Part shown: positions 1-64,000 of the stretch, one piece after another
Layout: every line of letters begins with the position of its first letter
Numbering within the stretch: position 1 is the first letter of the stretch
From: a virus
Virus record (IMG/VR): IMGVR_UViG_3300005530_000025
Coordinates: 4,179 to 68,178 of that record
Reading direction: 5' to 3' (one strand)
DNA: 64,000 nucleotides
Made by a program: the position numbers and the translations under genes
Notes under the pieces: generated by a model
The model's database searches: none
What the model saw: the letters and a program-made list of their open reading frames with translations, nothing else
Told to the model about the DNA's origin: nothing

Positions 1-631
1 GCTTGATGCCCTCGACATAGGTATAGCTGGCCAGCAGGCCGCCCCAGAACTCAACCGGGAAGGCCGGGCCGCCGATCCCGTTCAGGGTGTAGTTGCTCCA
101 CGGCTGGGCCGCGGTGTTCAGCTTGCCGAGCGCGATGCCCATCAGCTGGGCGATCCGGCCGCGGGACCAGTGCGCCTGGAAGTAGGACTGGAGATTCGGG
201 CCGCCGCCCGCTGAGTCGAACAGGTCCGCGAACCGGACCCAGACCTGGTCCTCCAGGAAGTCCTGCATGGCCAGGGACAGCGCGTCATAGTGCGGGTTGG
301 CCGGCCCGATCACCAGCCAGGCGGAGTAGGCCTGGGCCTGCCCGCTCACCTCGTAGGTCCAGTCCAGCTGAGCCTGGCCGGGGTTGCTGGTGTCGGTGCT
401 GGACGGGGTGACCTGGTAGATCCCGGCCGACAGCCGCTCGGCGGAGTAGCTGCTGATCACCGTTACGGTGCCGTCGGCATTCTGCATCAGCAGCCGCGCC
501 GACACGGCCTGGCCGTCAGGGTCGGCCGGCTGGCCGCCGATGTAGACCGTGAAGCCCAGCGGCGGCCGGGAGAACTGGCTGACGTACTGGCGCTCGCGCC
601 AGTCCACCAGGTCCGGGTTGACGACGGTCAT
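1..631 (-). CDS. Virion structural protein, probable head-to-tail adaptor (runs off left edge of window)
   Basis: Open minus frame from ATG at 631 (MTVVNPDLVDWRERQY...WVRFADLFDSAGGGPNLQSYFQAHWSRGRIAQLM); follows 638..1297 in an operon; recalled resemblance to Bxz1-type adaptors. Confidence 0.6.
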   Translation of the reverse strand, partial: MTVVNPDLVDWRERQYVSQFSRPPLGFTVYIGGQPADPDGQAVSARLLMQNADGTVTVISSYSAERLSAGIYQVTPSSTDTSNPGQAQLDWTYEVSGQAQAYSAWLVIGPANPHYDALSLAMQDFLEDQVWVRFADLFDSAGGGPNLQSYFQAHWSRGRIAQLMGIALGKLNTAAQPWSNYTLNGIGGPAFPVEFWGGLLASYTYVEGIK

Positions 632-637
632 CGGCGC

Positions 638-1297
638 CTACAGCACATTGCCCGAGCTGTAGTTCGCGATCATCGCGATCGCCTTGGCGCCCTTCACCTG
701 GATAGCCGTGGAATAGTCGGTGGTGACATTGATCCGCAGGCCGATCTTGTGCTGGCCGGCGGCGCAGTTCGGCACCACGGCGATCGAGGTGGCGTTCTCC
801 CCGGCCGTGTGCGCCGCGTCCGAGGAGTTGCCCGAGAACCGGATCTGCTCGGCATAGCCGCCGATCAGCTGCTCTACCCCGTCGAAGATGATCGACTGGA
901 AGGCATTCTGGCTCTGCTTGTTCGGGTACTGGTAGGTCGCGCTCAGGATGACCGCCAGCGAGCACGGCCGCGGGGTGGTGAAGGTCAGGATGTTGAAGTT
1001 CGGGCTGGCCCCCGCGTTCACCGCGGTATTGACGAACAGGCCGCCGGCGAATACCGGCACCGAGTCCCGCAGGTCCGCCCAGGCCGTCCCGGTCCAGTAG
1101 GACAGCTGCTTCAGGTCCGTCATGAAGATCATGCGGCCCTTCTGCGCGGTGCCCCAGTTGGGCCGGGACGTGCTCGTGCAGATGAAGGTGCCCGGGCTGG
1201 CGTCCAGGATCCCGAAGTTCGAGACGAAATCGCTCAGCTGGAACGGGTCCGATTCATCATTGAGCTTGAGCCCGAGGAACGTTGAGAAGGTCGCCAA
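638..1297 (-). CDS. Virion structural protein (beta-rich, minor tail/fibre-like)
   Basis: 219 aa, MATFSTFLGLKL-type N-terminus typical of phage tail proteins; structural operon. Confidence 0.6.
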   Translation of the reverse strand: MATFSTFLGLKLNDESDPFQLSDFVSNFGILDASPGTFICTSTSRPNWGTAQKGRMIFMTDLKQLSYWTGTAWADLRDSVPVFAGGLFVNTAVNAGASPNFNILTFTTPRPCSLAVILSATYQYPNKQSQNAFQSIIFDGVEQLIGGYAEQIRFSGNSSDAAHTAGENATSIAVVPNCAAGQHKIGLRINVTTDYSTAIQVKGAKAIAMIANYSSGNVL

Positions 1298-1301
1298 GAG
1301 G

Positions 1302-3605
1302 TCAGCCTCCCAGTCCCGTCCCGGCCTTTACGGAGCCATCCGGGAGGTAGATCGGATTGATGGCATTCGCCGGGTCCAGGGCGGACGGCCCGGACTGGAC
1401 CGAGCCCTCATGGCCGGGCTGCGGCGCGTTGTAGTTCAGCGGCACCGCGTAGGCGCTCCAGCCTGAGAACGGCCCGGTTCCGGCCTTGTTCAGCGCGGCC
1501 ACCCGGAACCGGTAGCCCTGGCTGTAGGGGGTCGAGCCGTCCGGCTTGTAGATCACCGGGGTGTTGGGGACCAGGCCCTGGGTGAAGACCGCGGTGACCG
1601 AGGACGGGTCGGCGCCATACCAGTACTCCGCCACCAGGGTGTCGCCGGCCTTCACGTTCTGCGAGCTGGCCAGGACCGAGATCCGGTACTGAGCCCAGGG
1701 GCCGATCCCGGTCTGGGTGATGGCGTAGTCGTAGCCCAGCTCCAGGACGGTGCCGTCCGGCTGCATCGGGTCGTTCTCGGTGCCGGTGGTGTTCCGGACG
1801 ATGACCTGACCGGGCGGGGTGACGATGCCGGTCCTGCTGGTAGTCGGCAGCGTGGTGTCGGACGCCGGCGGCGCGGCCCCGGTGCTGGTCGGCGGGGCCG
1901 TCAGCGTCAGCGCGGTGCCGATCGCGGTCGGGCTCCCTGCCGTCTGCTGCCGGGTCAGGGTCGAGCCGCCTGCCTGGGACACGTAGGCATACCAGCCGGC
2001 CGCCCCGGCCTCCGCCGACGGGCTCGGCACGGTCAGGGTCGAGGTGGCCGCGGTCGTGACCACGGTGCCCTGGGTGCTGGCCACTGTCTCGCCGTTGGCG
2101 TTGACGTAGGTCGCGGCAACCTTGTAGGTGCCGGCTGCCACGGTGCCGCCCGTGTCGGCCTTGGTCGGGGCCGGGGCGGACGGGGCCGCCAGCGCGGCCG
2201 TCAGGGCAGTGAAGGTATCGGCCTGGTAGGCGGGCTCGCCCGCCTGGGCGCCGCCGGAGGGCGCCGGCTGGCCGTCCATCACCGGCTGGCCGCTGGCCGG
2301 CACGTACATCGTGCCGCGGTCCTCGGCCTCCAGCAGGTAGCCATCCACCGGGGTGGTCCCGGACGGCGGGGCCCAGGCCAGGGACACGCCGCGGTTGACC
2401 GCGGTCGGCGTGGGGGTACCGGGAGCGGCCGGGACCGAGGCCGGGATGTTCGAGCCGTAGTAGGTCGCGTCCCCGTAGCTGTAGGTCACCGAGACGTTGT
2501 TGCCGGCCGCGAAGTGCGCTGCCACCTCCGGGCTGATGTAGGCGACGGTCTCCTCGCCGTTCCCGGCCGTGGTCACGGTGTAGTCCGTGCCGAGCACCAT
2601 CGCCTGGGAGCTGGTGGTGTTGGTCACCACGATCGAGGAGGGCACGACGCCCTTCTGGCTCAGGTACAGCCGCGATCCCGCGGCGGCCGAGGCGAAGGCG
2701 TCAGTCTGGCTGGCCAGCAGGGTCGGTGCGGCCGGGGCGCCGATGTAGCTCGTGTCGATCTGCCGGGCCGCGTAGGAGGAATCGACCGGCAGCGGGTTGG
2801 CATTCACCTGGTTGCCCAGGATGTCGGTCAGCGTGGTGTCCTTGTTGCCGGCCGCCACGCCCGACGACGGCGCCCGGTAGCCATTCGGGCTGGAGTACAT
2901 CGAGGGAACCAGGTTGCTGCCGCCGCTGTCCTGGGTGTCCAGGCTCCCGGTCAGGCCGGTGTCTGCCGGGGAGTAGTCCTCCGGCAGGCCGCCGCCGTAG
3001 ACGGCCTCGGTGTCCGGAGCGCCGCCGGCCCACCCGTAGGTGCCCGGGGCGCTCTCGGTGACCGCGTACTCGCTGCCAGGCGCTCCGGTCTCGGAGCCGG
3101 ACTGGGTGCCCATTGCCGGGTCGGTCAGCGACCCGTAGCCCGCGGCCGAGCCCAGGCCGCCCGCCGAGCCGCCCTCGGTGTCGGCATTCGAGGCCTGACC
3201 CTGGGTCCCGGCCGGCAGCGGCCCGGCGCTGCCCTGGAAGCCGCCGAACTCATACGACTCATCGCGCTGCATGCCGTACCGGTAGGTCACCTTCGCGGTG
3301 TCCGCATCGGCCGAGTCCGTGGAGGAGTTGATCCGGGTGACCGAGTAGGTCAGGCCCTCCGGCGCGCTGCCCGAGGGCGTCAGCGTGTAGTCGGTCCCGA
3401 GCACCAGCCGCTTGCTGGTAGTGGTGTCGAAGACCGAGATCACGTCAGCGGTGGGCGAGGGGCCCGCGGTCTCCAGGGCGGGCACCGAGACGATGCCGGC
3501 CTTACTCAGCGCCGCCGGGACGGTGTGGCTGAGCGTGATGGTGTCCACCTGCTCGACGACGCCCTGGGCGGGGACGCCATGGAAGTCGGCCACGCTGCTG
3601 GTCAT
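1302..3605 (-). CDS. Large Gly/Ser/Thr-rich structural protein with fibronectin type III-like elements
   Basis: VPAAPGTPTPTAVNRGVSLAWAPPS...GYLL and YRFRVAALNKAGTGPFS FN3 signatures; repeated LGTDYT motifs. Confidence 0.75.
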   Translation of the reverse strand: MTSSVADFHGVPAQGVVEQVDTITLSHTVPAALSKAGIVSVPALETAGPSPTADVISVFDTTTSKRLVLGTDYTLTPSGSAPEGLTYSVTRINSSTDSADADTAKVTYRYGMQRDESYEFGGFQGSAGPLPAGTQGQASNADTEGGSAGGLGSAAGYGSLTDPAMGTQSGSETGAPGSEYAVTESAPGTYGWAGGAPDTEAVYGGGLPEDYSPADTGLTGSLDTQDSGGSNLVPSMYSSPNGYRAPSSGVAAGNKDTTLTDILGNQVNANPLPVDSSYAARQIDTSYIGAPAAPTLLASQTDAFASAAAGSRLYLSQKGVVPSSIVVTNTTSSQAMVLGTDYTVTTAGNGEETVAYISPEVAAHFAAGNNVSVTYSYGDATYYGSNIPASVPAAPGTPTPTAVNRGVSLAWAPPSGTTPVDGYLLEAEDRGTMYVPASGQPVMDGQPAPSGGAQAGEPAYQADTFTALTAALAAPSAPAPTKADTGGTVAAGTYKVAATYVNANGETVASTQGTVVTTAATSTLTVPSPSAEAGAAGWYAYVSQAGGSTLTRQQTAGSPTAIGTALTLTAPPTSTGAAPPASDTTLPTTSRTGIVTPPGQVIVRNTTGTENDPMQPDGTVLELGYDYAITQTGIGPWAQYRISVLASSQNVKAGDTLVAEYWYGADPSSVTAVFTQGLVPNTPVIYKPDGSTPYSQGYRFRVAALNKAGTGPFSGWSAYAVPLNYNAPQPGHEGSVQSGPSALDPANAINPIYLPDGSVKAGTGLGG

Positions 3606-4024
3606 CCTGCGCTCCGGTCTGTCTCGTCATCGACGGTCGTCATCGGCCCCAGGCCGCTGGCGTGGTTCTGCCAGGCCTGGCTGTGATCGCGGACCAGGAT
3701 CCTTCCGGTGGCCGGGTCCACCGTCAGCCCCTGGGACTCCAGCCGCTCGCGCGCCCGCCGGGCCGCCGCGGTGACCCGGTCCTTGTCGGCATCCGGGTCC
3801 CCGCGGTTGACCGTGAGGCCGGGGGAGGTCTGCACCACGTTGGGCGAGACGGCCTCATCCTCCGGGTCCATCGCGCGCAGCGCCCACGCCAGGTCCCCCG
3901 CCGCGGCCAGGTCGAACGCCTCGGTCACGCCGCGCAGCTCAGTGTGCGGGGCCGAGGGGCCGGCCGTGTCCGAGGTGTCATAGGTCCCCGTCATGGCTGC
4001 GGGGTCCCGGGGGAAGTGGCGCAC
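3602..4024 (-). CDS. Hypothetical protein (structural operon)
   Basis: 4-nt overlap with downstream gene. Confidence 0.55.
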   Translation of the reverse strand: MRHFPRDPAAMTGTYDTSDTAGPSAPHTELRGVTEAFDLAAAGDLAWALRAMDPEDEAVSPNVVQTSPGLTVNRGDPDADKDRVTAAARRARERLESQGLTVDPATGRILVRDHSQAWQNHASGLGPMTTVDDETDRSAG

Positions 4025-4027
4025 GGG

Positions 4028-4546
4028 CTAGACCTCCAGCGTCCAGGGGCCGGTGCCGCGCCGCACGCAGCTCTCGGCCAGGCTGCCATGGCGCGAGCAC
4101 AGCGGCGGGGCCGCGTCCTTCTCCTTGGCCCGGACCGGGATCTGCTCACCGCACGGGGCCTCCGGCCGGGTGCCCGGGCCGATGCAGGTCACCACGATCA
4201 TGTCGTTATCGGAGGCCTCGTCGATGGTCTCGCGGATGGCCAGCTCGTCGGCCGCCATCCGATCCCGGAAGTTTCCGGCCTGCTTGGCCAGAGCGTCCCG
4301 GATGTAGGGGTCATCGTCGCCCGAGACCACCTTCAGGACGCCCTGCCGGATCGCCCGGACGAAGGCCGGGCTGGACTTCAGCTCGTTGGGGATGGGCTGC
4401 ACGTCGTCGCCGCTGCGGTCGCCGCGGCCGGCGAAAGTGACCTGGTAGGTCTCTTTCGGGTCCGAGGCGATCACCGTCGGCCCGTCCATCATGTTCTGGC
4501 ACATGACAGGGGCCTGGACGCCGGGGATGGCGATGTCAGCAGTCAT
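4028..4546 (-). CDS. Hypothetical protein with C-terminal Cys/His Zn-binding motif
   Basis: AGGAGG RBS; CIGPG..CGEQ..PPLCSRH. Confidence 0.7.
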   Translation of the reverse strand: MTADIAIPGVQAPVMCQNMMDGPTVIASDPKETYQVTFAGRGDRSGDDVQPIPNELKSSPAFVRAIRQGVLKVVSGDDDPYIRDALAKQAGNFRDRMAADELAIRETIDEASDNDMIVVTCIGPGTRPEAPCGEQIPVRAKEKDAAPPLCSRHGSLAESCVRRGTGPWTLEV

Positions 4547-4587
4547 GGTCGGTCCTCCTGATCCTTCTGGGCTCCGAGGTTGCAGTG

Positions 4588-4920
4588 CTAGCCGAGGATG
4601 AGGTACCCGACCACCGAGTTGTCGCTGCCCGAGCTGGAGGAGATCGTGAATCCGCTCCCCGGGTTCGTGGCGGGCACCGACAGGTGGCCGGGCGTGCCGG
4701 AGGGCGACATGCGGCTGACCAGGATCACGCTGTCTGCCGTGACGGCTCCGGCCGGGACATTCACCGTGCCGCTGACCAGGGTCGCGGTCCCGGCGGTGAT
4801 GCCCGGGATGCCCGCGAGCTGCTCAGCCTGGGAAGCCAGGGCGTCCGAGATCTGGTTATGGGCTTCGATGTGCCCGGCCTGGCCGGCCGCCACGTTGTCG
4901 GGCGGAATCGAGGTCGTCAT
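4588..4920 (-). CDS. Small structural protein (beta-strand rich)
   Basis: GGAGG RBS; GTATLVSGTVNV...SVILVSR...GFTISSSSGSDNSVVGYLI resembles phage fibre C-terminal modules. Confidence 0.65.
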   Translation of the reverse strand: MTTSIPPDNVAAGQAGHIEAHNQISDALASQAEQLAGIPGITAGTATLVSGTVNVPAGAVTADSVILVSRMSPSGTPGHLSVPATNPGSGFTISSSSGSDNSVVGYLILG

Positions 4921-4982
4921 GCGCACCTCCCTCTATCCCTTCCGTGGGGAGGCGCTGGCTCGATAGCGGTGAACACGCTGGG

Positions 4983-5054
4983 AGGCCCCTCCGGGAGTTG
5001 AACCCGGCTGCGCGGCTTTGCAGGCCGCTGCCTCAGCCGCTCGGCCAAGGGACC
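4983..5054 (-). tRNA. tRNA-Cys(GCA)
   Basis: Cloverleaf; anticodon arm GCGGC-CT GCA AA-GCCGC. Confidence 0.9.
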
Positions 5055-5055
5055 C

Positions 5056-5132
5056 TGGTGAGCCTGGACGGACTCGAACCGCCGACCTTCTCCTTAGGGG
5101 GGAGTAGCTCTATCCGGCTGAGCTACAGGCTC
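5056..5132 (-). tRNA. tRNA-Arg(CCT), C33
   Basis: Loop CC CCT AA; Arg-type D loop; CCA encoded. Confidence 0.8.
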
Positions 5133-5133
5133 A

Positions 5134-5210
5134 TGGCGCCTCCGGTCCGACTCGAACGGACGACCTCTTGGTTCGGAACCAAGTGCGCTATCCACCTGCG
5201 CTACAGAGGC
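5134..5210 (-). tRNA. tRNA-Arg(CCG)
   Basis: CTTGG-TT CCG AA-CCAAG; CCA encoded. Confidence 0.9.
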
Positions 5211-5258
5211 TAGACGGCAAATGCCGCGTACTTCTCATCTAGGACGCTTGATCATGCG

Positions 5259-5340
5259 TGGCGAGACCAGGATTCGAACCTGGGAAGCACATGGCAGCTG
5301 ATTTACAGTCAGCCCTCGTTGGCCACTTGAGTACCTCGCC
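5259..5340 (-). tRNA. tRNA-Tyr(GTA)
   Basis: GCTGA-CT GTA AA-TCAGC; long variable arm. Confidence 0.9.
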
Positions 5341-5414
5341 TGGGGAGGACAGCGGATCCCGAGACCGCATCATCCGGTTCACAACCGGGCGCTCTGCCTT
5401 TGAGCTATGCCCTC
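5341..5414 (-). tRNA. tRNA-His(GTG), atypical T arm
   Basis: CCGG-TT GTG AA-CCGG; C73 plus CCA; T arm lacks TTCRA. Confidence 0.75.
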
Positions 5415-5416
5415 AG

Positions 5417-5490
5417 TGGTCGATGAAGGGATCGAACCTTCGGCCTCCCCGGTGTGAACGGGGCGCTCTCCCAAGCTGAGCTAACCGACC
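5417..5490 (-). tRNA. tRNA-Val(CAC)
   Basis: CCCCG-TT CAC AC-CGGGG. Confidence 0.9.
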
Positions 5491-5499
5491 TTGATAAGC

Positions 5500-5556
5500 T
5501 GGCGAGCGGGGATTCGAACCCCGGGGGCCGTCGCCCTTCCGCTCCGTGCTCTCGCC
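5500..5556 (-). ncRNA. 57-nt tRNA-like RNA lacking an anticodon arm
   Basis: GGCGAG/CTCGCC acceptor-like stem, T arm CGGGG-TTCGAAT-CCCCG, one short GGGC-GACG-GCCC hairpin. Confidence 0.55.
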
Positions 5557-5561
5557 AGTCG

Positions 5562-5634
5562 CACCCTCGACAGGACTCGAACCTGCAACCTGCCGGTCCG
5601 TAGCCGGCTGCTCCATCCGTTGAGCTACGAGGGT
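5562..5634 (-). tRNA. tRNA-Arg(ACG)
   Basis: GCCGG-CT ACG GA-CCGGC. Confidence 0.9.
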
Positions 5635-5712
5635 AGATCCCTGCTCGCGCCTTGGCGGGGCGCCTCCCTCCCGGGCCATCTCCGGTGGTGTCGAGGCGGG
5701 CAGGGGTCCGCC

Positions 5713-5787
5713 TGGTGGTCGCTGCTGGGATTGAACCAGCGGCCCCCTGCTTGTCGGGCAGGCGCTCTCCCGCTGAGCTAAGCGACC
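5713..5787 (-). tRNA. tRNA-Val(GAC), C33
   Basis: CCTGC-CC GAC AA-GCAGG; CCA encoded. Confidence 0.88.
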
Positions 5788-5894
5788 TTGCCGGCAGTAT
5801 TTCTCATCCCCGTCTCAGGGGACAGATACGGCAGGAGCAGCGCGGCTCCGGTGCACGGCCGCGGCTGGTGATACGCCCGGTGACTCCTGCCGGG

Positions 5895-5970
5895 CGGTCC
5901 TGACGGGATTCGAACCCGCGATCTTCAGCTTGACGGGCTGACGGGGACGACCAAACTCCCCTACAAGACC
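5895..5970 (-). tRNA. tRNA-Asp(GTC), C33
   Basis: TCAGC-CC GTC AA-GCTGA. Confidence 0.88.
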
Positions 5971-6066
5971 TCGTGCCGGACCTGTCGTGATCAAGGGGTC
6001 CGGTGTTACCTTATTGAATTGCCAATGACACCTGGCAATATACACGGACACGGAGGATACGGACCA

Positions 6067-6237
6067 ATGCGGAAGATCACCTCGCTACTCGCGGCCGGCG
6101 CTATTCTCGGCGCCGGGGCCTCGGTAGCTGCCCCCGGGGGGACCGTGCTGGCCGTTGCCCGGCCAGCCCCCACCCAGATCCTTGTCGGCCACGTCCTGGA
6201 CCACTCAGGCGGGCCTGACATCTTCTATCACGCCTGA
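6067..6237 (+). CDS. 56-aa putative secreted peptide, antisense to the tRNA array
   Basis: GGAGG RBS, AT-richer upstream region, Sec-type signal MRKITSLLAAGAILGAGASVAA. Confidence 0.65.
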   Translation: MRKITSLLAAGAILGAGASVAAPGGTVLAVARPAPTQILVGHVLDHSGGPDIFYHA

Positions 6238-6242
6238 CGTGC

Positions 6243-6317
6243 TGGCTCCCGCGGCTGGACTCGAACCAGCGCGCGTCCGGTTAACGGCCGGGTGCTCTGC
6301 CACTGAGCTACGCGGGA
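6243..6317 (-). tRNA. tRNA-Asn(GTT), C33
   Basis: CCGG-CC GTT AA-CCGG; CCA encoded. Confidence 0.88.
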
Positions 6318-6377
6318 CCGGCTAGCGCGGCCGGCCGTCCCCTGGGGGAGGGGCGGCCGGCCGCCCCCATTTCTGGG

Positions 6378-6454
6378 TGGTAGCGGGGGCGGGATTCGAA
6401 CCCGCGGCCTCCAGATTATGAGCCTGGCGAGCTACCGAGCTGCTCTACCCCGCA
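6378..6454 (-). tRNA. tRNA-Met(CAT), initiator-like
   Basis: CT CAT AA loop; 1:72 mismatch; GAGC/GCTC D stem as in fMet; CCA encoded. Confidence 0.85.
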
Positions 6455-6482
6455 TCGTGCTCCCAGGATAACCCCGGGATCG

Positions 6483-6554
6483 TAGCCCCAGCCGGTGCTG
6501 ACCCGGCGCCTCCGGATTGAAATTCCGGCCACCTGCCGTTAGTGAGATGGGGCC
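6483..6554 (-). tRNA. tRNA-Glu(TTC), atypical T loop GTCAGCA
   Basis: CCGGA-AT TTC AA-TCCGG; acceptor GGCCCCA/TGGGGCT. Confidence 0.7.
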
Positions 6555-6567
6555 CTGATGTACTGCG

Positions 6568-6639
6568 CAGCCTCACGGGGAGTCGAACCCCGGCTTGCTG
6601 GCTGAGAACCAGCCGTCCTGACCATTAGACGATGAGGCC
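6568..6639 (-). tRNA. tRNA-Glu(CTC)
   Basis: GCTGG-TT CTC AG-CCAGC. Confidence 0.9.
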
Positions 6640-6938
6640 TTAGCGGGAGCCTTCGAGCGCCGTCATGCCGGTGTGGCGGCGCCTGGTACTCAGCTCGCTG
6701 CGGCGTTGACTAGTCACCGCAGCTCGCCGCCGGCAGTCACCTTCCCGGTTCCCGTGTGGCACGTGCAGGGATCGGCTGACCCTTCCACCTGCGTTGCCTG
6801 GCCCTCGGTGTCAGCGCTGGGCCAGGTAGCGGACGCCGTGCTCCGCGCCCTGTCTGGGTGCCGGACTTGACCGATCCGGCAGAGACCTCGCTGCATGCCG
6901 CGATGCCACGGAGCCCGTCTGGAGTGGGCTAGTCTCTG

Positions 6939-7011
6939 CGCGCCATCCAGGGCTCGAACCCGGGACCGTCTCCTTAGAGGGGAGCTGCTCTGTCCGCTGA
7001 GCTAATGGCGC
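6939..7011 (-). tRNA. tRNA-Arg(TCT), C33
   Basis: CTCC-CC TCT AA-GGAG; Arg-type D loop, G73. Confidence 0.8.
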
Positions 7012-7017
7012 CTGGGG

Positions 7018-7089
7018 TGGGCCGCCCGGGGCTCGAACCCGGGACCATCCGATTAAAAGTCGGCCGCTCTGCCGCTGAGCTAGCGGCCC
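7018..7089 (-). tRNA. tRNA-Lys(TTT)
   Basis: CCGA-CT TTT AA-TCGG. Confidence 0.9.
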
Positions 7090-7090
7090 G

Positions 7091-7165
7091 TGGCGAGGGT
7101 GGGCCTCGAACCCACGTCCTTCGGTTTATGAGACCGCTGCTTGCGACCATCTCAGCTACCCCGCC
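7091..7165 (-). tRNA. tRNA-CAT (elongator Met or Ile2)
   Basis: CGGT-CT CAT AA-ACCG. Confidence 0.8.
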
Positions 7166-7235
7166 GGGTGGCACCGCGGCCCGGTACAGCCGTATCTCCG
7201 GGAGTGGCCTGGCCCAGCTACTCCGCGATGCCAAG

Positions 7236-7309
7236 TGGGCCCAGGAGGAATTGAACCTCCGGCCTCTTCCTTATCAGGGAAGCGCTCTAACCGGCTGAGC
7301 TACAGGCCC
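7236..7309 (-). tRNA. tRNA-Ile(GAT)
   Basis: CTTCC-CT GAT AA-GGAAG. Confidence 0.9.
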
Positions 7310-7349
7310 TTGCTTGTGTGAACTGTTGCGCCCGGGGAAGACGTGGCGC

Positions 7350-7517
7350 ATGTTCGCATTCATTGCAGCACTGCTGTTCGCCATCGCCACGCTCATCGCG
7401 TTCACCGCGCTGAACGGCGTCTCCGTGACCGGCCTGATCGCGGCCGGCCTGCTGTGCCTGACCCTGCACCTGATCGTGCCGGGTACCTGGGGCCCGTCCT
7501 GGATGCGGCGGGCCTGA
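7350..7517 (+). CDS. 55-aa two-TM membrane protein, antisense within tRNA array
   Basis: MFAFIAALLFAIATLIAFT...GLIAAGLLCLTLHLIVP; fills the gap between two tRNAs. Confidence 0.65.
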   Translation: MFAFIAALLFAIATLIAFTALNGVSVTGLIAAGLLCLTLHLIVPGTWGPSWMRRA

Positions 7518-7518
7518 G

Positions 7519-7605
7519 CGGCGAGGGTGGGATTCGAACCCACGGGGCCGTGAGGCCCGGTCGTTTTCGGGACGACTGCACTAGTCCGGGCTATGCGACC
7601 TCGCC
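7519..7605 (-). tRNA. tRNA-Ser(CGA), C33
   Basis: GTCGT-CC CGA AA-ACGAC; long variable arm. Confidence 0.88.
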
Positions 7606-7664
7606 TGGGTAGGGACCGCCGGGCTCTCGCTGGCCTGGCGAGTCAGGCCGCCTGCGCATCCCCG

Positions 7665-7749
7665 CGGGTGGTGCAGGATTCGAACCTGCGAGGGGTTGCC
7701 CCCGACCAGCTTTCCGGGCTGGCGCCATAAGCCGCTCGGCCAACCACCC
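7665..7749 (-). tRNA. tRNA-Ser(GGA), C33
   Basis: CCAGC-CC GGA AA-GCTGG; long variable arm. Confidence 0.88.
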
Positions 7750-7750
7750 A

Positions 7751-7835
7751 TGCAGGGCTCCCCAGCACCTCCTGCGGGAGCCCGCGGGACCGGGGGAGGC
7801 GACGGGATTCGAACCCGCCCGGGAGCGACCCTGCA
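7751..7835 (-). ncRNA. Permuted tRNA-like RNA 1 (reduced D region)
   Basis: TGCAGGG ... T arm GCGGG-TTCGAAT-CCCGT, CGCCTCC [linker] GGAGGTG acceptor-like stem ... CCCTGCA closing stem. Confidence 0.55.
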
Positions 7836-7838
7836 AAG

Positions 7839-7924
7839 AGGAGCGAGCGGGATTCGAACCCGCGAGGGGGCGACCCCTACCGCCTTAGCAGGACGGCGCC
7901 TTCAGCCACTCGTGCCACCGCTCC
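7839..7924 (-). tRNA. tRNA-Ser(GCT)
   Basis: CCGTC-CT GCT AA-GGCGG; long variable arm. Confidence 0.88.
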
Positions 7925-8106
7925 GGGGCGCGCCGCGGCTTGCCGTCGCCCGCGCGCACTGCACCTGCGTCACCGCCTAACGGACTTGGCTGGTATCCGG
8001 TGCAGCTGCCATAACCGCTCGCCCCGGCTCTCGCCTGGTACTGACAGGGCAGGCCTGGCCAGGCCGACTGCCCCGGGGCCGCCACGCCTCAACAGACAGC
8101 CCTGCG

Positions 8107-8190
8107 TGCCCAAGGGGAGACTCGAACTCCCACGGCCTCTCGGCCACTGCGGTCTGAGCGCAGCGCGTCTACCAGTTTCACCACCTGGGC
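8107..8190 (-). tRNA. tRNA-Leu(CAG)
   Basis: CTGCG-CT CAG AC-CGCAG. Confidence 0.9.
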
Positions 8191-8299
8191 ATGCGGACCG
8201 TTGCCGAGTTGCCAGACTCTCGGGTGATCATCTCCGGCTGCCGTCTGGCGGCGGCGCGAGCGATGATGAATCGGGGCCACGGAGCCTACAACCCCTTCG

Positions 8300-8370
8300 A
8301 GCGGAGAACGGGGATCGAACCCGTGCTGCCACCTTGGCAAGGTGGTGTGCTACCTCTACACCACATCCGC
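8300..8370 (-). tRNA. tRNA-Gly(GCC)
   Basis: CCACC-TT GCC AA-GGTGG. Confidence 0.9.
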
Positions 8371-8428
8371 ATGGCCGCCCGGGCCAGGATCAGCCCGGGA
8401 CTTACACCGCAAGGGGCCGGAGCCCCAG

Positions 8429-8500
8429 AGCCCAGGGTCGGGATTGAACCGACGACCCCTTCCTTACCGAGGAAGCGCTCTGCCACTGAGCTACCCGGGC
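8429..8500 (-). tRNA. tRNA-Thr(GGT), C33
   Basis: CTTCC-TC GGT AA-GGAAG. Confidence 0.88.
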
Positions 8501-8524
8501 GGGACCGGGGTTCAGCCTCCCCGG

Positions 8525-8749
8525 CTAGGCGGTGCCGAATCGGTCGAACTCTCCCAGGCGGGCGCCGCCGACGAATGCCTGCCACTCGGCGGGAGTAAAC
8601 CGGAGGACCGGGCCGCTGCTGTCCTTGCTGTCGCGGACCCCGATCATGCCGTCTGCGAGGCTGGCCACCTCGACGCAGTTGCCGTTGGCGAGGCTCAGTG
8701 AGGACTTGATCCAGTCCGGGGATGAGGCGGTGCCGGCGCTTCTTCTCAT
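8525..8749 (-). CDS. DUF397 domain protein (BldB/Scr2-like family)
   Basis: Signature WIKSSLSLANGNCVEVA...IGVRDSKD..GPVLRFTPAEWQAFVGGARLGEF. Confidence 0.9.
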   Translation of the reverse strand: MRRSAGTASSPDWIKSSLSLANGNCVEVASLADGMIGVRDSKDSSGPVLRFTPAEWQAFVGGARLGEFDRFGTA

Positions 8750-8782
8750 GCCGCCCCACCTTAGCTGAGATTCCCGCATTAG

Positions 8783-8854
8783 CTGAGGGAGCGGGCTTCG
8801 ATCCCGCGTTGCCCGGGCCAAAACCGAGTGTCCTGCCAGCTAGACGACCCCTCA
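8783..8854 (-). tRNA. tRNA-Gln(TTG)
   Basis: CTCGG-TT TTG GC-CCGGG; U1:A72. Confidence 0.85.
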
Positions 8855-8859
8855 CCGAG

Positions 8860-8934
8860 GGCCCCCGGCCGGACTCGAACCGGCATCTCGACTGCTTACA
8901 GGGCAGTCCCTCTCGCCAGTTGAGGTACGGGGGC
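8860..8934 (-). tRNA. tRNA-Thr(TGT), C33
   Basis: ACTGC-CC TGT AA-GCAGT. Confidence 0.8.
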
Positions 8935-8973
8935 AGGCCCCGGGCGCCTCCGCGGAGCCGGCATCCCGGGGTT

Positions 8974-9048
8974 GCAGGGCGCTCTGCACGCTGAGCTACC
9001 GGGCCGTGTTCCGCGGCCGGGCGGGACTCGAACCCGCGACCTCCCCGC
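8974..9048 (-). ncRNA. Permuted tRNA-like RNA 2
   Basis: Order: GCGGGG, AGGTC, T arm, CCGGCC, linker GCGGAACAC, GGCCCGG, TA, D arm GCTC-AGCGTGCA-GAGC, G, CCCTGC. Confidence 0.75.
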
Positions 9049-9050
9049 CG

Positions 9051-9134
9051 TGTCCGAGGCGGGACTTGAACCCGCACGCCCTGAGCGGGCACCAGCACCT
9101 CAAGCTGGCGCGTCTGCCGTTCCGCCACCCGGAC
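9051..9134 (-). tRNA. tRNA-Leu(GAG)
   Basis: CCAGC-TT GAG GT-GCTGG. Confidence 0.9.
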
Positions 9135-9303
9135 TGGTGGCCCCGGCCGTGCCCCGTAACAGTAGGCGCGGATGGGACCAGTATGCGTCAGCCAGGTCCA
9201 GAGCCATGACGGGGGCGGGCTCGGCGTTCACGTGGTAGCCCCTTAGCCCGCTACGTGTGCAGGTGTCCAGTACTGCTGGTCCATCTGGTCCTCTGGCTGC
9301 CAG

Positions 9304-9377
9304 AGCCTCCTCGCGGTATCGAACCGCGGGCCTCCGCTTTACGGGAGCGGCGCTCTAACCAGCTGAGCTAAGGAGGC
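9304..9377 (-). tRNA. tRNA-Thr(CGT), C33
   Basis: CCGCT-CC CGT AA-AGCGG. Confidence 0.88.
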
Positions 9378-9480
9378 GTGATCGTGCCGGGCCGCCGCCA
9401 TAAAGGCGGGCTTCGATACCAGGCCGGACGGTGGCGAGCCGCCGGCCGGGCACTCGGGAGGGGCCACCTCCACCCAGCTG

Positions 9481-9556
9481 CTGACCACCCTGGACTCGAA
9501 CCAGGACTATCTCCCGGTCCAGAGCCGGGCGGGTTTACCAATTCCCCCAGTGGTCA
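9481..9556 (-). tRNA. tRNA-Gln(CTG)
   Basis: CCCGG-CT CTG GA-CCGGG. Confidence 0.88.
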
Positions 9557-9625
9557 TAGTGGCGCGCGTTGCCCAGATCCAGTTAAAGGCTGGCCTGCTC
9601 CTACGCGCAATCGCCGGACACCTTG

Positions 9626-9699
9626 TGGGCGAGGCGGGGATCGAACCCGCACTGAAGCGCTTTTGGGGCGCTGCCTCTGCCGGTTGGAGCTACTCGCCC
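9626..9699 (-). tRNA. tRNA-Leu(CAA), short variable region, C33
   Basis: AGCGC-CC CAA AA-GCGCT; variable region only TCAGT. Confidence 0.75.
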
Positions 9700-9701
9700 G
9701 C

Positions 9702-9826
9702 GAGGAGCCGGGACGATCTTCAGGGGGTACGGCGCATCCTGGTCTCCCAGGTAGCCCTATCCGCCCGGCGCCACCCGGGCGAGCCGCTGACTTGGGTTCT
9801 TACCCTGAAGGCCGTCCCGGCCCCTC
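9702..9826 (-). ncRNA. Candidate structured ncRNA with ~24-bp terminal stem
   Basis: GAGGGGCCGGGACGGCCTTCAGGG pairs with CCCTGAAGATCGTCCCGGCTCCTC; begins just after the promoter at 9834-9861. Confidence 0.5.
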
Positions 9827-9833
9827 ACGAAGT

Positions 9834-9861
9834 ACATTACAGCTTTTCCTGCTAATGTCAA
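9834..9861 (-). promoter_or_regulatory. Internal promoter of the tRNA array (repeated promoter/operator family)
   Basis: TTGACA-TTAGCAGGAAAAGCTG-TAATGT. Confidence 0.7.
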
Positions 9862-9862
9862 G

Positions 9863-9938
9863 TACCCCGCCCGGGATTCGAACCCGGGACACGCGGATTA
9901 AGAGTCCGCTGCTCTGAACCAGGCTGAGCTAGCGGGGT
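9863..9938 (-). tRNA. tRNA-Lys(CTT)
   Basis: GCGGA-CT CTT AA-TCCGC. Confidence 0.9.
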
Positions 9939-9957
9939 AAGGCGGCCGGAGCCGCAG

Positions 9958-10030
<73 letters not shown>

Positions 10031-10196
10031 AGGCGCCACACTGACGCAGTGGCCGCGCGAGCTGGTGCCAGCTCGTAGGCACGAGACCAGGACATGTGCA
10101 CCCGCCCTGGCTTACCGCCCGGGAGCGACCCTGGCGGCCGACTCGGCTACCCCAACCAGGGGAACGCCCTGGCGGCACCTCGCCGTCGTGCCATCG

Positions 10197-10257
10197 CGCA
10201 GCCCCGGGAGTCGAACCCAGCCATCCGGTCAGGACGTGGCCACCACGGCCAGCCGCC
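10197..10257 (-). ncRNA. Miniaturised tRNA-like element
   Basis: GCGGCT/GGCTGC stem, GGCC-GTGGT-GGCC, CGTCC-TGACC-GGATG, T arm with TTCGACT loop. Confidence 0.4.
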
Positions 10258-10333
10258 TTTATCCAGGGAGCGTCACCCGGCCGGCCAGGCCGCCATTGCC
10301 CTGGATGCCAGGCCCGTCGATCGCCGGGCCGAG

Positions 10334-10423
10334 TGGGGCACCGGGAATCGAACCCGGTCATCCAGGCTGAACGCGCCATCGCGCGCCAGGTCCCCGGCCG
10401 ATCTGCCATTAAGGGTATGCCCC
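10334..10423 (-). ncRNA. tRNA-like element with extended, anticodon-less central arm
   Basis: GGGGCA/TGCCCC acceptor, T arm CCGGG-TTCGATT-CCCGG, central arm capped by CGCGC-GATG-GCGCG. Confidence 0.45.
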
Positions 10424-10474
10424 GCACGCAGGGTGCCCCCTGCGCTCCAGCAGGCCGCTGCGCAGACGGCCTCG

Positions 10475-10549
10475 TGGTCACTCTCCGGGTCGAACGGAGG
10501 ACCTCCCGGGTTTCAACCGGGCGCTCTTGCCAGCCTGAGCTAAGCGACC
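10475..10549 (-). tRNA. tRNA-Phe(GAA)
   Basis: CCCGG-TT GAA AC-CCGGG. Confidence 0.88.
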
Positions 10550-10557
10550 TTGATAGA

Positions 10558-10692
10558 GGCGGTGTCCTGCCAGTTGGACGACCAGGTACCAGCTAGTACT
10601 CGCCGGCTCCAGGGCTCCAGCTCCGGGTAGTACTCCCCTCGGCTGTCCTCCCGGACATAATCCTGGCCGGGATTCGGACCCGGATTTCCGCC
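10558..10692 (-). ncRNA. Permuted tRNA-like RNA 3 (long insert in acceptor linker)
   Basis: GGCGG, AAAT, T arm CCGGG-TCCGAAT-CCCGG, CCAGG, ~75-nt insert, CCTGG, TC, D arm GTCC-AACTGGCA-GGAC, A, CCGCC. Confidence 0.7.
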
Positions 10693-10695
10693 ATG

Positions 10696-10770
10696 TCGGG
10701 GTGGCCGGACTCGAACCGGCGACCTCATCGTCCCGAACGATGCGCGCTAGCCATGCTGCGCTACACCCCG
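10696..10770 (-). tRNA. tRNA-Pro(CGG)
   Basis: CATCG-TT CGG GA-CGATG. Confidence 0.9.
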
Positions 10771-10956
10771 TTGCGCCGGTATTTCCCCGGGCGGTCTGAT
10801 TGCGCAGCCGCTACCGGTTCACTCCCAATCGGCTAGACCGCCCCGGGCGCGGGCGGTCGGTCCCGTGCCGCGCGTACGTCGCGGTCGGGTGCCTGCACGA
10901 AACTGCCCCGCCGGGGTTTTCGCTGCCTCGTGCTATGGCCACGCCGGTCACTGCAT

Positions 10957-11026
10957 CCCTGGCGATACGGAATCGAACCGCGAGGTTCCCCTTGTGAGGG
11001 TCCTGGTCGCCAAGCCCTACCCAGGG
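10957..11026 (-). ncRNA. Degenerate tRNA-like element
   Basis: CCCTGG/CCAGGG ends, T arm GCGG-TTCGATT-CCGT, no canonical 7-nt anticodon loop. Confidence 0.35.
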
Positions 11027-11045
11027 CCGTGTGCCGGAAGTCTGA

Positions 11046-11113
11046 GGGGCGCTCTTGCCGTTGAGCTACCCAGCCGGTTAAGGCCGGGCCGGGACTCGAA
11101 CCCGGATCTCCCC
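11046..11113 (-). ncRNA. Permuted tRNA-like RNA 4
   Basis: GGGG, AGAT, T arm, CCCGGCC-TTAACC-GGCTGGG (7-bp closed acceptor), TA, D arm GCTC-AACGGCAA-GAGC, G, CCCC. Confidence 0.8.
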
Positions 11114-11116
11114 GGT

Positions 11117-11189
11117 GGCCTGCTCTGCCCGTTGAGCTACCGCACAGGAGCGACCTGAGCGGGCGGGATTCGAACCCGCATACCTGGCC
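11117..11189 (-). ncRNA. Permuted tRNA-like RNA 5
   Basis: GGCC, AGGTAT, T arm, CCGCTCAGG-TCGCT-CCTGTGCGG, TA, D arm GCTC-AACGGGCA-GAGC, A, GGCC. Confidence 0.8.
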
Positions 11190-11192
11190 TCG

Positions 11193-11266
11193 TCTGGATA
11201 GCAGGATTCGAACCTGCGGCCTCGTGCTCCCCGAGCACGCGCGCTGCCAAGCTGCGCCATATCCAG
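11193..11266 (-). tRNA. tRNA-Pro(GGG), C33
   Basis: CGTGC-TC GGG GA-GCACG. Confidence 0.88.
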
Positions 11267-11396
11267 ATGATGCGTGCCCTGGCGCCACCCCGGGAAGTCT
11301 GGGGACCGCTCCGGGTGTGGTGCCTGGGCTTCTGTCCCCGACCGGGCTATCCCAGTCCCGGTCAGGTTTCCTGGCGCCGCATCGCGCCTCGTCCTG

Positions 11397-11625
11397 GATG
11401 GTGCCGCCACTTCGGGCCGCAGTGCATCGCCCTGGTCGAGCTGCTCCGTGGACTTGACCACCAGGGCTGGCTCGTGCTCTGCGACCCTCCGCCAGGCCGG
11501 CCAAGGCCCGGTGCTCCCTGCCCCGCCCGGGGGGAGCACCCCTGGCTGGGTACCATGCCCCCAGGGACGCAGCCCGGGTGAGCAGGGACTAGCTCCGGGA
11601 GATCTCCCGAAGTGGCGGCACCATC
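11397..11625. repeat. 229-bp element bounded by a perfect 20-bp inverted repeat
   Basis: GATGGTGCCGCCACTTCGGG (11397-11416) / CCCGAAGTGGCGGCACCATC (11606-11625). Confidence 0.8.
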
Positions 11626-11717
11626 GTCAACGTCGCGCTCCCGGCCCGGTTAAGGACCAGGACTTTCCCCCGGTGGGCCCCTGGGGGTCGGGAGGCCGGC
11701 CCACGGCCTCACGCGAC

Positions 11718-11795
11718 TGGTCGGGGTGGCGGGATTCGGACCCGCGGCCTCCCGCTCCCAAAGCGGGCGCTCTTGCCTGGCTGAGCTACACCCTG
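11718..11795 (-). tRNA. tRNA-Pro(TGG)
   Basis: CCCGC-TT TGG GA-GCGGG; T loop TCCGAAT; CCA encoded. Confidence 0.88.
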
Positions 11796-12035
11796 TCAGG
11801 CCCCCCGGGGGGCCGGGTTGCCGCCCGGCCAGCTCCCTGAGTCGCCCTGGAGCCAGTCTCACGCACCGTGGCATCCGGGCGCGCTGGCTCCTGTCTCTGA
11901 AGTGGAGTGAGGGCGTTCCTGGCAGCTTGCTTCCGCGCAGGCGAGTGTGATTGCTCTCGGGGGTATTTATCCCCGTCTCCCATTGATCCGGCCGTGATCG
12001 CGGCCGGGGCGGTGATCAGCCGCCGCTCCCTCACG

Positions 12036-12108
12036 TGGACCATCCGGGAGTCGAACCCGGCGCCTCTCCCTTGCGAGGGGAGCGCTCTACCAGCTGAGCT
12101 AACGGCCC
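12036..12108 (-). tRNA. tRNA-Ala(CGC)
   Basis: CTCCC-CT CGC AA-GGGAG; G3:U70. Confidence 0.9.
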
Positions 12109-12272
12109 TTGCGCGGGTGACCGGTCCCGCAGGCGTATCGCGTCTGGCATCCGGCTGGCAAGCCGGCCAGTGTCCGCCACTACCTGCGGCCGTGAGGGGG
12201 CAACCCTGCCTATGCCTGATCCCTCATTTATCTCGCTGCCGTCCCGGTGCCACCCGGGCCGGCGCGAGCCTG

Positions 12273-12346
12273 TGGAGCCTGCGGGAGTCGAACCCGCGAC
12301 CTCTTGTCTGCCGAGCAAGTGCTCTACCGAGCTGAGCTAAGGCCCC
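12273..12346 (-). tRNA. tRNA-Ala(GGC), C33
   Basis: Loop TC GGC AG; G3:U70. Confidence 0.85.
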
Positions 12347-12618
12347 GCGGCACCGATGTGCTGCCGCCACCCTGGCCGAGGCCAGGGCCGCCACCCCTGC
12401 GGTGCGATGCGATCCCGGCGGTCAGGCCGGGACGGCGGCGGCACGGTGCTTGCCACTGGCGCGGCCTGAGCCGCGCACTCGGCATCTTCGGGCGGCCGGG
12501 CCTCGGGTGGACGATTGGCATTCGTCCGGCCGGGCCGCCTCATGTTCACCGCTATTGAGCTGTCAATTTACGAGCCGGTTGCCCCGCCGCGGCTCTCGCC
12601 TTGGCCTGGGTGGCTGCG

Positions 12619-12691
12619 CAGGGACCGTAGGAATTGAACCCACATTTCGCTCGGGTTGGAGCCGAGCCGCCTACCCTCTGGCTGATCCCCT
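12619..12691 (-). tRNA. tRNA-Trp(CCA)
   Basis: CTCGG-CT CCA AC-CCGAG; imperfect acceptor stem. Confidence 0.75.
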
Positions 12692-12888
12692 CGGTGTTCA
12701 GTTGTCCCGGATATGACCGGAGCCGCCGGCAGGTCTCCCTGCGGGCGGCTCCTGGGTCCAGGTCCGGGTGGTCCTTACCCAGGGTGCCGCTGCTTCCCCT
12801 GCTCAGGCAGGCAGAAGACGATGGCGTCATGCGCCATCGGCCAGGCTGCCAGCCTGGGTGAGGTATTGCTGCGGTACGTCATGGCTCC

Positions 12889-12944
12889 ATGGTAGCTGCC
12901 CGGCGGGACGCGGGGCAAGGGTTTTATGAACTTTTCTTGCTAAT
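12889..12944 (-). promoter_or_regulatory. Putative main promoter of the tRNA array with upstream operator-like motif
   Basis: TTGCCC-N18-TACCAT preceded by ATTAGCAAGAAAAG. Confidence 0.45.
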
Positions 12945-12992
12945 GGCGCTGACCTGGGCCGGGATCCTCGCTAAGTGCCCCGGCCCGGTCTC

Positions 12993-13235
12993 TCAGACCG
13001 CCTGCGGGCCTGCCTGCCGCTCGTAGAACCGCTCGGGATCCTGGCCCAGCAGCGCCAGCACCTGGCTCTCCCGGTACCGGCGGTGGCCGCCCAGCGTCCG
13101 GATGGCAGTAAGCCGCCCGGACTTCGCCCACCGGGTCACCGTCTTGGGGTCCACCCGGAACATCGAGGCGACCTCCTTGGGGGTGAGGAGCTTCTCGTCC
13201 CGGGCGGCCTCGGCCGCGGGCGACAGCTGGTTCAT
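12993..13235 (-). CDS. bldC: BldC-family MerR-like DNA-binding protein
   Basis: LLTPKEVASMFRVDPKTVTRWAKSGRLTAIRTLGGHRRYRESQVLALL closely matches the actinomycete BldC core. Confidence 0.88.
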   Translation of the reverse strand: MNQLSPAAEAARDEKLLTPKEVASMFRVDPKTVTRWAKSGRLTAIRTLGGHRRYRESQVLALLGQDPERFYERQAGPQAV

Positions 13236-13532
13236 GGGTGCACTGCCCTTCTCTGAACTGGAATGGACGAGTGCGGGCGGGGTGGCAATGATATGACCCT
13301 CCCGGTCCAGCCCAGAGGGTCATTGCCCAGGGTGGCCGGGAAAGCCTGATCTTGTCCCCGTCTCGCTCTCCTGAGCGGGGCAGGAGAGCATGAGCCTGCC
13401 GGGTCAGGAGCTTCATCTGGTGCTGTTGATGTCCGGAGAGTCCGGTGAGCCAACAATATGGCAAGGAACCCTGTATCTCAACCTGGGACGGGCCGGGCAT
13501 CGATCAGAAGACGCCCGGCACCCGGGCAAGGT

Positions 13533-13820
13533 TTACGTACCGGGCGGCGGACGGAAGCGACCGGGTCCGCGGATCTCTGGACGGGCAGGCGGCCCGGGCG
13601 GGACCGGGACAGGGTCATCGATGTTCATCCAGCCGGGAACATCCCCTCCGGGGTAGTCCCCGGGGTAGTCCGGAAGCTGGCGGATCTCGACGCCCAGGAC
13701 CCCGTCCGGGGTCTCGAACACCCTCGGCACCACGTACTCGGCCGAGACGCGGCCATCGGCATAGGTGAACCTGGCCACCGCGGTCCGGGGAACTGAGCCT
13801 AGATCGTACCTGCGTCCCAC
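13533..13820 (-). CDS. Hypothetical protein
   Basis: AGGAGGG upstream; non-shadow composition. Confidence 0.5.
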   Translation of the reverse strand: MGRRYDLGSVPRTAVARFTYADGRVSAEYVVPRVFETPDGVLGVEIRQLPDYPGDYPGGDVPGWMNIDDPVPVPPGPPARPEIRGPGRFRPPPGT

Positions 13821-13874
13821 CGGGGACTCCCTCCTGGAGTGATTGCAGCTCAGAAAACGGGTATATCGGGCCTG

Positions 13875-14346
13875 CCGTGCACATCAGGCCGGTCCCGTGC
13901 ACATCGACGTGCACATTTTGTGCAGATCAGGTTTTCGAATACTGGCCTCTGATCAGGGATGTGTGCACATGTGCACATCGGAACGCGATTTTCGGGGTTT
14001 TTGCTCAGCGCCATGATCATCTTCCGGGAGGGGCCTCAGCCGGCCGCCCGCGTAGGGATCACACGTAGTAGTCATCTGATTACATGATCTTGGCTCGCGT
14101 GAGCAAACTCGCCAAAAACAGCGATTCGAACTGCACATGTGCACACATCCCAGGTCAGCGGCCTGTATTCGAAAACCGGATGTGCACACAAATGTGCACG
14201 GCGATGTGCACGCTCCTCGACATGTGCACGGATCGGCCGCGAGGCACCCCCTAGTAACCTGTATACATTAGTTCATAAGTTCTTTAATTATTATTATAGA
14301 CTCAAAAAGATTTTAATAGTTAGAAGTTAGTAGTTATAGGCCTTAA
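13875..14346. repeat. Origin-like region: ~100-bp imperfect inverted repeat with 10 GTGCAC sites plus AT-rich tract
   Basis: Arms 13875-13975 and 14132-14231; AT-rich 14252-14346; no credible CDS. Confidence 0.75.
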
Positions 14347-14432
14347 CCGGGAATACCACGCACAACCGGACTAAGGGCCAAGTTACCCTCCAGTAACATG
14401 CACGCCGCCCTCCGGGCAGCCATACTCCTCGC

Positions 14433-14792
14433 ATGGGCAGCACCCGATTCACCTTCCGGATGAACCCGGAGGCGTTCGAGGCACTGGACCCGCTGGCCGC
14501 CCAGGCGCTGGAAGGCGATCAGGTCCCGGTCCGGTGGGGAGCCGGGAACCAGGTGTCCGGGGCGCTGATCGAGCGGGTCGAGGTGTCGGCAGGCGAGTGC
14601 CTGGTGACCATGCTGATCGACGAGGAGCTGCCCGGGCCGGACGAGATGCTGGTGCCCTGCTGCGCCGAGGGAGCCTGCTGCTGCCCGGGGCGCGGTCCCT
14701 GCCGGTGCTCGCACCTCAGCCGATCTTGCTCTCCAGTGCCCGCTGCCGCACCCGGGCAGCCCTTTCCTGATCCACGTCCCGGGCCTGCCTGA
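14433..14792 (+). CDS. Hypothetical protein, Cys-rich C-terminus
   Basis: Plausible composition; converges on and overlaps next gene. Confidence 0.45.
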   Translation: MGSTRFTFRMNPEAFEALDPLAAQALEGDQVPVRWGAGNQVSGALIERVEVSAGECLVTMLIDEELPGPDEMLVPCCAEGACCCPGRGPCRCSHLSRSCSPVPAAAPGQPFPDPRPGPA

Positions 14793-15372
14793 TCTGCTGG
14801 AGCGCCTCCCGGACCCGGGCCCGGATCAGGTCCTCCTGAAGCGGCCACGACGGGATGAAGTCAGCCCAGCCGCGCAGCGCCGCCCCGTCCACCGTCCGGT
14901 AGGTGCGCTCGACCAGCAGGATGGTGATCCCGAACATCGTGATCTCGCCCGCCCCGGTGAGCATGCGCATCTCAACCCAGTAGCCGATGTCCAGGCCGTC
15001 GCCGGGCTGCCAGCTGGCCTCCAGGGCAACCCAGGTGCTCACCTGGTCCCGCATGTCGTGGGTGATCCCCATGCCCGGAGCATAGGCCGCGGGCGCCTGC
15101 TCTGCCCGCCTGGGCCGGGATTGCATACTACTGACCGGTAAGAACGAGACCCGCTCGATCTCGATCAGGCCGTCGCTCTCCCGCGACAGCAGCGCGTCCA
15201 TGAAGCCCGCCGGGAACGCCCCGGCCGTGATGACCAGGATCACCTTCCCGCGCAGGCCGTTCAGGTGCCGGGGCTCCCAGATCCGGGTAGTGAACCGGGA
15301 GTCGATCCCCTCGCGCATGCAGTAGCGCTCGTGGTCCCGCCAGGTCGGGCAGGCGACAGGAGGGCCGGTCAC
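14716..15372 (-). CDS. Hypothetical protein
   Basis: 218 aa; overlaps the stop of the upstream small ORF. Confidence 0.55.
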   Translation of the reverse strand: MTGPPVACPTWRDHERYCMREGIDSRFTTRIWEPRHLNGLRGKVILVITAGAFPAGFMDALLSRESDGLIEIERVSFLPVSSMQSRPRRAEQAPAAYAPGMGITHDMRDQVSTWVALEASWQPGDGLDIGYWVEMRMLTGAGEITMFGITILLVERTYRTVDGAALRGWADFIPSWPLQEDLIRARVREALQQIRQARDVDQERAARVRQRALESKIG

Positions 15373-15614
15373 AGCTTCTCCGCGGCGCGCTCCAGCCGGG
15401 CGAGGAGAGCCTCTACATCCGGATCGCCCCAGAACTGCTCAGCGGAGATGCCAGGCTGATCATCGGTCACCACAGGGCTCCTTCGGGAGGAGATGGTCAG
15501 TTCCGGGGGAGTCCAGAGCGACATGATCTTGCCACGCCGCCTGCATGGCAAGGAAAATACCAGGAGCCCCGCGGCCTTGTGTCGCAGGCTGCGGGGCTCT
15601 TACCGGCCAGTAGC

Positions 15615-15896
15615 TCAGCGGGCGGGCGGATGCCAGTGGTGCAGGCTCTCGGAGTGCCTTCCGTCGGCCAGGGCCTGCATGTAGGCCTGCTCGACATGCT
15701 CGGGCATCGGGTCCGGGTGCATCAGCCGGATCCCGTCGGAGCTGTTCCACCGGTAATGCTCCAGTGAGGCCCAGTCCCGCTCGGCCAGCCGCTCATCCAG
15801 CCAGCGGCGCTCAGCTCGCCGGTCCCAGCGGCCGGCCAGCCACCATGCGATGGCGAAGCCGGCCGCCAGGGACCCGACGATGATCAGCCTGGTCAC
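15615..15896 (-). CDS. Small membrane-anchored protein
   Basis: N-terminal TM segment; 4-nt overlap with VWA gene. Confidence 0.6.
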   Translation of the reverse strand: MTRLIIVGSLAAGFAIAWWLAGRWDRRAERRWLDERLAERDWASLEHYRWNSSDGIRLMHPDPMPEHVEQAYMQALADGRHSESLHHWHPPAR

Positions 15897-16921
15897 TTCA
15901 GGATCAGCGCCGTGGTCCCGCCGATCATCTTGCGGTTCACCGAGGTGGACTGGATGAAGATCCTCGTGCCCGGCTGCGTGGTCGGGGAGACCTTCGCGTC
16001 GAACTCGGGCAGGCCCAGGAGCTGGCGCGCGGCCGGGCCGGTGTAGACCGCCCCGTCGGAGCTGGTCTGCACCATCACGTCCTTGTAGTTCTGGATCGTG
16101 ACCGGCTTGGTCAGCTGGTAGAAGACTGAGCCCTTGCGGTACGGGCGGCCGGTGACCAGCGCGGCGAACTCGTTGACCGGCATGTCGTAGGGCACGTCGG
16201 CCAGGTCGTAGCGGATGTGCGGCAGCGGGTCCAGCGCCGCCGCCGCGGCCTGGGGCGTGACCTGGGCCACGGTGAAGATGCTCCGGCTGCCGCGCACGCC
16301 GCGGGTCCGGGCCTCCATGAAATCCTGGGAGACCTGGCGGATCTTGGTGCCGACCTCGCGGAAGCCGTGCTCGCTAGTCGTGTCCCACTTGTCGATGTTC
16401 CCGGCCGGGAAGCCGCACTTCTTGGCGTAGGTGACGCCCATCGAGTCGGGAACGAAGGCGGCCACCGTCCAGTGATCCGGCAGGCCGGTAATGCGCCGCT
16501 CCAGGTCCAGGGCGCAGAACCGGCGCGAGGTGTTCTCCTGGCCGTCGGTGATGACGAAGACCACGAAGGAATGCTCGCCGTAGCGCTCGGGCGTCTCGGC
16601 CAGCTCGTCGATCGCCTGGTGGGCCGCGTCGATGAGCGGGGTCATGGCCACGGGCCGGTACCGGCCGGAGATCGACGGCCGGCGGAGTGCGTCCATGTCG
16701 TAGAACAGGCAGCGGACGCCGTCGCTGGAGTCGAAGGTGTAGACCGTGATCCGGGTCTCCTGGCTCATCTCCTCGGACCGGACGGCCATGTCGGCCACGA
16801 AGTTGTCCACCACCTGGACGACGGCGCGCTGGTGGCGCCGCATCGAGGAGGACTGGTCCACGACCAGCACGAAGTGGTTGATGCGGTTGGCCGGCTCGGC
16901 GGCCTGATCTCGCCCGTACAT
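15893..16921 (-). CDS. VWA domain protein
   Basis: MIDAS motif VVDQSSSM, MTPLIDA, VITDGQENTS. Confidence 0.85.
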   Translation of the reverse strand: MYGRDQAAEPANRINHFVLVVDQSSSMRRHQRAVVQVVDNFVADMAVRSEEMSQETRITVYTFDSSDGVRCLFYDMDALRRPSISGRYRPVAMTPLIDAAHQAIDELAETPERYGEHSFVVFVITDGQENTSRRFCALDLERRITGLPDHWTVAAFVPDSMGVTYAKKCGFPAGNIDKWDTTSEHGFREVGTKIRQVSQDFMEARTRGVRGSRSIFTVAQVTPQAAAAALDPLPHIRYDLADVPYDMPVNEFAALVTGRPYRKGSVFYQLTKPVTIQNYKDVMVQTSSDGAVYTGPAARQLLGLPEFDAKVSPTTQPGTRIFIQSTSVNRKMIGGTTALILK

Positions 16922-16991
16922 GGACCCTCCCGGGAGTCTGGGTTATCAAGATAAATTGTATCGAGAGGGTCTGACATTCCCGGGCATGACA

Positions 16992-17029
16992 GAGGGCCCG
17001 CAGCCAACCCCGGAAGGCCGCGGGCCCTC
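16992..17029. terminator. GC-rich hairpin, possible terminator
   Basis: GAGGGCCCGC/GCGGGCCCTC 10-bp stem. Confidence 0.4.
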
Positions 17030-17044
17030 GCACCCCTTCTGTGC

Positions 17045-17263
17045 TCAGGTTGCGCGCAGCTCGTAGCGATCGGTCCCCCCGTTGCCCGTGTGCTGGACGC
17101 AGGAGATCCGGTTCCGGCGCAGCAGGCCATGAAACGCCACCTGAGCCTGGCTGCGGCTGAGCCCGGTCCCGGACGCCGCCTCGCGCAGCCGGAAGGGACC
17201 CGTTCCGCGCTGGCGCATCCAGGTGAGCAGCCGGTCCTCGCTGGTCGGGTCTTCAGGAGCCAC
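17045..17263 (-). CDS. Small winged-HTH-like protein
   Basis: FRLREAASGTGLSRSQAQVAFHGLL...I...Y pattern; GGAGG RBS. Confidence 0.5.
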   Translation of the reverse strand: MAPEDPTSEDRLLTWMRQRGTGPFRLREAASGTGLSRSQAQVAFHGLLRRNRISCVQHTGNGGTDRYELRAT

Positions 17264-17370
17264 GACAGGAACCTCCGCTTACGGAAGGGCCGGGTTTTTA
17301 TGCGGCACGGGAAAGCCGAACACGCCCCCACCGGAGCGAGAGCGTGTTCGAAAACTGCTTCTGACCTGCG

Positions 17371-18399
17371 TCAACTCTTCGTGATCGACGCCAAGCCCCT
17401 CGGATTCAGGATGTTCATGGCCACCATCTCGTCGAAGACCCAGCCCTTCCAGAATGCCTCGACGTTGTGGTTCTCCTCGACATCCAGGGAGTACAGGATG
17501 GGGAAGACGCCCAGGAAGTTGGGCTCGGGGGCCAGGAAGATCTTCGCCTGCGGGACGATGATCGAGCGCTGGATCTGGAACTCACCGAAGCTGGTGATGG
17601 TCTCGCCCGCAACCACCCGGTCCTTGAAGGCCCAGCCGGTCTGGTTGATGTCCCACCGGAACATGTCCCGGTAGTCGAACGGGTTGATCAGGATCCGCGC
17701 CGACGGCAGCTCGTGCAGGTCGGTCATCGCCACGGCCGAGTACAGCGAGCCCGGGGTCAGGTAGCCCGACGCCTCGGTGATGTTGTGGTTGGGGGTGACC
17801 ACGTGGTCGGGCCGGGTGGCGTAGTCGGTGATCGCCGCCTGGAGGAGCACCAGCAGCCGGGCGTCCTCCTGCTTCAGGATCGCCTGCTTGGTCTCGTCCT
17901 GGGCCTGCTCGACCGCGTTGATCCGCAGGTAGAACAGGTCCTCCTTGCGGATGGCCGGCCGGCTCGCGATCCGGAAGAACCGCACCGGGATGCGCTTGCC
18001 CTCGAACGGGGTCACGCGGACCTCGCCCTCGGTGCCGCTCAGGATGTAGGCCTGGCCCAGGTCGTCCCACACGTCGTACTCGACTGGCGTGCCCGGCGTG
18101 ACCGGGTCCTCGACCAGCACGTTCCGGACGATGCCCTGGTAGCGCAGCTTCAGCTGGATGGGGCCGACCATCCCGACGCCGAGACGGCGGAAGCCGTGCA
18201 TCTCGTCGGAGAGGATGAGCGCCATCTTGCGGACCTTGGCCTCGCGCGTGAGCCCTACGCCGTTCGTCCGAGACCGGCGGGCCTCGATCTGGGCGACGTA
18301 GTCATCGCTCTTGCGGGAGGCCACTCGCGGACGCAGGCCGCCGCCTTGCGGCGCCAGCGCCAGCTGCCCGCCAGCCGAAACGGTGGCCAGCTCGTTCAT
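17371..18399 (-). CDS. Major capsid protein (HK97 fold, Bxz1-like)
   Basis: 342 aa; MVGPIQLKLRYQGIVRNVLVED, QAILKQED, C-terminal GWVFDEMVAMNILNPRGL; follows decoration and protease genes. Confidence 0.88.
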   Translation of the reverse strand: MNELATVSAGGQLALAPQGGGLRPRVASRKSDDYVAQIEARRSRTNGVGLTREAKVRKMALILSDEMHGFRRLGVGMVGPIQLKLRYQGIVRNVLVEDPVTPGTPVEYDVWDDLGQAYILSGTEGEVRVTPFEGKRIPVRFFRIASRPAIRKEDLFYLRINAVEQAQDETKQAILKQEDARLLVLLQAAITDYATRPDHVVTPNHNITEASGYLTPGSLYSAVAMTDLHELPSARILINPFDYRDMFRWDINQTGWAFKDRVVAGETITSFGEFQIQRSIIVPQAKIFLAPEPNFLGVFPILYSLDVEENHNVEAFWKGWVFDEMVAMNILNPRGLASITKS

Positions 18400-18456
18400 C
18401 TGGGTTCCTTTCCTGCGTCCGTCTGAGGACTCTTGACTACGCCCGGGCGGGCGGCG

Positions 18457-19074
18457 TCAGACCTTGAGCGCGGTCAGCTCGGCCGCGGTGAAGGCCGGCA
18501 GGCCGCCGATGGTGATCTTGGTGGCGCTGTTGACCTTCAGCAGCCGGGCGACCGGCGACGAGACCGTGGTGCCGGACGAGTAAGGCACGAGCATCCCCTG
18601 GTTGGACCCCGCGGTGGACACGCCCACCAGCGCCGAGCCCGAGCCGTCGGAAGGATCGGTCCAGGTCGCGGTGGCGTCGAAGGCGGGCGCCAGGATCTCG
18701 AACTCGGCATCCGGGGTCAGCACCCACACCGCGAAGGCATTGATGCCGGCGTACAGCAGCTCGTCGATGCCGTCTCCGCCCACGTAGAGGGCGCCCAGGC
18801 CGTAGATCGGGACAGTGGCAGCGGTCACGTCCGACCCGGCATTGCCCGTGTGAGCAGAGCCGGTCATCGTCTTGCCGCCCATCTGGACGCTGTTGGCCCC
18901 CGCCAGGGTCACCAGGTCGCCACCCGAGCGGATGAAGCCCATGCCCGGCCAGATCGGCACGGCACGAGTCCAGGCCGGGTCGAGGAAGCAGGGCTTGGGA
19001 GTGGCCTGCGTCCAGGCGTACAGCGGCCGGATCGTCCGCTTGACGTAGTCATTGCTCAGGTACGTGCGGATCAC
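18457..19074 (-). CDS. Capsid decoration/head structural protein
   Basis: KRTIRPLYAWTQATP; position immediately upstream of the major capsid gene. Confidence 0.65.
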   Translation of the reverse strand: MIRTYLSNDYVKRTIRPLYAWTQATPKPCFLDPAWTRAVPIWPGMGFIRSGGDLVTLAGANSVQMGGKTMTGSAHTGNAGSDVTAATVPIYGLGALYVGGDGIDELLYAGINAFAVWVLTPDAEFEILAPAFDATATWTDPSDGSGSALVGVSTAGSNQGMLVPYSSGTTVSSPVARLLKVNSATKITIGGLPAFTAAELTALKV

Positions 19075-19185
19075 GGCGTCTTCTCCGTCTCTCGTTCCGG
19101 ACCGGGCTGCTGACCGGCCCCCCTGCTACTCCTTCTGGGGGCCAGAGGGCCGGAAGGCTTCATCGGGTCGTATTCGTGTTCGGGG

Positions 19186-22100
19186 TCAGTCGATGAACAG
19201 GTCTGAGTCATCGGCGCCCGCGCTCGCGGCCGAGGCCGCGGAGGCGTAGTGAGCGGCGCCGACAGACGCGAGGGAAGGGGCCGAGCGGGTGGCGCCCTGG
19301 CGGGCCATCGGGCGCGCCGCGGGCTGCGCCGGGCGGACCCGGGACAGCACCCCGATCTCGTGCTCGATCATCGGGCCGGACATCGAGGCGTCCCGCTCGA
19401 TCGCCGCGGCGACCGCCAGCTCGTCGCCCTGGGCGAGGCCGGCCTGGACGCGCAGCCTGGCCAGCCGGATCGAGCCGAAGGTCCGGGCCGCGGAGGCATC
19501 CCGGGGCGTGATCTTCGAGGCCGCCCTCTGGCCGGGGCCCTGACCGGACTCCAGCAGCCAGGGGAACGCCGCCCCGTTGTCGCCCTGGCCGCCGATGCCG
19601 GGCCCGTGGGCCTTCAGCGGGTCCGGGTCGATCCGCACGTCAGTCTCGATGCGGCGCTGGCTCAGCGGCACCCCGCCGTCCTGGCTGGGGTTGGTGCCCT
19701 GGACCGGGGCCGTCACGTCGATCAGGTCGGTGGCGGGCGGGGTCTGCATCTCCACGCCCGGGGTAATCGCCGTGGTGGTCTGCTCGGCCGGGACATGCGT
19801 GGTCGAGCCCGGCGTGGTGCCCGGCCGCGACGGGTCATCCATCGTCTCCGGGGCCAGAGTCTCCTCGGTGGTCTGCGTCGGCGGGGCCTCCGGCGGGTCC
19901 GGCACCGGGCTGGCCGGGTTGAGCACGTCCGCGTGCCGCTGCATCACCCGGGTCCGGATGGCTGCCAGGTGCTGCCCGGCGCCCGCTGCATTGGCCAGGA
20001 AGCCCATCTGCTCGCGGAGGACATCGTTCTCAGCGGTCAGCTCCGCGATGCGGCGCGCCTGAGCCTGGGCCAGCGCCGAGGCGGTCTTGCTTCCTGCCAT
20101 GTCGTCGTCCCTCTCCGGGTCGTCGTCCTGTTCCTTCTGGGGGCCGCCAGCAGGTTCGAGCGATCCCTGGCGGCAGGCGGGACACGGCACGCCCGGCTGA
20201 GCGGCCACGTCGGGGGCGAAAGTCTGGCCGCAGGCGGGGCAGGCCAGCTGGCCGGCGGGAGCAGGAGCGAGCTGGTCCTCGGTGCCCTCGTTCTCCAGTT
20301 CCTGGCCCTCGCCCTGCTCCTCCCGGGCGGCCTCGGCATCCTCCGCGCCCTGCTCCTGCTCTTCCTCGCCAGCGGCCTGCTCCTCCTGGCCGGGCACCTG
20401 CGCGGCCGGCTGGCCCGGCCCGCCCTGGCCGACAGGCACGCCGTCGGGGGTGAGCTGGTCAGGGTGCTGGAGCTGCCCGGCGGCGTCCGGGTCGGAGCCC
20501 ATCGCCTGGTCCGGGCCGGTCATGACCTCTCCGGACTGGTCGAGCTGGTCACGGACCTGCTGGGCCCTCCCGGTGTCAGGGTCGCGGAACAGGCTCGGCG
20601 GCACGGTGAACCCGCAGACCGGGCAGCGATCGCCGGACCACACGTCGTGCTCGCCGCAGACCGGGCACTCCTCCATCCGCAAGGTGTCCACCTGGGGCGG
20701 CACGCGCTCCTCGCCGTAGGCGACCGAGCGGCGGCCGTGATAATGCATGTTCTCCTCGGGGATGCCCCCGGGGTGCTGCTGCTGGTGGTGCTGCTTCCAG
20801 CGCTCCTGGCCGCGGGTGAAGGTCTGCACCCGGCCCTTGCTGGCCCCGGCGCCGCCGCCGCCCAGGCCCGCCGAGTCCTCGGCCTGGTTCATCCGCTGCT
20901 GGCGAAGCCAGGTAGCGGCCTGGACCTCGTGCGGCTTGACCTCGCGGCCGTAGTGCTCCGAGAGGGTTCTCGCTGCATCCCGGTACATGTGCGACACGTG
21001 GTCGTAGTGCTGCTGCTGGCTGGCGGGGAACTTCCCGCCCTCCTCCTTGCTCAGCCGCCGGCCCGCGGCCACCGACAGCGCGTGCCGGTCCACGACTACC
21101 TGGTGATTGCCGCTGGCCTTGTCCTCGGGGGTGTCATCGCCGTGCTCGATCAGCTTGGCGAATGCCCGGGTCTTGGGGCCCTTGAGCACCTCGCTGTGGT
21201 GCTTGCCGGCCAGCATCTGGATGGCGGGCTTCTGCTGGCTGCCCATCGCGCCGGACCCGGGTCCCGGCGGCTCGCCCTGAGCCGCCCGGGAGGCGTTGAA
21301 CATGTTGATCGGCCATGCGGTCTGCGGGCTGTAGGCGCTCAGCAGGCCCGCTCCCAGGGCATGATTGCCGCCCGCGATGGCCCCGGCCACATGATGGGCG
21401 TCGGAATACCAGCGCCTGCCCAGCGACCGCTCGTCATCAGTGGTCTGGTGATAGGCCGTCACGATGTTGCCGGCGTTCATCGGGTGGTCCCGGAAGAACG
21501 GGTGGTCCCCGCCCTGCTTCTTGCGGGACGGCCTGGCGGCCGGGGCATCCTCGCCCTCGGCAGCTGCCGTCCTGGCCCACTCACCCTGATCCTCCAGCTC
21601 GGGCGCATAAGCGAATGCCCCTGGCCCGGGCGGGTGCTGCCTCAGGGCTGCGTCCCGGTGCATCAGCTCATGCGGCAGCAGCGCGGTCTTCTGCGGGGCG
21701 AACTGGCCGGTGGCGATCAGCATCGAGTTCTGACCGCGGGTCTCGGTAGTCATGGCATGGCGGGCCGGCCCGTGGAACATCCGCGAGTGAGCCAGCCAGG
21801 CAGCCTCCTCGCCGTGGCGGTCAAAGGACCGTCCGGTAGCCGCGTGCCCGAAGGCATCGTGCACTGCCCGGAACTTGTCATTGGTGTCGTCGTCAAAGAA
21901 CCCGTGCGGACCAGTAGCGGCCGTGCTGAGGACCTGAAGGCGCCCGTTCTTGTTCAGGTCGTGCGCCATCTCCAGGTGATTGGCGTACGGGTCATGATCA
22001 ACTGACTGAACCTTGACCCTCATCGCGTGAGTCAGGTGGTGGTACTGGTCATGCACCTGGCGGGCCATGTCCGCGAACGCGGCATGGGCTCCGGGATCGT

Positions 22101-23136
22101 TCATCGGCAGCGAGTGATAGGCCTGGGCCAGCTTCCGGATCCGGTCCGGGTTTGTCTCGATATGGCCGTATCCCTCAGCATGCGGGTCCTCCAGGCCATG
22201 CCGGGAGGAATAGGCACGAGCGCCCTCCACCATGCTCCGCACCGGGTGCACCGCAGGATCTCCCCGCCGGTTCAGGCGGTTATCGTCGATGTCCAGGCTC
22301 GCGGCAGCTGTATGACGGTGCTGGAGCGTCCGGCCGCAGGAGACGTGATGGCAGCCAGTCAGGTGATACAGATTGTCGGCGTCGGCCGCTGACTGACTGA
22401 ACTCAGCCGAGGCCGTGCTCCGCAGGGAGGCCGCCTTCCGCCGCGCGCTAGCTCCCCTGCCAGGCATCTTCAGGCCGCGGGCGTCCACGTCGCCCAGGAC
22501 ATAGGCGGTCGGGTCGGCCGGGTCCTCGACCAGCAGGCTGTTCTCGAAGAACGACAGGCCGGCGCAGATCTCGTGGATCAGCTTCTCCTCGACCCGGCCG
22601 GTCACCGGGTTGGTCTTGCGGATCTTCTTGCCCTTCAGCGCGGGCAGGTGCGCGCAGTACTCGGCCGGGTTGGTGGCCTTGTTGCCGCAGGCCGAGCACT
22701 TCGACCACTCGACATCGACGCCCATGGAGGTCCGGTTGACCCTGCCTGCCAGGAGCGCCGCGGCCAGCCGGGGGAAGCGCAGCGCGTCGATCTCCATCAG
22801 GCCCTCAGCCCAGGTGTCCGGGCTGCTGTCGGGGTTGCGGTCCCGGTGCAGGGCGACCGCCACGATCACGCCGCGGGCACGGCGGTGGTTGGCGTTGTGA
22901 TGGTTGACGAAGACCGGCTTGCCGAGGAAGGTCTGGTAGCCCTTCTCGATCTCGATATCCGGGAAAGTGTCGTGATTGTCATTGGTCCGGGAGGAGATCA
23001 TCCTCGACCGGACGTAGATGAAGCCGGGCCGCGGCTCATAGTCGAAGGCCACCCGGTGCGCTGACTTGCGCAGGCCCTGGTCCCGCTGTCCCGACCATGC
23101 CTCCAGGACTTCGAGCCTGGCGTACTTCCGCAGCAT
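19186..23136 (-). CDS. Capsid maturation protease/scaffold-like polyprotein with inserted domains
   Basis: N-terminal RTNDNHDTF...TFLGKPVFVNHHN...SMGVDV..CSAC..FFENSLLVEDPADPTA; Zn ribbons; acidic scaffold-like tail; head-module position. Confidence 0.72.
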   Translation of the reverse strand: MLRKYARLEVLEAWSGQRDQGLRKSAHRVAFDYEPRPGFIYVRSRMISSRTNDNHDTFPDIEIEKGYQTFLGKPVFVNHHNANHRRARGVIVAVALHRDRNPDSSPDTWAEGLMEIDALRFPRLAAALLAGRVNRTSMGVDVEWSKCSACGNKATNPAEYCAHLPALKGKKIRKTNPVTGRVEEKLIHEICAGLSFFENSLLVEDPADPTAYVLGDVDARGLKMPGRGASARRKAASLRSTASAEFSQSAADADNLYHLTGCHHVSCGRTLQHRHTAAASLDIDDNRLNRRGDPAVHPVRSMVEGARAYSSRHGLEDPHAEGYGHIETNPDRIRKLAQAYHSLPMNDPGAHAAFADMARQVHDQYHHLTHAMRVKVQSVDHDPYANHLEMAHDLNKNGRLQVLSTAATGPHGFFDDDTNDKFRAVHDAFGHAATGRSFDRHGEEAAWLAHSRMFHGPARHAMTTETRGQNSMLIATGQFAPQKTALLPHELMHRDAALRQHPPGPGAFAYAPELEDQGEWARTAAAEGEDAPAARPSRKKQGGDHPFFRDHPMNAGNIVTAYHQTTDDERSLGRRWYSDAHHVAGAIAGGNHALGAGLLSAYSPQTAWPINMFNASRAAQGEPPGPGSGAMGSQQKPAIQMLAGKHHSEVLKGPKTRAFAKLIEHGDDTPEDKASGNHQVVVDRHALSVAAGRRLSKEEGGKFPASQQQHYDHVSHMYRDAARTLSEHYGREVKPHEVQAATWLRQQRMNQAEDSAGLGGGGAGASKGRVQTFTRGQERWKQHHQQQHPGGIPEENMHYHGRRSVAYGEERVPPQVDTLRMEECPVCGEHDVWSGDRCPVCGFTVPPSLFRDPDTGRAQQVRDQLDQSGEVMTGPDQAMGSDPDAAGQLQHPDQLTPDGVPVGQGGPGQPAAQVPGQEEQAAGEEEQEQGAEDAEAAREEQGEGQELENEGTEDQLAPAPAGQLACPACGQTFAPDVAAQPGVPCPACRQGSLEPAGGPQKEQDDDPERDDDMAGSKTASALAQAQARRIAELTAENDVLREQMGFLANAAGAGQHLAAIRTRVMQRHADVLNPASPVPDPPEAPPTQTTEETLAPETMDDPSRPGTTPGSTTHVPAEQTTTAITPGVEMQTPPATDLIDVTAPVQGTNPSQDGGVPLSQRRIETDVRIDPDPLKAHGPGIGGQGDNGAAFPWLLESGQGPGQRAASKITPRDASAARTFGSIRLARLRVQAGLAQGDELAVAAAIERDASMSGPMIEHEIGVLSRVRPAQPAARPMARQGATRSAPSLASVGAAHYASAASAASAGADDSDLFID

Positions 23137-23201
23137 TGAGCCCTCCGTCGTCTCCTGCCCCTTCCGGGGCGGAGCGAGGAGGGCTCAGATGCCCAGGGGG
23201 G

Positions 23202-23771
23202 CTACTCGCCGGGGTCGAGGCGGGGCAGGCTCTCCAGCCAGGGACCCAGGTCATCCTCGATCGCGCCGCGGACACGGCGGACCAGAGTGGGCGGCTCCTC
23301 CGGAAGGGGCTCCGGGATCAGCGGATCCGGCAGCCCGGAAGGCCGGGCGATCATCGTCTCCCCGGTGACGGCGGGCCGGGCTGCGGTATCCCAGGGCGGG
23401 TGCCCCTCCGGGCTTGCCGTAACAGGCTCAGGATCATCCAGCCGCCCCGGGGGCGCCGGGGGAGGCAGGGTCTGCGGGTACGTGCGGACAGGCAGCGGGA
23501 CAGGGACAGGAAGCTTCCGGTGAGCCCCGGCGGGCCGCCGCGGGCGGCCGGCGGCCACGGAGCCAGGGACCAGGCCCCGGGCGGACCGGATGGTCGCCAC
23601 CCAGTCGTCGGCGTCACGATCCTCCCGGCTCTGGCGCTCGGCATGGACCAGCCGCCAGCGGGCCAGGCCGAAGCGGCCGGGCTCCGGGGTCAGGAGCAGG
23701 GACTCGGGCGGCCATGCCAGGTACAGGGCGAAGGCCGCCACGAGCGCCAGCGCGGCATCTCGCATGATCAT
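23202..23771 (-). CDS. Membrane-anchored Pro-rich protein
   Basis: N-terminal TM; GGAGAGG RBS. Confidence 0.55.
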   Translation of the reverse strand: MIMRDAALALVAAFALYLAWPPESLLLTPEPGRFGLARWRLVHAERQSREDRDADDWVATIRSARGLVPGSVAAGRPRRPAGAHRKLPVPVPLPVRTYPQTLPPPAPPGRLDDPEPVTASPEGHPPWDTAARPAVTGETMIARPSGLPDPLIPEPLPEEPPTLVRRVRGAIEDDLGPWLESLPRLDPGE

Positions 23772-23777
23772 CCTCTC

Positions 23778-24332
23778 CTACTTGCTCCGGCAGGTGGGAC
23801 CAATGCGCAGCTCGCGGGACAGGTCGTTCTCCAGCGGCAGCCCGCACTTGGTGCAGAACGCGAAGCCGTACTTCTTCTCGAACTCGATGCTGTCGGCCGG
23901 GGTCATCTCATCTTCCGCGCGCAGGAATCCCAGGGCGGCGGGGAAGGCCGTCCAGGCACCTGCCATGGAAGTGCGCGGGTTGATCTCGGACGGGCTGAAC
24001 ACCTTGGCCCGCAGGCCCTGGTTCCCGTACACCGACTGGTAGACCTTGAAGACCCGGCCGCGGTTGTAGTACATGCCGGGCTCGCTGACCCGGGTGCCGG
24101 GCCGGAAGCCGGGGCGGGCGGGAGTCGTCGCAGCCGGCGCTGCCGAGACGGGCGTTTCACGTGAAACAAGAAGCGGGTTCGCCAGCGGAGGGCAGCGGTC
24201 CAGGTAGCGCTTCATCCCGTCCATCTGAGCATCGCTCAGGCGGCGCGTGCCGTCCAGCTGGCTCAGGTCTATCTTGTGCCGCCTGGTGGCGGCCAGCTCC
24301 CGCAGCTTCCTGATCTTGTCGGTGTAGTTCAT
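23778..24332 (-). CDS. Hypothetical protein with C-terminal DUF6011-like Zn finger
   Basis: CTKCGLPLENDLSRELRIGPTC; preceded by the repeated promoter. Confidence 0.65.
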   Translation of the reverse strand: MNYTDKIRKLRELAATRRHKIDLSQLDGTRRLSDAQMDGMKRYLDRCPPLANPLLVSRETPVSAAPAATTPARPGFRPGTRVSEPGMYYNRGRVFKVYQSVYGNQGLRAKVFSPSEINPRTSMAGAWTAFPAALGFLRAEDEMTPADSIEFEKKYGFAFCTKCGLPLENDLSRELRIGPTCRSK

Positions 24333-24367
24333 CTCGCCCCGGTCTCTGCTCGTGGTCTGCTGAGATC

Positions 24368-24396
24368 ACAATAGCAAGAAAACCTGTAATGGGCAA
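24368..24396 (-). promoter_or_regulatory. Repeated early-type promoter/operator
   Basis: TTGCCC-ATTACAGGTTTTCTTGC-TATTGT. Confidence 0.7.
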
Positions 24397-24708
24397 CTAG
24401 CGCCCGATGACGATCCCGGTCGCGTCGATCAGCAGGTCCCGCGAGGTAGGCGGGATCAGCCGGTCGTCGATGTTGTCCATGACCTTCCTGCCGCAGCCGT
24501 GACAGTAGTTCTCGCGGCCCGGCTGGTCCTTCTCGTGATCCCAGGGGAAGTCCAGCTTGACCAGGAGCCCGTCCGGGTCTCCGTTCCCCTCCGGCTGGCC
24601 CTCATTGGACTCGATCTCCGCCTCGAACATCGGACGCCATCCGTGCAGGTAATGCTCCGGCGACAGGGCCCGGGCGATCCTCTCCGACACTTCCGCTGCA
24701 AGCGCCAT
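24397..24708 (-). CDS. Hypothetical protein
   Basis: GGGAGGG RBS; CxxC. Confidence 0.5.
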   Translation of the reverse strand: MALAAEVSERIARALSPEHYLHGWRPMFEAEIESNEGQPEGNGDPDGLLVKLDFPWDHEKDQPGRENYCHGCGRKVMDNIDDRLIPPTSRDLLIDATGIVIGR

Positions 24709-24831
24709 GCTTCCCTCCCGTCACCCACAGTAGGTGAGTTTGCACGGACTTACCATGTTCCTTGCCAAAACGAATCCGGATAGGAGCACGGCACAGAAGG
24801 AGAGCAGGGACCGCGGCCGGGGAGGTGATCA

Positions 24832-27039
24832 TTGACCACGATCACTAACGGCCTGGAGGGCCTGGCCGACGGCACCGTTATCACCACCGCCAACTCCGGC
24901 GGCGCCTCCGGGGATGCACTCGGCATCGTGACCGGCTCCGGCGGCGGCATTACTCCTACTGCCAGGTCCGCCGCGGCCTTCCATGGCGCCGTCGGCGCAG
25001 ACCTGACCGTGGGAGCCTCAGTAGGCAATTCCCTGGTCGGCTGGGACTCCTCCAGCTTCGGCGGCGTGCAGTCCGCGCTGTGGACCCGCGCCTACCTGAT
25101 GTTCCCGGGGTCGCTGCCGGGCACCACCCGAATCCACCGGATCGCAGACGGGTCAGGATCGTTCAACGGAAGCGTGGAGATCCTGGGCGCGACGGGCGTG
25201 CTCCGGACCCTGAACTCCTCCGGCACCAACCAGGGGGACGGCTCCGTCCCGCTGAGCCCGAATACCTGGTACCGGCTGGAGTGCCGGTTCGTCGGCAGCG
25301 CCAGTACCGGCGTGATCGAGTGGTTCCTCTACCCGGGGGACTCGGCCACTGCCCTGGACACCCGGACGTTCACCGGCATCAACACCCGCGGCACGATCGG
25401 CCAGGCGACCTGGGGCAACCCGTCATCTCAGACCGGCATAACGATCTACGGCGACGACTTCGGGATCAGCACCACCGGATATCTCGGGGCGGCCATCCAG
25501 GTGCAGTCCGGGAGCGCCGGGCTCCAGTCGTCCTACACCCTGGTCGCTAGTGCCATCCGCGGGGTGACCGCCGCGACGGCGCTGTCGTCAGTCCCGTCCC
25601 TGGCGGTGTCGGCCGTGCTTGCCCGCCGGGGCATCGCCAGCCTGGCCGCGCTCCCGGTCATGGGCGCCACGTCGGTGGTCTCCCGTCCGGGCACCGCTCA
25701 TCTGGCCGCCGTCCCGGTGCTGACCACGGCGGCAGCGGTGACCGAGAAGGCGGCGGATTCCCTCACCGCGAGCATGCAGCTCACCGCCTCCGGGACGGTA
25801 GCGCGACCGGGAAGCGCACACCTGCTGGCCGCCGCGGCGCTGACTGCTGCCGGCCGCGCCACCATGATTGCCTCCGCGCACCTGGCGGCTGGCACGGCGC
25901 TCTCTGCTGCTGGCACGCCAGGGCGGGCCGGGGTGGCGCACCTGGCGGCCGTGCCAGTGCTGAGTGCCGCGGGCGTGCCAGCGCGCCAGGGAGCGGCGCA
26001 CTTCAGCGCCAGCCCGGCGATGACAGCTCCTGGCACGCTGGCACGCCCTGGCGCAGCCAGCCTGGCAGCCTCACCGTCCCTGGCCGCGGCAGCGCTGGTC
26101 ACCGAGCGCGCGAGCGCGACCCTGAGTGCCCCGGGGTCGCTGTCAGCGCTGGCGGTCATCGCACGAGCCGCGCATGCCTCCCTGAGTGCCCCGGCGTCCC
26201 TCACGGCCGCGGGCAGGGCCATCCAGCTGGCTGCTGTCAGCCTGGCAGCAAGCCCGGCGCTGACGGCATCCGGAACGGCCGGCTCCTCGACCTCGGTGAC
26301 GATGTCGGCCGCGATGGCGCTGACCGTATCGGCCGGGGTCGCGCGGGCGGGCCATGCGTCCCTGGCGGCAGAGCCGTCCCTGGCGGCTGGCGCGGCGGTC
26401 ACCGAGCGCGCCAGCGCCGGCCTCCAGGTGGCGGCGCAGCTCCGGGCCGCCGCCCTCCTGGCGCGGCCGGGAGTGGCGCACCTCAGCGCCGTGCCGGCGC
26501 TGACCGCCGGAGCGCACCGGGAGCAGCTCGCCGGGGCCCCGCTCGGCGCGAGCATGGTGCTGACAGCCAGCGGGGAGCGATCCCCGGGGCTCAGCTCGAT
26601 CCTGTCCGCCCGGCCCGTGCTCGCGGTAACGGGAACGGTGGTTAACCTGGCCCGGGCAGGACTGGCCGCATCGGCCGTGCTCGGCACGGTCCCGGCCATC
26701 GGCGTGCCAGGAGCGGCCGTCCTGAGCGCTGCGGTGCTGATGACCGTCAGCGGCCGGATCGCGCAGATCCGGCAGGGCAGTGCCGCCCTGGCCGCCTCGG
26801 CCCGCCTGGCCGCGGGGGCATCGGTGGCCATCGGCCGCCTTGAGGAGCTGTGGGAGTCCTACGTCTCGGCCGACCAGGCAGCCACCGCGGCCGAGCGGCA
26901 GTGGAACGAGATCATCCTCGCGGGCGGCCGGTCGCAGTACGCCGGCTACTGGTACACCCGCTCCTACGAGCTGCGGATGACCGCGAGCGAGGCCTACGAC
27001 ACATGGCTGGCCTTCTACCAGCCCCGGGTCAGTAGGTGA
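24832..27039 (+). CDS. Ala-rich repeat structural protein with N-terminal beta-sandwich (lectin-like) region
   Basis: GGAGG RBS; ~24-aa AHLAAVPVLTA-type repeats; preceded by CACAGAAGG motif. Confidence 0.7.
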   Translation: MTTITNGLEGLADGTVITTANSGGASGDALGIVTGSGGGITPTARSAAAFHGAVGADLTVGASVGNSLVGWDSSSFGGVQSALWTRAYLMFPGSLPGTTRIHRIADGSGSFNGSVEILGATGVLRTLNSSGTNQGDGSVPLSPNTWYRLECRFVGSASTGVIEWFLYPGDSATALDTRTFTGINTRGTIGQATWGNPSSQTGITIYGDDFGISTTGYLGAAIQVQSGSAGLQSSYTLVASAIRGVTAATALSSVPSLAVSAVLARRGIASLAALPVMGATSVVSRPGTAHLAAVPVLTTAAAVTEKAADSLTASMQLTASGTVARPGSAHLLAAAALTAAGRATMIASAHLAAGTALSAAGTPGRAGVAHLAAVPVLSAAGVPARQGAAHFSASPAMTAPGTLARPGAASLAASPSLAAAALVTERASATLSAPGSLSALAVIARAAHASLSAPASLTAAGRAIQLAAVSLAASPALTASGTAGSSTSVTMSAAMALTVSAGVARAGHASLAAEPSLAAGAAVTERASAGLQVAAQLRAAALLARPGVAHLSAVPALTAGAHREQLAGAPLGASMVLTASGERSPGLSSILSARPVLAVTGTVVNLARAGLAASAVLGTVPAIGVPGAAVLSAAVLMTVSGRIAQIRQGSAALAASARLAAGASVAIGRLEELWESYVSADQAATAAERQWNEIILAGGRSQYAGYWYTRSYELRMTASEAYDTWLAFYQPRVSR

Positions 27040-27418
27040 TCCGGATCCCGTACTTGAGCCCGAGCCGGATCAGCTCCGGGCTCGGCGGGGGAAGCGGCTG
27101 CGGGCAGCCGAGGGAGTGCACGACGGCCCGGGAGTTCTCGACCCGCTCCACGCCGAGGCGTGAGGTCGTCTTCGGGTCCGGCGGGATGGAGCCGATCAGC
27201 GCGTACCAGGAGCACTGGCTGGCTTCCAGCTGGGTCACGACGGACTCGATCCGGCTGCGCTCGCTGAGCTGGCGGATGCTGAGAATGCCGGCCACCACCG
27301 AGACTGCCACCAGCAGGACTCCCTGCGCGATGACTATCCACCACAGCAGGTGCTTGCTGGTCCCGAGGAACTTGGCCAGGTCGGGATCAAGATCGTGAAC
27401 GGGCTTCGGCTCGGTCAT
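27029..27418 (-). CDS. Membrane protein (possible lysis accessory)
   Basis: TM followed by a two-Cys extracytoplasmic part. Confidence 0.55.
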   Translation of the reverse strand: MTEPKPVHDLDPDLAKFLGTSKHLLWWIVIAQGVLLVAVSVVAGILSIRQLSERSRIESVVTQLEASQCSWYALIGSIPPDPKTTSRLGVERVENSRAVVHSLGCPQPLPPPSPELIRLGLKYGIRITY

Positions 27419-27810
27419 TGGGATCCGATCCTGCTGTCCAGCTTGCTGAACGACTCGCGCATCTCGGCCGCCAGCTTCTCGATGGCGGGGTGACCGCTGG
27501 CCATGTCCATCAGGGCCGCGTTCTTGGCGTGCAGCTCAGCGATCTGGGCGGTCGCCTGCCGGAGCTGCTCATCCTTGGCGTCTCTCTCTGCTTCCACGGC
27601 GCGGGCGCGGGCCTCCCAGGACTCGGCCACGTTCTTGTAGTTGGAGAGCACCTGGGCGTTCTTGCCGACCCGGAGCGCGGCCCAGGTCCCGATGCCGCCA
27701 GCCAGGGCGAGGAGCACGGCAATAAGCCCGCCGAGCGTGGACAGCAGGGCGGACGAACTCGGCCCCGATGCGGCCACCTGGGCCGCGATGTCGGGGGGCA
27801 CGATCATCAT
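27415..27810 (-). CDS. Membrane protein with coiled coil (holin-like)
   Basis: TM then coiled coil; 4-nt overlap. Confidence 0.55.
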   Translation of the reverse strand: MMIVPPDIAAQVAASGPSSSALLSTLGGLIAVLLALAGGIGTWAALRVGKNAQVLSNYKNVAESWEARARAVEAERDAKDEQLRQATAQIAELHAKNAALMDMASGHPAIEKLAAEMRESFSKLDSRIGSQ

Positions 27811-27818
27811 CCGAGTGG

Positions 27819-28115
27819 TTACTCACTTCCGGTTGACGCCGGCAGGTCCTCAGCCGAGCTGGCGTAGATGATCCGGATCTGTTCGAGCACGAAGCTCATC
27901 TGCTCGCGCTGGCTTTGCATGGACCGGGCGACCAGGATGAAAACGAGTCCCTGGAAGGCGCAGAACAGGCCCGTGAACAGCACCATGAAGGCGAGCCGGC
28001 TCTCGCTGCTGATGGCATACAGCCGGAGCGCGAAGAAGGCGATGAAGACCCCCACGAACGAGATCGTGCCGGCTACGTAGAGGATCAGCCCGATCAGCAT
28101 CCCGACCCGGTTCAA
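27819..28115 (-). CDS. Two-TM membrane protein (holin-like)
   Basis: Two strongly hydrophobic segments. Confidence 0.55.
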   Translation of the reverse strand: MNRVGMLIGLILYVAGTISFVGVFIAFFALRLYAISSESRLAFMVLFTGLFCAFQGLVFILVARSMQSQREQMSFVLEQIRIIYASSAEDLPASTGSE

Positions 28116-28176
28116 TGCCCGGTTAGTGTCGTGGGGCAGCTTCTGACGCTGCTGCGGGATGGCGTCGATGGCGGGG

Positions 28177-28841
28177 TTACCTCCGGGACAGGTCCAGGCA
28201 CTTTTCCTGGGCGGCGGAGGCCAGCGGCGCGAGAGTGCAGCTGGCCGGAAGCGGATCCTGCAAGCCAGCGATGATCATCAGGGGCGGCAGGGCGGGCAGG
28301 GACGCCGACACCGACAGGCGCACCGGGATGCGCAGCGGGATGCTGATGCTGATCCGGACGGGCGGCGGGAGAGGCAGGCGGGTCGGCGTGGGCACCGGGC
28401 TGGGCTCAGGCGTGGGATCCGGGCTGGGACTCGGGCCCGGCGAACTGCCGGGCGGGCTGCTGTGGCCGCCACCACCGCCACCACCGCCGGGCCCGGATCC
28501 TCCCGTGCTGCCGCCCGTCCCGCCGGCTGACCGGGAGATCCCCGGCCCGCCCGTGCCTGTGGGGGCAGGAGCGGACGAGCCGGGGAGAGGACGCGCGCCG
28601 CCCGGGGGGAGTGACGGCCGCGCCGTGACTGGAGGCTGATGGACAGGAACCAGGGTGAGCGGGGTCGGGTGCAGCCGGGGCAGCACCAGCGGGAACATCG
28701 CCAGGACCATCAGGATCAGCGACAGCAGGACGATCCCGGCTGCCGATGACCAGCCCGCTCCCGCGAGCACCCGGAGCCTCTCGGAGCGCGTCAGCGCCAG
28801 CGGGCTGATCCACTTGTGCCGCGGCACGCCCGGCCACCTAC
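28177..28841 (-). CDS. Pro/Gly-rich membrane protein (start approximate)
   Basis: TM segment then PSPSPDPTP tracts. Confidence 0.45.
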
Positions 28842-29077
28842 CCCTGGCCACCGGCAGCCTCCTGCCAGCGGCGCAGGGCCTCCGGGACGGTACCAGTGTC
28901 CACCCAGGCGCCATGCCCGGGCCAGGCCACGGCCGGCACCGGGGCGCCGAGCACCAACCCGATCTCGTCCAGGATCTCCTGGCTGTCATCCATGGCCACG
29001 GCCAGGAAGCAGCCGCGCCCGGAGAACGGGTCCTCCAGCATCAGCTGGGGCCGGGTTACCAGGTCAAAGCGGTGCAC
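28838..29077 (-). CDS. Hypothetical protein
   Basis: GAGGGAG RBS directly after the giant ORF. Confidence 0.5.
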   Translation of the reverse strand: MHRFDLVTRPQLMLEDPFSGRGCFLAVAMDDSQEILDEIGLVLGAPVPAVAWPGHGAWVDTGTVPEALRRWQEAAGGQG

Positions 29078-29087
29078 GAGGGCTCCC

Positions 29088-32000
29088 TCAGGCCGAGATC
29101 ACGTCATCTTCGAAGTCGTCGAGAGACAGCCCGCGGCGGCCCAGGTCCTCGTCCTGGTCCTCATAGTGGGTGCCCTCCAGGCGCAGCAGGCCCAGGTTCC
29201 GGGCCCGCGTGCCCCTGCCCTCGCCGATCAGCTCGGCTGCCTCTGCCTCGGGCAGCACGTCAGCGGTCTTGGCCAGGTAAGCGCGGGCGGCGGCGGCGAT
29301 GTCTCCCCCGGCCGCTCCGGAGGCCTGGCCGGGAGTGCCGCCGGAGAACTGGCGCGCCGCGGCGGAGCGCTGGAACGCGGCAACGATGTCATCGAGGTCG
29401 CCCTGGGGCTCGCCGGCCGGGACAGAGACCTCGCCGGAGTCGGTGCCGCCACCAGACCACTGCTGATTGCCCACGGTCTGGATGGAGGGATCCTCTGGTG
29501 ATAGCGCGTCATCCATCGAACCCATTCCCGGTTCCTGGGTCGCAAGCTGGGTTCCCTCCGCCGGGTCGCCCTGGACGGCGTAGGCCGCGTGCACGCTGGC
29601 GCCATCGTTCATCCCGCAGGCCGGGCAGCTCCCGTCAGGCTGGCCGCCGTAGGGGTGCGGCACATCCTGGGCATCTCCCGCGGTGCCGTCGATCCCGGCG
29701 TCCTGGCGCTGCTCCTCGCCCTCGGTGCCGATGGTGGCGGGCAGGGCGGGCTCGGGCTCATCGTGATTGCTGGGCAGGCCCGTGCACCCCGCCGGGCATC
29801 CCTGCGCGTGCACCACCGGGTCCCGGAAGACCGGCTCGCAGTCGGGGCCGGGCGCGGACTGGCCGCTGGCATCGCAGCGGTAGCACTCGTGCCCGGTGAG
29901 GTGCTCGCCGGTCCCGCCGCAGCAGGGGCAGCCGCCAGCTGACGCGACAAACCCAGGGGAGCTGGCGGCGTCAGACCAGCGGTCGCGGCCATAGCGGCGC
30001 TCGTGATCAGTCTCGTGGTAGGGATGCGGGGCATAGCCGGGCGGCGCCGGGTCGCCCATCGCCATGCCGCGCTCCACGTCCTCGTGATCACGGGCGTGCC
30101 GCTCGTGGTAGGCGTCCAGGCCAGGCTCGTCCTCGTAGCCGTGCTGCTCCATCAGGTGGCGGCGGAACTCCTCGGCGTCATCGGCCGGGCTGAGGCTCTC
30201 CTCCATCCGGATGCCCTGCGGGTCGCCGGGATCCATGCCGGTCAGCGAGCTGCTGGTGGCGTCCCGGTCGCTGAAGCCGAAAGTGCCCTGCTCATCCTGG
30301 CTCGCGATCGAGGGGACCTGGAGGCCGGGCGGCATCGGGTCCGGGGCGCCGGGCACGAGTACCTTGTGGGCTGCATTCGACAGCGGCATCTGGATGAAGC
30401 TGCCCTCGTCGATTGATCCCCAGTTGTCCGGGTCCGGGCCGGCCAGCGGCCCGTAGCTGCCCGGATCCTTGTCCGGGTCAGGGGCCTCGGTCGCGCCGTA
30501 GGGCTTGGCCGGCGGGTGCGCGGTGACGTTCTCGCTGCCCCAGGGGCCGTTGGCCTGATCGGCATTGATGATGAGGCTGGCCAGGCGGGCGAGCGCCAGC
30601 ACCTCATCCGGGTCTTCCCCGGCGGCCAGCAGGGCGGCCACGGCGTGCTTCGCGGGCGGCTCGGCAGTCATCTCCGCATGCGTCCACATCTCGTGGTGGT
30701 CGTCGAAGGGGTAAGCCATCGGGTTCCACCGGATGGGAGTGTGCGCGCCCCGGCCGCCGGATCCGGCCCGGTTCTCCTCCGCGTCCATCGCCGTGCGCAT
30801 CGGGTCGAAGTAGTTCTTCCAGCCCCTGTCCGGGTGCACATGGTGGGTATTGACCTCGGGGTGCGGCTCCTCGTACCTGGCCCACCAGGAGTTGCCCTTG
30901 TCAGTCCGGACGCCGTGGTCGATGAACCCGCTGGCCTGGCGGGCCTTCGAGTACAGGCGGTCCATCATGGCCGAGGCGATGCCCTTGCCCTGCTGACTGC
31001 TGTGCAGCATGTGCACGGCGTAGGCCCGGCCGTCATCGCTCTGCGAGTAATGCAGGCTGCCGACGTGCTCGCCCCCCAGGTGCGCCTTGATGACATGGCT
31101 GGCCTGGGATGCGGGATGCGTGGACCAGTGCGGGTCGTGGTCGGGGTTCGGGCCGTCGGTGATCTCCAGGCCGGCCGGGCGGGCATGGGTCAGCGAGCGG
31201 GCAGTGACGCCGCCGGGCGGGCAGGGTCCGTCATGCCGGTACAGGCAGTCCTGGCCGGACAGCGCGGACAGGTGCGGCCGGGCGGGCACGAACGAGTGCA
31301 GCGGCTCGTGGCCGAAGAACTCGTCCCGCGGCTCCCCGGTGACCTCGTGCTCCATGCCCGGCTTGTCGTATCCGCCGAACAGGTCATCGACCTCGCGCGG
31401 CCGGAACAGCGCCGGGTAGCGCTCCTCGTGCGGCAGGCCGCGCGGGGTGTGGTGCTGGTGGCTCATCTCATCGCCGTAGCGCTGGTGCTCGGCCTCGTGG
31501 AACTCCTGCATCTCGCCATGGCCGGCCGCCGCCAGCCGGTTGGCGTCCAGGCCGTGGTGGTGCTCCAGGTGCGCGCGCACCTCGTGGTCCTCGGGCTCGC
31601 TGGCATACGGCAGCCTGTGCGCCGTCCTGCGGCTGGCGGCCGGGGCCAGCCAGGTCTCCGCCCAGCCGCCCGCGCCCCACGGGGGCATTGACTTGACCAC
31701 GACCTGGCGCGGCGGCATGCCCTCGGGCCGCGGGTCCTCGCGGACCCCCTCCCCCGTGCGCGTGCGCGAGAGGGCCTCCAGCTGGAGCGCCATGACATGG
31801 CTGCACGGCCGGCCCGCGTAGCGGGTGCCCAGGGACTTGTCCTGGTGGAAGCTGGCCCACGGGCAGCCGCACGCCCAGTGGTGCATGGACTGCGGGTGAC
31901 CGGGCCGCCGCTGGATGCCGGACTCGTACACGTCGTGATCGCCGCCGACCTCACCGATCACCAGCCCCGGGGAGGCATGGGTGATCCGGACCCGGCCGGC

Positions 32001-33896
32001 CTTGCGGATCCGCTGGGCCTTGCGCCGGACATCGGCCCAGCTGGCGGTGAACTCGAACCGGAAGGCGGGGCTGGCAGAGGCGGCGCCGAGCGCGGCCACG
32101 TGCACCTCGATCGTCTTGCCGGTATCGTTCCCGGTGCCGCCGTCCTCGCCCTCTTCCTGCCCTGGCGGGGCGGACGGGGCTGGCGGGGGCGGCGGCGGCC
32201 AGACATTCCCGTGCTGGTCATGGGTGCCCTGGGTATAGGCCGGGCCGCCGGCGTTGATGTGAGCGCCCGCCAGCGGCCACTCCTGCGGGTCGGTGTCCTC
32301 CGGATCCTGCTGCTCGCCGGCGGAGTCGTCCAGGGCGTCATCAGTGTCCGGCCCGGTGTCCATCGGAGCACCAGGGCTGACCTGCGGATTCTTGCTATCG
32401 GGTGCTGAATTGTCCTGGCTGCTGACCTGGTCGCTGTCCGGCGGGCCGGGCGGCTTCGAGCTGAGCCGGTGCAGCCTGGTCCACTCGCTCCACTGCTCCG
32501 GGCCGAGCACGCTGGCCCGGCCGGAGGCGGCCAGGTCCTCCGCGGTCGCCGGCGAGTCCGGGCGCGTCTCGGGGCCGGGGGTGAAGGGCATCGTCCCGCC
32601 GTGGGAGTGGTTCGCCATCCCGGCCTCGTGCAGAGCCTCGTGCCAGTGGCTGGGGCGGTTGCCCTGGCCCAGGATCCGGTCGATCCCCGGCTGGCCGTAG
32701 CCATGCTTATCGCGCAGGTGATCGGCCCAGTCGTCCTCGGTCACCGCGGTGCGCAGCATGGCCTCGCGGGCCTGGCGGCCGGCTCGCTCCAGCTCTGCGC
32801 TCTCCGGCTCGTCGATGACCGGCTGCTGGTTGGTGAACTCGGTGGAGGGCACGAAGTCACCCCAGCTGGCCCCGTTGCCGGTGTCGAAGTCATGCAGGTC
32901 AGAGCGTTCCTCGCCGGTCCAGGGCACCCGGCTCGCGGTAAAGGCCCCGATCTCCAGGCCGGGCCCGCCGCCGGCGGACATCCCCTCGGGGTACATGCCG
33001 ACGGTGGCGCCGTTGGCCTTCTCCTTGTCCACCCCGGGCAGCGGCTCATTCCACCGGCTGTCGCCCTCGCCCTCGGCGGACTGGTCGTCATAGCCGTCCG
33101 GGTCGCCTGCCCGCGGGATGGTGCCGTGCTGCGGGGCGTCCCCGGCATCGTCGATCTGAGTCCCGTTGATCGTGGTCGCGTGATGACGCGCGCCGATCAG
33201 TGCCGATGCCTCCTCGATCTCGGCCAGCCGGGCGAGCGGCGGAGGGAGCATCCAGGCAGGCGGCGGGGCCTCCTCCTGGGGGCCCAGGTTCTCGTGCACC
33301 CAGTCCTGCTGGGCTGGCTCTGCCCAGTACAGCCCCAGATCACCCTCGCCTCCGCTGTAATCGGAGTCCCGCGGGTCATCCGGCCGCCCGTAGGTGTCCG
33401 CGGCGGTACGGGACCCGACCGTGCGGATATACAGGCCGGGGTCGGGCCGCTCGTGCAGGATCTGGCCCATCTCCGGGTAGTCGTCGCTGGCCAGGTGCGC
33501 GAAGGACTGATCCTGGGTGGCGGCGATTCCGGTCAGGTACTCCTCGGCCGGCATCCCGGCCTGTGCCTCGGGCATGGCGCGCCAGGCGGCCCGGGCCTCG
33601 TCCTCGGTAACGTACCGGGCGGTCACCCCGGCGGGCAGGTTCGAGCCCGGCGAGCCGCCGCGGAAGGCATCGGGCAGCGGCCTCAGCTGGCTCTCGGTGT
33701 AGATGCCCTGGCCCATGCCGCTGTCGAGCACGACCTGGTACTCGGTCAGCCCCGGGGCGAAGGCGCCGGAGACGAACAGGACCCGGCCGGGCAGGCCGTC
33801 GATCGTCATGACCCGCTGCTGTGCAGCGAAGCCCGTGCCCAGTGCGGCCTGCCGCCCCGTCCGCCGGGTGGCATGCCTCTCGATGCGCCGCGCCAT
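29088..33896 (-). CDS. Giant (~1600 aa) multi-domain head-associated protein: SWIM Zn finger, GNAT acetyltransferase, His repeats, CxxCGGTG finger
   Basis: GGAGG RBS before MARRIERHA; WACGCPW...RPCSH; QQGKGIASAMMDRLY acetyl-CoA motif A. Confidence 0.75.
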   Translation of the reverse strand: MARRIERHATRRTGRQAALGTGFAAQQRVMTIDGLPGRVLFVSGAFAPGLTEYQVVLDSGMGQGIYTESQLRPLPDAFRGGSPGSNLPAGVTARYVTEDEARAAWRAMPEAQAGMPAEEYLTGIAATQDQSFAHLASDDYPEMGQILHERPDPGLYIRTVGSRTAADTYGRPDDPRDSDYSGGEGDLGLYWAEPAQQDWVHENLGPQEEAPPPAWMLPPPLARLAEIEEASALIGARHHATTINGTQIDDAGDAPQHGTIPRAGDPDGYDDQSAEGEGDSRWNEPLPGVDKEKANGATVGMYPEGMSAGGGPGLEIGAFTASRVPWTGEERSDLHDFDTGNGASWGDFVPSTEFTNQQPVIDEPESAELERAGRQAREAMLRTAVTEDDWADHLRDKHGYGQPGIDRILGQGNRPSHWHEALHEAGMANHSHGGTMPFTPGPETRPDSPATAEDLAASGRASVLGPEQWSEWTRLHRLSSKPPGPPDSDQVSSQDNSAPDSKNPQVSPGAPMDTGPDTDDALDDSAGEQQDPEDTDPQEWPLAGAHINAGGPAYTQGTHDQHGNVWPPPPPPAPSAPPGQEEGEDGGTGNDTGKTIEVHVAALGAASASPAFRFEFTASWADVRRKAQRIRKAGRVRITHASPGLVIGEVGGDHDVYESGIQRRPGHPQSMHHWACGCPWASFHQDKSLGTRYAGRPCSHVMALQLEALSRTRTGEGVREDPRPEGMPPRQVVVKSMPPWGAGGWAETWLAPAASRRTAHRLPYASEPEDHEVRAHLEHHHGLDANRLAAAGHGEMQEFHEAEHQRYGDEMSHQHHTPRGLPHEERYPALFRPREVDDLFGGYDKPGMEHEVTGEPRDEFFGHEPLHSFVPARPHLSALSGQDCLYRHDGPCPPGGVTARSLTHARPAGLEITDGPNPDHDPHWSTHPASQASHVIKAHLGGEHVGSLHYSQSDDGRAYAVHMLHSSQQGKGIASAMMDRLYSKARQASGFIDHGVRTDKGNSWWARYEEPHPEVNTHHVHPDRGWKNYFDPMRTAMDAEENRAGSGGRGAHTPIRWNPMAYPFDDHHEMWTHAEMTAEPPAKHAVAALLAAGEDPDEVLALARLASLIINADQANGPWGSENVTAHPPAKPYGATEAPDPDKDPGSYGPLAGPDPDNWGSIDEGSFIQMPLSNAAHKVLVPGAPDPMPPGLQVPSIASQDEQGTFGFSDRDATSSSLTGMDPGDPQGIRMEESLSPADDAEEFRRHLMEQHGYEDEPGLDAYHERHARDHEDVERGMAMGDPAPPGYAPHPYHETDHERRYGRDRWSDAASSPGFVASAGGCPCCGGTGEHLTGHECYRCDASGQSAPGPDCEPVFRDPVVHAQGCPAGCTGLPSNHDEPEPALPATIGTEGEEQRQDAGIDGTAGDAQDVPHPYGGQPDGSCPACGMNDGASVHAAYAVQGDPAEGTQLATQEPGMGSMDDALSPEDPSIQTVGNQQWSGGGTDSGEVSVPAGEPQGDLDDIVAAFQRSAAARQFSGGTPGQASGAAGGDIAAAARAYLAKTADVLPEAEAAELIGEGRGTRARNLGLLRLEGTHYEDQDEDLGRRGLSLDDFEDDVISA

Positions 33897-33982
33897 GTCG
33901 CCTCCTCCCTCCTTCCGTGGCGGGTGCGGCAGGCGCCGGGAATGGCATAAAGACGGCAATCCTGACGGGCCTGGCGAAGCGG

Positions 33983-34012
33983 TTGCACAGATACAGAGTT
34001 TCTTGCTAATGT
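33983..34012 (+). promoter_or_regulatory. Repeated promoter/operator; likely leaderless transcript
   Basis: TTGCAC-N18(...TTTCTTGC)-TAATGT, GTG start 6 nt later. Confidence 0.7.
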
Positions 34013-34018
34013 AGACCC

Positions 34019-34426
34019 GTGAGCGCAATGGTCATCAGGATCTGGCTGAATGTCCGCGAGGACGCCCGCGAGACGGGCTACCGGCCAGGTGACCAGGCTG
34101 CCTCGGTCACGGATTTCACCTGGGGATTCATCGGCGGCGACCGGCATGACTCACGCGAGCTGCGCTACATCCTGCCCGGCCCGGCGAGCATCCCGCTGGA
34201 TGACCCGGACCTGCCGACGATGATCGCCGGTCCCGTGTGGGCTTCCCTGCGCGGCTTCCCGGTGTACTCCTGGCAGCGTGACTGGATCCGCGAGGTCCGG
34301 CTGGCGCGCAGGCCCGGTAAGGGCGACCTGATCCGGCTGGAGGTGCCGGGTCCGTTCGAGTACTGGGGTCCCGTGTGGCTGGCAAGCACTGGCCTGGGAT
34401 GGAAACGAGTCGAGGAGCCGGCATGA
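34019..34426 (+). CDS. Hypothetical protein
   Basis: First gene of a tightly coupled + strand operon. Confidence 0.6.
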   Translation: MSAMVIRIWLNVREDARETGYRPGDQAASVTDFTWGFIGGDRHDSRELRYILPGPASIPLDDPDLPTMIAGPVWASLRGFPVYSWQRDWIREVRLARRPGKGDLIRLEVPGPFEYWGPVWLASTGLGWKRVEEPA

Positions 34427-34629
34427 TCATGAGAGTCCTCCGGTCGGTCTTCCCCCTGGTGCTCTGGCTGGTAGCCCTGGCCTGCGGCGCAATCGTGGTC
34501 TCCGGGGCATGCGTGGTGCTCAGGGCCAGCCCGCTGCTCCTCCTCATCGCCCTCGGACTGTGGTCGGCGGCCTGGACCTGGCTGTGCTGGCTGGCGCGGC
34601 GCGAGACCCGGAGGGTGGGACCGCGGTGA
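34423..34629 (+). CDS. Small membrane protein
   Basis: Two TMs; 4-nt overlap. Confidence 0.55.
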   Translation: MIMRVLRSVFPLVLWLVALACGAIVVSGACVVLRASPLLLLIALGLWSAAWTWLCWLARRETRRVGPR

Positions 34630-34774
34630 GGATCTCGCACGTGCCTCTCTACTGGATCGCCGCGATGGCGGGCCTGGCCCTGCGGCAGGGAGCCATGGCC
34701 TTCATCCGGGTGCTTATCATCCTGCGCGCGGCGATCTTCCTGGCCGCGCTGCTGGAGCTGATGGAGGGGACAGG

Positions 34775-35128
34775 ATGAAGGACAGGATCTACCTGGTCTG
34801 CGATGAGTACAGCGTGCGCAGGATGACCAAGCGAGAGCCGAGACTGACCCACGGCGAGACTGCCGTCATGGTCGATGTCGAGGCCGATCCCGGCGCCCTC
34901 CAGGCGCCCACCGTTGCCCAGAGGATGCATGTCACTGACTGGCGTAACGGCCTGGATCTCGGCGGTGTCACCATCCGGCAGTCCTTCATCACCATCGGCG
35001 CGGCTGCCGCGGTCCGGGACGAGATCCTGACCCGGATGGCCGCCGCCCTGGAGGCCGCCGGGTTCGAGGTGATCCCGCCTGCGGAGCTGGTGCCGGCCCT
35101 GACTGCCGGGGACGGAGAGACAGGATGA
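34775..35128 (+). CDS. Hypothetical protein
   Basis: ATGA coupling. Confidence 0.6.
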   Translation: MKDRIYLVCDEYSVRRMTKREPRLTHGETAVMVDVEADPGALQAPTVAQRMHVTDWRNGLDLGGVTIRQSFITIGAAAAVRDEILTRMAAALEAAGFEVIPPAELVPALTAGDGETG

Positions 35129-35517
35129 CCACGCTGACCACCGATTCCGTCGCGAGGTTCTTCCGCGATGCCGCCCGGGCTATCGAGATGCAGGGCTGGA
35201 CCCGGCATGGTCATGACGGATGCGAGGGACTGAGCCTGGCATCCGCACTGTGCCAGGTCATCCATCCGGGCGACCACCGGGCCGAGTGCCCCCCGGACTG
35301 CGAGGAGGCGGCCGACCGGCTGCTGGGCTGGATGCTGCTGACCGGGGTAACGCACCTGCCCGGCGGTCGCAGCGTCCGGGCCTTTAACGTCCTGGCAGCC
35401 TGGAACGATAACCGGCGCCGTGACCGGGAGCAGGTAGTGAGCCTGCTGCTGGGCGCGGCGGCCACCCTGGAGGAGCTGCCCTGGCGGCTGTCCGAGTTCC
35501 TGGAGAGCCTCCGGTGA
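35125..35517 (+). CDS. Hypothetical protein (DUF6197-like)
   Basis: AARAIEMQGW...AWNDNRRRDREQVVSLL. Confidence 0.55.
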   Translation: MTTLTTDSVARFFRDAARAIEMQGWTRHGHDGCEGLSLASALCQVIHPGDHRAECPPDCEEAADRLLGWMLLTGVTHLPGGRSVRAFNVLAAWNDNRRRDREQVVSLLLGAAATLEELPWRLSEFLESLR

Positions 35518-35870
35518 GCCCGGTCTTCGGCCGCCGCCCGGATAACCCGCAGCCCTTCTCGAAGATGATCGTGGCAGCCAGCCGCACCGTGATCACCAGG
35601 GACGAGCGGCGGCAGCTGGAGTACACGCTGCGCGGCGCTGAGCGGACCGTGGCCAGGATGGTGAACCTGCTGGAGACCGGACGGGCAGTCCGGCGGGGTG
35701 ACATGGCCACCCGGCTGGATGTCCTCAGCGGGGACCTGGGGCGCTGCTACACCGCGCTGCTGACTGCTGAGCTGGCCGACCGGCAGGCCCGGGAGGAGCA
35801 GGAGCGCAAGGCGGAGGAGGCCGCGATGGACCGGCTCCGGCGCGAGTGGAACGGAGATGACCCGTCATGA
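35514..35870 (+). CDS. Hypothetical coiled-coil protein
   Basis: Translational coupling. Confidence 0.55.
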   Translation: MSPVFGRRPDNPQPFSKMIVAASRTVITRDERRQLEYTLRGAERTVARMVNLLETGRAVRRGDMATRLDVLSGDLGRCYTALLTAELADRQAREEQERKAEEAAMDRLRREWNGDDPS

Positions 35871-36268
35871 TCACGGAGCTGATTCTGGCCAGCATGATCA
35901 TCATCGGCGGCATGACCGCGGCGATCATCGCCGCCCACCGGCAGCAGTCCCGGCGGATCCTCGCGCCCCGGGCGATCGAGGCACCGCGCCGGAAGGAGCT
36001 GCCGGCCCCGGCCAGGCCGATGGCACCGCGGCCGGTGTTCGTGCTGCCGGACCTGGATGACGAGCCGGACCCGGACGGGGAAGACCCGGCGGAGGACGGC
36101 GAGCCGTGCGAGCGCCCGGACTGCGACCGGAGCCTGCCGGCTCCCCCGCAGGAGCCCTGGGAGGTCCGGGTGACCGGCGAGACCCGGCGGTTCTGCTCAG
36201 GAGACTGCGCGAACGCCTGGGTGGAGGAAGACAGGGCCAGGCGGGTCAGCAGCGGGCGCCGCCGGTAA
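35867..36268 (+). CDS. Membrane-anchored protein with Cys4 Zn finger
   Basis: N-terminal TM; CERPDC...FCSGDC. Confidence 0.6.
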   Translation: MITELILASMIIIGGMTAAIIAAHRQQSRRILAPRAIEAPRRKELPAPARPMAPRPVFVLPDLDDEPDPDGEDPAEDGEPCERPDCDRSLPAPPQEPWEVRVTGETRRFCSGDCANAWVEEDRARRVSSGRRR

Positions 36269-36298
36269 GCATCCCGGCTGCCTCCTATAGCAAGCAAG

Positions 36299-37198
36299 GT
36301 GGCTATCCGGGCGATAGGGTGCGCGGGAATCCCCGCTCACCTCACTCCGACGATCCTGGGAGGGATCTTGCGTATCTCATTCCTGACGCGGCGCATCGCC
36401 GTCGTCTCCGCCGTCATCGCGCTGGCGGGCGGCACGGCCGCGGGCGCCCTGGCTGCGTCCGGCAGCTCCTCGGCTGCCAGCAGCCCGGCAGCAGCAGCCG
36501 CCGCGTCCGGCCAGATCGTCGGCTGCGTCAAGACCTCCGGCGGCGCGCCGCGGACGATGCAGAACGTCTACACGGGCGTGGCCAACTTCAGGGGCTGCCC
36601 GGCGGGCACCTTCCAGGCCGGGCCGTGGAACGTCCGGGGCCCGAGGGGCGCTACCGGAGCGAAGGGCGCGACCGGGGCCGCCGGCCCCCAGGGCCCGGCC
36701 GGGCCTGCCGGGCAGGACGCCCAGGCGCTTCCCTACGGCATCGGCCAGGTCCTCGTGGACCGCGGGACCGGCGCCACGGCGTGGGCGACCTACTCGACCA
36801 CCCTGGGCTCGCCCGCGGGTGACACCGAGTCCGGCACCTTCCGGTTCACCTGCAAGAACGTCACCGACGGCTGCAACCTGTCCGTCCAGGCCCGCGCCAC
36901 GGCCAGCGGGTACCAGGTGTACCCGCGAGTGCTGATCATCAAGGCCGACAACTCCGGCACGGGCGAGATCCGGAGCACCTGCGAGTACGCCGACGGCTCG
37001 GATAATGACGGCGCGTCCACGGCAGTCGGCACCTCGGCCACCCCGGTGCCGCTGGGCGTCGGCGGCACATTCGACTGCGGCGGCTCCCAGTCCGGCACCC
37101 CGGCCAGCGGAGTCACGGACATCAACGTGCCCGGGTCGGCCGGGCAGGGGCTGCATTATGATGTGTTCACCACGCTGGTCTTCGCGAAGGCCGGCTAG
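36299..37198 (+). CDS. Secreted collagen-like (Gly-X-Y) protein (true start probably ~36368)
   Basis: Signal peptide; GPRGATGAKGATGAAGPQGPAGPAG; paired Cys. Confidence 0.75.
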   Translation: MAIRAIGCAGIPAHLTPTILGGILRISFLTRRIAVVSAVIALAGGTAAGALAASGSSSAASSPAAAAAASGQIVGCVKTSGGAPRTMQNVYTGVANFRGCPAGTFQAGPWNVRGPRGATGAKGATGAAGPQGPAGPAGQDAQALPYGIGQVLVDRGTGATAWATYSTTLGSPAGDTESGTFRFTCKNVTDGCNLSVQARATASGYQVYPRVLIIKADNSGTGEIRSTCEYADGSDNDGASTAVGTSATPVPLGVGGTFDCGGSQSGTPASGVTDINVPGSAGQGLHYDVFTTLVFAKAG

Positions 37199-37256
37199 CC
37201 TGGCCTGGTCTCAGGCGCCCGGTGGCTGATCGGCCACTGCGCTACATATGCAGGAG

Positions 37257-37287
37257 CGGCCCGCCCCCGAGGGGACGGGCCGTTTCT
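37257..37287 (+). terminator. Putative intrinsic terminator between convergent genes
   Basis: CGGCCCG..CGGGCCG hairpin followed by TTTCT. Confidence 0.5.
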
Positions 37288-37299
37288 GTGCCGGCAGCC

Positions 37300-37518
37300 T
37301 CAGCCGGCCCTGACTGCGGGCGGGTAGGCCACGGCCAGGTAAGCGCGGTAGGCGGCGTCAGCAGCCTCCTGGGCCTCGTAGGCCCGGCCGTAGAGCTGGC
37401 CCGCGGTGCCATCGGTACGGGCGACCGCGCGGATCAGGCTCCACTGCCGCCACAGGTCCCCGGCGGTGACCGCCAGCTGCTGGTATGCCTGCCAGAGGGC
37501 GTCAGGGTCAGCGGCCAC
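37300..37518 (-). CDS. 72-aa helical protein, paralog of the C-terminus of 24832..27039
   Basis: Shared pattern LW..Y...RQW..I...AG..Y.R.YE...A..AY...LA. Confidence 0.65.
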   Translation of the reverse strand: MAADPDALWQAYQQLAVTAGDLWRQWSLIRAVARTDGTAGQLYGRAYEAQEAADAAYRAYLAVAYPPAVRAG

Positions 37519-37641
37519 GACGGCGCTTCGAGCCCCGCCCGCGGCGGACCGGGGGCTTGGTCACCCCGCGGGACCGGCCGCGCCCGGGAGCGGGGCCGGG
37601 CGGTGGCTCCGGGATGCTCCGGCTGAACCATCCGGCTGGCA

Positions 37642-39927
37642 TCAGGTCATCACCTCATCGCGATCGTAATTGAGCAGATCGGTGCTCTCTGCCGTGACCC
37701 CGAGATGGCGGCGGATGCCGACGTGCGCAGGATCCTGATAGGCGCGCAGCTGCGGGCCGGATACCCAGTCGCCGCGCTCCTCCCTGGCCTGCCGCTCGGT
37801 CTCGGGCCCGTGCGCCACCATCACGAAGCCCTCGATCACGTTCTCCCCCTGATCCTGAGCGGCGCGCTCCAGGCGGGCCGCGCGCTGGCCGTCCTGGGCG
37901 GCCTCGTTCACGGCCCGGGCCATCGCGGCCTCGCTGCGCACCCGGGCCGCGCGCCGGTACAGCGAGCCCTGGCGGGTCATCAGGGACGGGCGGCGGGCGG
38001 CGGCCACCGGCATGCCGTCGCGCTCCTCGTCGCTCTCGGGCGGGCGCTGGGCCATGTCCTCGATCTCCTCGTCACCCTCCGGCCCCTCAGACGGCGCGGC
38101 CGGGTCGATCTCCTCGTTCTCGTCCCCGGGCACCATGTCCTCCGGGGTAGGCGCAAGGTCGGGCAGGGTCGGCGGGGTGATGCCCATGCGGTCGATCATG
38201 ACCTGCTCCTGGGCGATCGCCGGCGGCACTCCCTCCTGCTGGGCGAACGCGGCGAAGTCGGCCTTCAGGTCCTCCGGGATCGGCAGGCCCTCCTTCATCA
38301 GCTCGATGTAGGCCTGGCGGCGGGTGCGGGCCTGGGCCACGATGTCGGCCACGGCCTCGTCCTGGGACTTCTCCCGCTCCTCGTCCAGGTCGATGCCCAG
38401 GCCGCGGGTGCGGGTGCGCTGGCTGATCGGGATGCCGGATGCGCGCAGCGCCTCGGTGAACTGCCGCTGGGTGTCCTCGTCCCGGAAGTTGAGCACCGCG
38501 AAGTCGAGGTCGGGGACCAGGAGCGCGGGCTGCTCGGTGATGCGCCGCTCGCCGGTCTCCTCGTCGATCTCCAGGACCTCCTCCATCTTCACGAACCGGC
38601 GGCCGTTGCGCTCCTCGTAGTCGTAGTGCTCCTGGGCCTCGGCCACGATCAGGGCGCGCTGGGTGAAGTGCCGCTTCAGGTACTTCTGGTAGCGGGTCAT
38701 CAGCTGCTCGACCAGCTGCTTGTTCAGCGCGTCAGCCGCGTAGGTCTGGCCCTCCTGGGCGCCCATCAGGAACGTCCGGGACAGGCCGAACACCTGGAGC
38801 ACCCTGTCCTCGATCCGCTCGAAGTCGGGGGTCAGGTCGGGCATGTTCTCCCGGCCGAAGACAGGCTGGATGTCCACCGCGAAGTTGTGGATCAGGGCCC
38901 GGAAGTCGCCGGCCAGGGCAGCATCGAGCGCCAGCTCGAAGTTCTCCAGGTCATCGTCGGTGGGGATCCACGGGACCGAGGTGCCCAGGTCGGTGGCGGA
39001 GGCACCGAGCTTGCACAGGATGAGCGGGGTGTAGAGCCGGTCCGCGATGGAGTCCAGTGCGGTGTTGAGCATCTCCTGCTGGAGCATGGAGCGCATCGCC
39101 CGGGTGAGCAGCGGCAGCCCGCGGAGGCTGAAGGTGTCGCCCTTGAAGCGCAGCTGCTTGAGCAGGATGTTGCTGACGGGCATGTAGGCGTTCTCGGCCG
39201 TGTAGGCGGCCAGCTCGGGGTACTCCTGGACCAGCTTCTGGTACTCCCAGACGGGCTGGCGGGTGGTGAGGATCTGCCGGATCGTCCAGGGCAGCCGGAT
39301 GAAGTACCGCGGGTCCTTCAGGAACGGGGACCGCTCGACCTTGATGTCATCGGGGTTGAGCAGCTCCTCGTCATCCCAGATGCCCAGGTCCTCGTTGAAG
39401 GTGGCAAACGGCCACGCCTCCCCGGCCGTGTAGTACTCCCGGCCGATGTCGATCATGAACTCCTCGTAGTCCAGGCCGTCCTCGTCGAAGAACAGCCCGG
39501 AGTAGAACTCCTCCAGCCGGGTGTCCTTGCATGCCAGGTGCGCGCCCACCACGGGGAACTTCGAGAAGATGTCCACGCACGAGCCCACGATGGGGTCTGT
39601 CTGGTAGAGCAGCCGGCAGAACGCCCGGACCTTGGCCAGCTCCTCGTTCTCGGAGAAGTCGTAGGGCAGGTTGTTCTGGCGCCAGTAGAACAGCGGGTCA
39701 CGCGGGCGGCCGGTGGCGAACTGGATGTCAGAGAAGCCGCCGCCCGCGCCGCCGTAGCCCGAGCCCGCAGTGCGCGAGATCCGGGCCACCCGGGCATTCA
39801 CCCGGCGGTTCTTGCGAGCCTCCGCCACCTCAGGCGACATCTGCTCATCACGCAGCCCGCGGGCGCCGAAGGCCAGCCCCCGGGACAGCTCGGACTGGCC
39901 GGGAGCTGGCTTGTAGGTGACCCTCAT
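37642..39927 (-). CDS. Portal protein (Bxz1-like)
   Basis: RAFCRLLYQTDPIVGSCVDIFSKFP, GREYYTAGEAWPF, RGLPLLTRAMRSML...IADRLYTPLIL; GGAGGGG RBS. Confidence 0.85.
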   Translation of the reverse strand: MRVTYKPAPGQSELSRGLAFGARGLRDEQMSPEVAEARKNRRVNARVARISRTAGSGYGGAGGGFSDIQFATGRPRDPLFYWRQNNLPYDFSENEELAKVRAFCRLLYQTDPIVGSCVDIFSKFPVVGAHLACKDTRLEEFYSGLFFDEDGLDYEEFMIDIGREYYTAGEAWPFATFNEDLGIWDDEELLNPDDIKVERSPFLKDPRYFIRLPWTIRQILTTRQPVWEYQKLVQEYPELAAYTAENAYMPVSNILLKQLRFKGDTFSLRGLPLLTRAMRSMLQQEMLNTALDSIADRLYTPLILCKLGASATDLGTSVPWIPTDDDLENFELALDAALAGDFRALIHNFAVDIQPVFGRENMPDLTPDFERIEDRVLQVFGLSRTFLMGAQEGQTYAADALNKQLVEQLMTRYQKYLKRHFTQRALIVAEAQEHYDYEERNGRRFVKMEEVLEIDEETGERRITEQPALLVPDLDFAVLNFRDEDTQRQFTEALRASGIPISQRTRTRGLGIDLDEEREKSQDEAVADIVAQARTRRQAYIELMKEGLPIPEDLKADFAAFAQQEGVPPAIAQEQVMIDRMGITPPTLPDLAPTPEDMVPGDENEEIDPAAPSEGPEGDEEIEDMAQRPPESDEERDGMPVAAARRPSLMTRQGSLYRRAARVRSEAAMARAVNEAAQDGQRAARLERAAQDQGENVIEGFVMVAHGPETERQAREERGDWVSGPQLRAYQDPAHVGIRRHLGVTAESTDLLNYDRDEVMT

Positions 39928-40146
39928 GACCCCTCCGGTCCGCGCAGCATCCCGGCCCACTTGCGCAGGCGGCAGGGATCAGCCCCGGTAGTGCGGCCGG
40001 CCAGCCCGCCGACGGCATCCAGGTGGTCGGCCAGCTCGTCCAGCAGGTTCGGGTCGATCGCCTCGGCCGCCCGCAGCAGCCGGTCATGCCGGCGGGCCCG
40101 GGCGGAGGCGGACCGGACCTCCTGGCGGGCCGGCTCCTCGCGCGCC

Positions 40147-40419
40147 CTAGCCGCCTGGTGCACGGTCCTCCTCCCGGGCGGGCACGCCCGGCTGCGCATC
40201 GCGGCGCTCCGGCAGCCACCGGTCAGGATCCTGGAGGATCGCGATGGTAGCCCGGTTCGCCTTGTGTTCCGGGACCACCCGGATGGCCGCCTTCAGGAAC
40301 TCCTGGACCGGGCCCAGGTGCTCCTCGCCGGACTCGCCCATGTCCCAGGGCCCGAACACCTCGGTGACCGGGCCGCCGTTCTCGGTCCAGGTCAGCTCGA
40401 CCACGACCTGCCCGCTCAC
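40147..40419 (-). CDS. Hypothetical protein
   Basis: Coupled to the upstream gene. Confidence 0.5.
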   Translation of the reverse strand: MSGQVVVELTWTENGGPVTEVFGPWDMGESGEEHLGPVQEFLKAAIRVVPEHKANRATIAILQDPDRWLPERRDAQPGVPAREEDRAPGG

Positions 40420-41072
40420 AGGCTGCCCCCCGGCAGGACCGGGCGGCCGGCCCAGGCGGCCTCGCGCTGCGCCGCGGTCAGCACGTGGCGGACGGCCGCC
40501 CGGTTCGAGCGGATGGCGGCCAGCACGGCCGGGTCGCAGCCGGACAGCCGGGCGGCCACATGCCGGGCGAAGGTGTCCTCGTCCATCAGCTCACCGTCGG
40601 TCAGCGACCGGTAGGACCCCTTTTTCCTGCTCTTGCCCTTCGGGGGCGGGGGCGGTGCGTCATCACCCTCGTCGTCGTCCTCAGGAGACCCTGAGCCATC
40701 CTCGTCCGGCGGGGCGTCATCATCACCCGCGAAGGGGTTCCCGCCGTCCTCGTCGTCCTCCGGGGCGCCGCCGGGGCCCATCATGGACGGGTCGCCGTCA
40801 GGCGGCAGGGCATCCGGGGGCAGGACCCCGCCGTCAGGGCCGATGTCGGAGGGAGCACCCGGCCCGGCCGGGGCCTGGGGCGAGCCCGGGAAGGCCGGCT
40901 GGACCCGGACGATGTAGTTCTGGCCGCAGAAGTCGCACCCGATCGTGCCGTCGGAGCGGCCGATCACCTGGCCTGATCCGCAGAACGGGCAGTGACTGGT
41001 GATCAGCGGGTCGCCCGGGTCATGCGCCAGCCGGGTGCCGAGCCCCGGCGGGGCCGCGGGGTACAGGTCCAT
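40416..41072 (-). CDS. Zn-ribbon protein upstream of portal
   Basis: HCPFCGSGQVIGRSDGTIGCDFC; GGGAGG RBS; CCACGGAAGG motif. Confidence 0.7.
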   Translation of the reverse strand: MDLYPAAPPGLGTRLAHDPGDPLITSHCPFCGSGQVIGRSDGTIGCDFCGQNYIVRVQPAFPGSPQAPAGPGAPSDIGPDGGVLPPDALPPDGDPSMMGPGGAPEDDEDGGNPFAGDDDAPPDEDGSGSPEDDDEGDDAPPPPPKGKSRKKGSYRSLTDGELMDEDTFARHVAARLSGCDPAVLAAIRSNRAAVRHVLTAAQREAAWAGRPVLPGGSL

Positions 41073-41148
41073 GCTTGCCTCCCTAACCCTTCCGTGGCCC
41101 GGCCGCGGGCCCGTGGAATGCTGCGGCCTTTCTTGCTAAGGTGGAAGA

Positions 41149-41382
41149 ATGGACCTCATCTTCGAGCGCTACGGGCAGAAGATGTACGCCCGCACCTGGG
41201 GCGGCGAGCTGGCCTTCGGGGAGAACAGCGGCCTGCATGAGTGGCGGGAGGGCCAGCGCATCGACTACACAGGCGGCGACCGCCAGCACTCCGGCAACGG
41301 CAGGATGTGGATGACCGGCGGCCGGGGCGAGCCGGCCAGGCTGGGATTCGCGGCAGCGGTATCACCGCTGCGGATGAACTGA
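41149..41382 (+). CDS. Hypothetical protein (probably leaderless)
   Basis: ATG 6 nt after TTTCTTGC-TAAGGT. Confidence 0.55.
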   Translation: MDLIFERYGQKMYARTWGGELAFGENSGLHEWREGQRIDYTGGDRQHSGNGRMWMTGGRGEPARLGFAAAVSPLRMN

Positions 41383-41389
41383 GGAGCGC

Positions 41390-41938
41390 GTGATGTCGGT
41401 ACGGATGCCGGAGCCCCGGAGCGAGAGAAGGCTGCTGATGACGGCCGGGCACTACGGGGCATGGCTCATCGCCGGGCTCATCCCGGTAACTATCGCCACG
41501 AGCAACAAGGGGATCTATGACGGCCCGGCGGGCATAGCCGGCACGATCCTGGTCACGCTCCTGCTCGGCAGCTGGCTGGCCGGCACCGCTCAGCACACCA
41601 GGAGCCTGTGCGGGCGCTGCGCGGCCAGCACGCCCCTGGACCCCCAGGCTGCCGTCCGCCGCTGGCGCCCGGTCCTGAAGATCATGCACTCGCGCCGGGC
41701 AGCATGCCTGTCTGTCACGGTCGCGGGCCTGCTGATCGGCTCTGCCTTCCTGCCCGGCGGCCAGACCGCTTCCCCGGCGATCATCATGGCCTGCTCCGGA
41801 ATCGCCGGGGCCACCTGGCTCCAGATCGCCAGCACCAGGCATCAGCGGCTCCAGCCCTGGTGCCCGTGGTGTCACTGGGATGACGGCGGAGACGAGGAAG
41901 TCACGCCGGAGGTGCCCGACCCGGCCATGTCGCTGTGA
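41390..41938 (+). CDS. Four-TM membrane protein with Cys/His motifs
   Basis: H..LCGRC and HQRLQPWCPWC. Confidence 0.65.
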   Translation: MMSVRMPEPRSERRLLMTAGHYGAWLIAGLIPVTIATSNKGIYDGPAGIAGTILVTLLLGSWLAGTAQHTRSLCGRCAASTPLDPQAAVRRWRPVLKIMHSRRAACLSVTVAGLLIGSAFLPGGQTASPAIIMACSGIAGATWLQIASTRHQRLQPWCPWCHWDDGGDEEVTPEVPDPAMSL

Positions 41939-42222
41939 GCGAGCTGGCAGGCCGGGTCCGGCAGGCCCTGGGCAGCATGGGCACCGCCGAGGTGGACGGC
42001 CGGGCGTACCAGGTCACGAGCATGCGCATCGAGAACGGCGAGATCGTCATCACGGCAGTCCGTCACGGCCTGGCGCCGGAGGTGCGGGACGAGGCCATCA
42101 CCATCACCGGCCCGGACGGGATGCAGCTGTGCCACGGCGGGTCGGTCAGCATCCCGCCGGTTCCCCCGTCCCACTGCGCCGAGCTGGACCTGCGACTGAG
42201 TGTCGATCTGGTGGATCCGTGA
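41935..42222 (+). CDS. Hypothetical protein, tandem paralog A
   Basis: YQVTSMRIENGEIVIT...ITGPDGMQLCHGG. Confidence 0.65.
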   Translation: MSELAGRVRQALGSMGTAEVDGRAYQVTSMRIENGEIVITAVRHGLAPEVRDEAITITGPDGMQLCHGGSVSIPPVPPSHCAELDLRLSVDLVDP

Positions 42223-42476
42223 GCCTGGGCCACCTGATCGCGGGGGGACTGCGGTTCGAGGTGACCTCAGTCAGGCTGCGGGACGGCCGGATCGTGATCG
42301 AGACCGCCCGCAGGGGACCGGTCGAGTCGATGTCAGGCGTCCCGGTGACCCTGTTCGGCGCCGACGGGCAGGGGATCTTCCAGGGCGGCGAGCTGGTCAT
42401 CCCGGGTGCTCCCGAGGGGAGCCAGTGCATCGTCCGGGCCGGCGTGCGGATCGAGACGATCCGGCCCGAGGACTAG
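42219..42476 (+). CDS. Hypothetical protein, tandem paralog B
   Basis: FEVTSVRLRDGRIVIE...LFGADGQGIFQGG. Confidence 0.65.
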   Translation: MSLGHLIAGGLRFEVTSVRLRDGRIVIETARRGPVESMSGVPVTLFGADGQGIFQGGELVIPGAPEGSQCIVRAGVRIETIRPED

Positions 42477-42620
42477 GCCGCCTCCTGAAACCGCAGGGTA
42501 TCGCTCACTTGCTCCTCCGCCCCGCCAGCAGCACCAGCAGGATGACCACCAGGACCACGAGCTGGCCCGCCTGGATGAGCCAGATCGAGCCCAGCTCCGA
42601 CTGCACCGACTCCGCCAGTA

Positions 42621-45215
42621 TCACCTGCCCGCGGCCGGCGGGGTGCCGAAGATGCCCGGGTGCTCGCGGACCAGCAGGGTGATCATCACGGGGCTGCCCT
42701 CGCGCCAGGAGTGCGACCCGTAAGCCGGCACCAGCCACTGGGCCGGGCTGGTGACCTCCCAGGCAGTGCCGTCCACGATCAGCAGGCTGCCGATGGCGGG
42801 CACGGACGGCAGCGGCAGGTCCCGCGCGGCGGTCTCGTCCTCGTTCACCGCCAGGGTCGCACGGTAAGGACACTGAGACGGGTAGTCAGGCATGATCATC
42901 TCCGGAAGGTCTTGCGGAAGGCCCGCAGGCGCAGGCGCCGGGTGAGGCGGGCGGGCTGCCACCAGGCCCGGCGGCAGGCCCGCGAGCAGAACCGGGCGGA
43001 CGGTCCGAGGGAGAGCGCCGGGCCGGAGGCGATCCCGGGCCGGCCGCGGGCATCCATGTAGCCGCCGGATATCAGCCGGGCCTGCATGGCCCGGAGCGCG
43101 GGCATGTCGTCGCGGCACTTCCGGCAGTGCCGGGGGCACCGGCAGGACTGGTCGTGCAGGCCCGGCATGCTCCCGGAGAAGCCGCGGGCCCAGATGGTCG
43201 GGTGCTGAGCCATCAGATGCTCTCCAGCCTGACCTCGACGACAACCTGCGATCGGCGGGTGAAGTGCTCCTCGCCATTGCGCGGGCGGCCGTACAGCAGC
43301 CAGGTGACCGACTGGACCGGCTGGATGACGCCCAGGCCGGCGGTGGTGCCGGTGACCTCGTCGTCCGCCTGGCTGTGTGCCGGGTGGAACAGCCGGTCAC
43401 CCGGCCGGGGCAGCGGGCCCTCATGCGGGTCGATGCGGGCGATCAGGGTGTCACCCTCGCCGGTGATGTGCTGGCGGACCTCGACGATCATGTCTTCTCC
43501 TCAGTGGTATCGATAGCGGAGCGGACCAGGTGCCGGAGCTGGCGGGCGATGCCCTCGCGGCACTCCGGCCGGATCAGGTGATCCACCGCGACGGTGACCC
43601 AGGCCTCGTCACGGAACAGCGCGGCAAGCTGGACGGCTCCGCGAAGGGCGAACCTGGCGTGCCCGTTGCCCAGGCGCAGCCGCGGGACCATCGCGTCATA
43701 CAGCGAGGCGGACCGGGTAACCCTGGACGGGTACGGGAGCCCGCCGGGCCAGCCGTCGGCCCACCTGGAACGGGCCCACTGAGGAGCTGACTCCGGGGCC
43801 GGGACATCGCCTGCCGGGTCGGGGGTGATGGCCGTGCCCTGGCCATATGGCGTGGTGTCGTCCGGGATCCAGGTCGTCATCTCAGTGCCCGATCACGTGC
43901 GCGACGGACGGGGTGAAGCGGGACGGAGCGGTGCAGTCGTGAGCGCAGGGCAGCGACACTCCGACGGCGGAGCCGAGCACCAGTCCGGTGATGACAGCCA
44001 GGGCCAGCTGGCGGATGAAGATCATTACTGCCTCCCCCGGCGCCCGTTCCGGCGGCCGATGTGGATCTGCCCGCACTGCTTGCACCTGAAGGGCCGCGGA
44101 TTGCCCTGAACCTTGAATGTCCGGCGCCACTGGCGGATCCGGGCCTGCGCGGCCTCCTCGGAGGGGAAAGCCTCCTTGCGAGCGCAGTTGGTGAACGGGT
44201 CCATCGCTCAGGTCTCACGATCGGCCAGGTAGACGGAACCGCTGGCGCCATCGTGCAGGCGGCTGGCGATGGTCCCGATCTTCGCCGCGTCCGCCTTCGT
44301 CATGCCGTCCTGGAGCGCCAGGGCCTGCACCCGCCGGGCGAGCGCCCGGGCCTCGCTGGCGGCCTGCCTCAGGGCGTGCCGGGTGTCCTCGGTGATCACT
44401 CGTCGTCCTCCGCCCCGACCTCATTCGCGCCCCAGGAGCACACATCGTTCACGAAGTCCTCGGCCAGGTCGATGATCTTCTGGGCGCGAGCGCTCCCGGA
44501 AAGGCCCTCCAGCTCGGAGGCAGGGACCTCGATGACCTCGTCATAGCCGTCGATGGTCCAGCTGGGCTCGATGGTCACCCGGACCCTGACGGTCCCTTCC
44601 TCAGCCATTTCCTGACCTCCCCGGATCATGGCGCGGCCCACATCAGCCCGGAGGCAGCCCGCGGGTCGTCGCGGATAAGGGTCATGACCTGCTTCGAGGT
44701 CAGGCCCTCGTGCATCGCGCCCTCCCACATCAGCTGCGGGCTGACCGCGCCGAGCAGGACCTGAGCGCAGCTGTCGAGCAGGCCGGCCATCAGCTCGGCG
44801 TCAGTGCAGCGGCTGGCCCCGGTCTTGCGGCCGGACCTCAGTGCCTCGCTGTAGGCGCTCACGCCGGCACCTCCGTCAGGGCGAAGACCTTGTAGGTGCG
44901 GAAGTCGCGGTGCAGCTCGGCATCCCGCAGGTCCGCCATCTCGCGGGCGGTCTCCGCCGTGAACAGGGCGCCCCGGTGGTCGCGGGCGAAGGTGTAGCCG
45001 TCACGGGTGTCCACGACCACGTGCGTCGGGACGGCCGAGGGCATCCAGGTCCTCGCGTAGGCCCCCATGTCCTTCGAGCCCGAGGCGTAGAAGTCCTCCA
45101 GGAACCGGCCGGTCATGACCGAGGCCGCTCTGGTCTCCAGCTGGCCGAAGCCGGGGTGCAGCTCCAGCAGGGCGGTAAACGCCACCGAGCGGTCGAGCGG
45201 GTTGCGCTGGGTCAT
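42621..45215 (-). CDS. Run of small coupled hypothetical genes (42621-42899, 42896-43213, 43213-43491, 43488-43880, 44208-44399, 44396-44608, 44626-44862, 44859-45215)
   Basis: Overlapping start/stop codons; downstream of promoter 45252-45280. Confidence 0.55.
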
Positions 45216-45251
45216 CTGGTCCTCCGCTTCGTCGCGTTCCTTGCACGACCC

Positions 45252-45280
45252 ACATTACAGGGTTTCTTGCTAAGAATCAA
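45252..45280 (-). promoter_or_regulatory. Repeated promoter/operator
   Basis: TTGATT-CTTAGCAAGAAACCCTG-TAATGT. Confidence 0.75.
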
Positions 45281-45369
45281 CCAGCTGACTGCCGTCGCAT
45301 CCTGAGTAAATCCCCGGCAGGGCAAGATGGTCGGGGAGAACGCAGGCCCTACCCCGGCAGGAGGCCAGC

Positions 45370-45954
45370 ATGGCCGGATACCCCCATGGCGACCTGGCGC
45401 ATCACTGCGGCCCCGGGTGCGCTGAGTACGAGGACTGGCTCCGGCGGGCCGGCCAGGGCAGCGCGCACCCGGGCAGCCGCCGCCTGGGCCGCTACCAGCG
45501 GGCCGGCGGCATCCGGGTGAGCGAGTACGAGGACCACGCCTGCGGGCCGGGCTGCCCGCTGTATGACGCGAAGATGATGGCCGAGCTGATGACCCCGGCT
45601 CCGTGGCCCGGCGACCCGATACCGGGCCAGCCGCACGGCAAGCCCGGGCACGGCTGCGACCCGGGGTGCCCCGACTACGACGCCACCGCGGCGATGGTGG
45701 AGGCCTACCAGGAGGCGCGGCAGTTCGCGGGCCTGCCCCCGGCCTGGGCCGGAGAGCAGCTGACCCCGCACGGCAGGGCCGGTCACATGTGCGGGCTGGC
45801 CTGCCCGGAGGCTGACCTGATGGGCGACCTGGGCGAGGCCATGACCGCCGGGCGCGCCAGGGCAGCCCGTCCCGGGTCATCTCCGGGAGCATCCGGGCGG
45901 TGGCGGCAGTGGCTGCGGCACGCCACGGGCGGACGGCGGCATCAGGACGGCTGA
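45370..45954 (+). CDS. Protein with four HxCxxxC repeats (metal-binding?)
   Basis: AGGAGG RBS; HHCGPGC, HACGPGC, HGCDPGC, HMCGLAC. Confidence 0.6.
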   Translation: MAGYPHGDLAHHCGPGCAEYEDWLRRAGQGSAHPGSRRLGRYQRAGGIRVSEYEDHACGPGCPLYDAKMMAELMTPAPWPGDPIPGQPHGKPGHGCDPGCPDYDATAAMVEAYQEARQFAGLPPAWAGEQLTPHGRAGHMCGLACPEADLMGDLGEAMTAGRARAARPGSSPGASGRWRQWLRHATGGRRHQDG

Positions 45955-46098
45955 CTCATCGTGCCGTCCGCAGCGCAGGCACAGCCGCCATTCTTTTGCC
46001 ATCCGCGGAGCCTTTCTGCGGACGTAGACGGGTGGGGTGTGGTGCTGCCCTGGCCCGCGGCGGATTGCTGTACGCGGGCCAGGGCAGGCTGGTGCGGG

Positions 46099-46524
46099 CT
46101 AGTCCTTCATTGCGGCGCGCCTGGACCAGGCCATGACGAGGTGCGCCCAGTCGGGGTAGTGCTCGATGGCCGGGAGGGTGTGAAAAACGTTCTCGCGCGG
46201 GCCGACGATGACAAGGTGCTTGCCGAGGCCGAGGGCGAGCCCGAACTCGACATGGCGGCCGCCCTTGCCGCCCCCGCCGGGCGACGTGAATGAGATGACC
46301 GTGTCCGCGGCCTCCAGGTCGTGCAGGTCGGCCTCTGCGTACTGGCTGCACTCGGCTGGCTCGGCATTCAGCTTCTCGCCGACGACGGACTCCAGGAGGT
46401 TGCCGCCGTGCTGGTCGATCCACCGTGAGGTGATGGTGTAGCCGAGGGCCTGGAGGACGTCGCGGACGCCCTGCATCTCTTCGTGGCGGCTGTAGCGGGC
46501 TGCCAGGTAGATCTGGGTGGTCAT
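46099..46524 (-). CDS. Nucleoside 2-deoxyribosyltransferase-like protein
   Basis: IYLAARY...DLHDLEAADTVI...GRHVEFGLALGLGK. Confidence 0.78.
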   Translation of the reverse strand: MTTQIYLAARYSRHEEMQGVRDVLQALGYTITSRWIDQHGGNLLESVVGEKLNAEPAECSQYAEADLHDLEAADTVISFTSPGGGGKGGRHVEFGLALGLGKHLVIVGPRENVFHTLPAIEHYPDWAHLVMAWSRRAAMKD

Positions 46525-46657
46525 GTGGTGCCTTCCTGTGTCGCTGCGGTTGGTGCTGCCGCCCCGGCGAAGCTGGGACCGGGGCAGCAGGCTCTAGGGG
46601 GTGGCGGCGTTGTCTGGCGCGTAGCGGTGTGCGCCCTGGCACCGGCAGGGGCACGGC

Positions 46658-47356
46658 TCACGGGCGGCCAGGGCAGGTCACCAGCTCCCGGCTCAGGGTG
46701 ACCAGCCCGGTGCGGGCGACCGAGCGCCAGCTGAAGCCGCAGCAGCGCGTGAAGGTATCGCTGCCCTCCGGGTCATCCTCCGGGAGCACCATCAGGTGCA
46801 CGACCAGGTCCCCGGGGCTGTCCGGCGAGCCCCGGCTCACCAGGCGGTAGGCGGTCCGCAGCGTGCCCGGCGAGCAGTGCCCGTAGTCCTGCCGCCTGCT
46901 TCTGCCGTGCGCGGGCTCCAGGATCCGGTAGCGCACCGTGTCCCCGTACCGCCCGCCATCCTCCACGCGCTCGACCTGAACGCGGCGGCCGTGCACGCTC
47001 CCGCCCTTCTTCCCCTCCCAGACCTGGCCGGGCAGGACCGGCGTCAGGTAGTCCGGGGCAGGCCGGGGCGCGGAACTGGTGACGGCCGCCGTCCCGGCCG
47101 GCAGCCCGGCCAGGCCCCGGCCGCGGGGCGTGCATGCGTAGGTGACCACCGAGCGCCCGGCGCTGCCCTGGCGGGTGCCCTTCACCGCCAGCCCGGCCGA
47201 GACCAGGCGGGCCGCCGCGGTGGTCATCTGCGAGCCGGTGATGCGGAAGTCCCGCAGCCGCAGCTCGGTGCTCAGCTCCTCGCGGGACCGGGACTCGCTG
47301 CTGGCGGCCAGCAGGTACAGCAGCGCGTTCTCCTGGGGCGTCAGGTACCGGGTCAT
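46658..47356 (-). CDS. HTH-containing hypothetical protein
   Basis: wHTH-like N-terminus ending YACTPRGR. Confidence 0.55.
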   Translation of the reverse strand: MTRYLTPQENALLYLLAASSESRSREELSTELRLRDFRITGSQMTTAAARLVSAGLAVKGTRQGSAGRSVVTYACTPRGRGLAGLPAGTAAVTSSAPRPAPDYLTPVLPGQVWEGKKGGSVHGRRVQVERVEDGGRYGDTVRYRILEPAHGRSRRQDYGHCSPGTLRTAYRLVSRGSPDSPGDLVVHLMVLPEDDPEGSDTFTRCCGFSWRSVARTGLVTLSRELVTCPGRP

Positions 47357-47471
47357 GGCGCTGTCCCGGGGCTGACCTGCGCGGGCGGGGCATGGTGCGC
47401 CGGGCTCTCCGCTGATCCGATAGCCGCTCCCAGGGCAGCACCGATGATGATGGCCAGGATCAGCGAGCGGA

Positions 47472-48023
47472 TCATGGCGCCCTCCAGTAGCCGTAGACGC
47501 AGCGGGTGCCATCGCGGCACGGGTCGTAGGTGTCGTGCACCGTGCCGTCAATCACCGCGGTGATGTGCTTTGTCACCGAGACGATCAGGCGGCCGTCAGG
47601 CAGCTCGCCCGGGGTGAGGTGGACCCGGCAGCCCGTGCCGATGCCCATCACGGGGGTCCAGGCAAGGCCCAGCCCGGCCAGGTAGGCGCGAGTGGTCCTC
47701 TTCTCGATCCCGGTGCGGGCAGCGGACGGACGATGCCCGCGGAGATGCTCATGCTGGCGGCAGAAGGCGTTCAGCTCGTCATAGACCTCGCGGTAGGGGC
47801 GGCCGGTCACGATGGCCACGGCCCGGGTGACGCAGTCGCCGGTATCGCCCCGGAAGCCAGCCGCCGCGCGCCCTCCGTCGTCGGTCACCAGCGGCAGCGC
47901 GCCACGGCCGGCAGCGGTCACCGGGCCGGCCTTCAGGTCCGCCACGTACGCCGGCCCGCGCAGCGCCTCCGGCACCTCGGTGCCTGCCAGCAGCAGCGAG
48001 TCCATCCACCTGGTCCTGGTCAT
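47472..48023 (-). CDS. Conserved-type phage protein (GDCVTRA motif, peptidase-like)
   Basis: GDCVTRAVAIVTGRPYREVY...HITAVIDG..HDTYD. Confidence 0.65.
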   Translation of the reverse strand: MTRTRWMDSLLLAGTEVPEALRGPAYVADLKAGPVTAAGRGALPLVTDDGGRAAAGFRGDTGDCVTRAVAIVTGRPYREVYDELNAFCRQHEHLRGHRPSAARTGIEKRTTRAYLAGLGLAWTPVMGIGTGCRVHLTPGELPDGRLIVSVTKHITAVIDGTVHDTYDPCRDGTRCVYGYWRAP

Positions 48024-48026
48024 TGC

Positions 48027-49266
48027 TTACTCCTCCTCCGTTCCCGCGGACACGAAGGCCTGCACGGCCCTGTCTGCCTCGCGGACGGTGGCATAGGCAC
48101 GGTTAGCAGACGGGTGCCGGACGCGGCTGTGCGTGCCTCCTGCGGCCAGGTAGAGGCCGCTGCCGGGACCACTCCAGGCCAGCTTCAGCGAGGTATCCGG
48201 CAGGGCCCACTCCTGCGCGCCGAATGCCAGCGGGGTGCGCTGCGCCCTCGCGGCCATCAGCGTGCCCCGAGGACCTGAAGGCCGGCCCGGGTGATCTCGT
48301 AGCCGTGCTCGCGGGAGCCGGCCGCCAGGCCCATCCGCAGCAGCTCGTCAGCGAGTGCCAGGGCGGGCTCGCTCAGCGGTCCGTGCGGGGAGGACATGAT
48401 CACCCGCAGCGTGACTGCCTGGACGTGGTTCAGCTCCGGCGCCAGGCGCGTCACCCGGATGAGCCTGTCCGGGTGCACCGTGATGCCCCAGGCGGCCTTA
48501 TAGGCGCGCTCGGATGTGTCGGCCGAGGCACTCAGCCAGGTCTCGCCTCTCGTCACCACGGGGTGGCTGTAGGGCTCAACCCGGGTGATGCGATGCACCT
48601 TGCCCAGGAACTCGTAGTCATCGCCCGGGCGCACCTCCGACCCGGGCACCTCGACAGTGATCACTTCAGGCATCGTCATCCTCCAGGGACAGCTCGTAGC
48701 GGAACTTCGAGAAGGTGTGCGTGCCGGGGCAGTCTGCGTGGCCGGCCGGGCCCGAGGTGTCGCAGCCCTTCAGCTCGGACTGCACCAGCGGGCAGTTATC
48801 GCCCCGGCGCGCCCAGGCGGTCAGCACGTAGTAGCGCTCCGGGTCAGGCTGCGTGCAGGACGAGGCCACGGTCAGGGCCTCCAGTCCGCCCTCCGCGGCG
48901 ATCGCGGCCAGGTACTCCTCACGGGTGATCGTCTCCCAGCGGCCGGGCCAGCCGGAGGCGTCAGTGACGCGGCCGGGTGCAGTGTCAGGCACCGGGGGCC
49001 TCCCTCGTGGCTGCGGCCAGGGCAGCGTCCATGCGGCGGCTGCCGGCCCGGAAGCGCTTGGCCTGGCCCTTGCAGTGGTCGCAGCAGTAGCGCGCCCTCA
49101 GCGGCAGCACGGAGCCGTGCAGCCTCCCGAGGAGCGCCAGGCGCCGCTGGTCCCCGCGGACCTGGTCCAGGTCGGTGAGGCAGTTGCCGCAGTGCCGCGG
49201 GCACGGGCAGCCGGCGGCGTGGTAGCCCACGGACGGGTCGTCGTACAGCCAGGCGGTCTCAGCCAT
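48027..49266 (-). CDS. Run of small hypothetical genes (48027-48257, 48257-48679, 48666-48992, 48985-49266)
   Basis: Coupled ORFs downstream of the PAPS reductase-like gene. Confidence 0.55.
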
Positions 49267-50083
49267 TCCAGTTCGCCGCCTGCACCGCGATGCCGGCGGC
49301 CGTGGCAGCCTGCGCCTTCGCGATGATCTGCCGCATCGAGCGGCCGTTCTGGAAGGTGTGGCCCATCCGCTCCTCCAGCTCGGCGCGGATCTGGGCGCCG
49401 CGGGGGTTGAGCTGGGCGGCGCGCACCAGGGCCTTCTCGCCAGCCAGAACGCAGAACATGCAGGACAGGCGCGGCATCCCCTCGTCGTAGATGTGGTGGT
49501 AGCGGATGCGGCTGACGCAGATGTCGTCCCACACCTCGCGCTCGGTCATCTCGTGGATGGGCAGCCAGGTGTCCACGTGGCGGCGGCCGTTGGTGGCCCG
49601 CTTGTCGTGGCTGAAGACCTTCAGCAGGGCCCGCTTCGGGCTCTCGGAGGCGCGCATGCCCATGCAGTTCAGGATGCGGACCGGGCGGGTCATGCCCAGG
49701 GCGCGGACCTCAGCGGACAGCATGGTCATCACGGTGGCGATCGGGTCGCGCTTCAGGTCCGAGGTGCAGTAGCGGTTCTTGGCGTCCGGCCACATCCCGC
49801 GGCGCTCGATGTGCTCCAGCAGGCCGACGGGCTCGCCCTTGCTCTCGCCCTTGCGGACCTTGATGAACCGCAGGCCGTAGTGCTCAGCGTGGTAGCGCGC
49901 GATCTCCTCGGTGCCGGGCCACTCATCGGCCTCGCCCAGGTCCGCGAACACGCACACGAGCCTGGAGCGCTCGACCCCGGCCGCGTCGGCCAGGCGCACG
50001 ACCCGGCGCAGCATGGTCTGGGAGTCCTTGCCCCCGGAGATGTTGCACAGAATCCGGTCGTACCAGGTGATCGGCTGGTCCAC
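49259..50083 (-). CDS. PAPS reductase-family (PP-loop) protein
   Basis: NISGGKDS, RYCTSDLKRDP, GMRASESPKRA, GMPRLSCMFC; GAGGAGG RBS. Confidence 0.85.
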   Translation of the reverse strand: MDQPITWYDRILCNISGGKDSQTMLRRVVRLADAAGVERSRLVCVFADLGEADEWPGTEEIARYHAEHYGLRFIKVRKGESKGEPVGLLEHIERRGMWPDAKNRYCTSDLKRDPIATVMTMLSAEVRALGMTRPVRILNCMGMRASESPKRALLKVFSHDKRATNGRRHVDTWLPIHEMTEREVWDDICVSRIRYHHIYDEGMPRLSCMFCVLAGEKALVRAAQLNPRGAQIRAELEERMGHTFQNGRSMRQIIAKAQAATAAGIAVQAANWNG

Positions 50084-50117
50084 GGTGCCTCCTCGTCGTC
50101 CGTCCCTTGCAGATTCC

Positions 50118-50221
50118 ACATTACAGGATTTCTTGCTATTGTTCAACCGGACGCACAGGCACGGGCAAGAGAGCGCGTCATGACGCACCGGCTTGCTCGT
50201 TAGCAAGAAAACTCGTAACCT
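50118..50221. promoter_or_regulatory. Divergent pair of repeated promoters
   Basis: Minus: TTGAAC-AATAGCAAGAAATCCTG-TAATGT (50118-50146); plus: TTGCTC-GTTAGCAAGAAAACTCG-TAACCT (50193-50221). Confidence 0.75.
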
Positions 50222-50242
50222 AGACGTGACGCGAGGAGACGC

Positions 50243-50908
50243 ATGGACGAGAGCACCGAGCAGGCCATCGCGACGGTCGTGGCGAGCGGGAACAGCGACA
50301 GCGAGTCCATCCGGCTGGCCCTGCTGGCCCGCGGTCACATCGTCAGGCACGAGGCACTGTGCGCCATGCTGCTCACGATGGGCGAGCAGCACCACCTGAT
50401 CTGGTGGCACCTGGGAGCCTGGGTGCCGGCGAACGAGCCGTCAGGCACGGCCCAGAAGCTGGACGAGACCATCTCCGGCCTGCTGGAGCACGCGGCCCCG
50501 GCGCTGCTGACCGCGCACCAGGTGCAGCAGATCCTGACGGCCCGCGGCGAGCGGCAGAGCATCAGCGCCATCACCATGTCCGCCAGCCGGCTGGCTCACG
50601 AGGGCAGGGCCACCGCGGGGTCAGCCGGGCTGCGTGGTCACCTGGCCTGGGGATGGCGCGGCGAGACCAGCTCCGAGAAGGGCTGCCGGAAGATCCTGGA
50701 GATCATGGCGCCCCTGAAGACCGGGGCCAGCGGCCGGGACCTGCGGAATCAGCTACAGCAGGACGGCATGAACGTGACCCGCGAGACCGTGCAGTGCTGG
50801 CTGAGCACGCTGATCCGGGAGAAGGCCCTGGAGGCCGCTAAGTACGGCTACGTCATCACCGACGCCGGCCGGATCCGGATCGGGCTGGACCCGGAGGGCA
50901 CATCATGA
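50243..50908 (+). CDS. Tandem winged-HTH DNA-binding protein
   Basis: Repeated wHTH-like units, ending YVITDAGR. Confidence 0.6.
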   Translation: MDESTEQAIATVVASGNSDSESIRLALLARGHIVRHEALCAMLLTMGEQHHLIWWHLGAWVPANEPSGTAQKLDETISGLLEHAAPALLTAHQVQQILTARGERQSISAITMSASRLAHEGRATAGSAGLRGHLAWGWRGETSSEKGCRKILEIMAPLKTGASGRDLRNQLQQDGMNVTRETVQCWLSTLIREKALEAAKYGYVITDAGRIRIGLDPEGTS

Positions 50909-52684
50909 TGACCATCATCATGATCATGATCGCCTGCGGCTCGTTCCTGATCATGGCCGGCATCCGGATCTGGGTGCAGGGACGCGCCGGGGTGCGGGCC
51001 GGCCCGTTCCTCAGCAAGCGGTCCGCGCAGCGCTACGCCAGCCGGCGGGGCCCGGCCGCGATCGATCCGGCCACAGGGCCAGGAACGAGAGTGACCAGGT
51101 GAGCGCAGCTGAGATAGCCGAGGTGGCCGCGGTCGCAGTCGCGTCATACGTGGCCGGCCAGTGGCTGCCCCGGCCGCGCGTTCGGAGGCGGGGCCTGAGG
51201 GCGAGGCCGCTGAGACTGAACTGCAAGGGCTGCGGCCATCACCGGTCCTACCACGTGAGGGGCACGGGACCCTGCAACTACACGGCCTCGGGCCCGGGCC
51301 CGTGCAGCTGCCTGGCCTACGCCGGGCCCGTGCCGCTGGACGTGCCCGAGTACTACGACCCGAGGGAGATAACCGGAGGGTGACCCCTCTCGCGAGCGGT
51401 CCCCCCGGCCGGCGCAGGACGACACCAGATGCAGGTCAGGCAGAGGGTGCCCTAAACGGAGGATGATCTTGAAAGGCCGCCCCTGAGACAGGGGGTCAGG
51501 CGCGTTAGACGGCAGTCGCGAGCTGACATGAGGGAAGGAAACGGGCAAATGGGACAGAATCTCGGTCCAGGAGATCAGGAGCAGGGCCCGGCAGCACCGG
51601 GAGCCCGGCAGAAGATGATCCGTGACCTGGTTCCCGGCGACCGGGTGCACCTGTACGGCGCAGTGGTCCAGGTCACCGCGCCCTGGTACCCGGAGGCGAG
51701 GGCTGTTCCGGGGTGGGGCAGGCTGCCCGTGATCTGGGACGGCGAGCGGTGCGCCCCGCCGGAGGAGGGCGCGCGCCTGGCTGAGGTAGACCACGACCCT
51801 GAGCGGTGCACTGACGGCAAGTGCCCGGCCTGCCTGGAGCTGGCGGGGTACGGGCCTGAGAGCGCAGCAGGGGCGAGCACCGTATCAGGCTGGTACCAGT
51901 GGCTGCGCACCCTGGAGGGGACCCGGCAGCGCATCGACCAGCAGCTGTCGGTCACCATCAGCGCCGCGCAGGCCGCCATTGCCGCGCTGGAGCGGGAGCT
52001 GGTCCGCCGCCAGGTAGACGATGAGCTGCACCGCATGCAGGAATCCTGGTCGGCCGCCCGGGAGCGCGGCGGGCAGCCCGCGAGGAACCGGTGGGAGTTC
52101 ATGGGGCTCACTGCGGATGAGCACGGGGCCTGGAAGGCCACCGGGGCCGTCCCGGATCGCCTGGTCCATGCGGCTCACCGCAGGGCTATCGAGGCGGACC
52201 ACGTCCGGCACGACTACCGGGCGATGGCCACGACCGCCTACCCGGGCTGCGATGAGTGCTCAGCCGGGCGGGAGAGAGCGCGGTCATGAGCGAGCACGAG
52301 CCGGAGCCCCGGGTCACCCCGGAGGGCTTCATCACCCTCAGCAGCCAGCCACCGCGGTACCGCAGCCGGATCTGGTGGCCGCTGCTGATGATCGAGGTGG
52401 CCATCGGACGGGGGCGCAGGCGTGCAGCGCAGCGCCGGCACCCGGAGGACTTCGCGCTCCCGGCGGTCGTGCTGGCGACTGATGAGACGCAGATGATGAT
52501 CAGCTCACCGGAGGCACTGGAGGCCGTGCGGGGAATCCTGGCCGCCGGCCGGAGGGGCATGCCGGCGCTGAGCCCGGGGGATTCCCTGGCCATCGACGGC
52601 GGGCGGATCACCCACGTCATCCTGCGGCAGGAGCTGGACGACATGTGGGGCGGGGCTCACCCGCCGCGGAAGGACCCGGAATGA
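50905..52684 (+). CDS. Run of small hypothetical genes (50905-51102, 51099-51383, 51528-52289, 52286-52684)
   Basis: Coupled + strand ORFs, two with TM segments. Confidence 0.55.
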
Positions 52685-53226
52685 GCAGCATCGACGAGAC
52701 CTTCAGGCAGGCCCCGGGGAAGTACCCGGACGTGCCCCGGGCTGAGGCACGGCACCCGGTGAGCTACCGCCAGCCGGAGATCATGGCCATCACCAGCTTC
52801 AGCGGCGACCTGCGCTTCCTGAGCAACTTCCACCACTGCCCGGAGGGAGTCGAGGGGCCCGAGGATCACCTGATCTACGCCACGTCTGAGCACGCATTCC
52901 AGGCTGCCAAGAGCAACGACCTGCGGGACCGCATGAGCATCCAGGGACTGCCAGGGCCGGGCACGGCCAAGCGGGCCGGCCAGCTCCTGACCCTGCGTGA
53001 GGACTGGGAGGACGTGAAGCGGCGGCTGATGCTGGAGATCGTCCTGAGCAAGTTCTGGCGCGATGAGGACCTGGCCCGGCGGCTGTGCGCCACCGGCACG
53101 CGCGAGCTGGTCGAGGGCAATTCCTGGGGTGACACCGAGTGGGGCATGGTGGCACGGGACGGGGCCTGGCACGGCCGCAACATCCTGGGCCGGATCCTGA
53201 TGGCCGTGCGGATGGTGATCGCATGA
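52681..53226 (+). CDS. NADAR family protein (YbiA-like)
   Basis: FLSNFH..YATSEHAFQAAK..LREDWEDVK..KF..L.ATG.RELVEGNSWGDTEWG..GRNILGRILMAVR. Confidence 0.9.
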   Translation: MSSIDETFRQAPGKYPDVPRAEARHPVSYRQPEIMAITSFSGDLRFLSNFHHCPEGVEGPEDHLIYATSEHAFQAAKSNDLRDRMSIQGLPGPGTAKRAGQLLTLREDWEDVKRRLMLEIVLSKFWRDEDLARRLCATGTRELVEGNSWGDTEWGMVARDGAWHGRNILGRILMAVRMVIA

Positions 53227-56079
53227 GCGACCAGGCAGGGGACTACTGCGTACCCCGGGCCGAGCGCGCCCGGCTGGCTGCGCCTGAAGTCAGCGACACG
53301 CGCCTGGACCAGCTGGCCGCTGAGCTGCTCAGCATGGTCCGCCAGCCCGCACTCGCTCGCGGCCAGGAGATCACCCGGGAGCGCTGGGAGACCATGATCC
53401 TCGGCAAGCTGGCCGAGATCTTCCGGCTCGGGATGGACGCGCAGGCAGAGAAGGACCAGGCGCCGTGAGAGTCATCAGCGGGAAGCACAAGGGCGCCACG
53501 GCGCGGCTGCACCAGTTCGCCAACGACTGGATCACCGGGGATATCGGACCTGAGCAGTCGGTCATCTTCAAGCCGCACCAGGTAGAGCTGGATGATGACG
53601 AGTACCAGCGCATGTACGAGAGCTACCTCCGGTTCTGCCAGGACGGCCGGGCTGCCGGCCAGTTCTGGAAGCACTGGGAGCTGCGCTCCGGCGGGCGGCT
53701 GGTGCCGAGACCCGGGCGGACGGGATGACATTCGAGCTGACGGCCGACGAGCAGCGGCTGGCGCAGCGCAGGCGGGCCCGGCGCATCATGCTGGTGCTGC
53801 TGGCTGCGCCGCGCTCGCTGAGCGACTTCGAGGTCATCCGGGCAGCCGACATGATCGGCTCGGCCTGGGACGTGCTCACCCGCATGACCGAGCTGAATCT
53901 CACCGAGAAGAACCGGGGCCGGGACAGGCGCATGTTCTACCGGCTGACCCCGCGCGGCAGGCGCGTCTGCCTGGCCGCGTGCCACCTGGACAGCTAAGCC
54001 GATCAGCAGGGAGCGCAGGACATGAAAACGATCATCACCGGCATCGTGGCGGTGCTGGTCATCGGGTACACGGGCTGGATCAACTACGGCACGCACCGCA
54101 CGATGACCTTCACCGTGGCCTCGAAGGACGACCAGTCCACCGGCAGCGGTCACCAGTACATGATCTTCACCACCCGGCACCAGGCGCTGAAGGACACCGA
54201 CAGCTTCTGGAACGGCAAGCACGACAGCAGCCAGGTCTGGCAGGACCTGGAGGTCGGGAGCACCTACCGCTGCCCGGTGGCCGGCGTACGGCGCGAGTGG
54301 GCGTGGACCGCCTACCCCGACATCCTGGACGGGTGCAAGATCATCGCGTTCCGCCCGAAGGCGAGCCGGTGACGCCCTGGGATCCCGAGCGCGGCCTGCA
54401 TCCTGAGCGGGCGCGTGAGCGCCGCCAGGGCTTCCTGGAGGCCCGGCTGGCATCATCGGCCGGCACGTGGCTGCGGGACGCGCGCAGGACCGCTCAGGCC
54501 CGCGGGATGCGGGCCACCGGGCTCAGCCTGACCTCGGCCGCGTTCGCGATCCTGGCCATGCTCAGCTGGGTGCTGGCCGGGCCCTGGCACCTGCCGCTGG
54601 CCCAGTCGGGCTCCCTCGCTCTCCTGTGCGGAATCTACGGGGCGTGCGCGATCATCGCCTGGTGCCTGCACCTGCACTTCAACATGCCCAGGCAGCGGAG
54701 GCGCCGTCGTGGACGTTAAGTGGAGGAACAGCACGCCCCTCATCAGGTTCACCGTGGGCGTGAAGCTGATCACGGGGGAGGAGATCGTCAGCAGGACGCT
54801 CTACGAGGACGCCCCAGAGCGGGCCATGAACCTGCTGAAGCGGACAGCCGAGGAACGCGGCGGCCCCCTGGACGGGTACGCGCCGACTACGCACACGATG
54901 CTCATGACGGAGGACGACCAGATCGTCTGCATCGAGCGGAGCAAGATCCTCTACATGTTCACGAGGCCGGCGTGAACCAGCACGAGGCTGAGACCGTGAC
55001 CCGCCGGGTGCTCGGCATCCACCTGCCCGGGGGATGGGAGCCGGTGTGGTGCCCGGCCGGGGACGGCTGGTGGCACGCCTGCCGGGACAGGGCTGGCACG
55101 GACCCGCGCCACGACAAGCTGGCGCGCCAGGCGGCACGCCGGATGGCACGCGCCAGGGCAGCTGGCGCGCCGCCTGAGGAGGGGCTCATCATCGGGCCGG
55201 TCCTGGGCGTCACGCCCATGTCCGAGGGAGAGGGAGCGCAGCTAGACCGGCTGGCACGGGGCGAGAGCGTGCCGGAGCACCCGTCGGCGTGCGCCAGCCA
55301 GCCGGCGTGCGGCCACGCCCAGGTCTGGCACAGGCATGCCGGGCGCGCCAGGCCGTGCGAGGTACCCGGGTGCACGTGCCTGGACTACGTGAGCCAGGCC
55401 GTGCCAGTGCGAAGCTAGTAGCGCGTTACAGCTTTTCTTGCTAAGGTATCCCTATGCCTGCTGACACCGCGCTAAGCCAGCCCTACCGGGGCCGCGTTAT
55501 GCCCGCAACGGACCTGAATCCCGGCCAGCACATCCTGGTCAACGGCACGTACCTGGGTGATGCTGACGGGTTCATGGTGCACGAGCAGGTCCGGGTCGCC
55601 ATCCTGAGGGGGCCCGAGGCCTGCACCGAGCCCGGCGGCCCGCTGGAGGGCGCCCCGCGCATCCGCTTCTGGTGCCAGCGCGAGGACACCGGCCGGGAAG
55701 GCTGGATGCTGTACGGCCCGGGCGGTGCAGTGCGGCTGGATGAGCGCGCATGAGCCGCCGCGTCATCCTGCCGGGAGCCCATGACCAGGAGCTGCTGGAC
55801 GGCCTGCTGCGGCTGCTGCTGTCCCCGGTCCTGCCGGGGGCGCCGGCGAACGCCACTGCGGCGGACATCGACGAGTACCTGGCCGGCGAGCCGCACCAGT
55901 GCGCCCTGTGCGGCGCCACGGCGCGCGAGGTCTTCGCGGCCGGAGCCAGCTCGCTGATGCCCCGGGCCTGCTGGCTGGACACCTGCCAGCGCTGCGGGTC
56001 GCGGGTGCGCCGGCTGTTCGCCTACTGGCCGGGTGACGAGACAGTGATCGCCCGGGCCCGGAAGCTGGGCCTGCTGTGA
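53223..56079 (+). CDS. Run of small hypothetical genes (53223-53468, 53465-53728, 53725-53997 HTH-like, 54022-54372 exported, 54369-54719 membrane, 54709-54975, 54972-55418, 55454-55753, 55750-56079)
   Basis: Near-continuous translational coupling. Confidence 0.55.
55419..55447 (+). promoter_or_regulatory. Repeated promoter/operator (reversed spacer)
   Basis: TAGCGC-GTTACAGCTTTTCTTGC-TAAGGT; ATG 6 nt later. Confidence 0.6.
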
Positions 56080-56093
56080 GAGAGCGAGGCGGC

Positions 56094-57236
56094 ATGTGGG
56101 ACGTGGTAGACCTGTTCAGCGGCGCCGGGGGCATGAGCTACGGCTTCCATGCCCATCCGGACTTCCGGGTGGTCGGCGCGGCAGACGCCCAGATCGGCAA
56201 GCCCAGCTCGGGCGAGGGCGGACTGGGCTGCAATGTCAGCTACGAGCTGAATATGGGCGTGCGCCCGGTCGAGGCCAACCTAGGCACCGCCGACCCGGCC
56301 GAGGTAGTCGAGGCCATGCACCTGCCCGGCAGGGTGACCGTGCTGGCGGCCTGCCCACCGTGCACCGGATTCACCCGCACGGTCCCGGGCAATCACCTGC
56401 GCGATGACCGGCGCAACACGCTGGTCGGCCGGGTTGCGGACTATGCCCGCATCCTGGAGCCCGAGATCATCATGCTGGAGAACGCCCGCGAGCTGTTCCG
56501 GGGAAACTTCTCCGGCCACCTGAACGACCTGACCGCCCGCCTGGCCGGCCTGGGCTACTGGTCGCGCTCGGCCGCGATCATGCTGAGCCGGCACGGCCTG
56601 CCGCAGCGCCGCGAGCGGACCATCATGATCGCCGTCCGGGATAACGGGGAGGGACCGCCGCCGGCCGGGCTGAAGCAGCTCTGGGACGGGCTGACGATTG
56701 ACGCCGGGGCGGTGACCGTGCGGCGCGCCCTGAGCAGCCTGCGGGACCTGGCGGGTGATCCCCTGGACGTGGCCCCGGCTATGACGCCGGAGGTGACTAA
56801 GCGCCTGGCCGCGGTGCCGCATGACGGCGGCAGCTGGGCCAGCCTGCCCGCTGACCTGATGACCCCCCGGATGCGGCGCCAGGCCGCGCTCCTGCGCTGG
56901 GGCAGCCACCCCGACATCTACGGCCGCATGTGGTGGGACCGGCCCGCGCCCACCATCAAGCGCGAGTGCAGCCACGTCGGCAACGGCCGCTACGCCCACC
57001 CCGAGCAGGACCGGCTGTGCACGGTGCGCGAGATGGCCGTGCTCAACGGCTTCCCGCGGGACTACCAGCTCGCGGGCTCCGTGTCGAACATGTACCGGCA
57101 CATCGGGGACGCGGTACCGCCTCTGATCAGCTACCAGCTGGCGGCTGCCTGCCGGTGGATGCTGACGAGCGAGCGGCCGGGAGCGAAGGACCTGATCCTG
57201 CCCGGATGCCACCTGGAGCCGGCTGACATCCTGTAG
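56094..57236 (+). CDS. DNA (cytosine-5) methyltransferase, orphan
   Basis: DLFSGAGG motif I, CPPCTGF catalytic PC, MLENA, PQRRER, HPEQDR.CTVRE, YRHIGDAVPP. Confidence 0.92.
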   Translation: MWDVVDLFSGAGGMSYGFHAHPDFRVVGAADAQIGKPSSGEGGLGCNVSYELNMGVRPVEANLGTADPAEVVEAMHLPGRVTVLAACPPCTGFTRTVPGNHLRDDRRNTLVGRVADYARILEPEIIMLENARELFRGNFSGHLNDLTARLAGLGYWSRSAAIMLSRHGLPQRRERTIMIAVRDNGEGPPPAGLKQLWDGLTIDAGAVTVRRALSSLRDLAGDPLDVAPAMTPEVTKRLAAVPHDGGSWASLPADLMTPRMRRQAALLRWGSHPDIYGRMWWDRPAPTIKRECSHVGNGRYAHPEQDRLCTVREMAVLNGFPRDYQLAGSVSNMYRHIGDAVPPLISYQLAAACRWMLTSERPGAKDLILPGCHLEPADIL

Positions 57237-57265
57237 TTGCTCATTACAGCTTTCCTTGCTAAGAT
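57237..57265 (+). promoter_or_regulatory. Repeated promoter/operator (reversed spacer)
   Basis: TTGCTC-ATTACAGCTTTCCTTGC-TAAGAT. Confidence 0.75.
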
Positions 57266-57301
57266 AGGTCTTGCAAGGGAGCGACGACGAGGAGGACGGA
57301 C

Positions 57302-57469
57302 ATGGACCACCGCCAGCTGGTTACCGGAGACGAGAAGGACTACCTGGACAGCAAGAGCAAGGGCTACTTCGCCCACCGCGCCGGCGTTCGCCGCCAGGTC
57401 CGCCGGACCCTGAACCGCCGGGTCCGCCACGGCGTCCGCGCCGCCATCCGCGCCGGCCGGGAGGTCTGA
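57302..57469 (+). CDS. 55-aa Arg-rich protein (absent from ORF track)
   Basis: GAGGAGG RBS; MDHRQLVTGDEKDYLDSKSKGYFAHRAGVRRQVRRTLNRRVR. Confidence 0.65.
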   Translation: MDHRQLVTGDEKDYLDSKSKGYFAHRAGVRRQVRRTLNRRVRHGVRAAIRAGREV

Positions 57470-57472
57470 GCC

Positions 57473-59709
57473 GTGTTCGGGAGCAACCACCGCCAGGCAG
57501 TCCGCGTGAAGTACCCCTCCGGCCGGGTCGAGCGCCATGTCATCGAGCTGCTCCCCTACCACGTGAACGGCTGGGTGCGCACTCGCTGCCTGAATCACGG
57601 CCGCCAGCAGCCAGATGCCCTGAGCGCCGACACTGAGCAGGGCCGCGACAAGACCGCCCGCGCTGCCGCCGTGGACTGCGGCCGGATCATGCAGCTCCCC
57701 TTCGGCCACACCATCGTCCGCGAGCTGGAGCCCATGCTCCGCGAGCAGGACGGCCAGTGGGTCCCCGCCGGGCAGGCCTCGTGACGGGCGCACTGCACAT
57801 CATCCGCCCGCAGCTGGTGCGCGAGTACGAGCGGCGGCTGAACGCCAGCCGGCTCCAGGCGCTGGAGGACTTCGGCGCCGAGCCGCTGGAGGCCCTGGAG
57901 CACCATCGCGAGCAGCTGGGCGTGCCCTGGGACAGATTCGGCACGCTGACGCCGGGCGGCCGGGCCTACGTGCGCGGCACCCAGCTCGCCCTGGATGAGC
58001 TGATCGAGGCAGCGAGGATGGAGGAGGCAAGCAGTGGCTGACGACATCAGGGGCGGCCTGGAGGTCGCCCGCCAGCCGGGCCAGCATGGATGGTCGGTCA
58101 TCCATGTCCAGAGCGGCCTGCGCATCGAGCAGCCCCTGCGGCTCCAGCGCCAGGCCCGCGCCGTCCGGGCATCCCTGCTGGCCACTGGCATCGACTTCAG
58201 CCGCCCCAGGACAACCCTGCGCCAGGCTGCCGCCCGGCGGGCCATCAAGGCCGCGTTCCGGGATGCGGCGAGCAAGTTCCCGATCGACCGATGAGGAGCA
58301 CAGGCATGCCCGCTACTGACAAGACCAACAGGCAGATCACTATCGAGATGATCGCGGAGGTCTACCAGATCACCCTGACTGACCGGATGCGCTTCCTGCT
58401 GGACACGTCCCCGGACCTGCTGGACCCCCTGGACGTGCAGCGGAGGTACCTCCTGCGGATGGCCCTGGTGCGCATCAGCTGCCCGGCCTGCAAGGGCATC
58501 ATCTGCCAGGTCTCAGCCCAGACCGGGGAGTACGACACCGAGGGCTGCAAGCACGTCAGCGATGACTCCTATGCGTGCCCGTTCTGCCATGCTGGCCTGA
58601 CCTGGGTCCTGGACGCCCTGACCGGCCAGCAGTTCTTCGACATCCGCGACCTGAGCACCTACCGCGACCCCTCGGCCGCCAGGTCCTGACCCTGGCGGGC
58701 GGCAGCTTCCCGGAGGCTGCCGCCCGCCCTGTCCTGCCCCGGGAGGGGACATGCCACACCAGCCCGCTCAGACGCGGCGGTATCTCCAGGTGAGCCGCAA
58801 GGCCGGCGAGCACCAGTGGGAGTTCCTGGAGATCACCGACAGAGCCGACGGCACGGAGCACACCGAGATCATCCTGGCCGTGCCGCTCAACACCCAGGGC
58901 ACCGTCCGGATGGACTTCCTGGATGTGCTGGGGCGCGTCTACCAGGCCGGCCGCGAGGACCGCGCCCTGGACATCCCGCCCGAGGAGTCCAGCGTCCCTG
59001 AGGGGCTCCGCAAGACGATGATCCGGCCGGGCACCGAGGCATACCTCGGCGGCCTGGATGAGGCCATACGGATGCACCCGGCGCTCCAGGAGCCCGGAGC
59101 AGAGGAGTTCTTCGGGGCTCCGGACTGGGGCCTCCAGCATGCGCACCAGGCGCCCTGCGGCAAGCGCTTCAGCCACCTGCACGACGGCGGCGCGGAACCG
59201 CACGAGCACGAGCACGAAGCGGGGTGCGACCGGTGCCCGCCGGAAGGGCCGCGGGCCGAGTATGCCGGCGGCAGCAATGCTGTCCTGGACCGGTACCCGA
59301 GTCAGCCCGTGGTCACGGAGAATCATCACCTGCACTTCCAGCCTGACCAGAGCCTGATCTTCGTGCACGACCACCCCGACGGCGGCACGCCGCACGCGCA
59401 CCCCTGGCCGGCGTCATGAGCACCCGGGTGATCGAGAGCAGCAACGGCACGCCCCTGAGGCTGCGCGTCCGCGGCGGCCAGCTGACGGACCTGGAGTTCA
59501 CCGGGGAGCCCGGCCGCACCCGGATCCAGGCCGAGCTGGAGGGCGATGACGAGGCCCTGGCGGCTGTCCGGGTGGCCGCGCAGGCCGATACCTGGACCCT
59601 GCTGCTGCCGCACGGCAGGGATCCGCTCAGGGTCGTGATCAGGGTGCCGGAGGGCACCCTGATCGAGGCCGAGACCGAGATGGCCATCACCGGCCGGGTT
59701 GCACATTAG
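57473..59709 (+). CDS. Run of hypothetical genes (57473-57784, 57781-58041, 58034-58294, 58306-58689 Zn ribbon, 58751-59419 His-rich, 59416-59709)
   Basis: Coupled ORFs with RBSs. Confidence 0.55.
58694..58729 (+). terminator. Long GC hairpin, putative terminator
   Basis: GGCGGGCGGCAGC/GCTGCCGCCCGCC right after a stop codon. Confidence 0.55.
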
Positions 59710-59727
59710 CAAGAAACCCTGTAATGT
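59699..59727 (+). promoter_or_regulatory. Repeated promoter/operator
   Basis: TTGCAC-ATTAGCAAGAAACCCTG-TAATGT. Confidence 0.8.
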
Positions 59728-59764
59728 TGGTCTTGCAAGGGACGACGACACAGGGAGGCACCCG

Positions 59765-60097
59765 ATGGCAGCTCCGATCCTGGACACCAGCAAGGACGCA
59801 TGGCGCGAGTGCGACCCCCGCATCGTTCTCGCCCAGGTCGGGCGGATGAATGTCCTGGCCATCTCGGGCGGGCGCGCCATGCCTCACAAGGACGGCGGCG
59901 TCACCCTCCCGGTCGGCAGCGGCTACAAGGTCACCATCGACCTGGCTGCCGACGACACCTACACGGTGCGCCGGATTCACGTCCGCGCCGGAGTGACCCG
60001 CCTGCACGGCGAGATGACCGGTGTCTACGCCGAGGACCTGGGCGAGGTCGCCTACCGCGCCTCGTGCTTCCGCAGCTATCCCTTCCCGGCGGCCTGA
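59765..60097 (+). CDS. Hypothetical protein
   Basis: GGGAGG RBS; ILAQVG.MNVLAISGG-type phage protein. Confidence 0.65.
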   Translation: MAAPILDTSKDAWRECDPRIVLAQVGRMNVLAISGGRAMPHKDGGVTLPVGSGYKVTIDLAADDTYTVRRIHVRAGVTRLHGEMTGVYAEDLGEVAYRASCFRSYPFPAA

Positions 60098-60098
60098 G

Positions 60099-60541
60099 AT
60101 GGCCGCCAGCCGCAGGCGCCGCGCGGGGGCCGTGACGGCCCCCGGCCGCGGTCCGGTCTGGGAGGCCTACCGCAATGGTCGCCGGGCCGGCACGCACGGC
60201 CGGGGCCAGCGCCCCGACCGCGCCAACAGCCGCCGCAGGGCGATCGAGGAGGCATCCAGGTAAACGCGCGTGACATGCCAGCTACCCGGGGGCAATCCCG
60301 CCGCCGGTCCGACTATCCCCCGAGGAGAAACCCAGTGACACCCTTCCAGTTCCTCATCCACCAGCTGATCCTGCACCTGGAGCACCTGTCCCTGCTGAAG
60401 AACAGCGGCTATCGCCAGGCGCACTGCCACTTGGTCCTGTTCCATCACGCCACCGGGCACGGCACCTGGCGCACGATCGGCCGCCAGGTCTGCTCGTTCC
60501 AGAAGAACATCCATGTCGTGCACCCGGGCATCTTCCGGTAG
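60099..60541 (+). CDS. Two small ORFs (60099-60263 Arg-rich, 60335-60541)
   Basis: Spacing and RBS. Confidence 0.45.
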
Positions 60542-60583
60542 CAGGCAGCATCAGGCCGGGGTCCAGCACGACCGGACCCCGGC

Positions 60584-60612
60584 TTGCACATTAGCAAGAA
60601 ACCCTGTATTGT
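60584..60612 (+). promoter_or_regulatory. Repeated promoter/operator
   Basis: TTGCAC-ATTAGCAAGAAACCCTG-TATTGT. Confidence 0.8.
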
Positions 60613-60648
60613 AAGTCTCGCAAGGGACGACAACGACAGGAGAGCCCG

Positions 60649-61008
60649 ATGACCCACCGGATCCGCTGCGACTCAAGGCTGGACGGCCTGGCCCCGCACG
60701 ATCACTCCGCTCTCGACGAGGTCAGGGCCTGCCACGACGCCCGCCGCGACCAGCTGGCCGGCATCGAGGTCTGGCCGTGCACCTGGCTCATCGCGGTCCG
60801 CGGTGAGGACGGCTTCATGACCGACCGCGAGTGCAGGCTGCCGGCCCGGTTCACCGACGAGGAGGGCTCCTACGCCTGCCTGGGCGGGCACGACCACATC
60901 GCCCTGGAGCGGCAGTTCCGCGAGGGCATCGAGTACGCCAGCGACGAGCACGAGCTGGACCGCCTGACCCGCCAGGGCAAGGTCGCCATCCCGGCCTACT
61001 CTTCCTGA
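60649..61008 (+). CDS. Hypothetical Cys/His protein
   Basis: AGGAG RBS; own promoter and downstream hairpin 61022-61047. Confidence 0.65.
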   Translation: MTHRIRCDSRLDGLAPHDHSALDEVRACHDARRDQLAGIEVWPCTWLIAVRGEDGFMTDRECRLPARFTDEEGSYACLGGHDHIALERQFREGIEYASDEHELDRLTRQGKVAIPAYSS

Positions 61009-61062
61009 CCAGCGCGGCACCTCAGCCCCGGCTCCGGCCGGGGCTGACTGCTGTCAGGGGAG

Positions 61063-61091
61063 TTGTGCATTAGCAAGGAACCCTGTAATGT
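61063..61091 (+). promoter_or_regulatory. Repeated promoter/operator
   Basis: TTGTGC-ATTAGCAAGGAACCCTG-TAATGT. Confidence 0.75.
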
Positions 61092-61128
61092 AGGTCTTGC
61101 AAGGGAGCGACAGCTAAGGGAGACCCGG

Positions 61129-61977
61129 ATGAGCCAACCAGACCCCCGCCAGCATGACGAGAAGACCTTCGCGCTGATCATGGAGAAGGCCACGGCCCAG
61201 CGCCAGGTCATGCTCGCCGCGAACCGCGTGCACGGGGCAGCCGGAGACACCCGCGATCGCCACGCCGAGTGGATCATGACGCTGAGCGAGGCGATGGAGC
61301 GGGTCAGCCAGGCCCGGAAGGACGAGTACCTGGCCGCGGTCACCGAGTGCACCCGGATCTGCCGCGAGATCGACGCGCTGGACGCCATCTACGGGCGTTA
61401 CCTGTGGAACCGCTATTTCCTGGTCACCAACGCCAACGGCCACGTGCACCGCAACCAGTCCTGCTCCAGCTGCTACCCGAGCACCGAGTACGCCTGGCTG
61501 CCCGAGCTGTCCGGCTGCGTCGAGGCCGAGATGATCACCGAGTTCGGGGAGAAGGCCTGCACCGTCTGCTTCCCGGACGCGCCCGCTAACCCGGCGTTCC
61601 GCGGCCCCGGCCGCCGTGACCGCGAGGCCCAGGCCGCCCGGGCCGCCGAGAAGGCTGCTCACCAGGCCGCCAAGGACGCCAAGAACCTGGCCCCGGGGCA
61701 GTGCTTCCGCGATCACATGAACTGGAAGGTCACGACGGTCTCCGCTGCCGTCAAGGTCCTGCGGGACGAGATCGAGGCCAAGTACTGGTACCCGAACGGA
61801 TACGCCGAGGGGCACTACACCGCCGCCGCCCGCCGGGCCGCTGAGGTCCTGCTGGAGCGCGAGGCGGCCGTGCCAGGGACGGGCGCGACCCAGGAGAAGA
61901 TCGACCAGGTCATCGCCGCCGCCGAGAAGAAGAACGCCCGCGAGTTTGCCAGGGCGCAGACAGCAGGCATCCGGTGA
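61129..61977 (+). CDS. Zn-binding hypothetical protein
   Basis: WNRYFLVTNANGHVHRNQSCSSC...ACTVCFPDAP. Confidence 0.7.
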   Translation: MSQPDPRQHDEKTFALIMEKATAQRQVMLAANRVHGAAGDTRDRHAEWIMTLSEAMERVSQARKDEYLAAVTECTRICREIDALDAIYGRYLWNRYFLVTNANGHVHRNQSCSSCYPSTEYAWLPELSGCVEAEMITEFGEKACTVCFPDAPANPAFRGPGRRDREAQAARAAEKAAHQAAKDAKNLAPGQCFRDHMNWKVTTVSAAVKVLRDEIEAKYWYPNGYAEGHYTAAARRAAEVLLEREAAVPGTGATQEKIDQVIAAAEKKNAREFARAQTAGIR

Positions 61978-63374
61978 CCAGCCAGCCAGCTGAGGCCCTG
62001 ACCGGGGAGCGCTGCCCCGGGTCGGGGCAGGCCCCTGCCGGGCGGCCCGGCCAGCGCGGCAAGCCCTATGCGGTGTACGGCGGCGGCTGCGCTGCCTGCG
62101 GGGCCCAGGTCAGCGTCACCCCGCAGTGGGTGATCCGGCCGCACTACCCCTGGCCGCTGGATCCTCCGCAGTACATGAAGGGAGTGTCATGACCGATGTC
62201 GTGACCGAGTTCCGGGTCATCCGGCTGACCGACGGCGAGGAGCGCCAGGCGCCCCTGCTGGAGGACGGATCCTGGTGCTGCCCGTGGTGCAGCGGGCCCT
62301 GCATCCCCGGCGAGTCGTTCTGGGAGAACCGCGGCTGGGAGTACCCGTGCGCCAATCCGGCCGCACCCGGCCTGGTGGAGCCCGCGGGGAGCGATGTGGA
62401 GCCGGGTGGTGCAACTCCCGGGGACGAGGAGCCGGCAGAGGCCCCCGGGGCTCCTGAGGGCGCTCAAGGCGCCCCGGCGGAGGCTCCCTCGGGTAATGAG
62501 CCGGCGGCCGGTCCCGCGCCCGCTGAGGCCCCCTGAGGGCTTCCTGTTAGCAAGCAAGGCTGTATCCTAGATACCGCTAGACGAGACGAGAGGACCCCTG
62601 GTGACCGAGCCGCAGCACCTCGCCCCCGAGGTCGCGCTGGAGCGCCTGCTGGCCCTGGAGGAGAGGGTCGAGGAGCTGGCCCGGCAGCTCGGCGCCGAGC
62701 ATGACGCCCAGGTCGTGATCGCCGGGGCGATCACGCTGCCCCTGGTGATCGAGGCCCTGAAGCACCGGGCCGCCGAGCTGGCCGCGGAGAAGACGGCCGG
62801 ATCCCAGGACCGCGCCGCCCGCCTGGCCCGGCTGATCGAGGAGATCACGGAGGCAACACGATGATCGCGAATGAGCAGATGAGCCTCAGCGAGCTGCTGG
62901 ACCAGGACGAGATCTGGATATACCGCGATAGCGAGGGCATCCTGGCCACGGTCCGGCTGGATCAGATGAGCCTCAGTCACCTGGAGAACCTGCGCGCCTG
63001 GTTCCTGGACCGGGCGCCCGCCATGCACTCGGCCGCTCTGCTGGCCGCCACCCGGGCCGCTGCCATGACCAACGGCAGCCAGGCCGAGATCGAGCTGGAC
63101 CGGGAGGCCGAGTCAATCTCCTGCCGGGACCCCGAGTCCTGGATGAGAGAGACCGAGCTGTTCGAGGCCATCGACGAGGCCCTGGCCTACCGCATCAACG
63201 AATCCGTCACCTAATCCCCGAGAGAGGGCATCCCCCATGCTCCGCACCCTGATCAGCTGGATCATCGGCATCGCGATCGTCATCTACTTCATCAAGCACG
63301 GTGGTCAGATCGGAGGCTGGGTCCACGAGGCGGCCACCTCGATCAGCGCCTTCATCAGCAGCGCGACAAGCTGA
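61974..63374 (+). CDS. Run of small hypothetical genes (61974-62192, 62189-62536, 62601-62864, 62861-63214, 63237-63374 membrane)
   Basis: Coupled ORFs; degenerate promoter copy at 62540-62568. Confidence 0.55.
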
Positions 63375-63985
63375 TGACCGCCATCACCCGGCGCCGGCGG
63401 CGCCAGGGCGTGCTGGTCGCGCCCTGGGTGCTGCCGGCGGGATCAGCCGGCGGCTGGGCCTACCTGGGCCAGCCGCTGCACTGGGAGGGCCTGGCCGGAA
63501 TGCTCGCCCTGGCCCTCGCGGTCACCATCGTGCTGCCTGCCGTGGTGGTATCGGCGCGCTCGCTGCCGCTGATGCTCGTGCCAGTGCGCTGGCGGATCAG
63601 CTACCGGCACCGCCGTGAGGAGCGCGGCCTGGGCCGCCCCTCGGTCCCGGCCTACCTGCGCCGCGCTACCTACGCGGCCGACCGGGACTGCTGCCTGTAC
63701 TGCTGGCACGCCCTGGGCCTCGTCGTCTCCGGCGGACTCCAGTGGGACCACATCCGCCCCTGGGCCTCCGGTGGCCTGACGGTGCTGTGGAACGGTGCCG
63801 CGCTGTGCGGGCCCCACAACCGCGTCAAGTCCAACTACTGGGTCGATCGCGACGGCTACGTGCACTACAGGCCATGGAAGGACGCCGGCAACAAGAAACT
63901 GGCCGCTGCCATCCTCGCGGTCGAGCTGCGGGCCCGCCGCAATCCGCTGCGCTGGATCCGGGCCGCGCTGTCCCTGGCCGCGTGA
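63374..63985 (+). CDS. HNH endonuclease with N-terminal TM segments
   Basis: CLYC...QWDHIRPWASGGLT...ALCGPHNRVKSN. Confidence 0.8.
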   Translation: MTAITRRRRRQGVLVAPWVLPAGSAGGWAYLGQPLHWEGLAGMLALALAVTIVLPAVVVSARSLPLMLVPVRWRISYRHRREERGLGRPSVPAYLRRATYAADRDCCLYCWHALGLVVSGGLQWDHIRPWASGGLTVLWNGAALCGPHNRVKSNYWVDRDGYVHYRPWKDAGNKKLAAAILAVELRARRNPLRWIRAALSLAA

Positions 63986-64000
63986 TGGCCGGTCCCTGGC

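Follow-up and report, generated by a model that had tools for sequence, protein, structure and literature searches.

Fourteen of the 37 tRNA genes found in the genome fragment of a soil phage carry a cytidine (C33) at position 33 of the anticodon loop, where a uridine (U33) is regarded as almost invariant among elongator tRNAs. The window, i.e., the whole stretch of 64,000 nucleotides that was analysed, is a myovirus fragment of 70% G + C from an IMG/VR record that is 43% complete. All 37 genes reported by ARAGORN lie on the minus strand (Table 1), and all reach the gathering cut-off of the Rfam tRNA model RF00005 (29 bits). A previous sequence-only reading had counted 14 C33 genes among 38; its 14 anticodons agree exactly with those recovered here, but its total does not, and its 38th gene may be a tRNA-like match at 11087-11141 which, with 26.2 bits, stays under the cut-off. 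The C33 genes code for elongators for 10 amino acids, and both CAT tRNAs keep U33 in all eight phages compared, i.e., in the window and seven relatives with syntenic arrays.

Table 1. Features of the window, with the anticodon loops of the 14 C33 genes.
Feature	Position	Strand	Loop	Position of C33	Rfam (bits)	Remarks
Array of 37 tRNA genes	4979..12690	-				ARAGORN and Rfam; between myovirus head and tail genes
Sheath-like protein	1302-3605					
Major head protein	17371-18399					
tRNA-Arg(CCT)	5056..5132	-	CCCCTAA	5099	58.2	
tRNA-Val(GAC)	5713..5787	-	CCGACAA	5756	65.9	
tRNA-Asp(GTC)	5893..5970	-	CCGTCAA	5935	57.3	
tRNA-Asn(GTT)	6243..6317	-	CCGTTAA	6286	58.9	
tRNA-Arg(TCT)	6938..7011	-	CCTCTAA	6979	53.6	
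tRNA-Ser(CGA)	7518..7605	-	CCCGAAA	7570	43.4	
tRNA-Ser(GGA)	7664..7749	-	CCGGAAA	7716	52.6	
tRNA-Thr(GGT)	8428..8500	-	TCGGTAA	8469	61.5	
tRNA-Thr(TGT)	8859..8934	-	CCTGTAA	8901	55.4	
tRNA-Thr(CGT)	9303..9377	-	CCCGTAA	9344	60.4	
tRNA with anticodon CAA	9625..9699	-	CCCAAAA	9666	41.6	Leu by anticodon, yet without long variable arm
tRNA-Gly(TCC)	9957..10030	-	CCTCCAA	9998	48.4	
tRNA-Pro(GGG)	11192..11266	-	TCGGGGA	11233	60.9	
tRNA-Ala(GGC)	12272..12346	-	TCGGCAG	12313	58.3	

The loops given by ARAGORN itself contain C33 in 13 of the 37 tRNAs. The fourteenth case, the gene at 6938-7011, was labelled Pyl-CTA with the loop CTCTAAG on a stem of 3 bp; reading it one base further 5' yields Arg-TCT with C33 and restores a 4-bp stem, the same as in the neighbouring Arg-CCT, and the Pyl-CTA label was therefore rejected as a misreading. 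In the other 13 genes 4-5 stem pairs form in the C33 register as compared to 0-3 in the registers one base off, and the loop register of the C33 genes is thus unambiguous. As ARAGORN misplaced or corrupted the anticodons of two C33 genes, one in the window and one in a relative, such tRNAs may be missed or wrongly named in surveys. Nor is C33 an assembly error that conceals a T, because all 14 sites are covered by listed contig pieces from the DNA runs X1 and X2, none of which has a listed difference there, and the observation of 14 C33 genes is confirmed. Within the window the effect is specific to position 33, as had been claimed from the sequence: C replaces U in 14/37 tRNAs at this position but in 0/37 at U8, 1/37 at U54 and 1/37 at U55 (14/37 versus 2/111, p = 3.5e-8, Fisher's test).

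C33 recurs throughout the syntenic relatives, where it makes up 7-31% of the tRNAs in partly different isoacceptors (the eight arrays, the window first, have 14/37, 4/33, 3/41, 9/38, 3/40, 6/39, 12/39 and 5/39), and tRNA-Val(GAC) has it in four of the seven relatives as well as in the mycobacteriophages Alice and Myrna. Over 39 orthologous groups at least 37 switches between U and C at position 33 can be reconstructed on the tRNA tree, or 38 by alignment columns. With 0.97 switches per group, the rate is similar to that of the semi-conserved position 32 (1.03) and close to those of positions 38 (1.18) and 57 (0.97); stem positions have 1.2-2.2 and C56 has 0.03. U8 (0.31) and U54 (0.36) switch at about one third of the rate of position 33, and U55 has 0.59. 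Other invariant uridines of these phages are replaced as well, with C55 in 22 of 309 tRNAs (15 of these among the 38 tRNAs of the relative L082), C54 in 7 and C8 in 4.

All 290 cells at position 33 of the orthologous groups hold T or C, and U is still favoured, since C accounts for 0.38 of C + T in the window and for 0.19 in the clade, far below the neutral-like values of 0.84 and 0.91 at synonymous sites and 0.72 in spacers. The loop context is also uneven, as expected if function limits where C33 is tolerated: C32 accompanies C33 in 44/56 tRNAs versus U33 in 147/246 (p = 0.009), A37 is found in 51/56 C33 versus 177/246 U33 tRNAs (p = 0.002), and groups with G at position 36 had 4 switches in 10 groups as compared to 33 in the 29 others (p = 0.04). 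In line with a possible cost of C33, a U33C change in yeast tRNA-Gln is reported to cause a phenotype taken as poorer decoding (PMC3664417).

The reading of C33 that we tentatively prefer, while putting it somewhat short of probable, is that position 33 in these phage tRNAs is a weakly constrained pyrimidine site which is pushed to C by G + C pressure. The DNA of the phage would be under a very strong G + C-biased substitution pressure, purifying selection would act less strongly on phage tRNAs, which duplicate the host supply, than on those of cells, and U-to-C, as the mildest replacement at position 33, would be fixed repeatedly and at times revert; the C33 genes would be working phage tRNA genes whose products are still charged and decode, if probably somewhat less well. 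The sequence-only reading had considered G + C pressure under relaxed selection insufficient on its own. This reading is better supported than was allowed there: the C33 share of 12 phage tRNA sets increases with their tRNA G + C (Spearman 0.83, p = 0.0008, relatedness not corrected), the C55 of L082 shows that another invariant uridine is affected, and switches are spread evenly over isoacceptors, fitting a Poisson distribution (mean 0.95, variance 0.94, p = 0.48) with no link to codon use (p = 0.28). Also counted in its favour is a host-like genome of Lentzea, in which C33 is absent from 65 distinct tRNAs.

However, G + C pressure alone does remain insufficient, because the window has 14 and its sister L081 only four C33 genes at equal tRNA G + C (0.666 and 0.662). 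Also counted against the preferred reading are the direction of change between these two, which at position 33 runs 9:1 towards C in the window while other T/C sites of the tRNAs are balanced (59:54, p = 0.023), the differences in C33 counts between lineages (chi-square 22.3, 7 df, p = 0.002, relatedness not corrected), the persistence of C33 in a tRNA-Val of phages with lower G + C, the possible cost indicated by yeast tRNA-Gln, and the sharing with L082, whose seven C33 tRNAs with a window orthologue are all matched by C33 there, too (p = 0.0004), although the two phages are not sisters and these genes are only 63-81% identical. Between the window and L081 the rate of U-to-C change at position 33 is 9/28 as compared to 59/389 at other tRNA T sites (p = 0.03) and 62/344 in alignable spacers (p = 0.08), so that selection against C33 is undetectable in the window lineage.

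Several of these observations are also counted in favour of escape from host anticodon nucleases, which had been put forward from the sequence and which we consider possible but rather doubtful. C33 would spare the phage tRNAs from nucleases that cleave at U33 or depend on it while the host tRNAs are destroyed; lineages would switch many tRNAs at once on meeting such a host, and repair by the RNA ligase RtcB would be an alternative strategy. C33 indeed occurs in bursts in three non-sister lineages, namely in the window (14/37), L085 (12/39) and L082 (9/38), whose sisters carry it in 4/33, 5/39 and 3/41, respectively; changes at position 33 go predominantly one way (9:1 and 7:0) whereas background T/C exchange is balanced, and the window and L082 share the same seven C33 isoacceptors. 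RtcB is encoded by the sister phage G001, within its tRNA array, and a second RtcB by G005, two phages whose C33 shares (4/33 and 3/41) are at or near the minimum, and the window has none within its 64 kb, although RtcB may be located elsewhere as its record is only 43% complete. Escape would require phage and host tRNAs to differ at the nuclease site; in the Lentzea genome, a candidate host lineage rather than an established host, chosen only since the RtcB of a relative resembles those of Pseudonocardiaceae, C33 is found in 0 of 65 distinct tRNAs, U33 in 64 (the 65th is a G in a doubtful call), and U54 and U55 in all 65.

With respect to known nucleases, PrrC is reported to cleave 3' of U33 (PMC2610378), and a 2026 preprint reports that activated Cas13b cleaves 3' of uridines and removes U33 from E. 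coli tRNA-Val(GAC), the isoacceptor in which C33 is most persistent here; that loop changes in phage tRNAs block host tRNases has already been proposed in print (PMC10264068). In contrast, C33 gives no resistance to two nucleases for which U33C data are in print, as gamma-toxin cleaves a C33 stem-loop like wild type and colicin E5 is active on the U-to-C change there. In addition, C is a minority state far below neutral expectation, isoacceptor hot spots for switches are absent, and G003 has no RtcB and yet only 3/40 C33 tRNAs. The lineage bursts and the RtcB gene in a sister array thus keep nuclease escape alive as a possible cause. In a wider form, to which we give clearly less than an even chance, C33 would be an adaptive general resistance to host RNases cutting at or after U33, gained in bursts, paralleled by C55 in a sister phage, and traded off against the RtcB ligase; if true, bacterial immunity would have a permanent target in the U33 that nearly all cellular tRNAs share.

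It is improbable that C33 instead serves to block a modification of the anticodon loop, thereby altering decoding or removing a mark needed by a host factor. Two of the three groups with the most switches are Asp-GTC and Asn-GTT (3 each), and tRNA-guanine transglycosylase requires U33-G34-U35. E. coli TsaBCDE is reported to form no t6A on initiator tRNA after U33C (PMC8887486), which makes C33 an anti-determinant for bacterial t6A37, and the 14 C33 tRNAs include six readers of ANN codons (Arg-CCT, Arg-TCT, Asn-GTT and three Thr). However, the other eight read different codons, the ANN readers Ile, both Met and Lys-CTT never switch in the eight phages, and T36 groups are not clearly enriched (15 switches in 12 groups).

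Even less probable is a decay into pseudogenes that are useless to the phage, as might be suspected from the fast evolution of the tRNA orthologues (mean pairwise identity 71%, with head proteins 94-98% identical). The C33 genes lack the marks of pseudogenes, i.e., disrupted stems, a loss of invariant bases and poor scores against the model, in agreement with the sequence-only description of them as otherwise intact: stem pairing averages 6.77/7, 4.82/5 and 4.98/5 as compared to 6.79, 4.87 and 4.96 in U33 tRNAs, all 14 lie above the RF00005 cut-off with 41.6-65.9 bits, and the median scores, read off score tables, are about 57.8 bits for C33 and 57.5 bits for U33 genes. In the window G18G19 and C56 are present in 37/37 genes, T54 in 35/37 and T55 in 36/37. 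While the U expected at position 33 is missing in 14/37, the paired stems, G18G19, T54-U55-C56 and the 7-base anticodon loop still file these genes as tRNAs. Their orthologues keep the stems paired across many changes (e.g., in the Val-GAC alignment), and position 33 holds pyrimidines only.

Least probable of all, and nearly dismissed, is the proposal from the sequence that a phage or host cytidine deaminase turns genomic C33 back to U in the RNA: the otherwise intact C33 tRNAs and the analogy with Methanopyrus kandleri, where CDAT8 edits C8 to U8 and where, like in the window, many tRNA genes have C at a conserved U, speak for it, but, unlike in M. kandleri, neither a deaminase gene nor a U in RNA-library contigs was found here. 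Editing is unsupported because the cytidine-deaminase families PF00383 and PF14437 had no match in five phage records (the window's and those of four complete relatives; phage records only, with control families matched in 12/14 genomes). Moreover, RNA-library contigs spanning 12 of the 14 sites (11 in X3, 6 in X5) list no C-to-U difference there and across 7.9 kb only one difference, at 10481; such contigs, as opposed to mature-tRNA reads from tRNA-seq, drop minority variants and may derive from precursors or carried-over DNA.

Among known systems, natural and functional C33 is reported for the cytoplasmic initiator tRNA-Met of multicellular eukaryotes (PMC5041475, PMC8887486, PMC11122139), whereas the phage C33 tRNAs are elongators and the CAT tRNAs of these phages keep U33. 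In reviews the only exceptions named are these initiators and the G33 of Candida tRNA-Ser, and no description of C33 in phage tRNAs was found in the literature searched for U33 or C33, which does not prove its absence. In an entire phage clade position 33 alternates between U and C, and C33 reaches 38% in one genome, which bears on the real need of the U-turn for U and on why phages carry tRNAs. In related phages, van den Berg et al. 2023 proposed that loop changes in phage tRNAs confer resistance to host tRNases (PMC10264068); there, like here, phage tRNAs differ from those of the host inside the anticodon loop, but at known VapC-type sites in particular tRNAs, as compared to one universal position in many isoacceptors here, and the main text has no mention of U33, C33 or position 33.

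The closest comparison is with the cluster C mycobacteriophages (Bxz1, Alice, Myrna; Ceeclamvirinae), which are also myoviruses, with head proteins 58-59% identical to that of the window and 27-34 tRNAs each as compared to 37, in an array at a different genome location. Cultured relatives have C33 in 0-7% of their tRNAs, and cluster C phages carry only one or two such tRNAs (Alice 2/27, Myrna 1/34) at a lower tRNA G + C (0.60-0.62 versus 0.67). Like the window, however, Alice and Myrna have C33 in Val(GAC), Alice also in Val(CAC), and of 205 phage records that match the tRNA-Val(GAC) of Alice, 193, Bxz1 included, do so with an identity of at least 99%. These records come mostly from cluster C mycobacteriophages, in which the C33 tRNA-Val is essentially fixed. 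Since it is present in about 200 sequenced phages, mostly grown on Mycobacterium smegmatis, bench experiments on the function of C33 are already feasible.

The C33 finding is real, position-specific and recurrent. ARAGORN predicts 37 tRNAs in the minus-strand array, which sits between the head and tail genes of the window, instead of the 38 genes counted in the sequence-only reading, and all 37 score at or above the Rfam tRNA cut-off. With the loop register checked by stem pairing, 14/37 carry C in place of the usual U at position 33, with exactly the anticodons listed by that reading. ARAGORN's own loops show C33 in 13/37, and the fourteenth gene, Arg-TCT, is named Pyl-CTA, in a register with only 3 bp as against the loop CCTCTAA and a 4-bp stem matching the Arg-CCT paralogue; the remaining 13 genes form 4-5 stem pairs in the C33 register versus 0-3 in shifted registers. 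ARAGORN thus shifts or garbles the anticodon at C33 genes, so that automated annotation may create false suppressor tRNAs. A separate case is the C33 Thr-TGT gene of the relative L090, for which a two-base anticodon is given.

Within the window, C replaces U8 in 0/37, U54 in 1/37 and U55 in 1/37 tRNAs, versus 14/37 for position 33 (Fisher p = 3.5e-8), which bears out the position specificity claimed earlier. All 14 sites are covered by contigs of two DNA runs, which list no difference there, and the genes are otherwise intact, as had also been noted, with Rfam scores of 41.6-65.9 bits, the median being the same as for U33 genes; clade-wide, too, stem pairing is the same for C33 and U33 tRNAs. 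That C33 serves to rid the loop of U was rejected, as only four of the 14 loops are free of T. The amino-acid identity of the tRNA with the Leu anticodon CAA is uncertain, because the long variable arm is absent in six of the eight arrays, being found in those of the relatives L082 and L083 only.

Coordinates of features in the window and in related phage genomes (G001, G002, G005)
Feature	Position	Location	Basis or remark
Major head protein	17371-18399	window	Pfam/PHROGs scans
Arg-TCT tRNA	6938-7011	window
tRNA with anticodon CAA	9625-9699	window	orthologues in relatives
Repeated tRNA-like element	8976-9046 and 11018-11190	window	resembles Y RNA-like YrlA (33-34 bits against a cut-off of 69) and tRNA (26 bits) only weakly
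Match of both element copies	7222-7371	L081
Promoter-proximal array end	10776-12448	window
PAPS-reductase-like protein	49259-50410	window
NADAR-domain protein	52645-53226	window
C5 cytosine DNA methylase	56076-57236	window
Thr-TGT tRNA (C33)	5288-5361	L090
tRNA array L082	G002:C1:86800-97300
RtcB RNA ligase (L081/L105)	G001:C1:135893-136990	inside sister's tRNA array	E 2e-117
RtcB (L106)	G005:C1:132758-134827	near array	760-aa open frame

The window, 64 kb out of a 68-kb IMG/VR record rated 43% complete, has a G + C content of about 70% throughout, and its further structural genes code for a cement protein, a large head-maturation-like protein and a sheath-like protein (Pfam/PHROGs). The whole array has no near match in 50,697 phage records, in which single tRNAs alone are matched. 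At the promoter-proximal array end, the contig from the rhizosphere RNA library X3 has a depth of 70, with 4-21 for the other listed pieces, and in the DNA runs the depth over the array is flat at about 10; the X3 pattern is a hint of transcription of the array in rhizosphere samples.

A related head protein is encoded in 193 IMG/VR stretches. Loci extending 10 kb to either side of the head gene contained just 23 tRNAs, because the arrays start further downstream, and the sheath protein as query yielded only five loci; the relatives' arrays were located by whole-record searches. Seven close relatives have an anticodon order nearly that of the window, and orthologues could therefore be paired by position. 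C33 was found in 14/37 tRNAs of the window, 12/39 of L085, 9/38 of L082, 6/39 of L090, 5/39 of L086, 4/33 of the sister array L081, 3/40 of L083 and 3/41 of L084, in isoacceptors that differ from phage to phage. These totals include extra copies that are not part of the orthologous groups, namely CTG (L085), CGG (L083, L085) and two doubtful calls (L084, L090). Outside the comparison are more distant relatives (head protein 81-88% identical, only 5-9 tRNA candidates) and G004, a genome of 166 kb rated complete, which has a 95% identical head protein and not one tRNA candidate, against 39 in G005, a genome of nearly the same length. The partial array L088 (four tRNAs) was excluded from the tree and the lineage counts, and groups with fewer than four members from the switch counts. 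Orthologous tRNAs have a mean identity of only 71% (range 45-98%), as compared to 94-98% for the head proteins of the same phages. Between the window and L081, tRNA identity varies gene by gene from 53% to 98%, suggesting that single tRNA genes turn over fast, as a mosaic.

The reading that we rank first, tentatively and at somewhat less than an even chance, assumes that position 33 would be weakly constrained and pushed to C by G + C pressure. On a tree of the tRNA sequences minus position 33, the 39 orthologous groups require 37-38 switches at this position, each of them T to C or C to T. Positions 32, 38 and 57 switch equally often, U8 and U54 roughly a third as often and stem positions roughly twice as often. 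The number of switches per isoacceptor follows a Poisson distribution, with no hot spots in the orthologous groups of the eight arrays, and codon use shows no link to C33 (p = 0.28). Position 33 is not the only invariant U that gives way to C in these phages. A second lineage-specific burst at such a position is seen in L082, where C55 replaces the universal U55 in 15/38 tRNAs (T loop TCCGAAT and similar), as compared to 0-2 in each of the other seven arrays. In 12 phage tRNA sets, a higher tRNA G + C goes with a larger C33 share (rho 0.83, kinship ignored); the correlation is weak when the clade is taken by itself (rho 0.55, p = 0.16). C makes up 84-91% of pyrimidines at third codon positions and 72% in array spacers. 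At position 33 its share is 38% (window) or 19% (clade), and U is therefore still preferred. In addition, C33 favours C32 and A37 and avoids G36, which suggests that it is tolerated only where function allows.

However, G + C pressure with weak constraint does not account for the differences between lineages. The window and L081 are equal in tRNA G + C, yet have 14 and 4 C33 tRNAs, respectively, and position 33 changes 9:1 towards C in the window as against a T/C exchange of 59:54 at other tRNA sites, at a rate at least that of spacers. The flux at position 33 between L085 and L086 is 7:0, and of the C33 tRNAs of L082, the seven with a counterpart in the window all have C33 there too (p = 0.0004). 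U33C is reported to impair a yeast tRNA-Gln (PMC3664417). Because the RtcB of one relative most resembles its counterparts in Pseudonocardiaceae and further soil actinobacteria (61-68% identity), a complete Lentzea genome was used as a stand-in for the host, which may differ: U33 is present in 64/65 distinct tRNAs, C33 in 0/65, and U54 and U55 in 65/65. High G + C alone therefore does not yield C33 in cellular tRNAs.

Escape from anticodon nucleases, already proposed in the sequence-only reading, is ranked second as possible though rather unlikely, and it is compatible with weak constraint under G + C pressure, the two not being exclusive. The lineage-specific C33 excess, together with RtcB in or near the arrays of G001 and G005, indicates that tRNA cleavage is probably a real pressure on the clade. 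RtcB was found neither in G002 and G003 nor in the window's 64 kb, and its presence bears a mixed relation to C33 share among four complete genomes. In G005 two profile segments (1-50 and 48-426) are matched separately, the pattern expected of an intein. PrrC is described as cleaving 3' of U33 (PMC2610378), and a 2026 preprint describes Cas13b cutting after uridines, with U33 removed from tRNA-Val(GAC); for gamma-toxin and colicin E5, U33C is reported to make no difference. A phage nuclease sparing the phage's own C33 tRNAs was rejected, with only 38% of its tRNAs being C33 and no such gene seen in the window; among 30 window proteins scanned (Pfam, PHROGs), none belongs to RNA editing, RNA repair or nucleases.

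A blocking of anticodon-loop modification by C33, ranked third, is improbable; t6A formation by E. coli enzymes is reported to be blocked by C33 (PMC8887486). That the C33 genes are decaying is more improbable still, given that their stem pairing and median Rfam score equal those of U33 genes. Least probable of all is the proposed editing of C33 back to U, as two cytidine-deaminase families have no match among the phage genes of the window's record and four complete relatives, and contigs (not mature tRNA) of two rhizosphere RNA libraries, which hold most of the array, list no C-to-U difference over 12/14 sites, the only listed difference in 7.9 kb lying elsewhere.

As far as the literature searched reaches, C33 in phage tRNAs is undescribed. 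The main text of PMC10264068 makes no mention of position 33, and its supplementary files list loop changes of cluster C1 tRNAs, which may already contain C33 of tRNA-Val. The head proteins of cluster C mycobacteriophages and some Gordonia phages share 58-60% identity with that of the window. Among cultured phages, C33 occurs in 0/12 tRNAs of JustBecause, 1/42 of Pumpernickel, 1/34 of the cluster C phage Myrna (Val-GAC) and 2/27 of Alice, also of cluster C, both Val; of the 205 phage records that match the C33 Val(GAC) gene of Alice, 193 do so with at least 99% identity.
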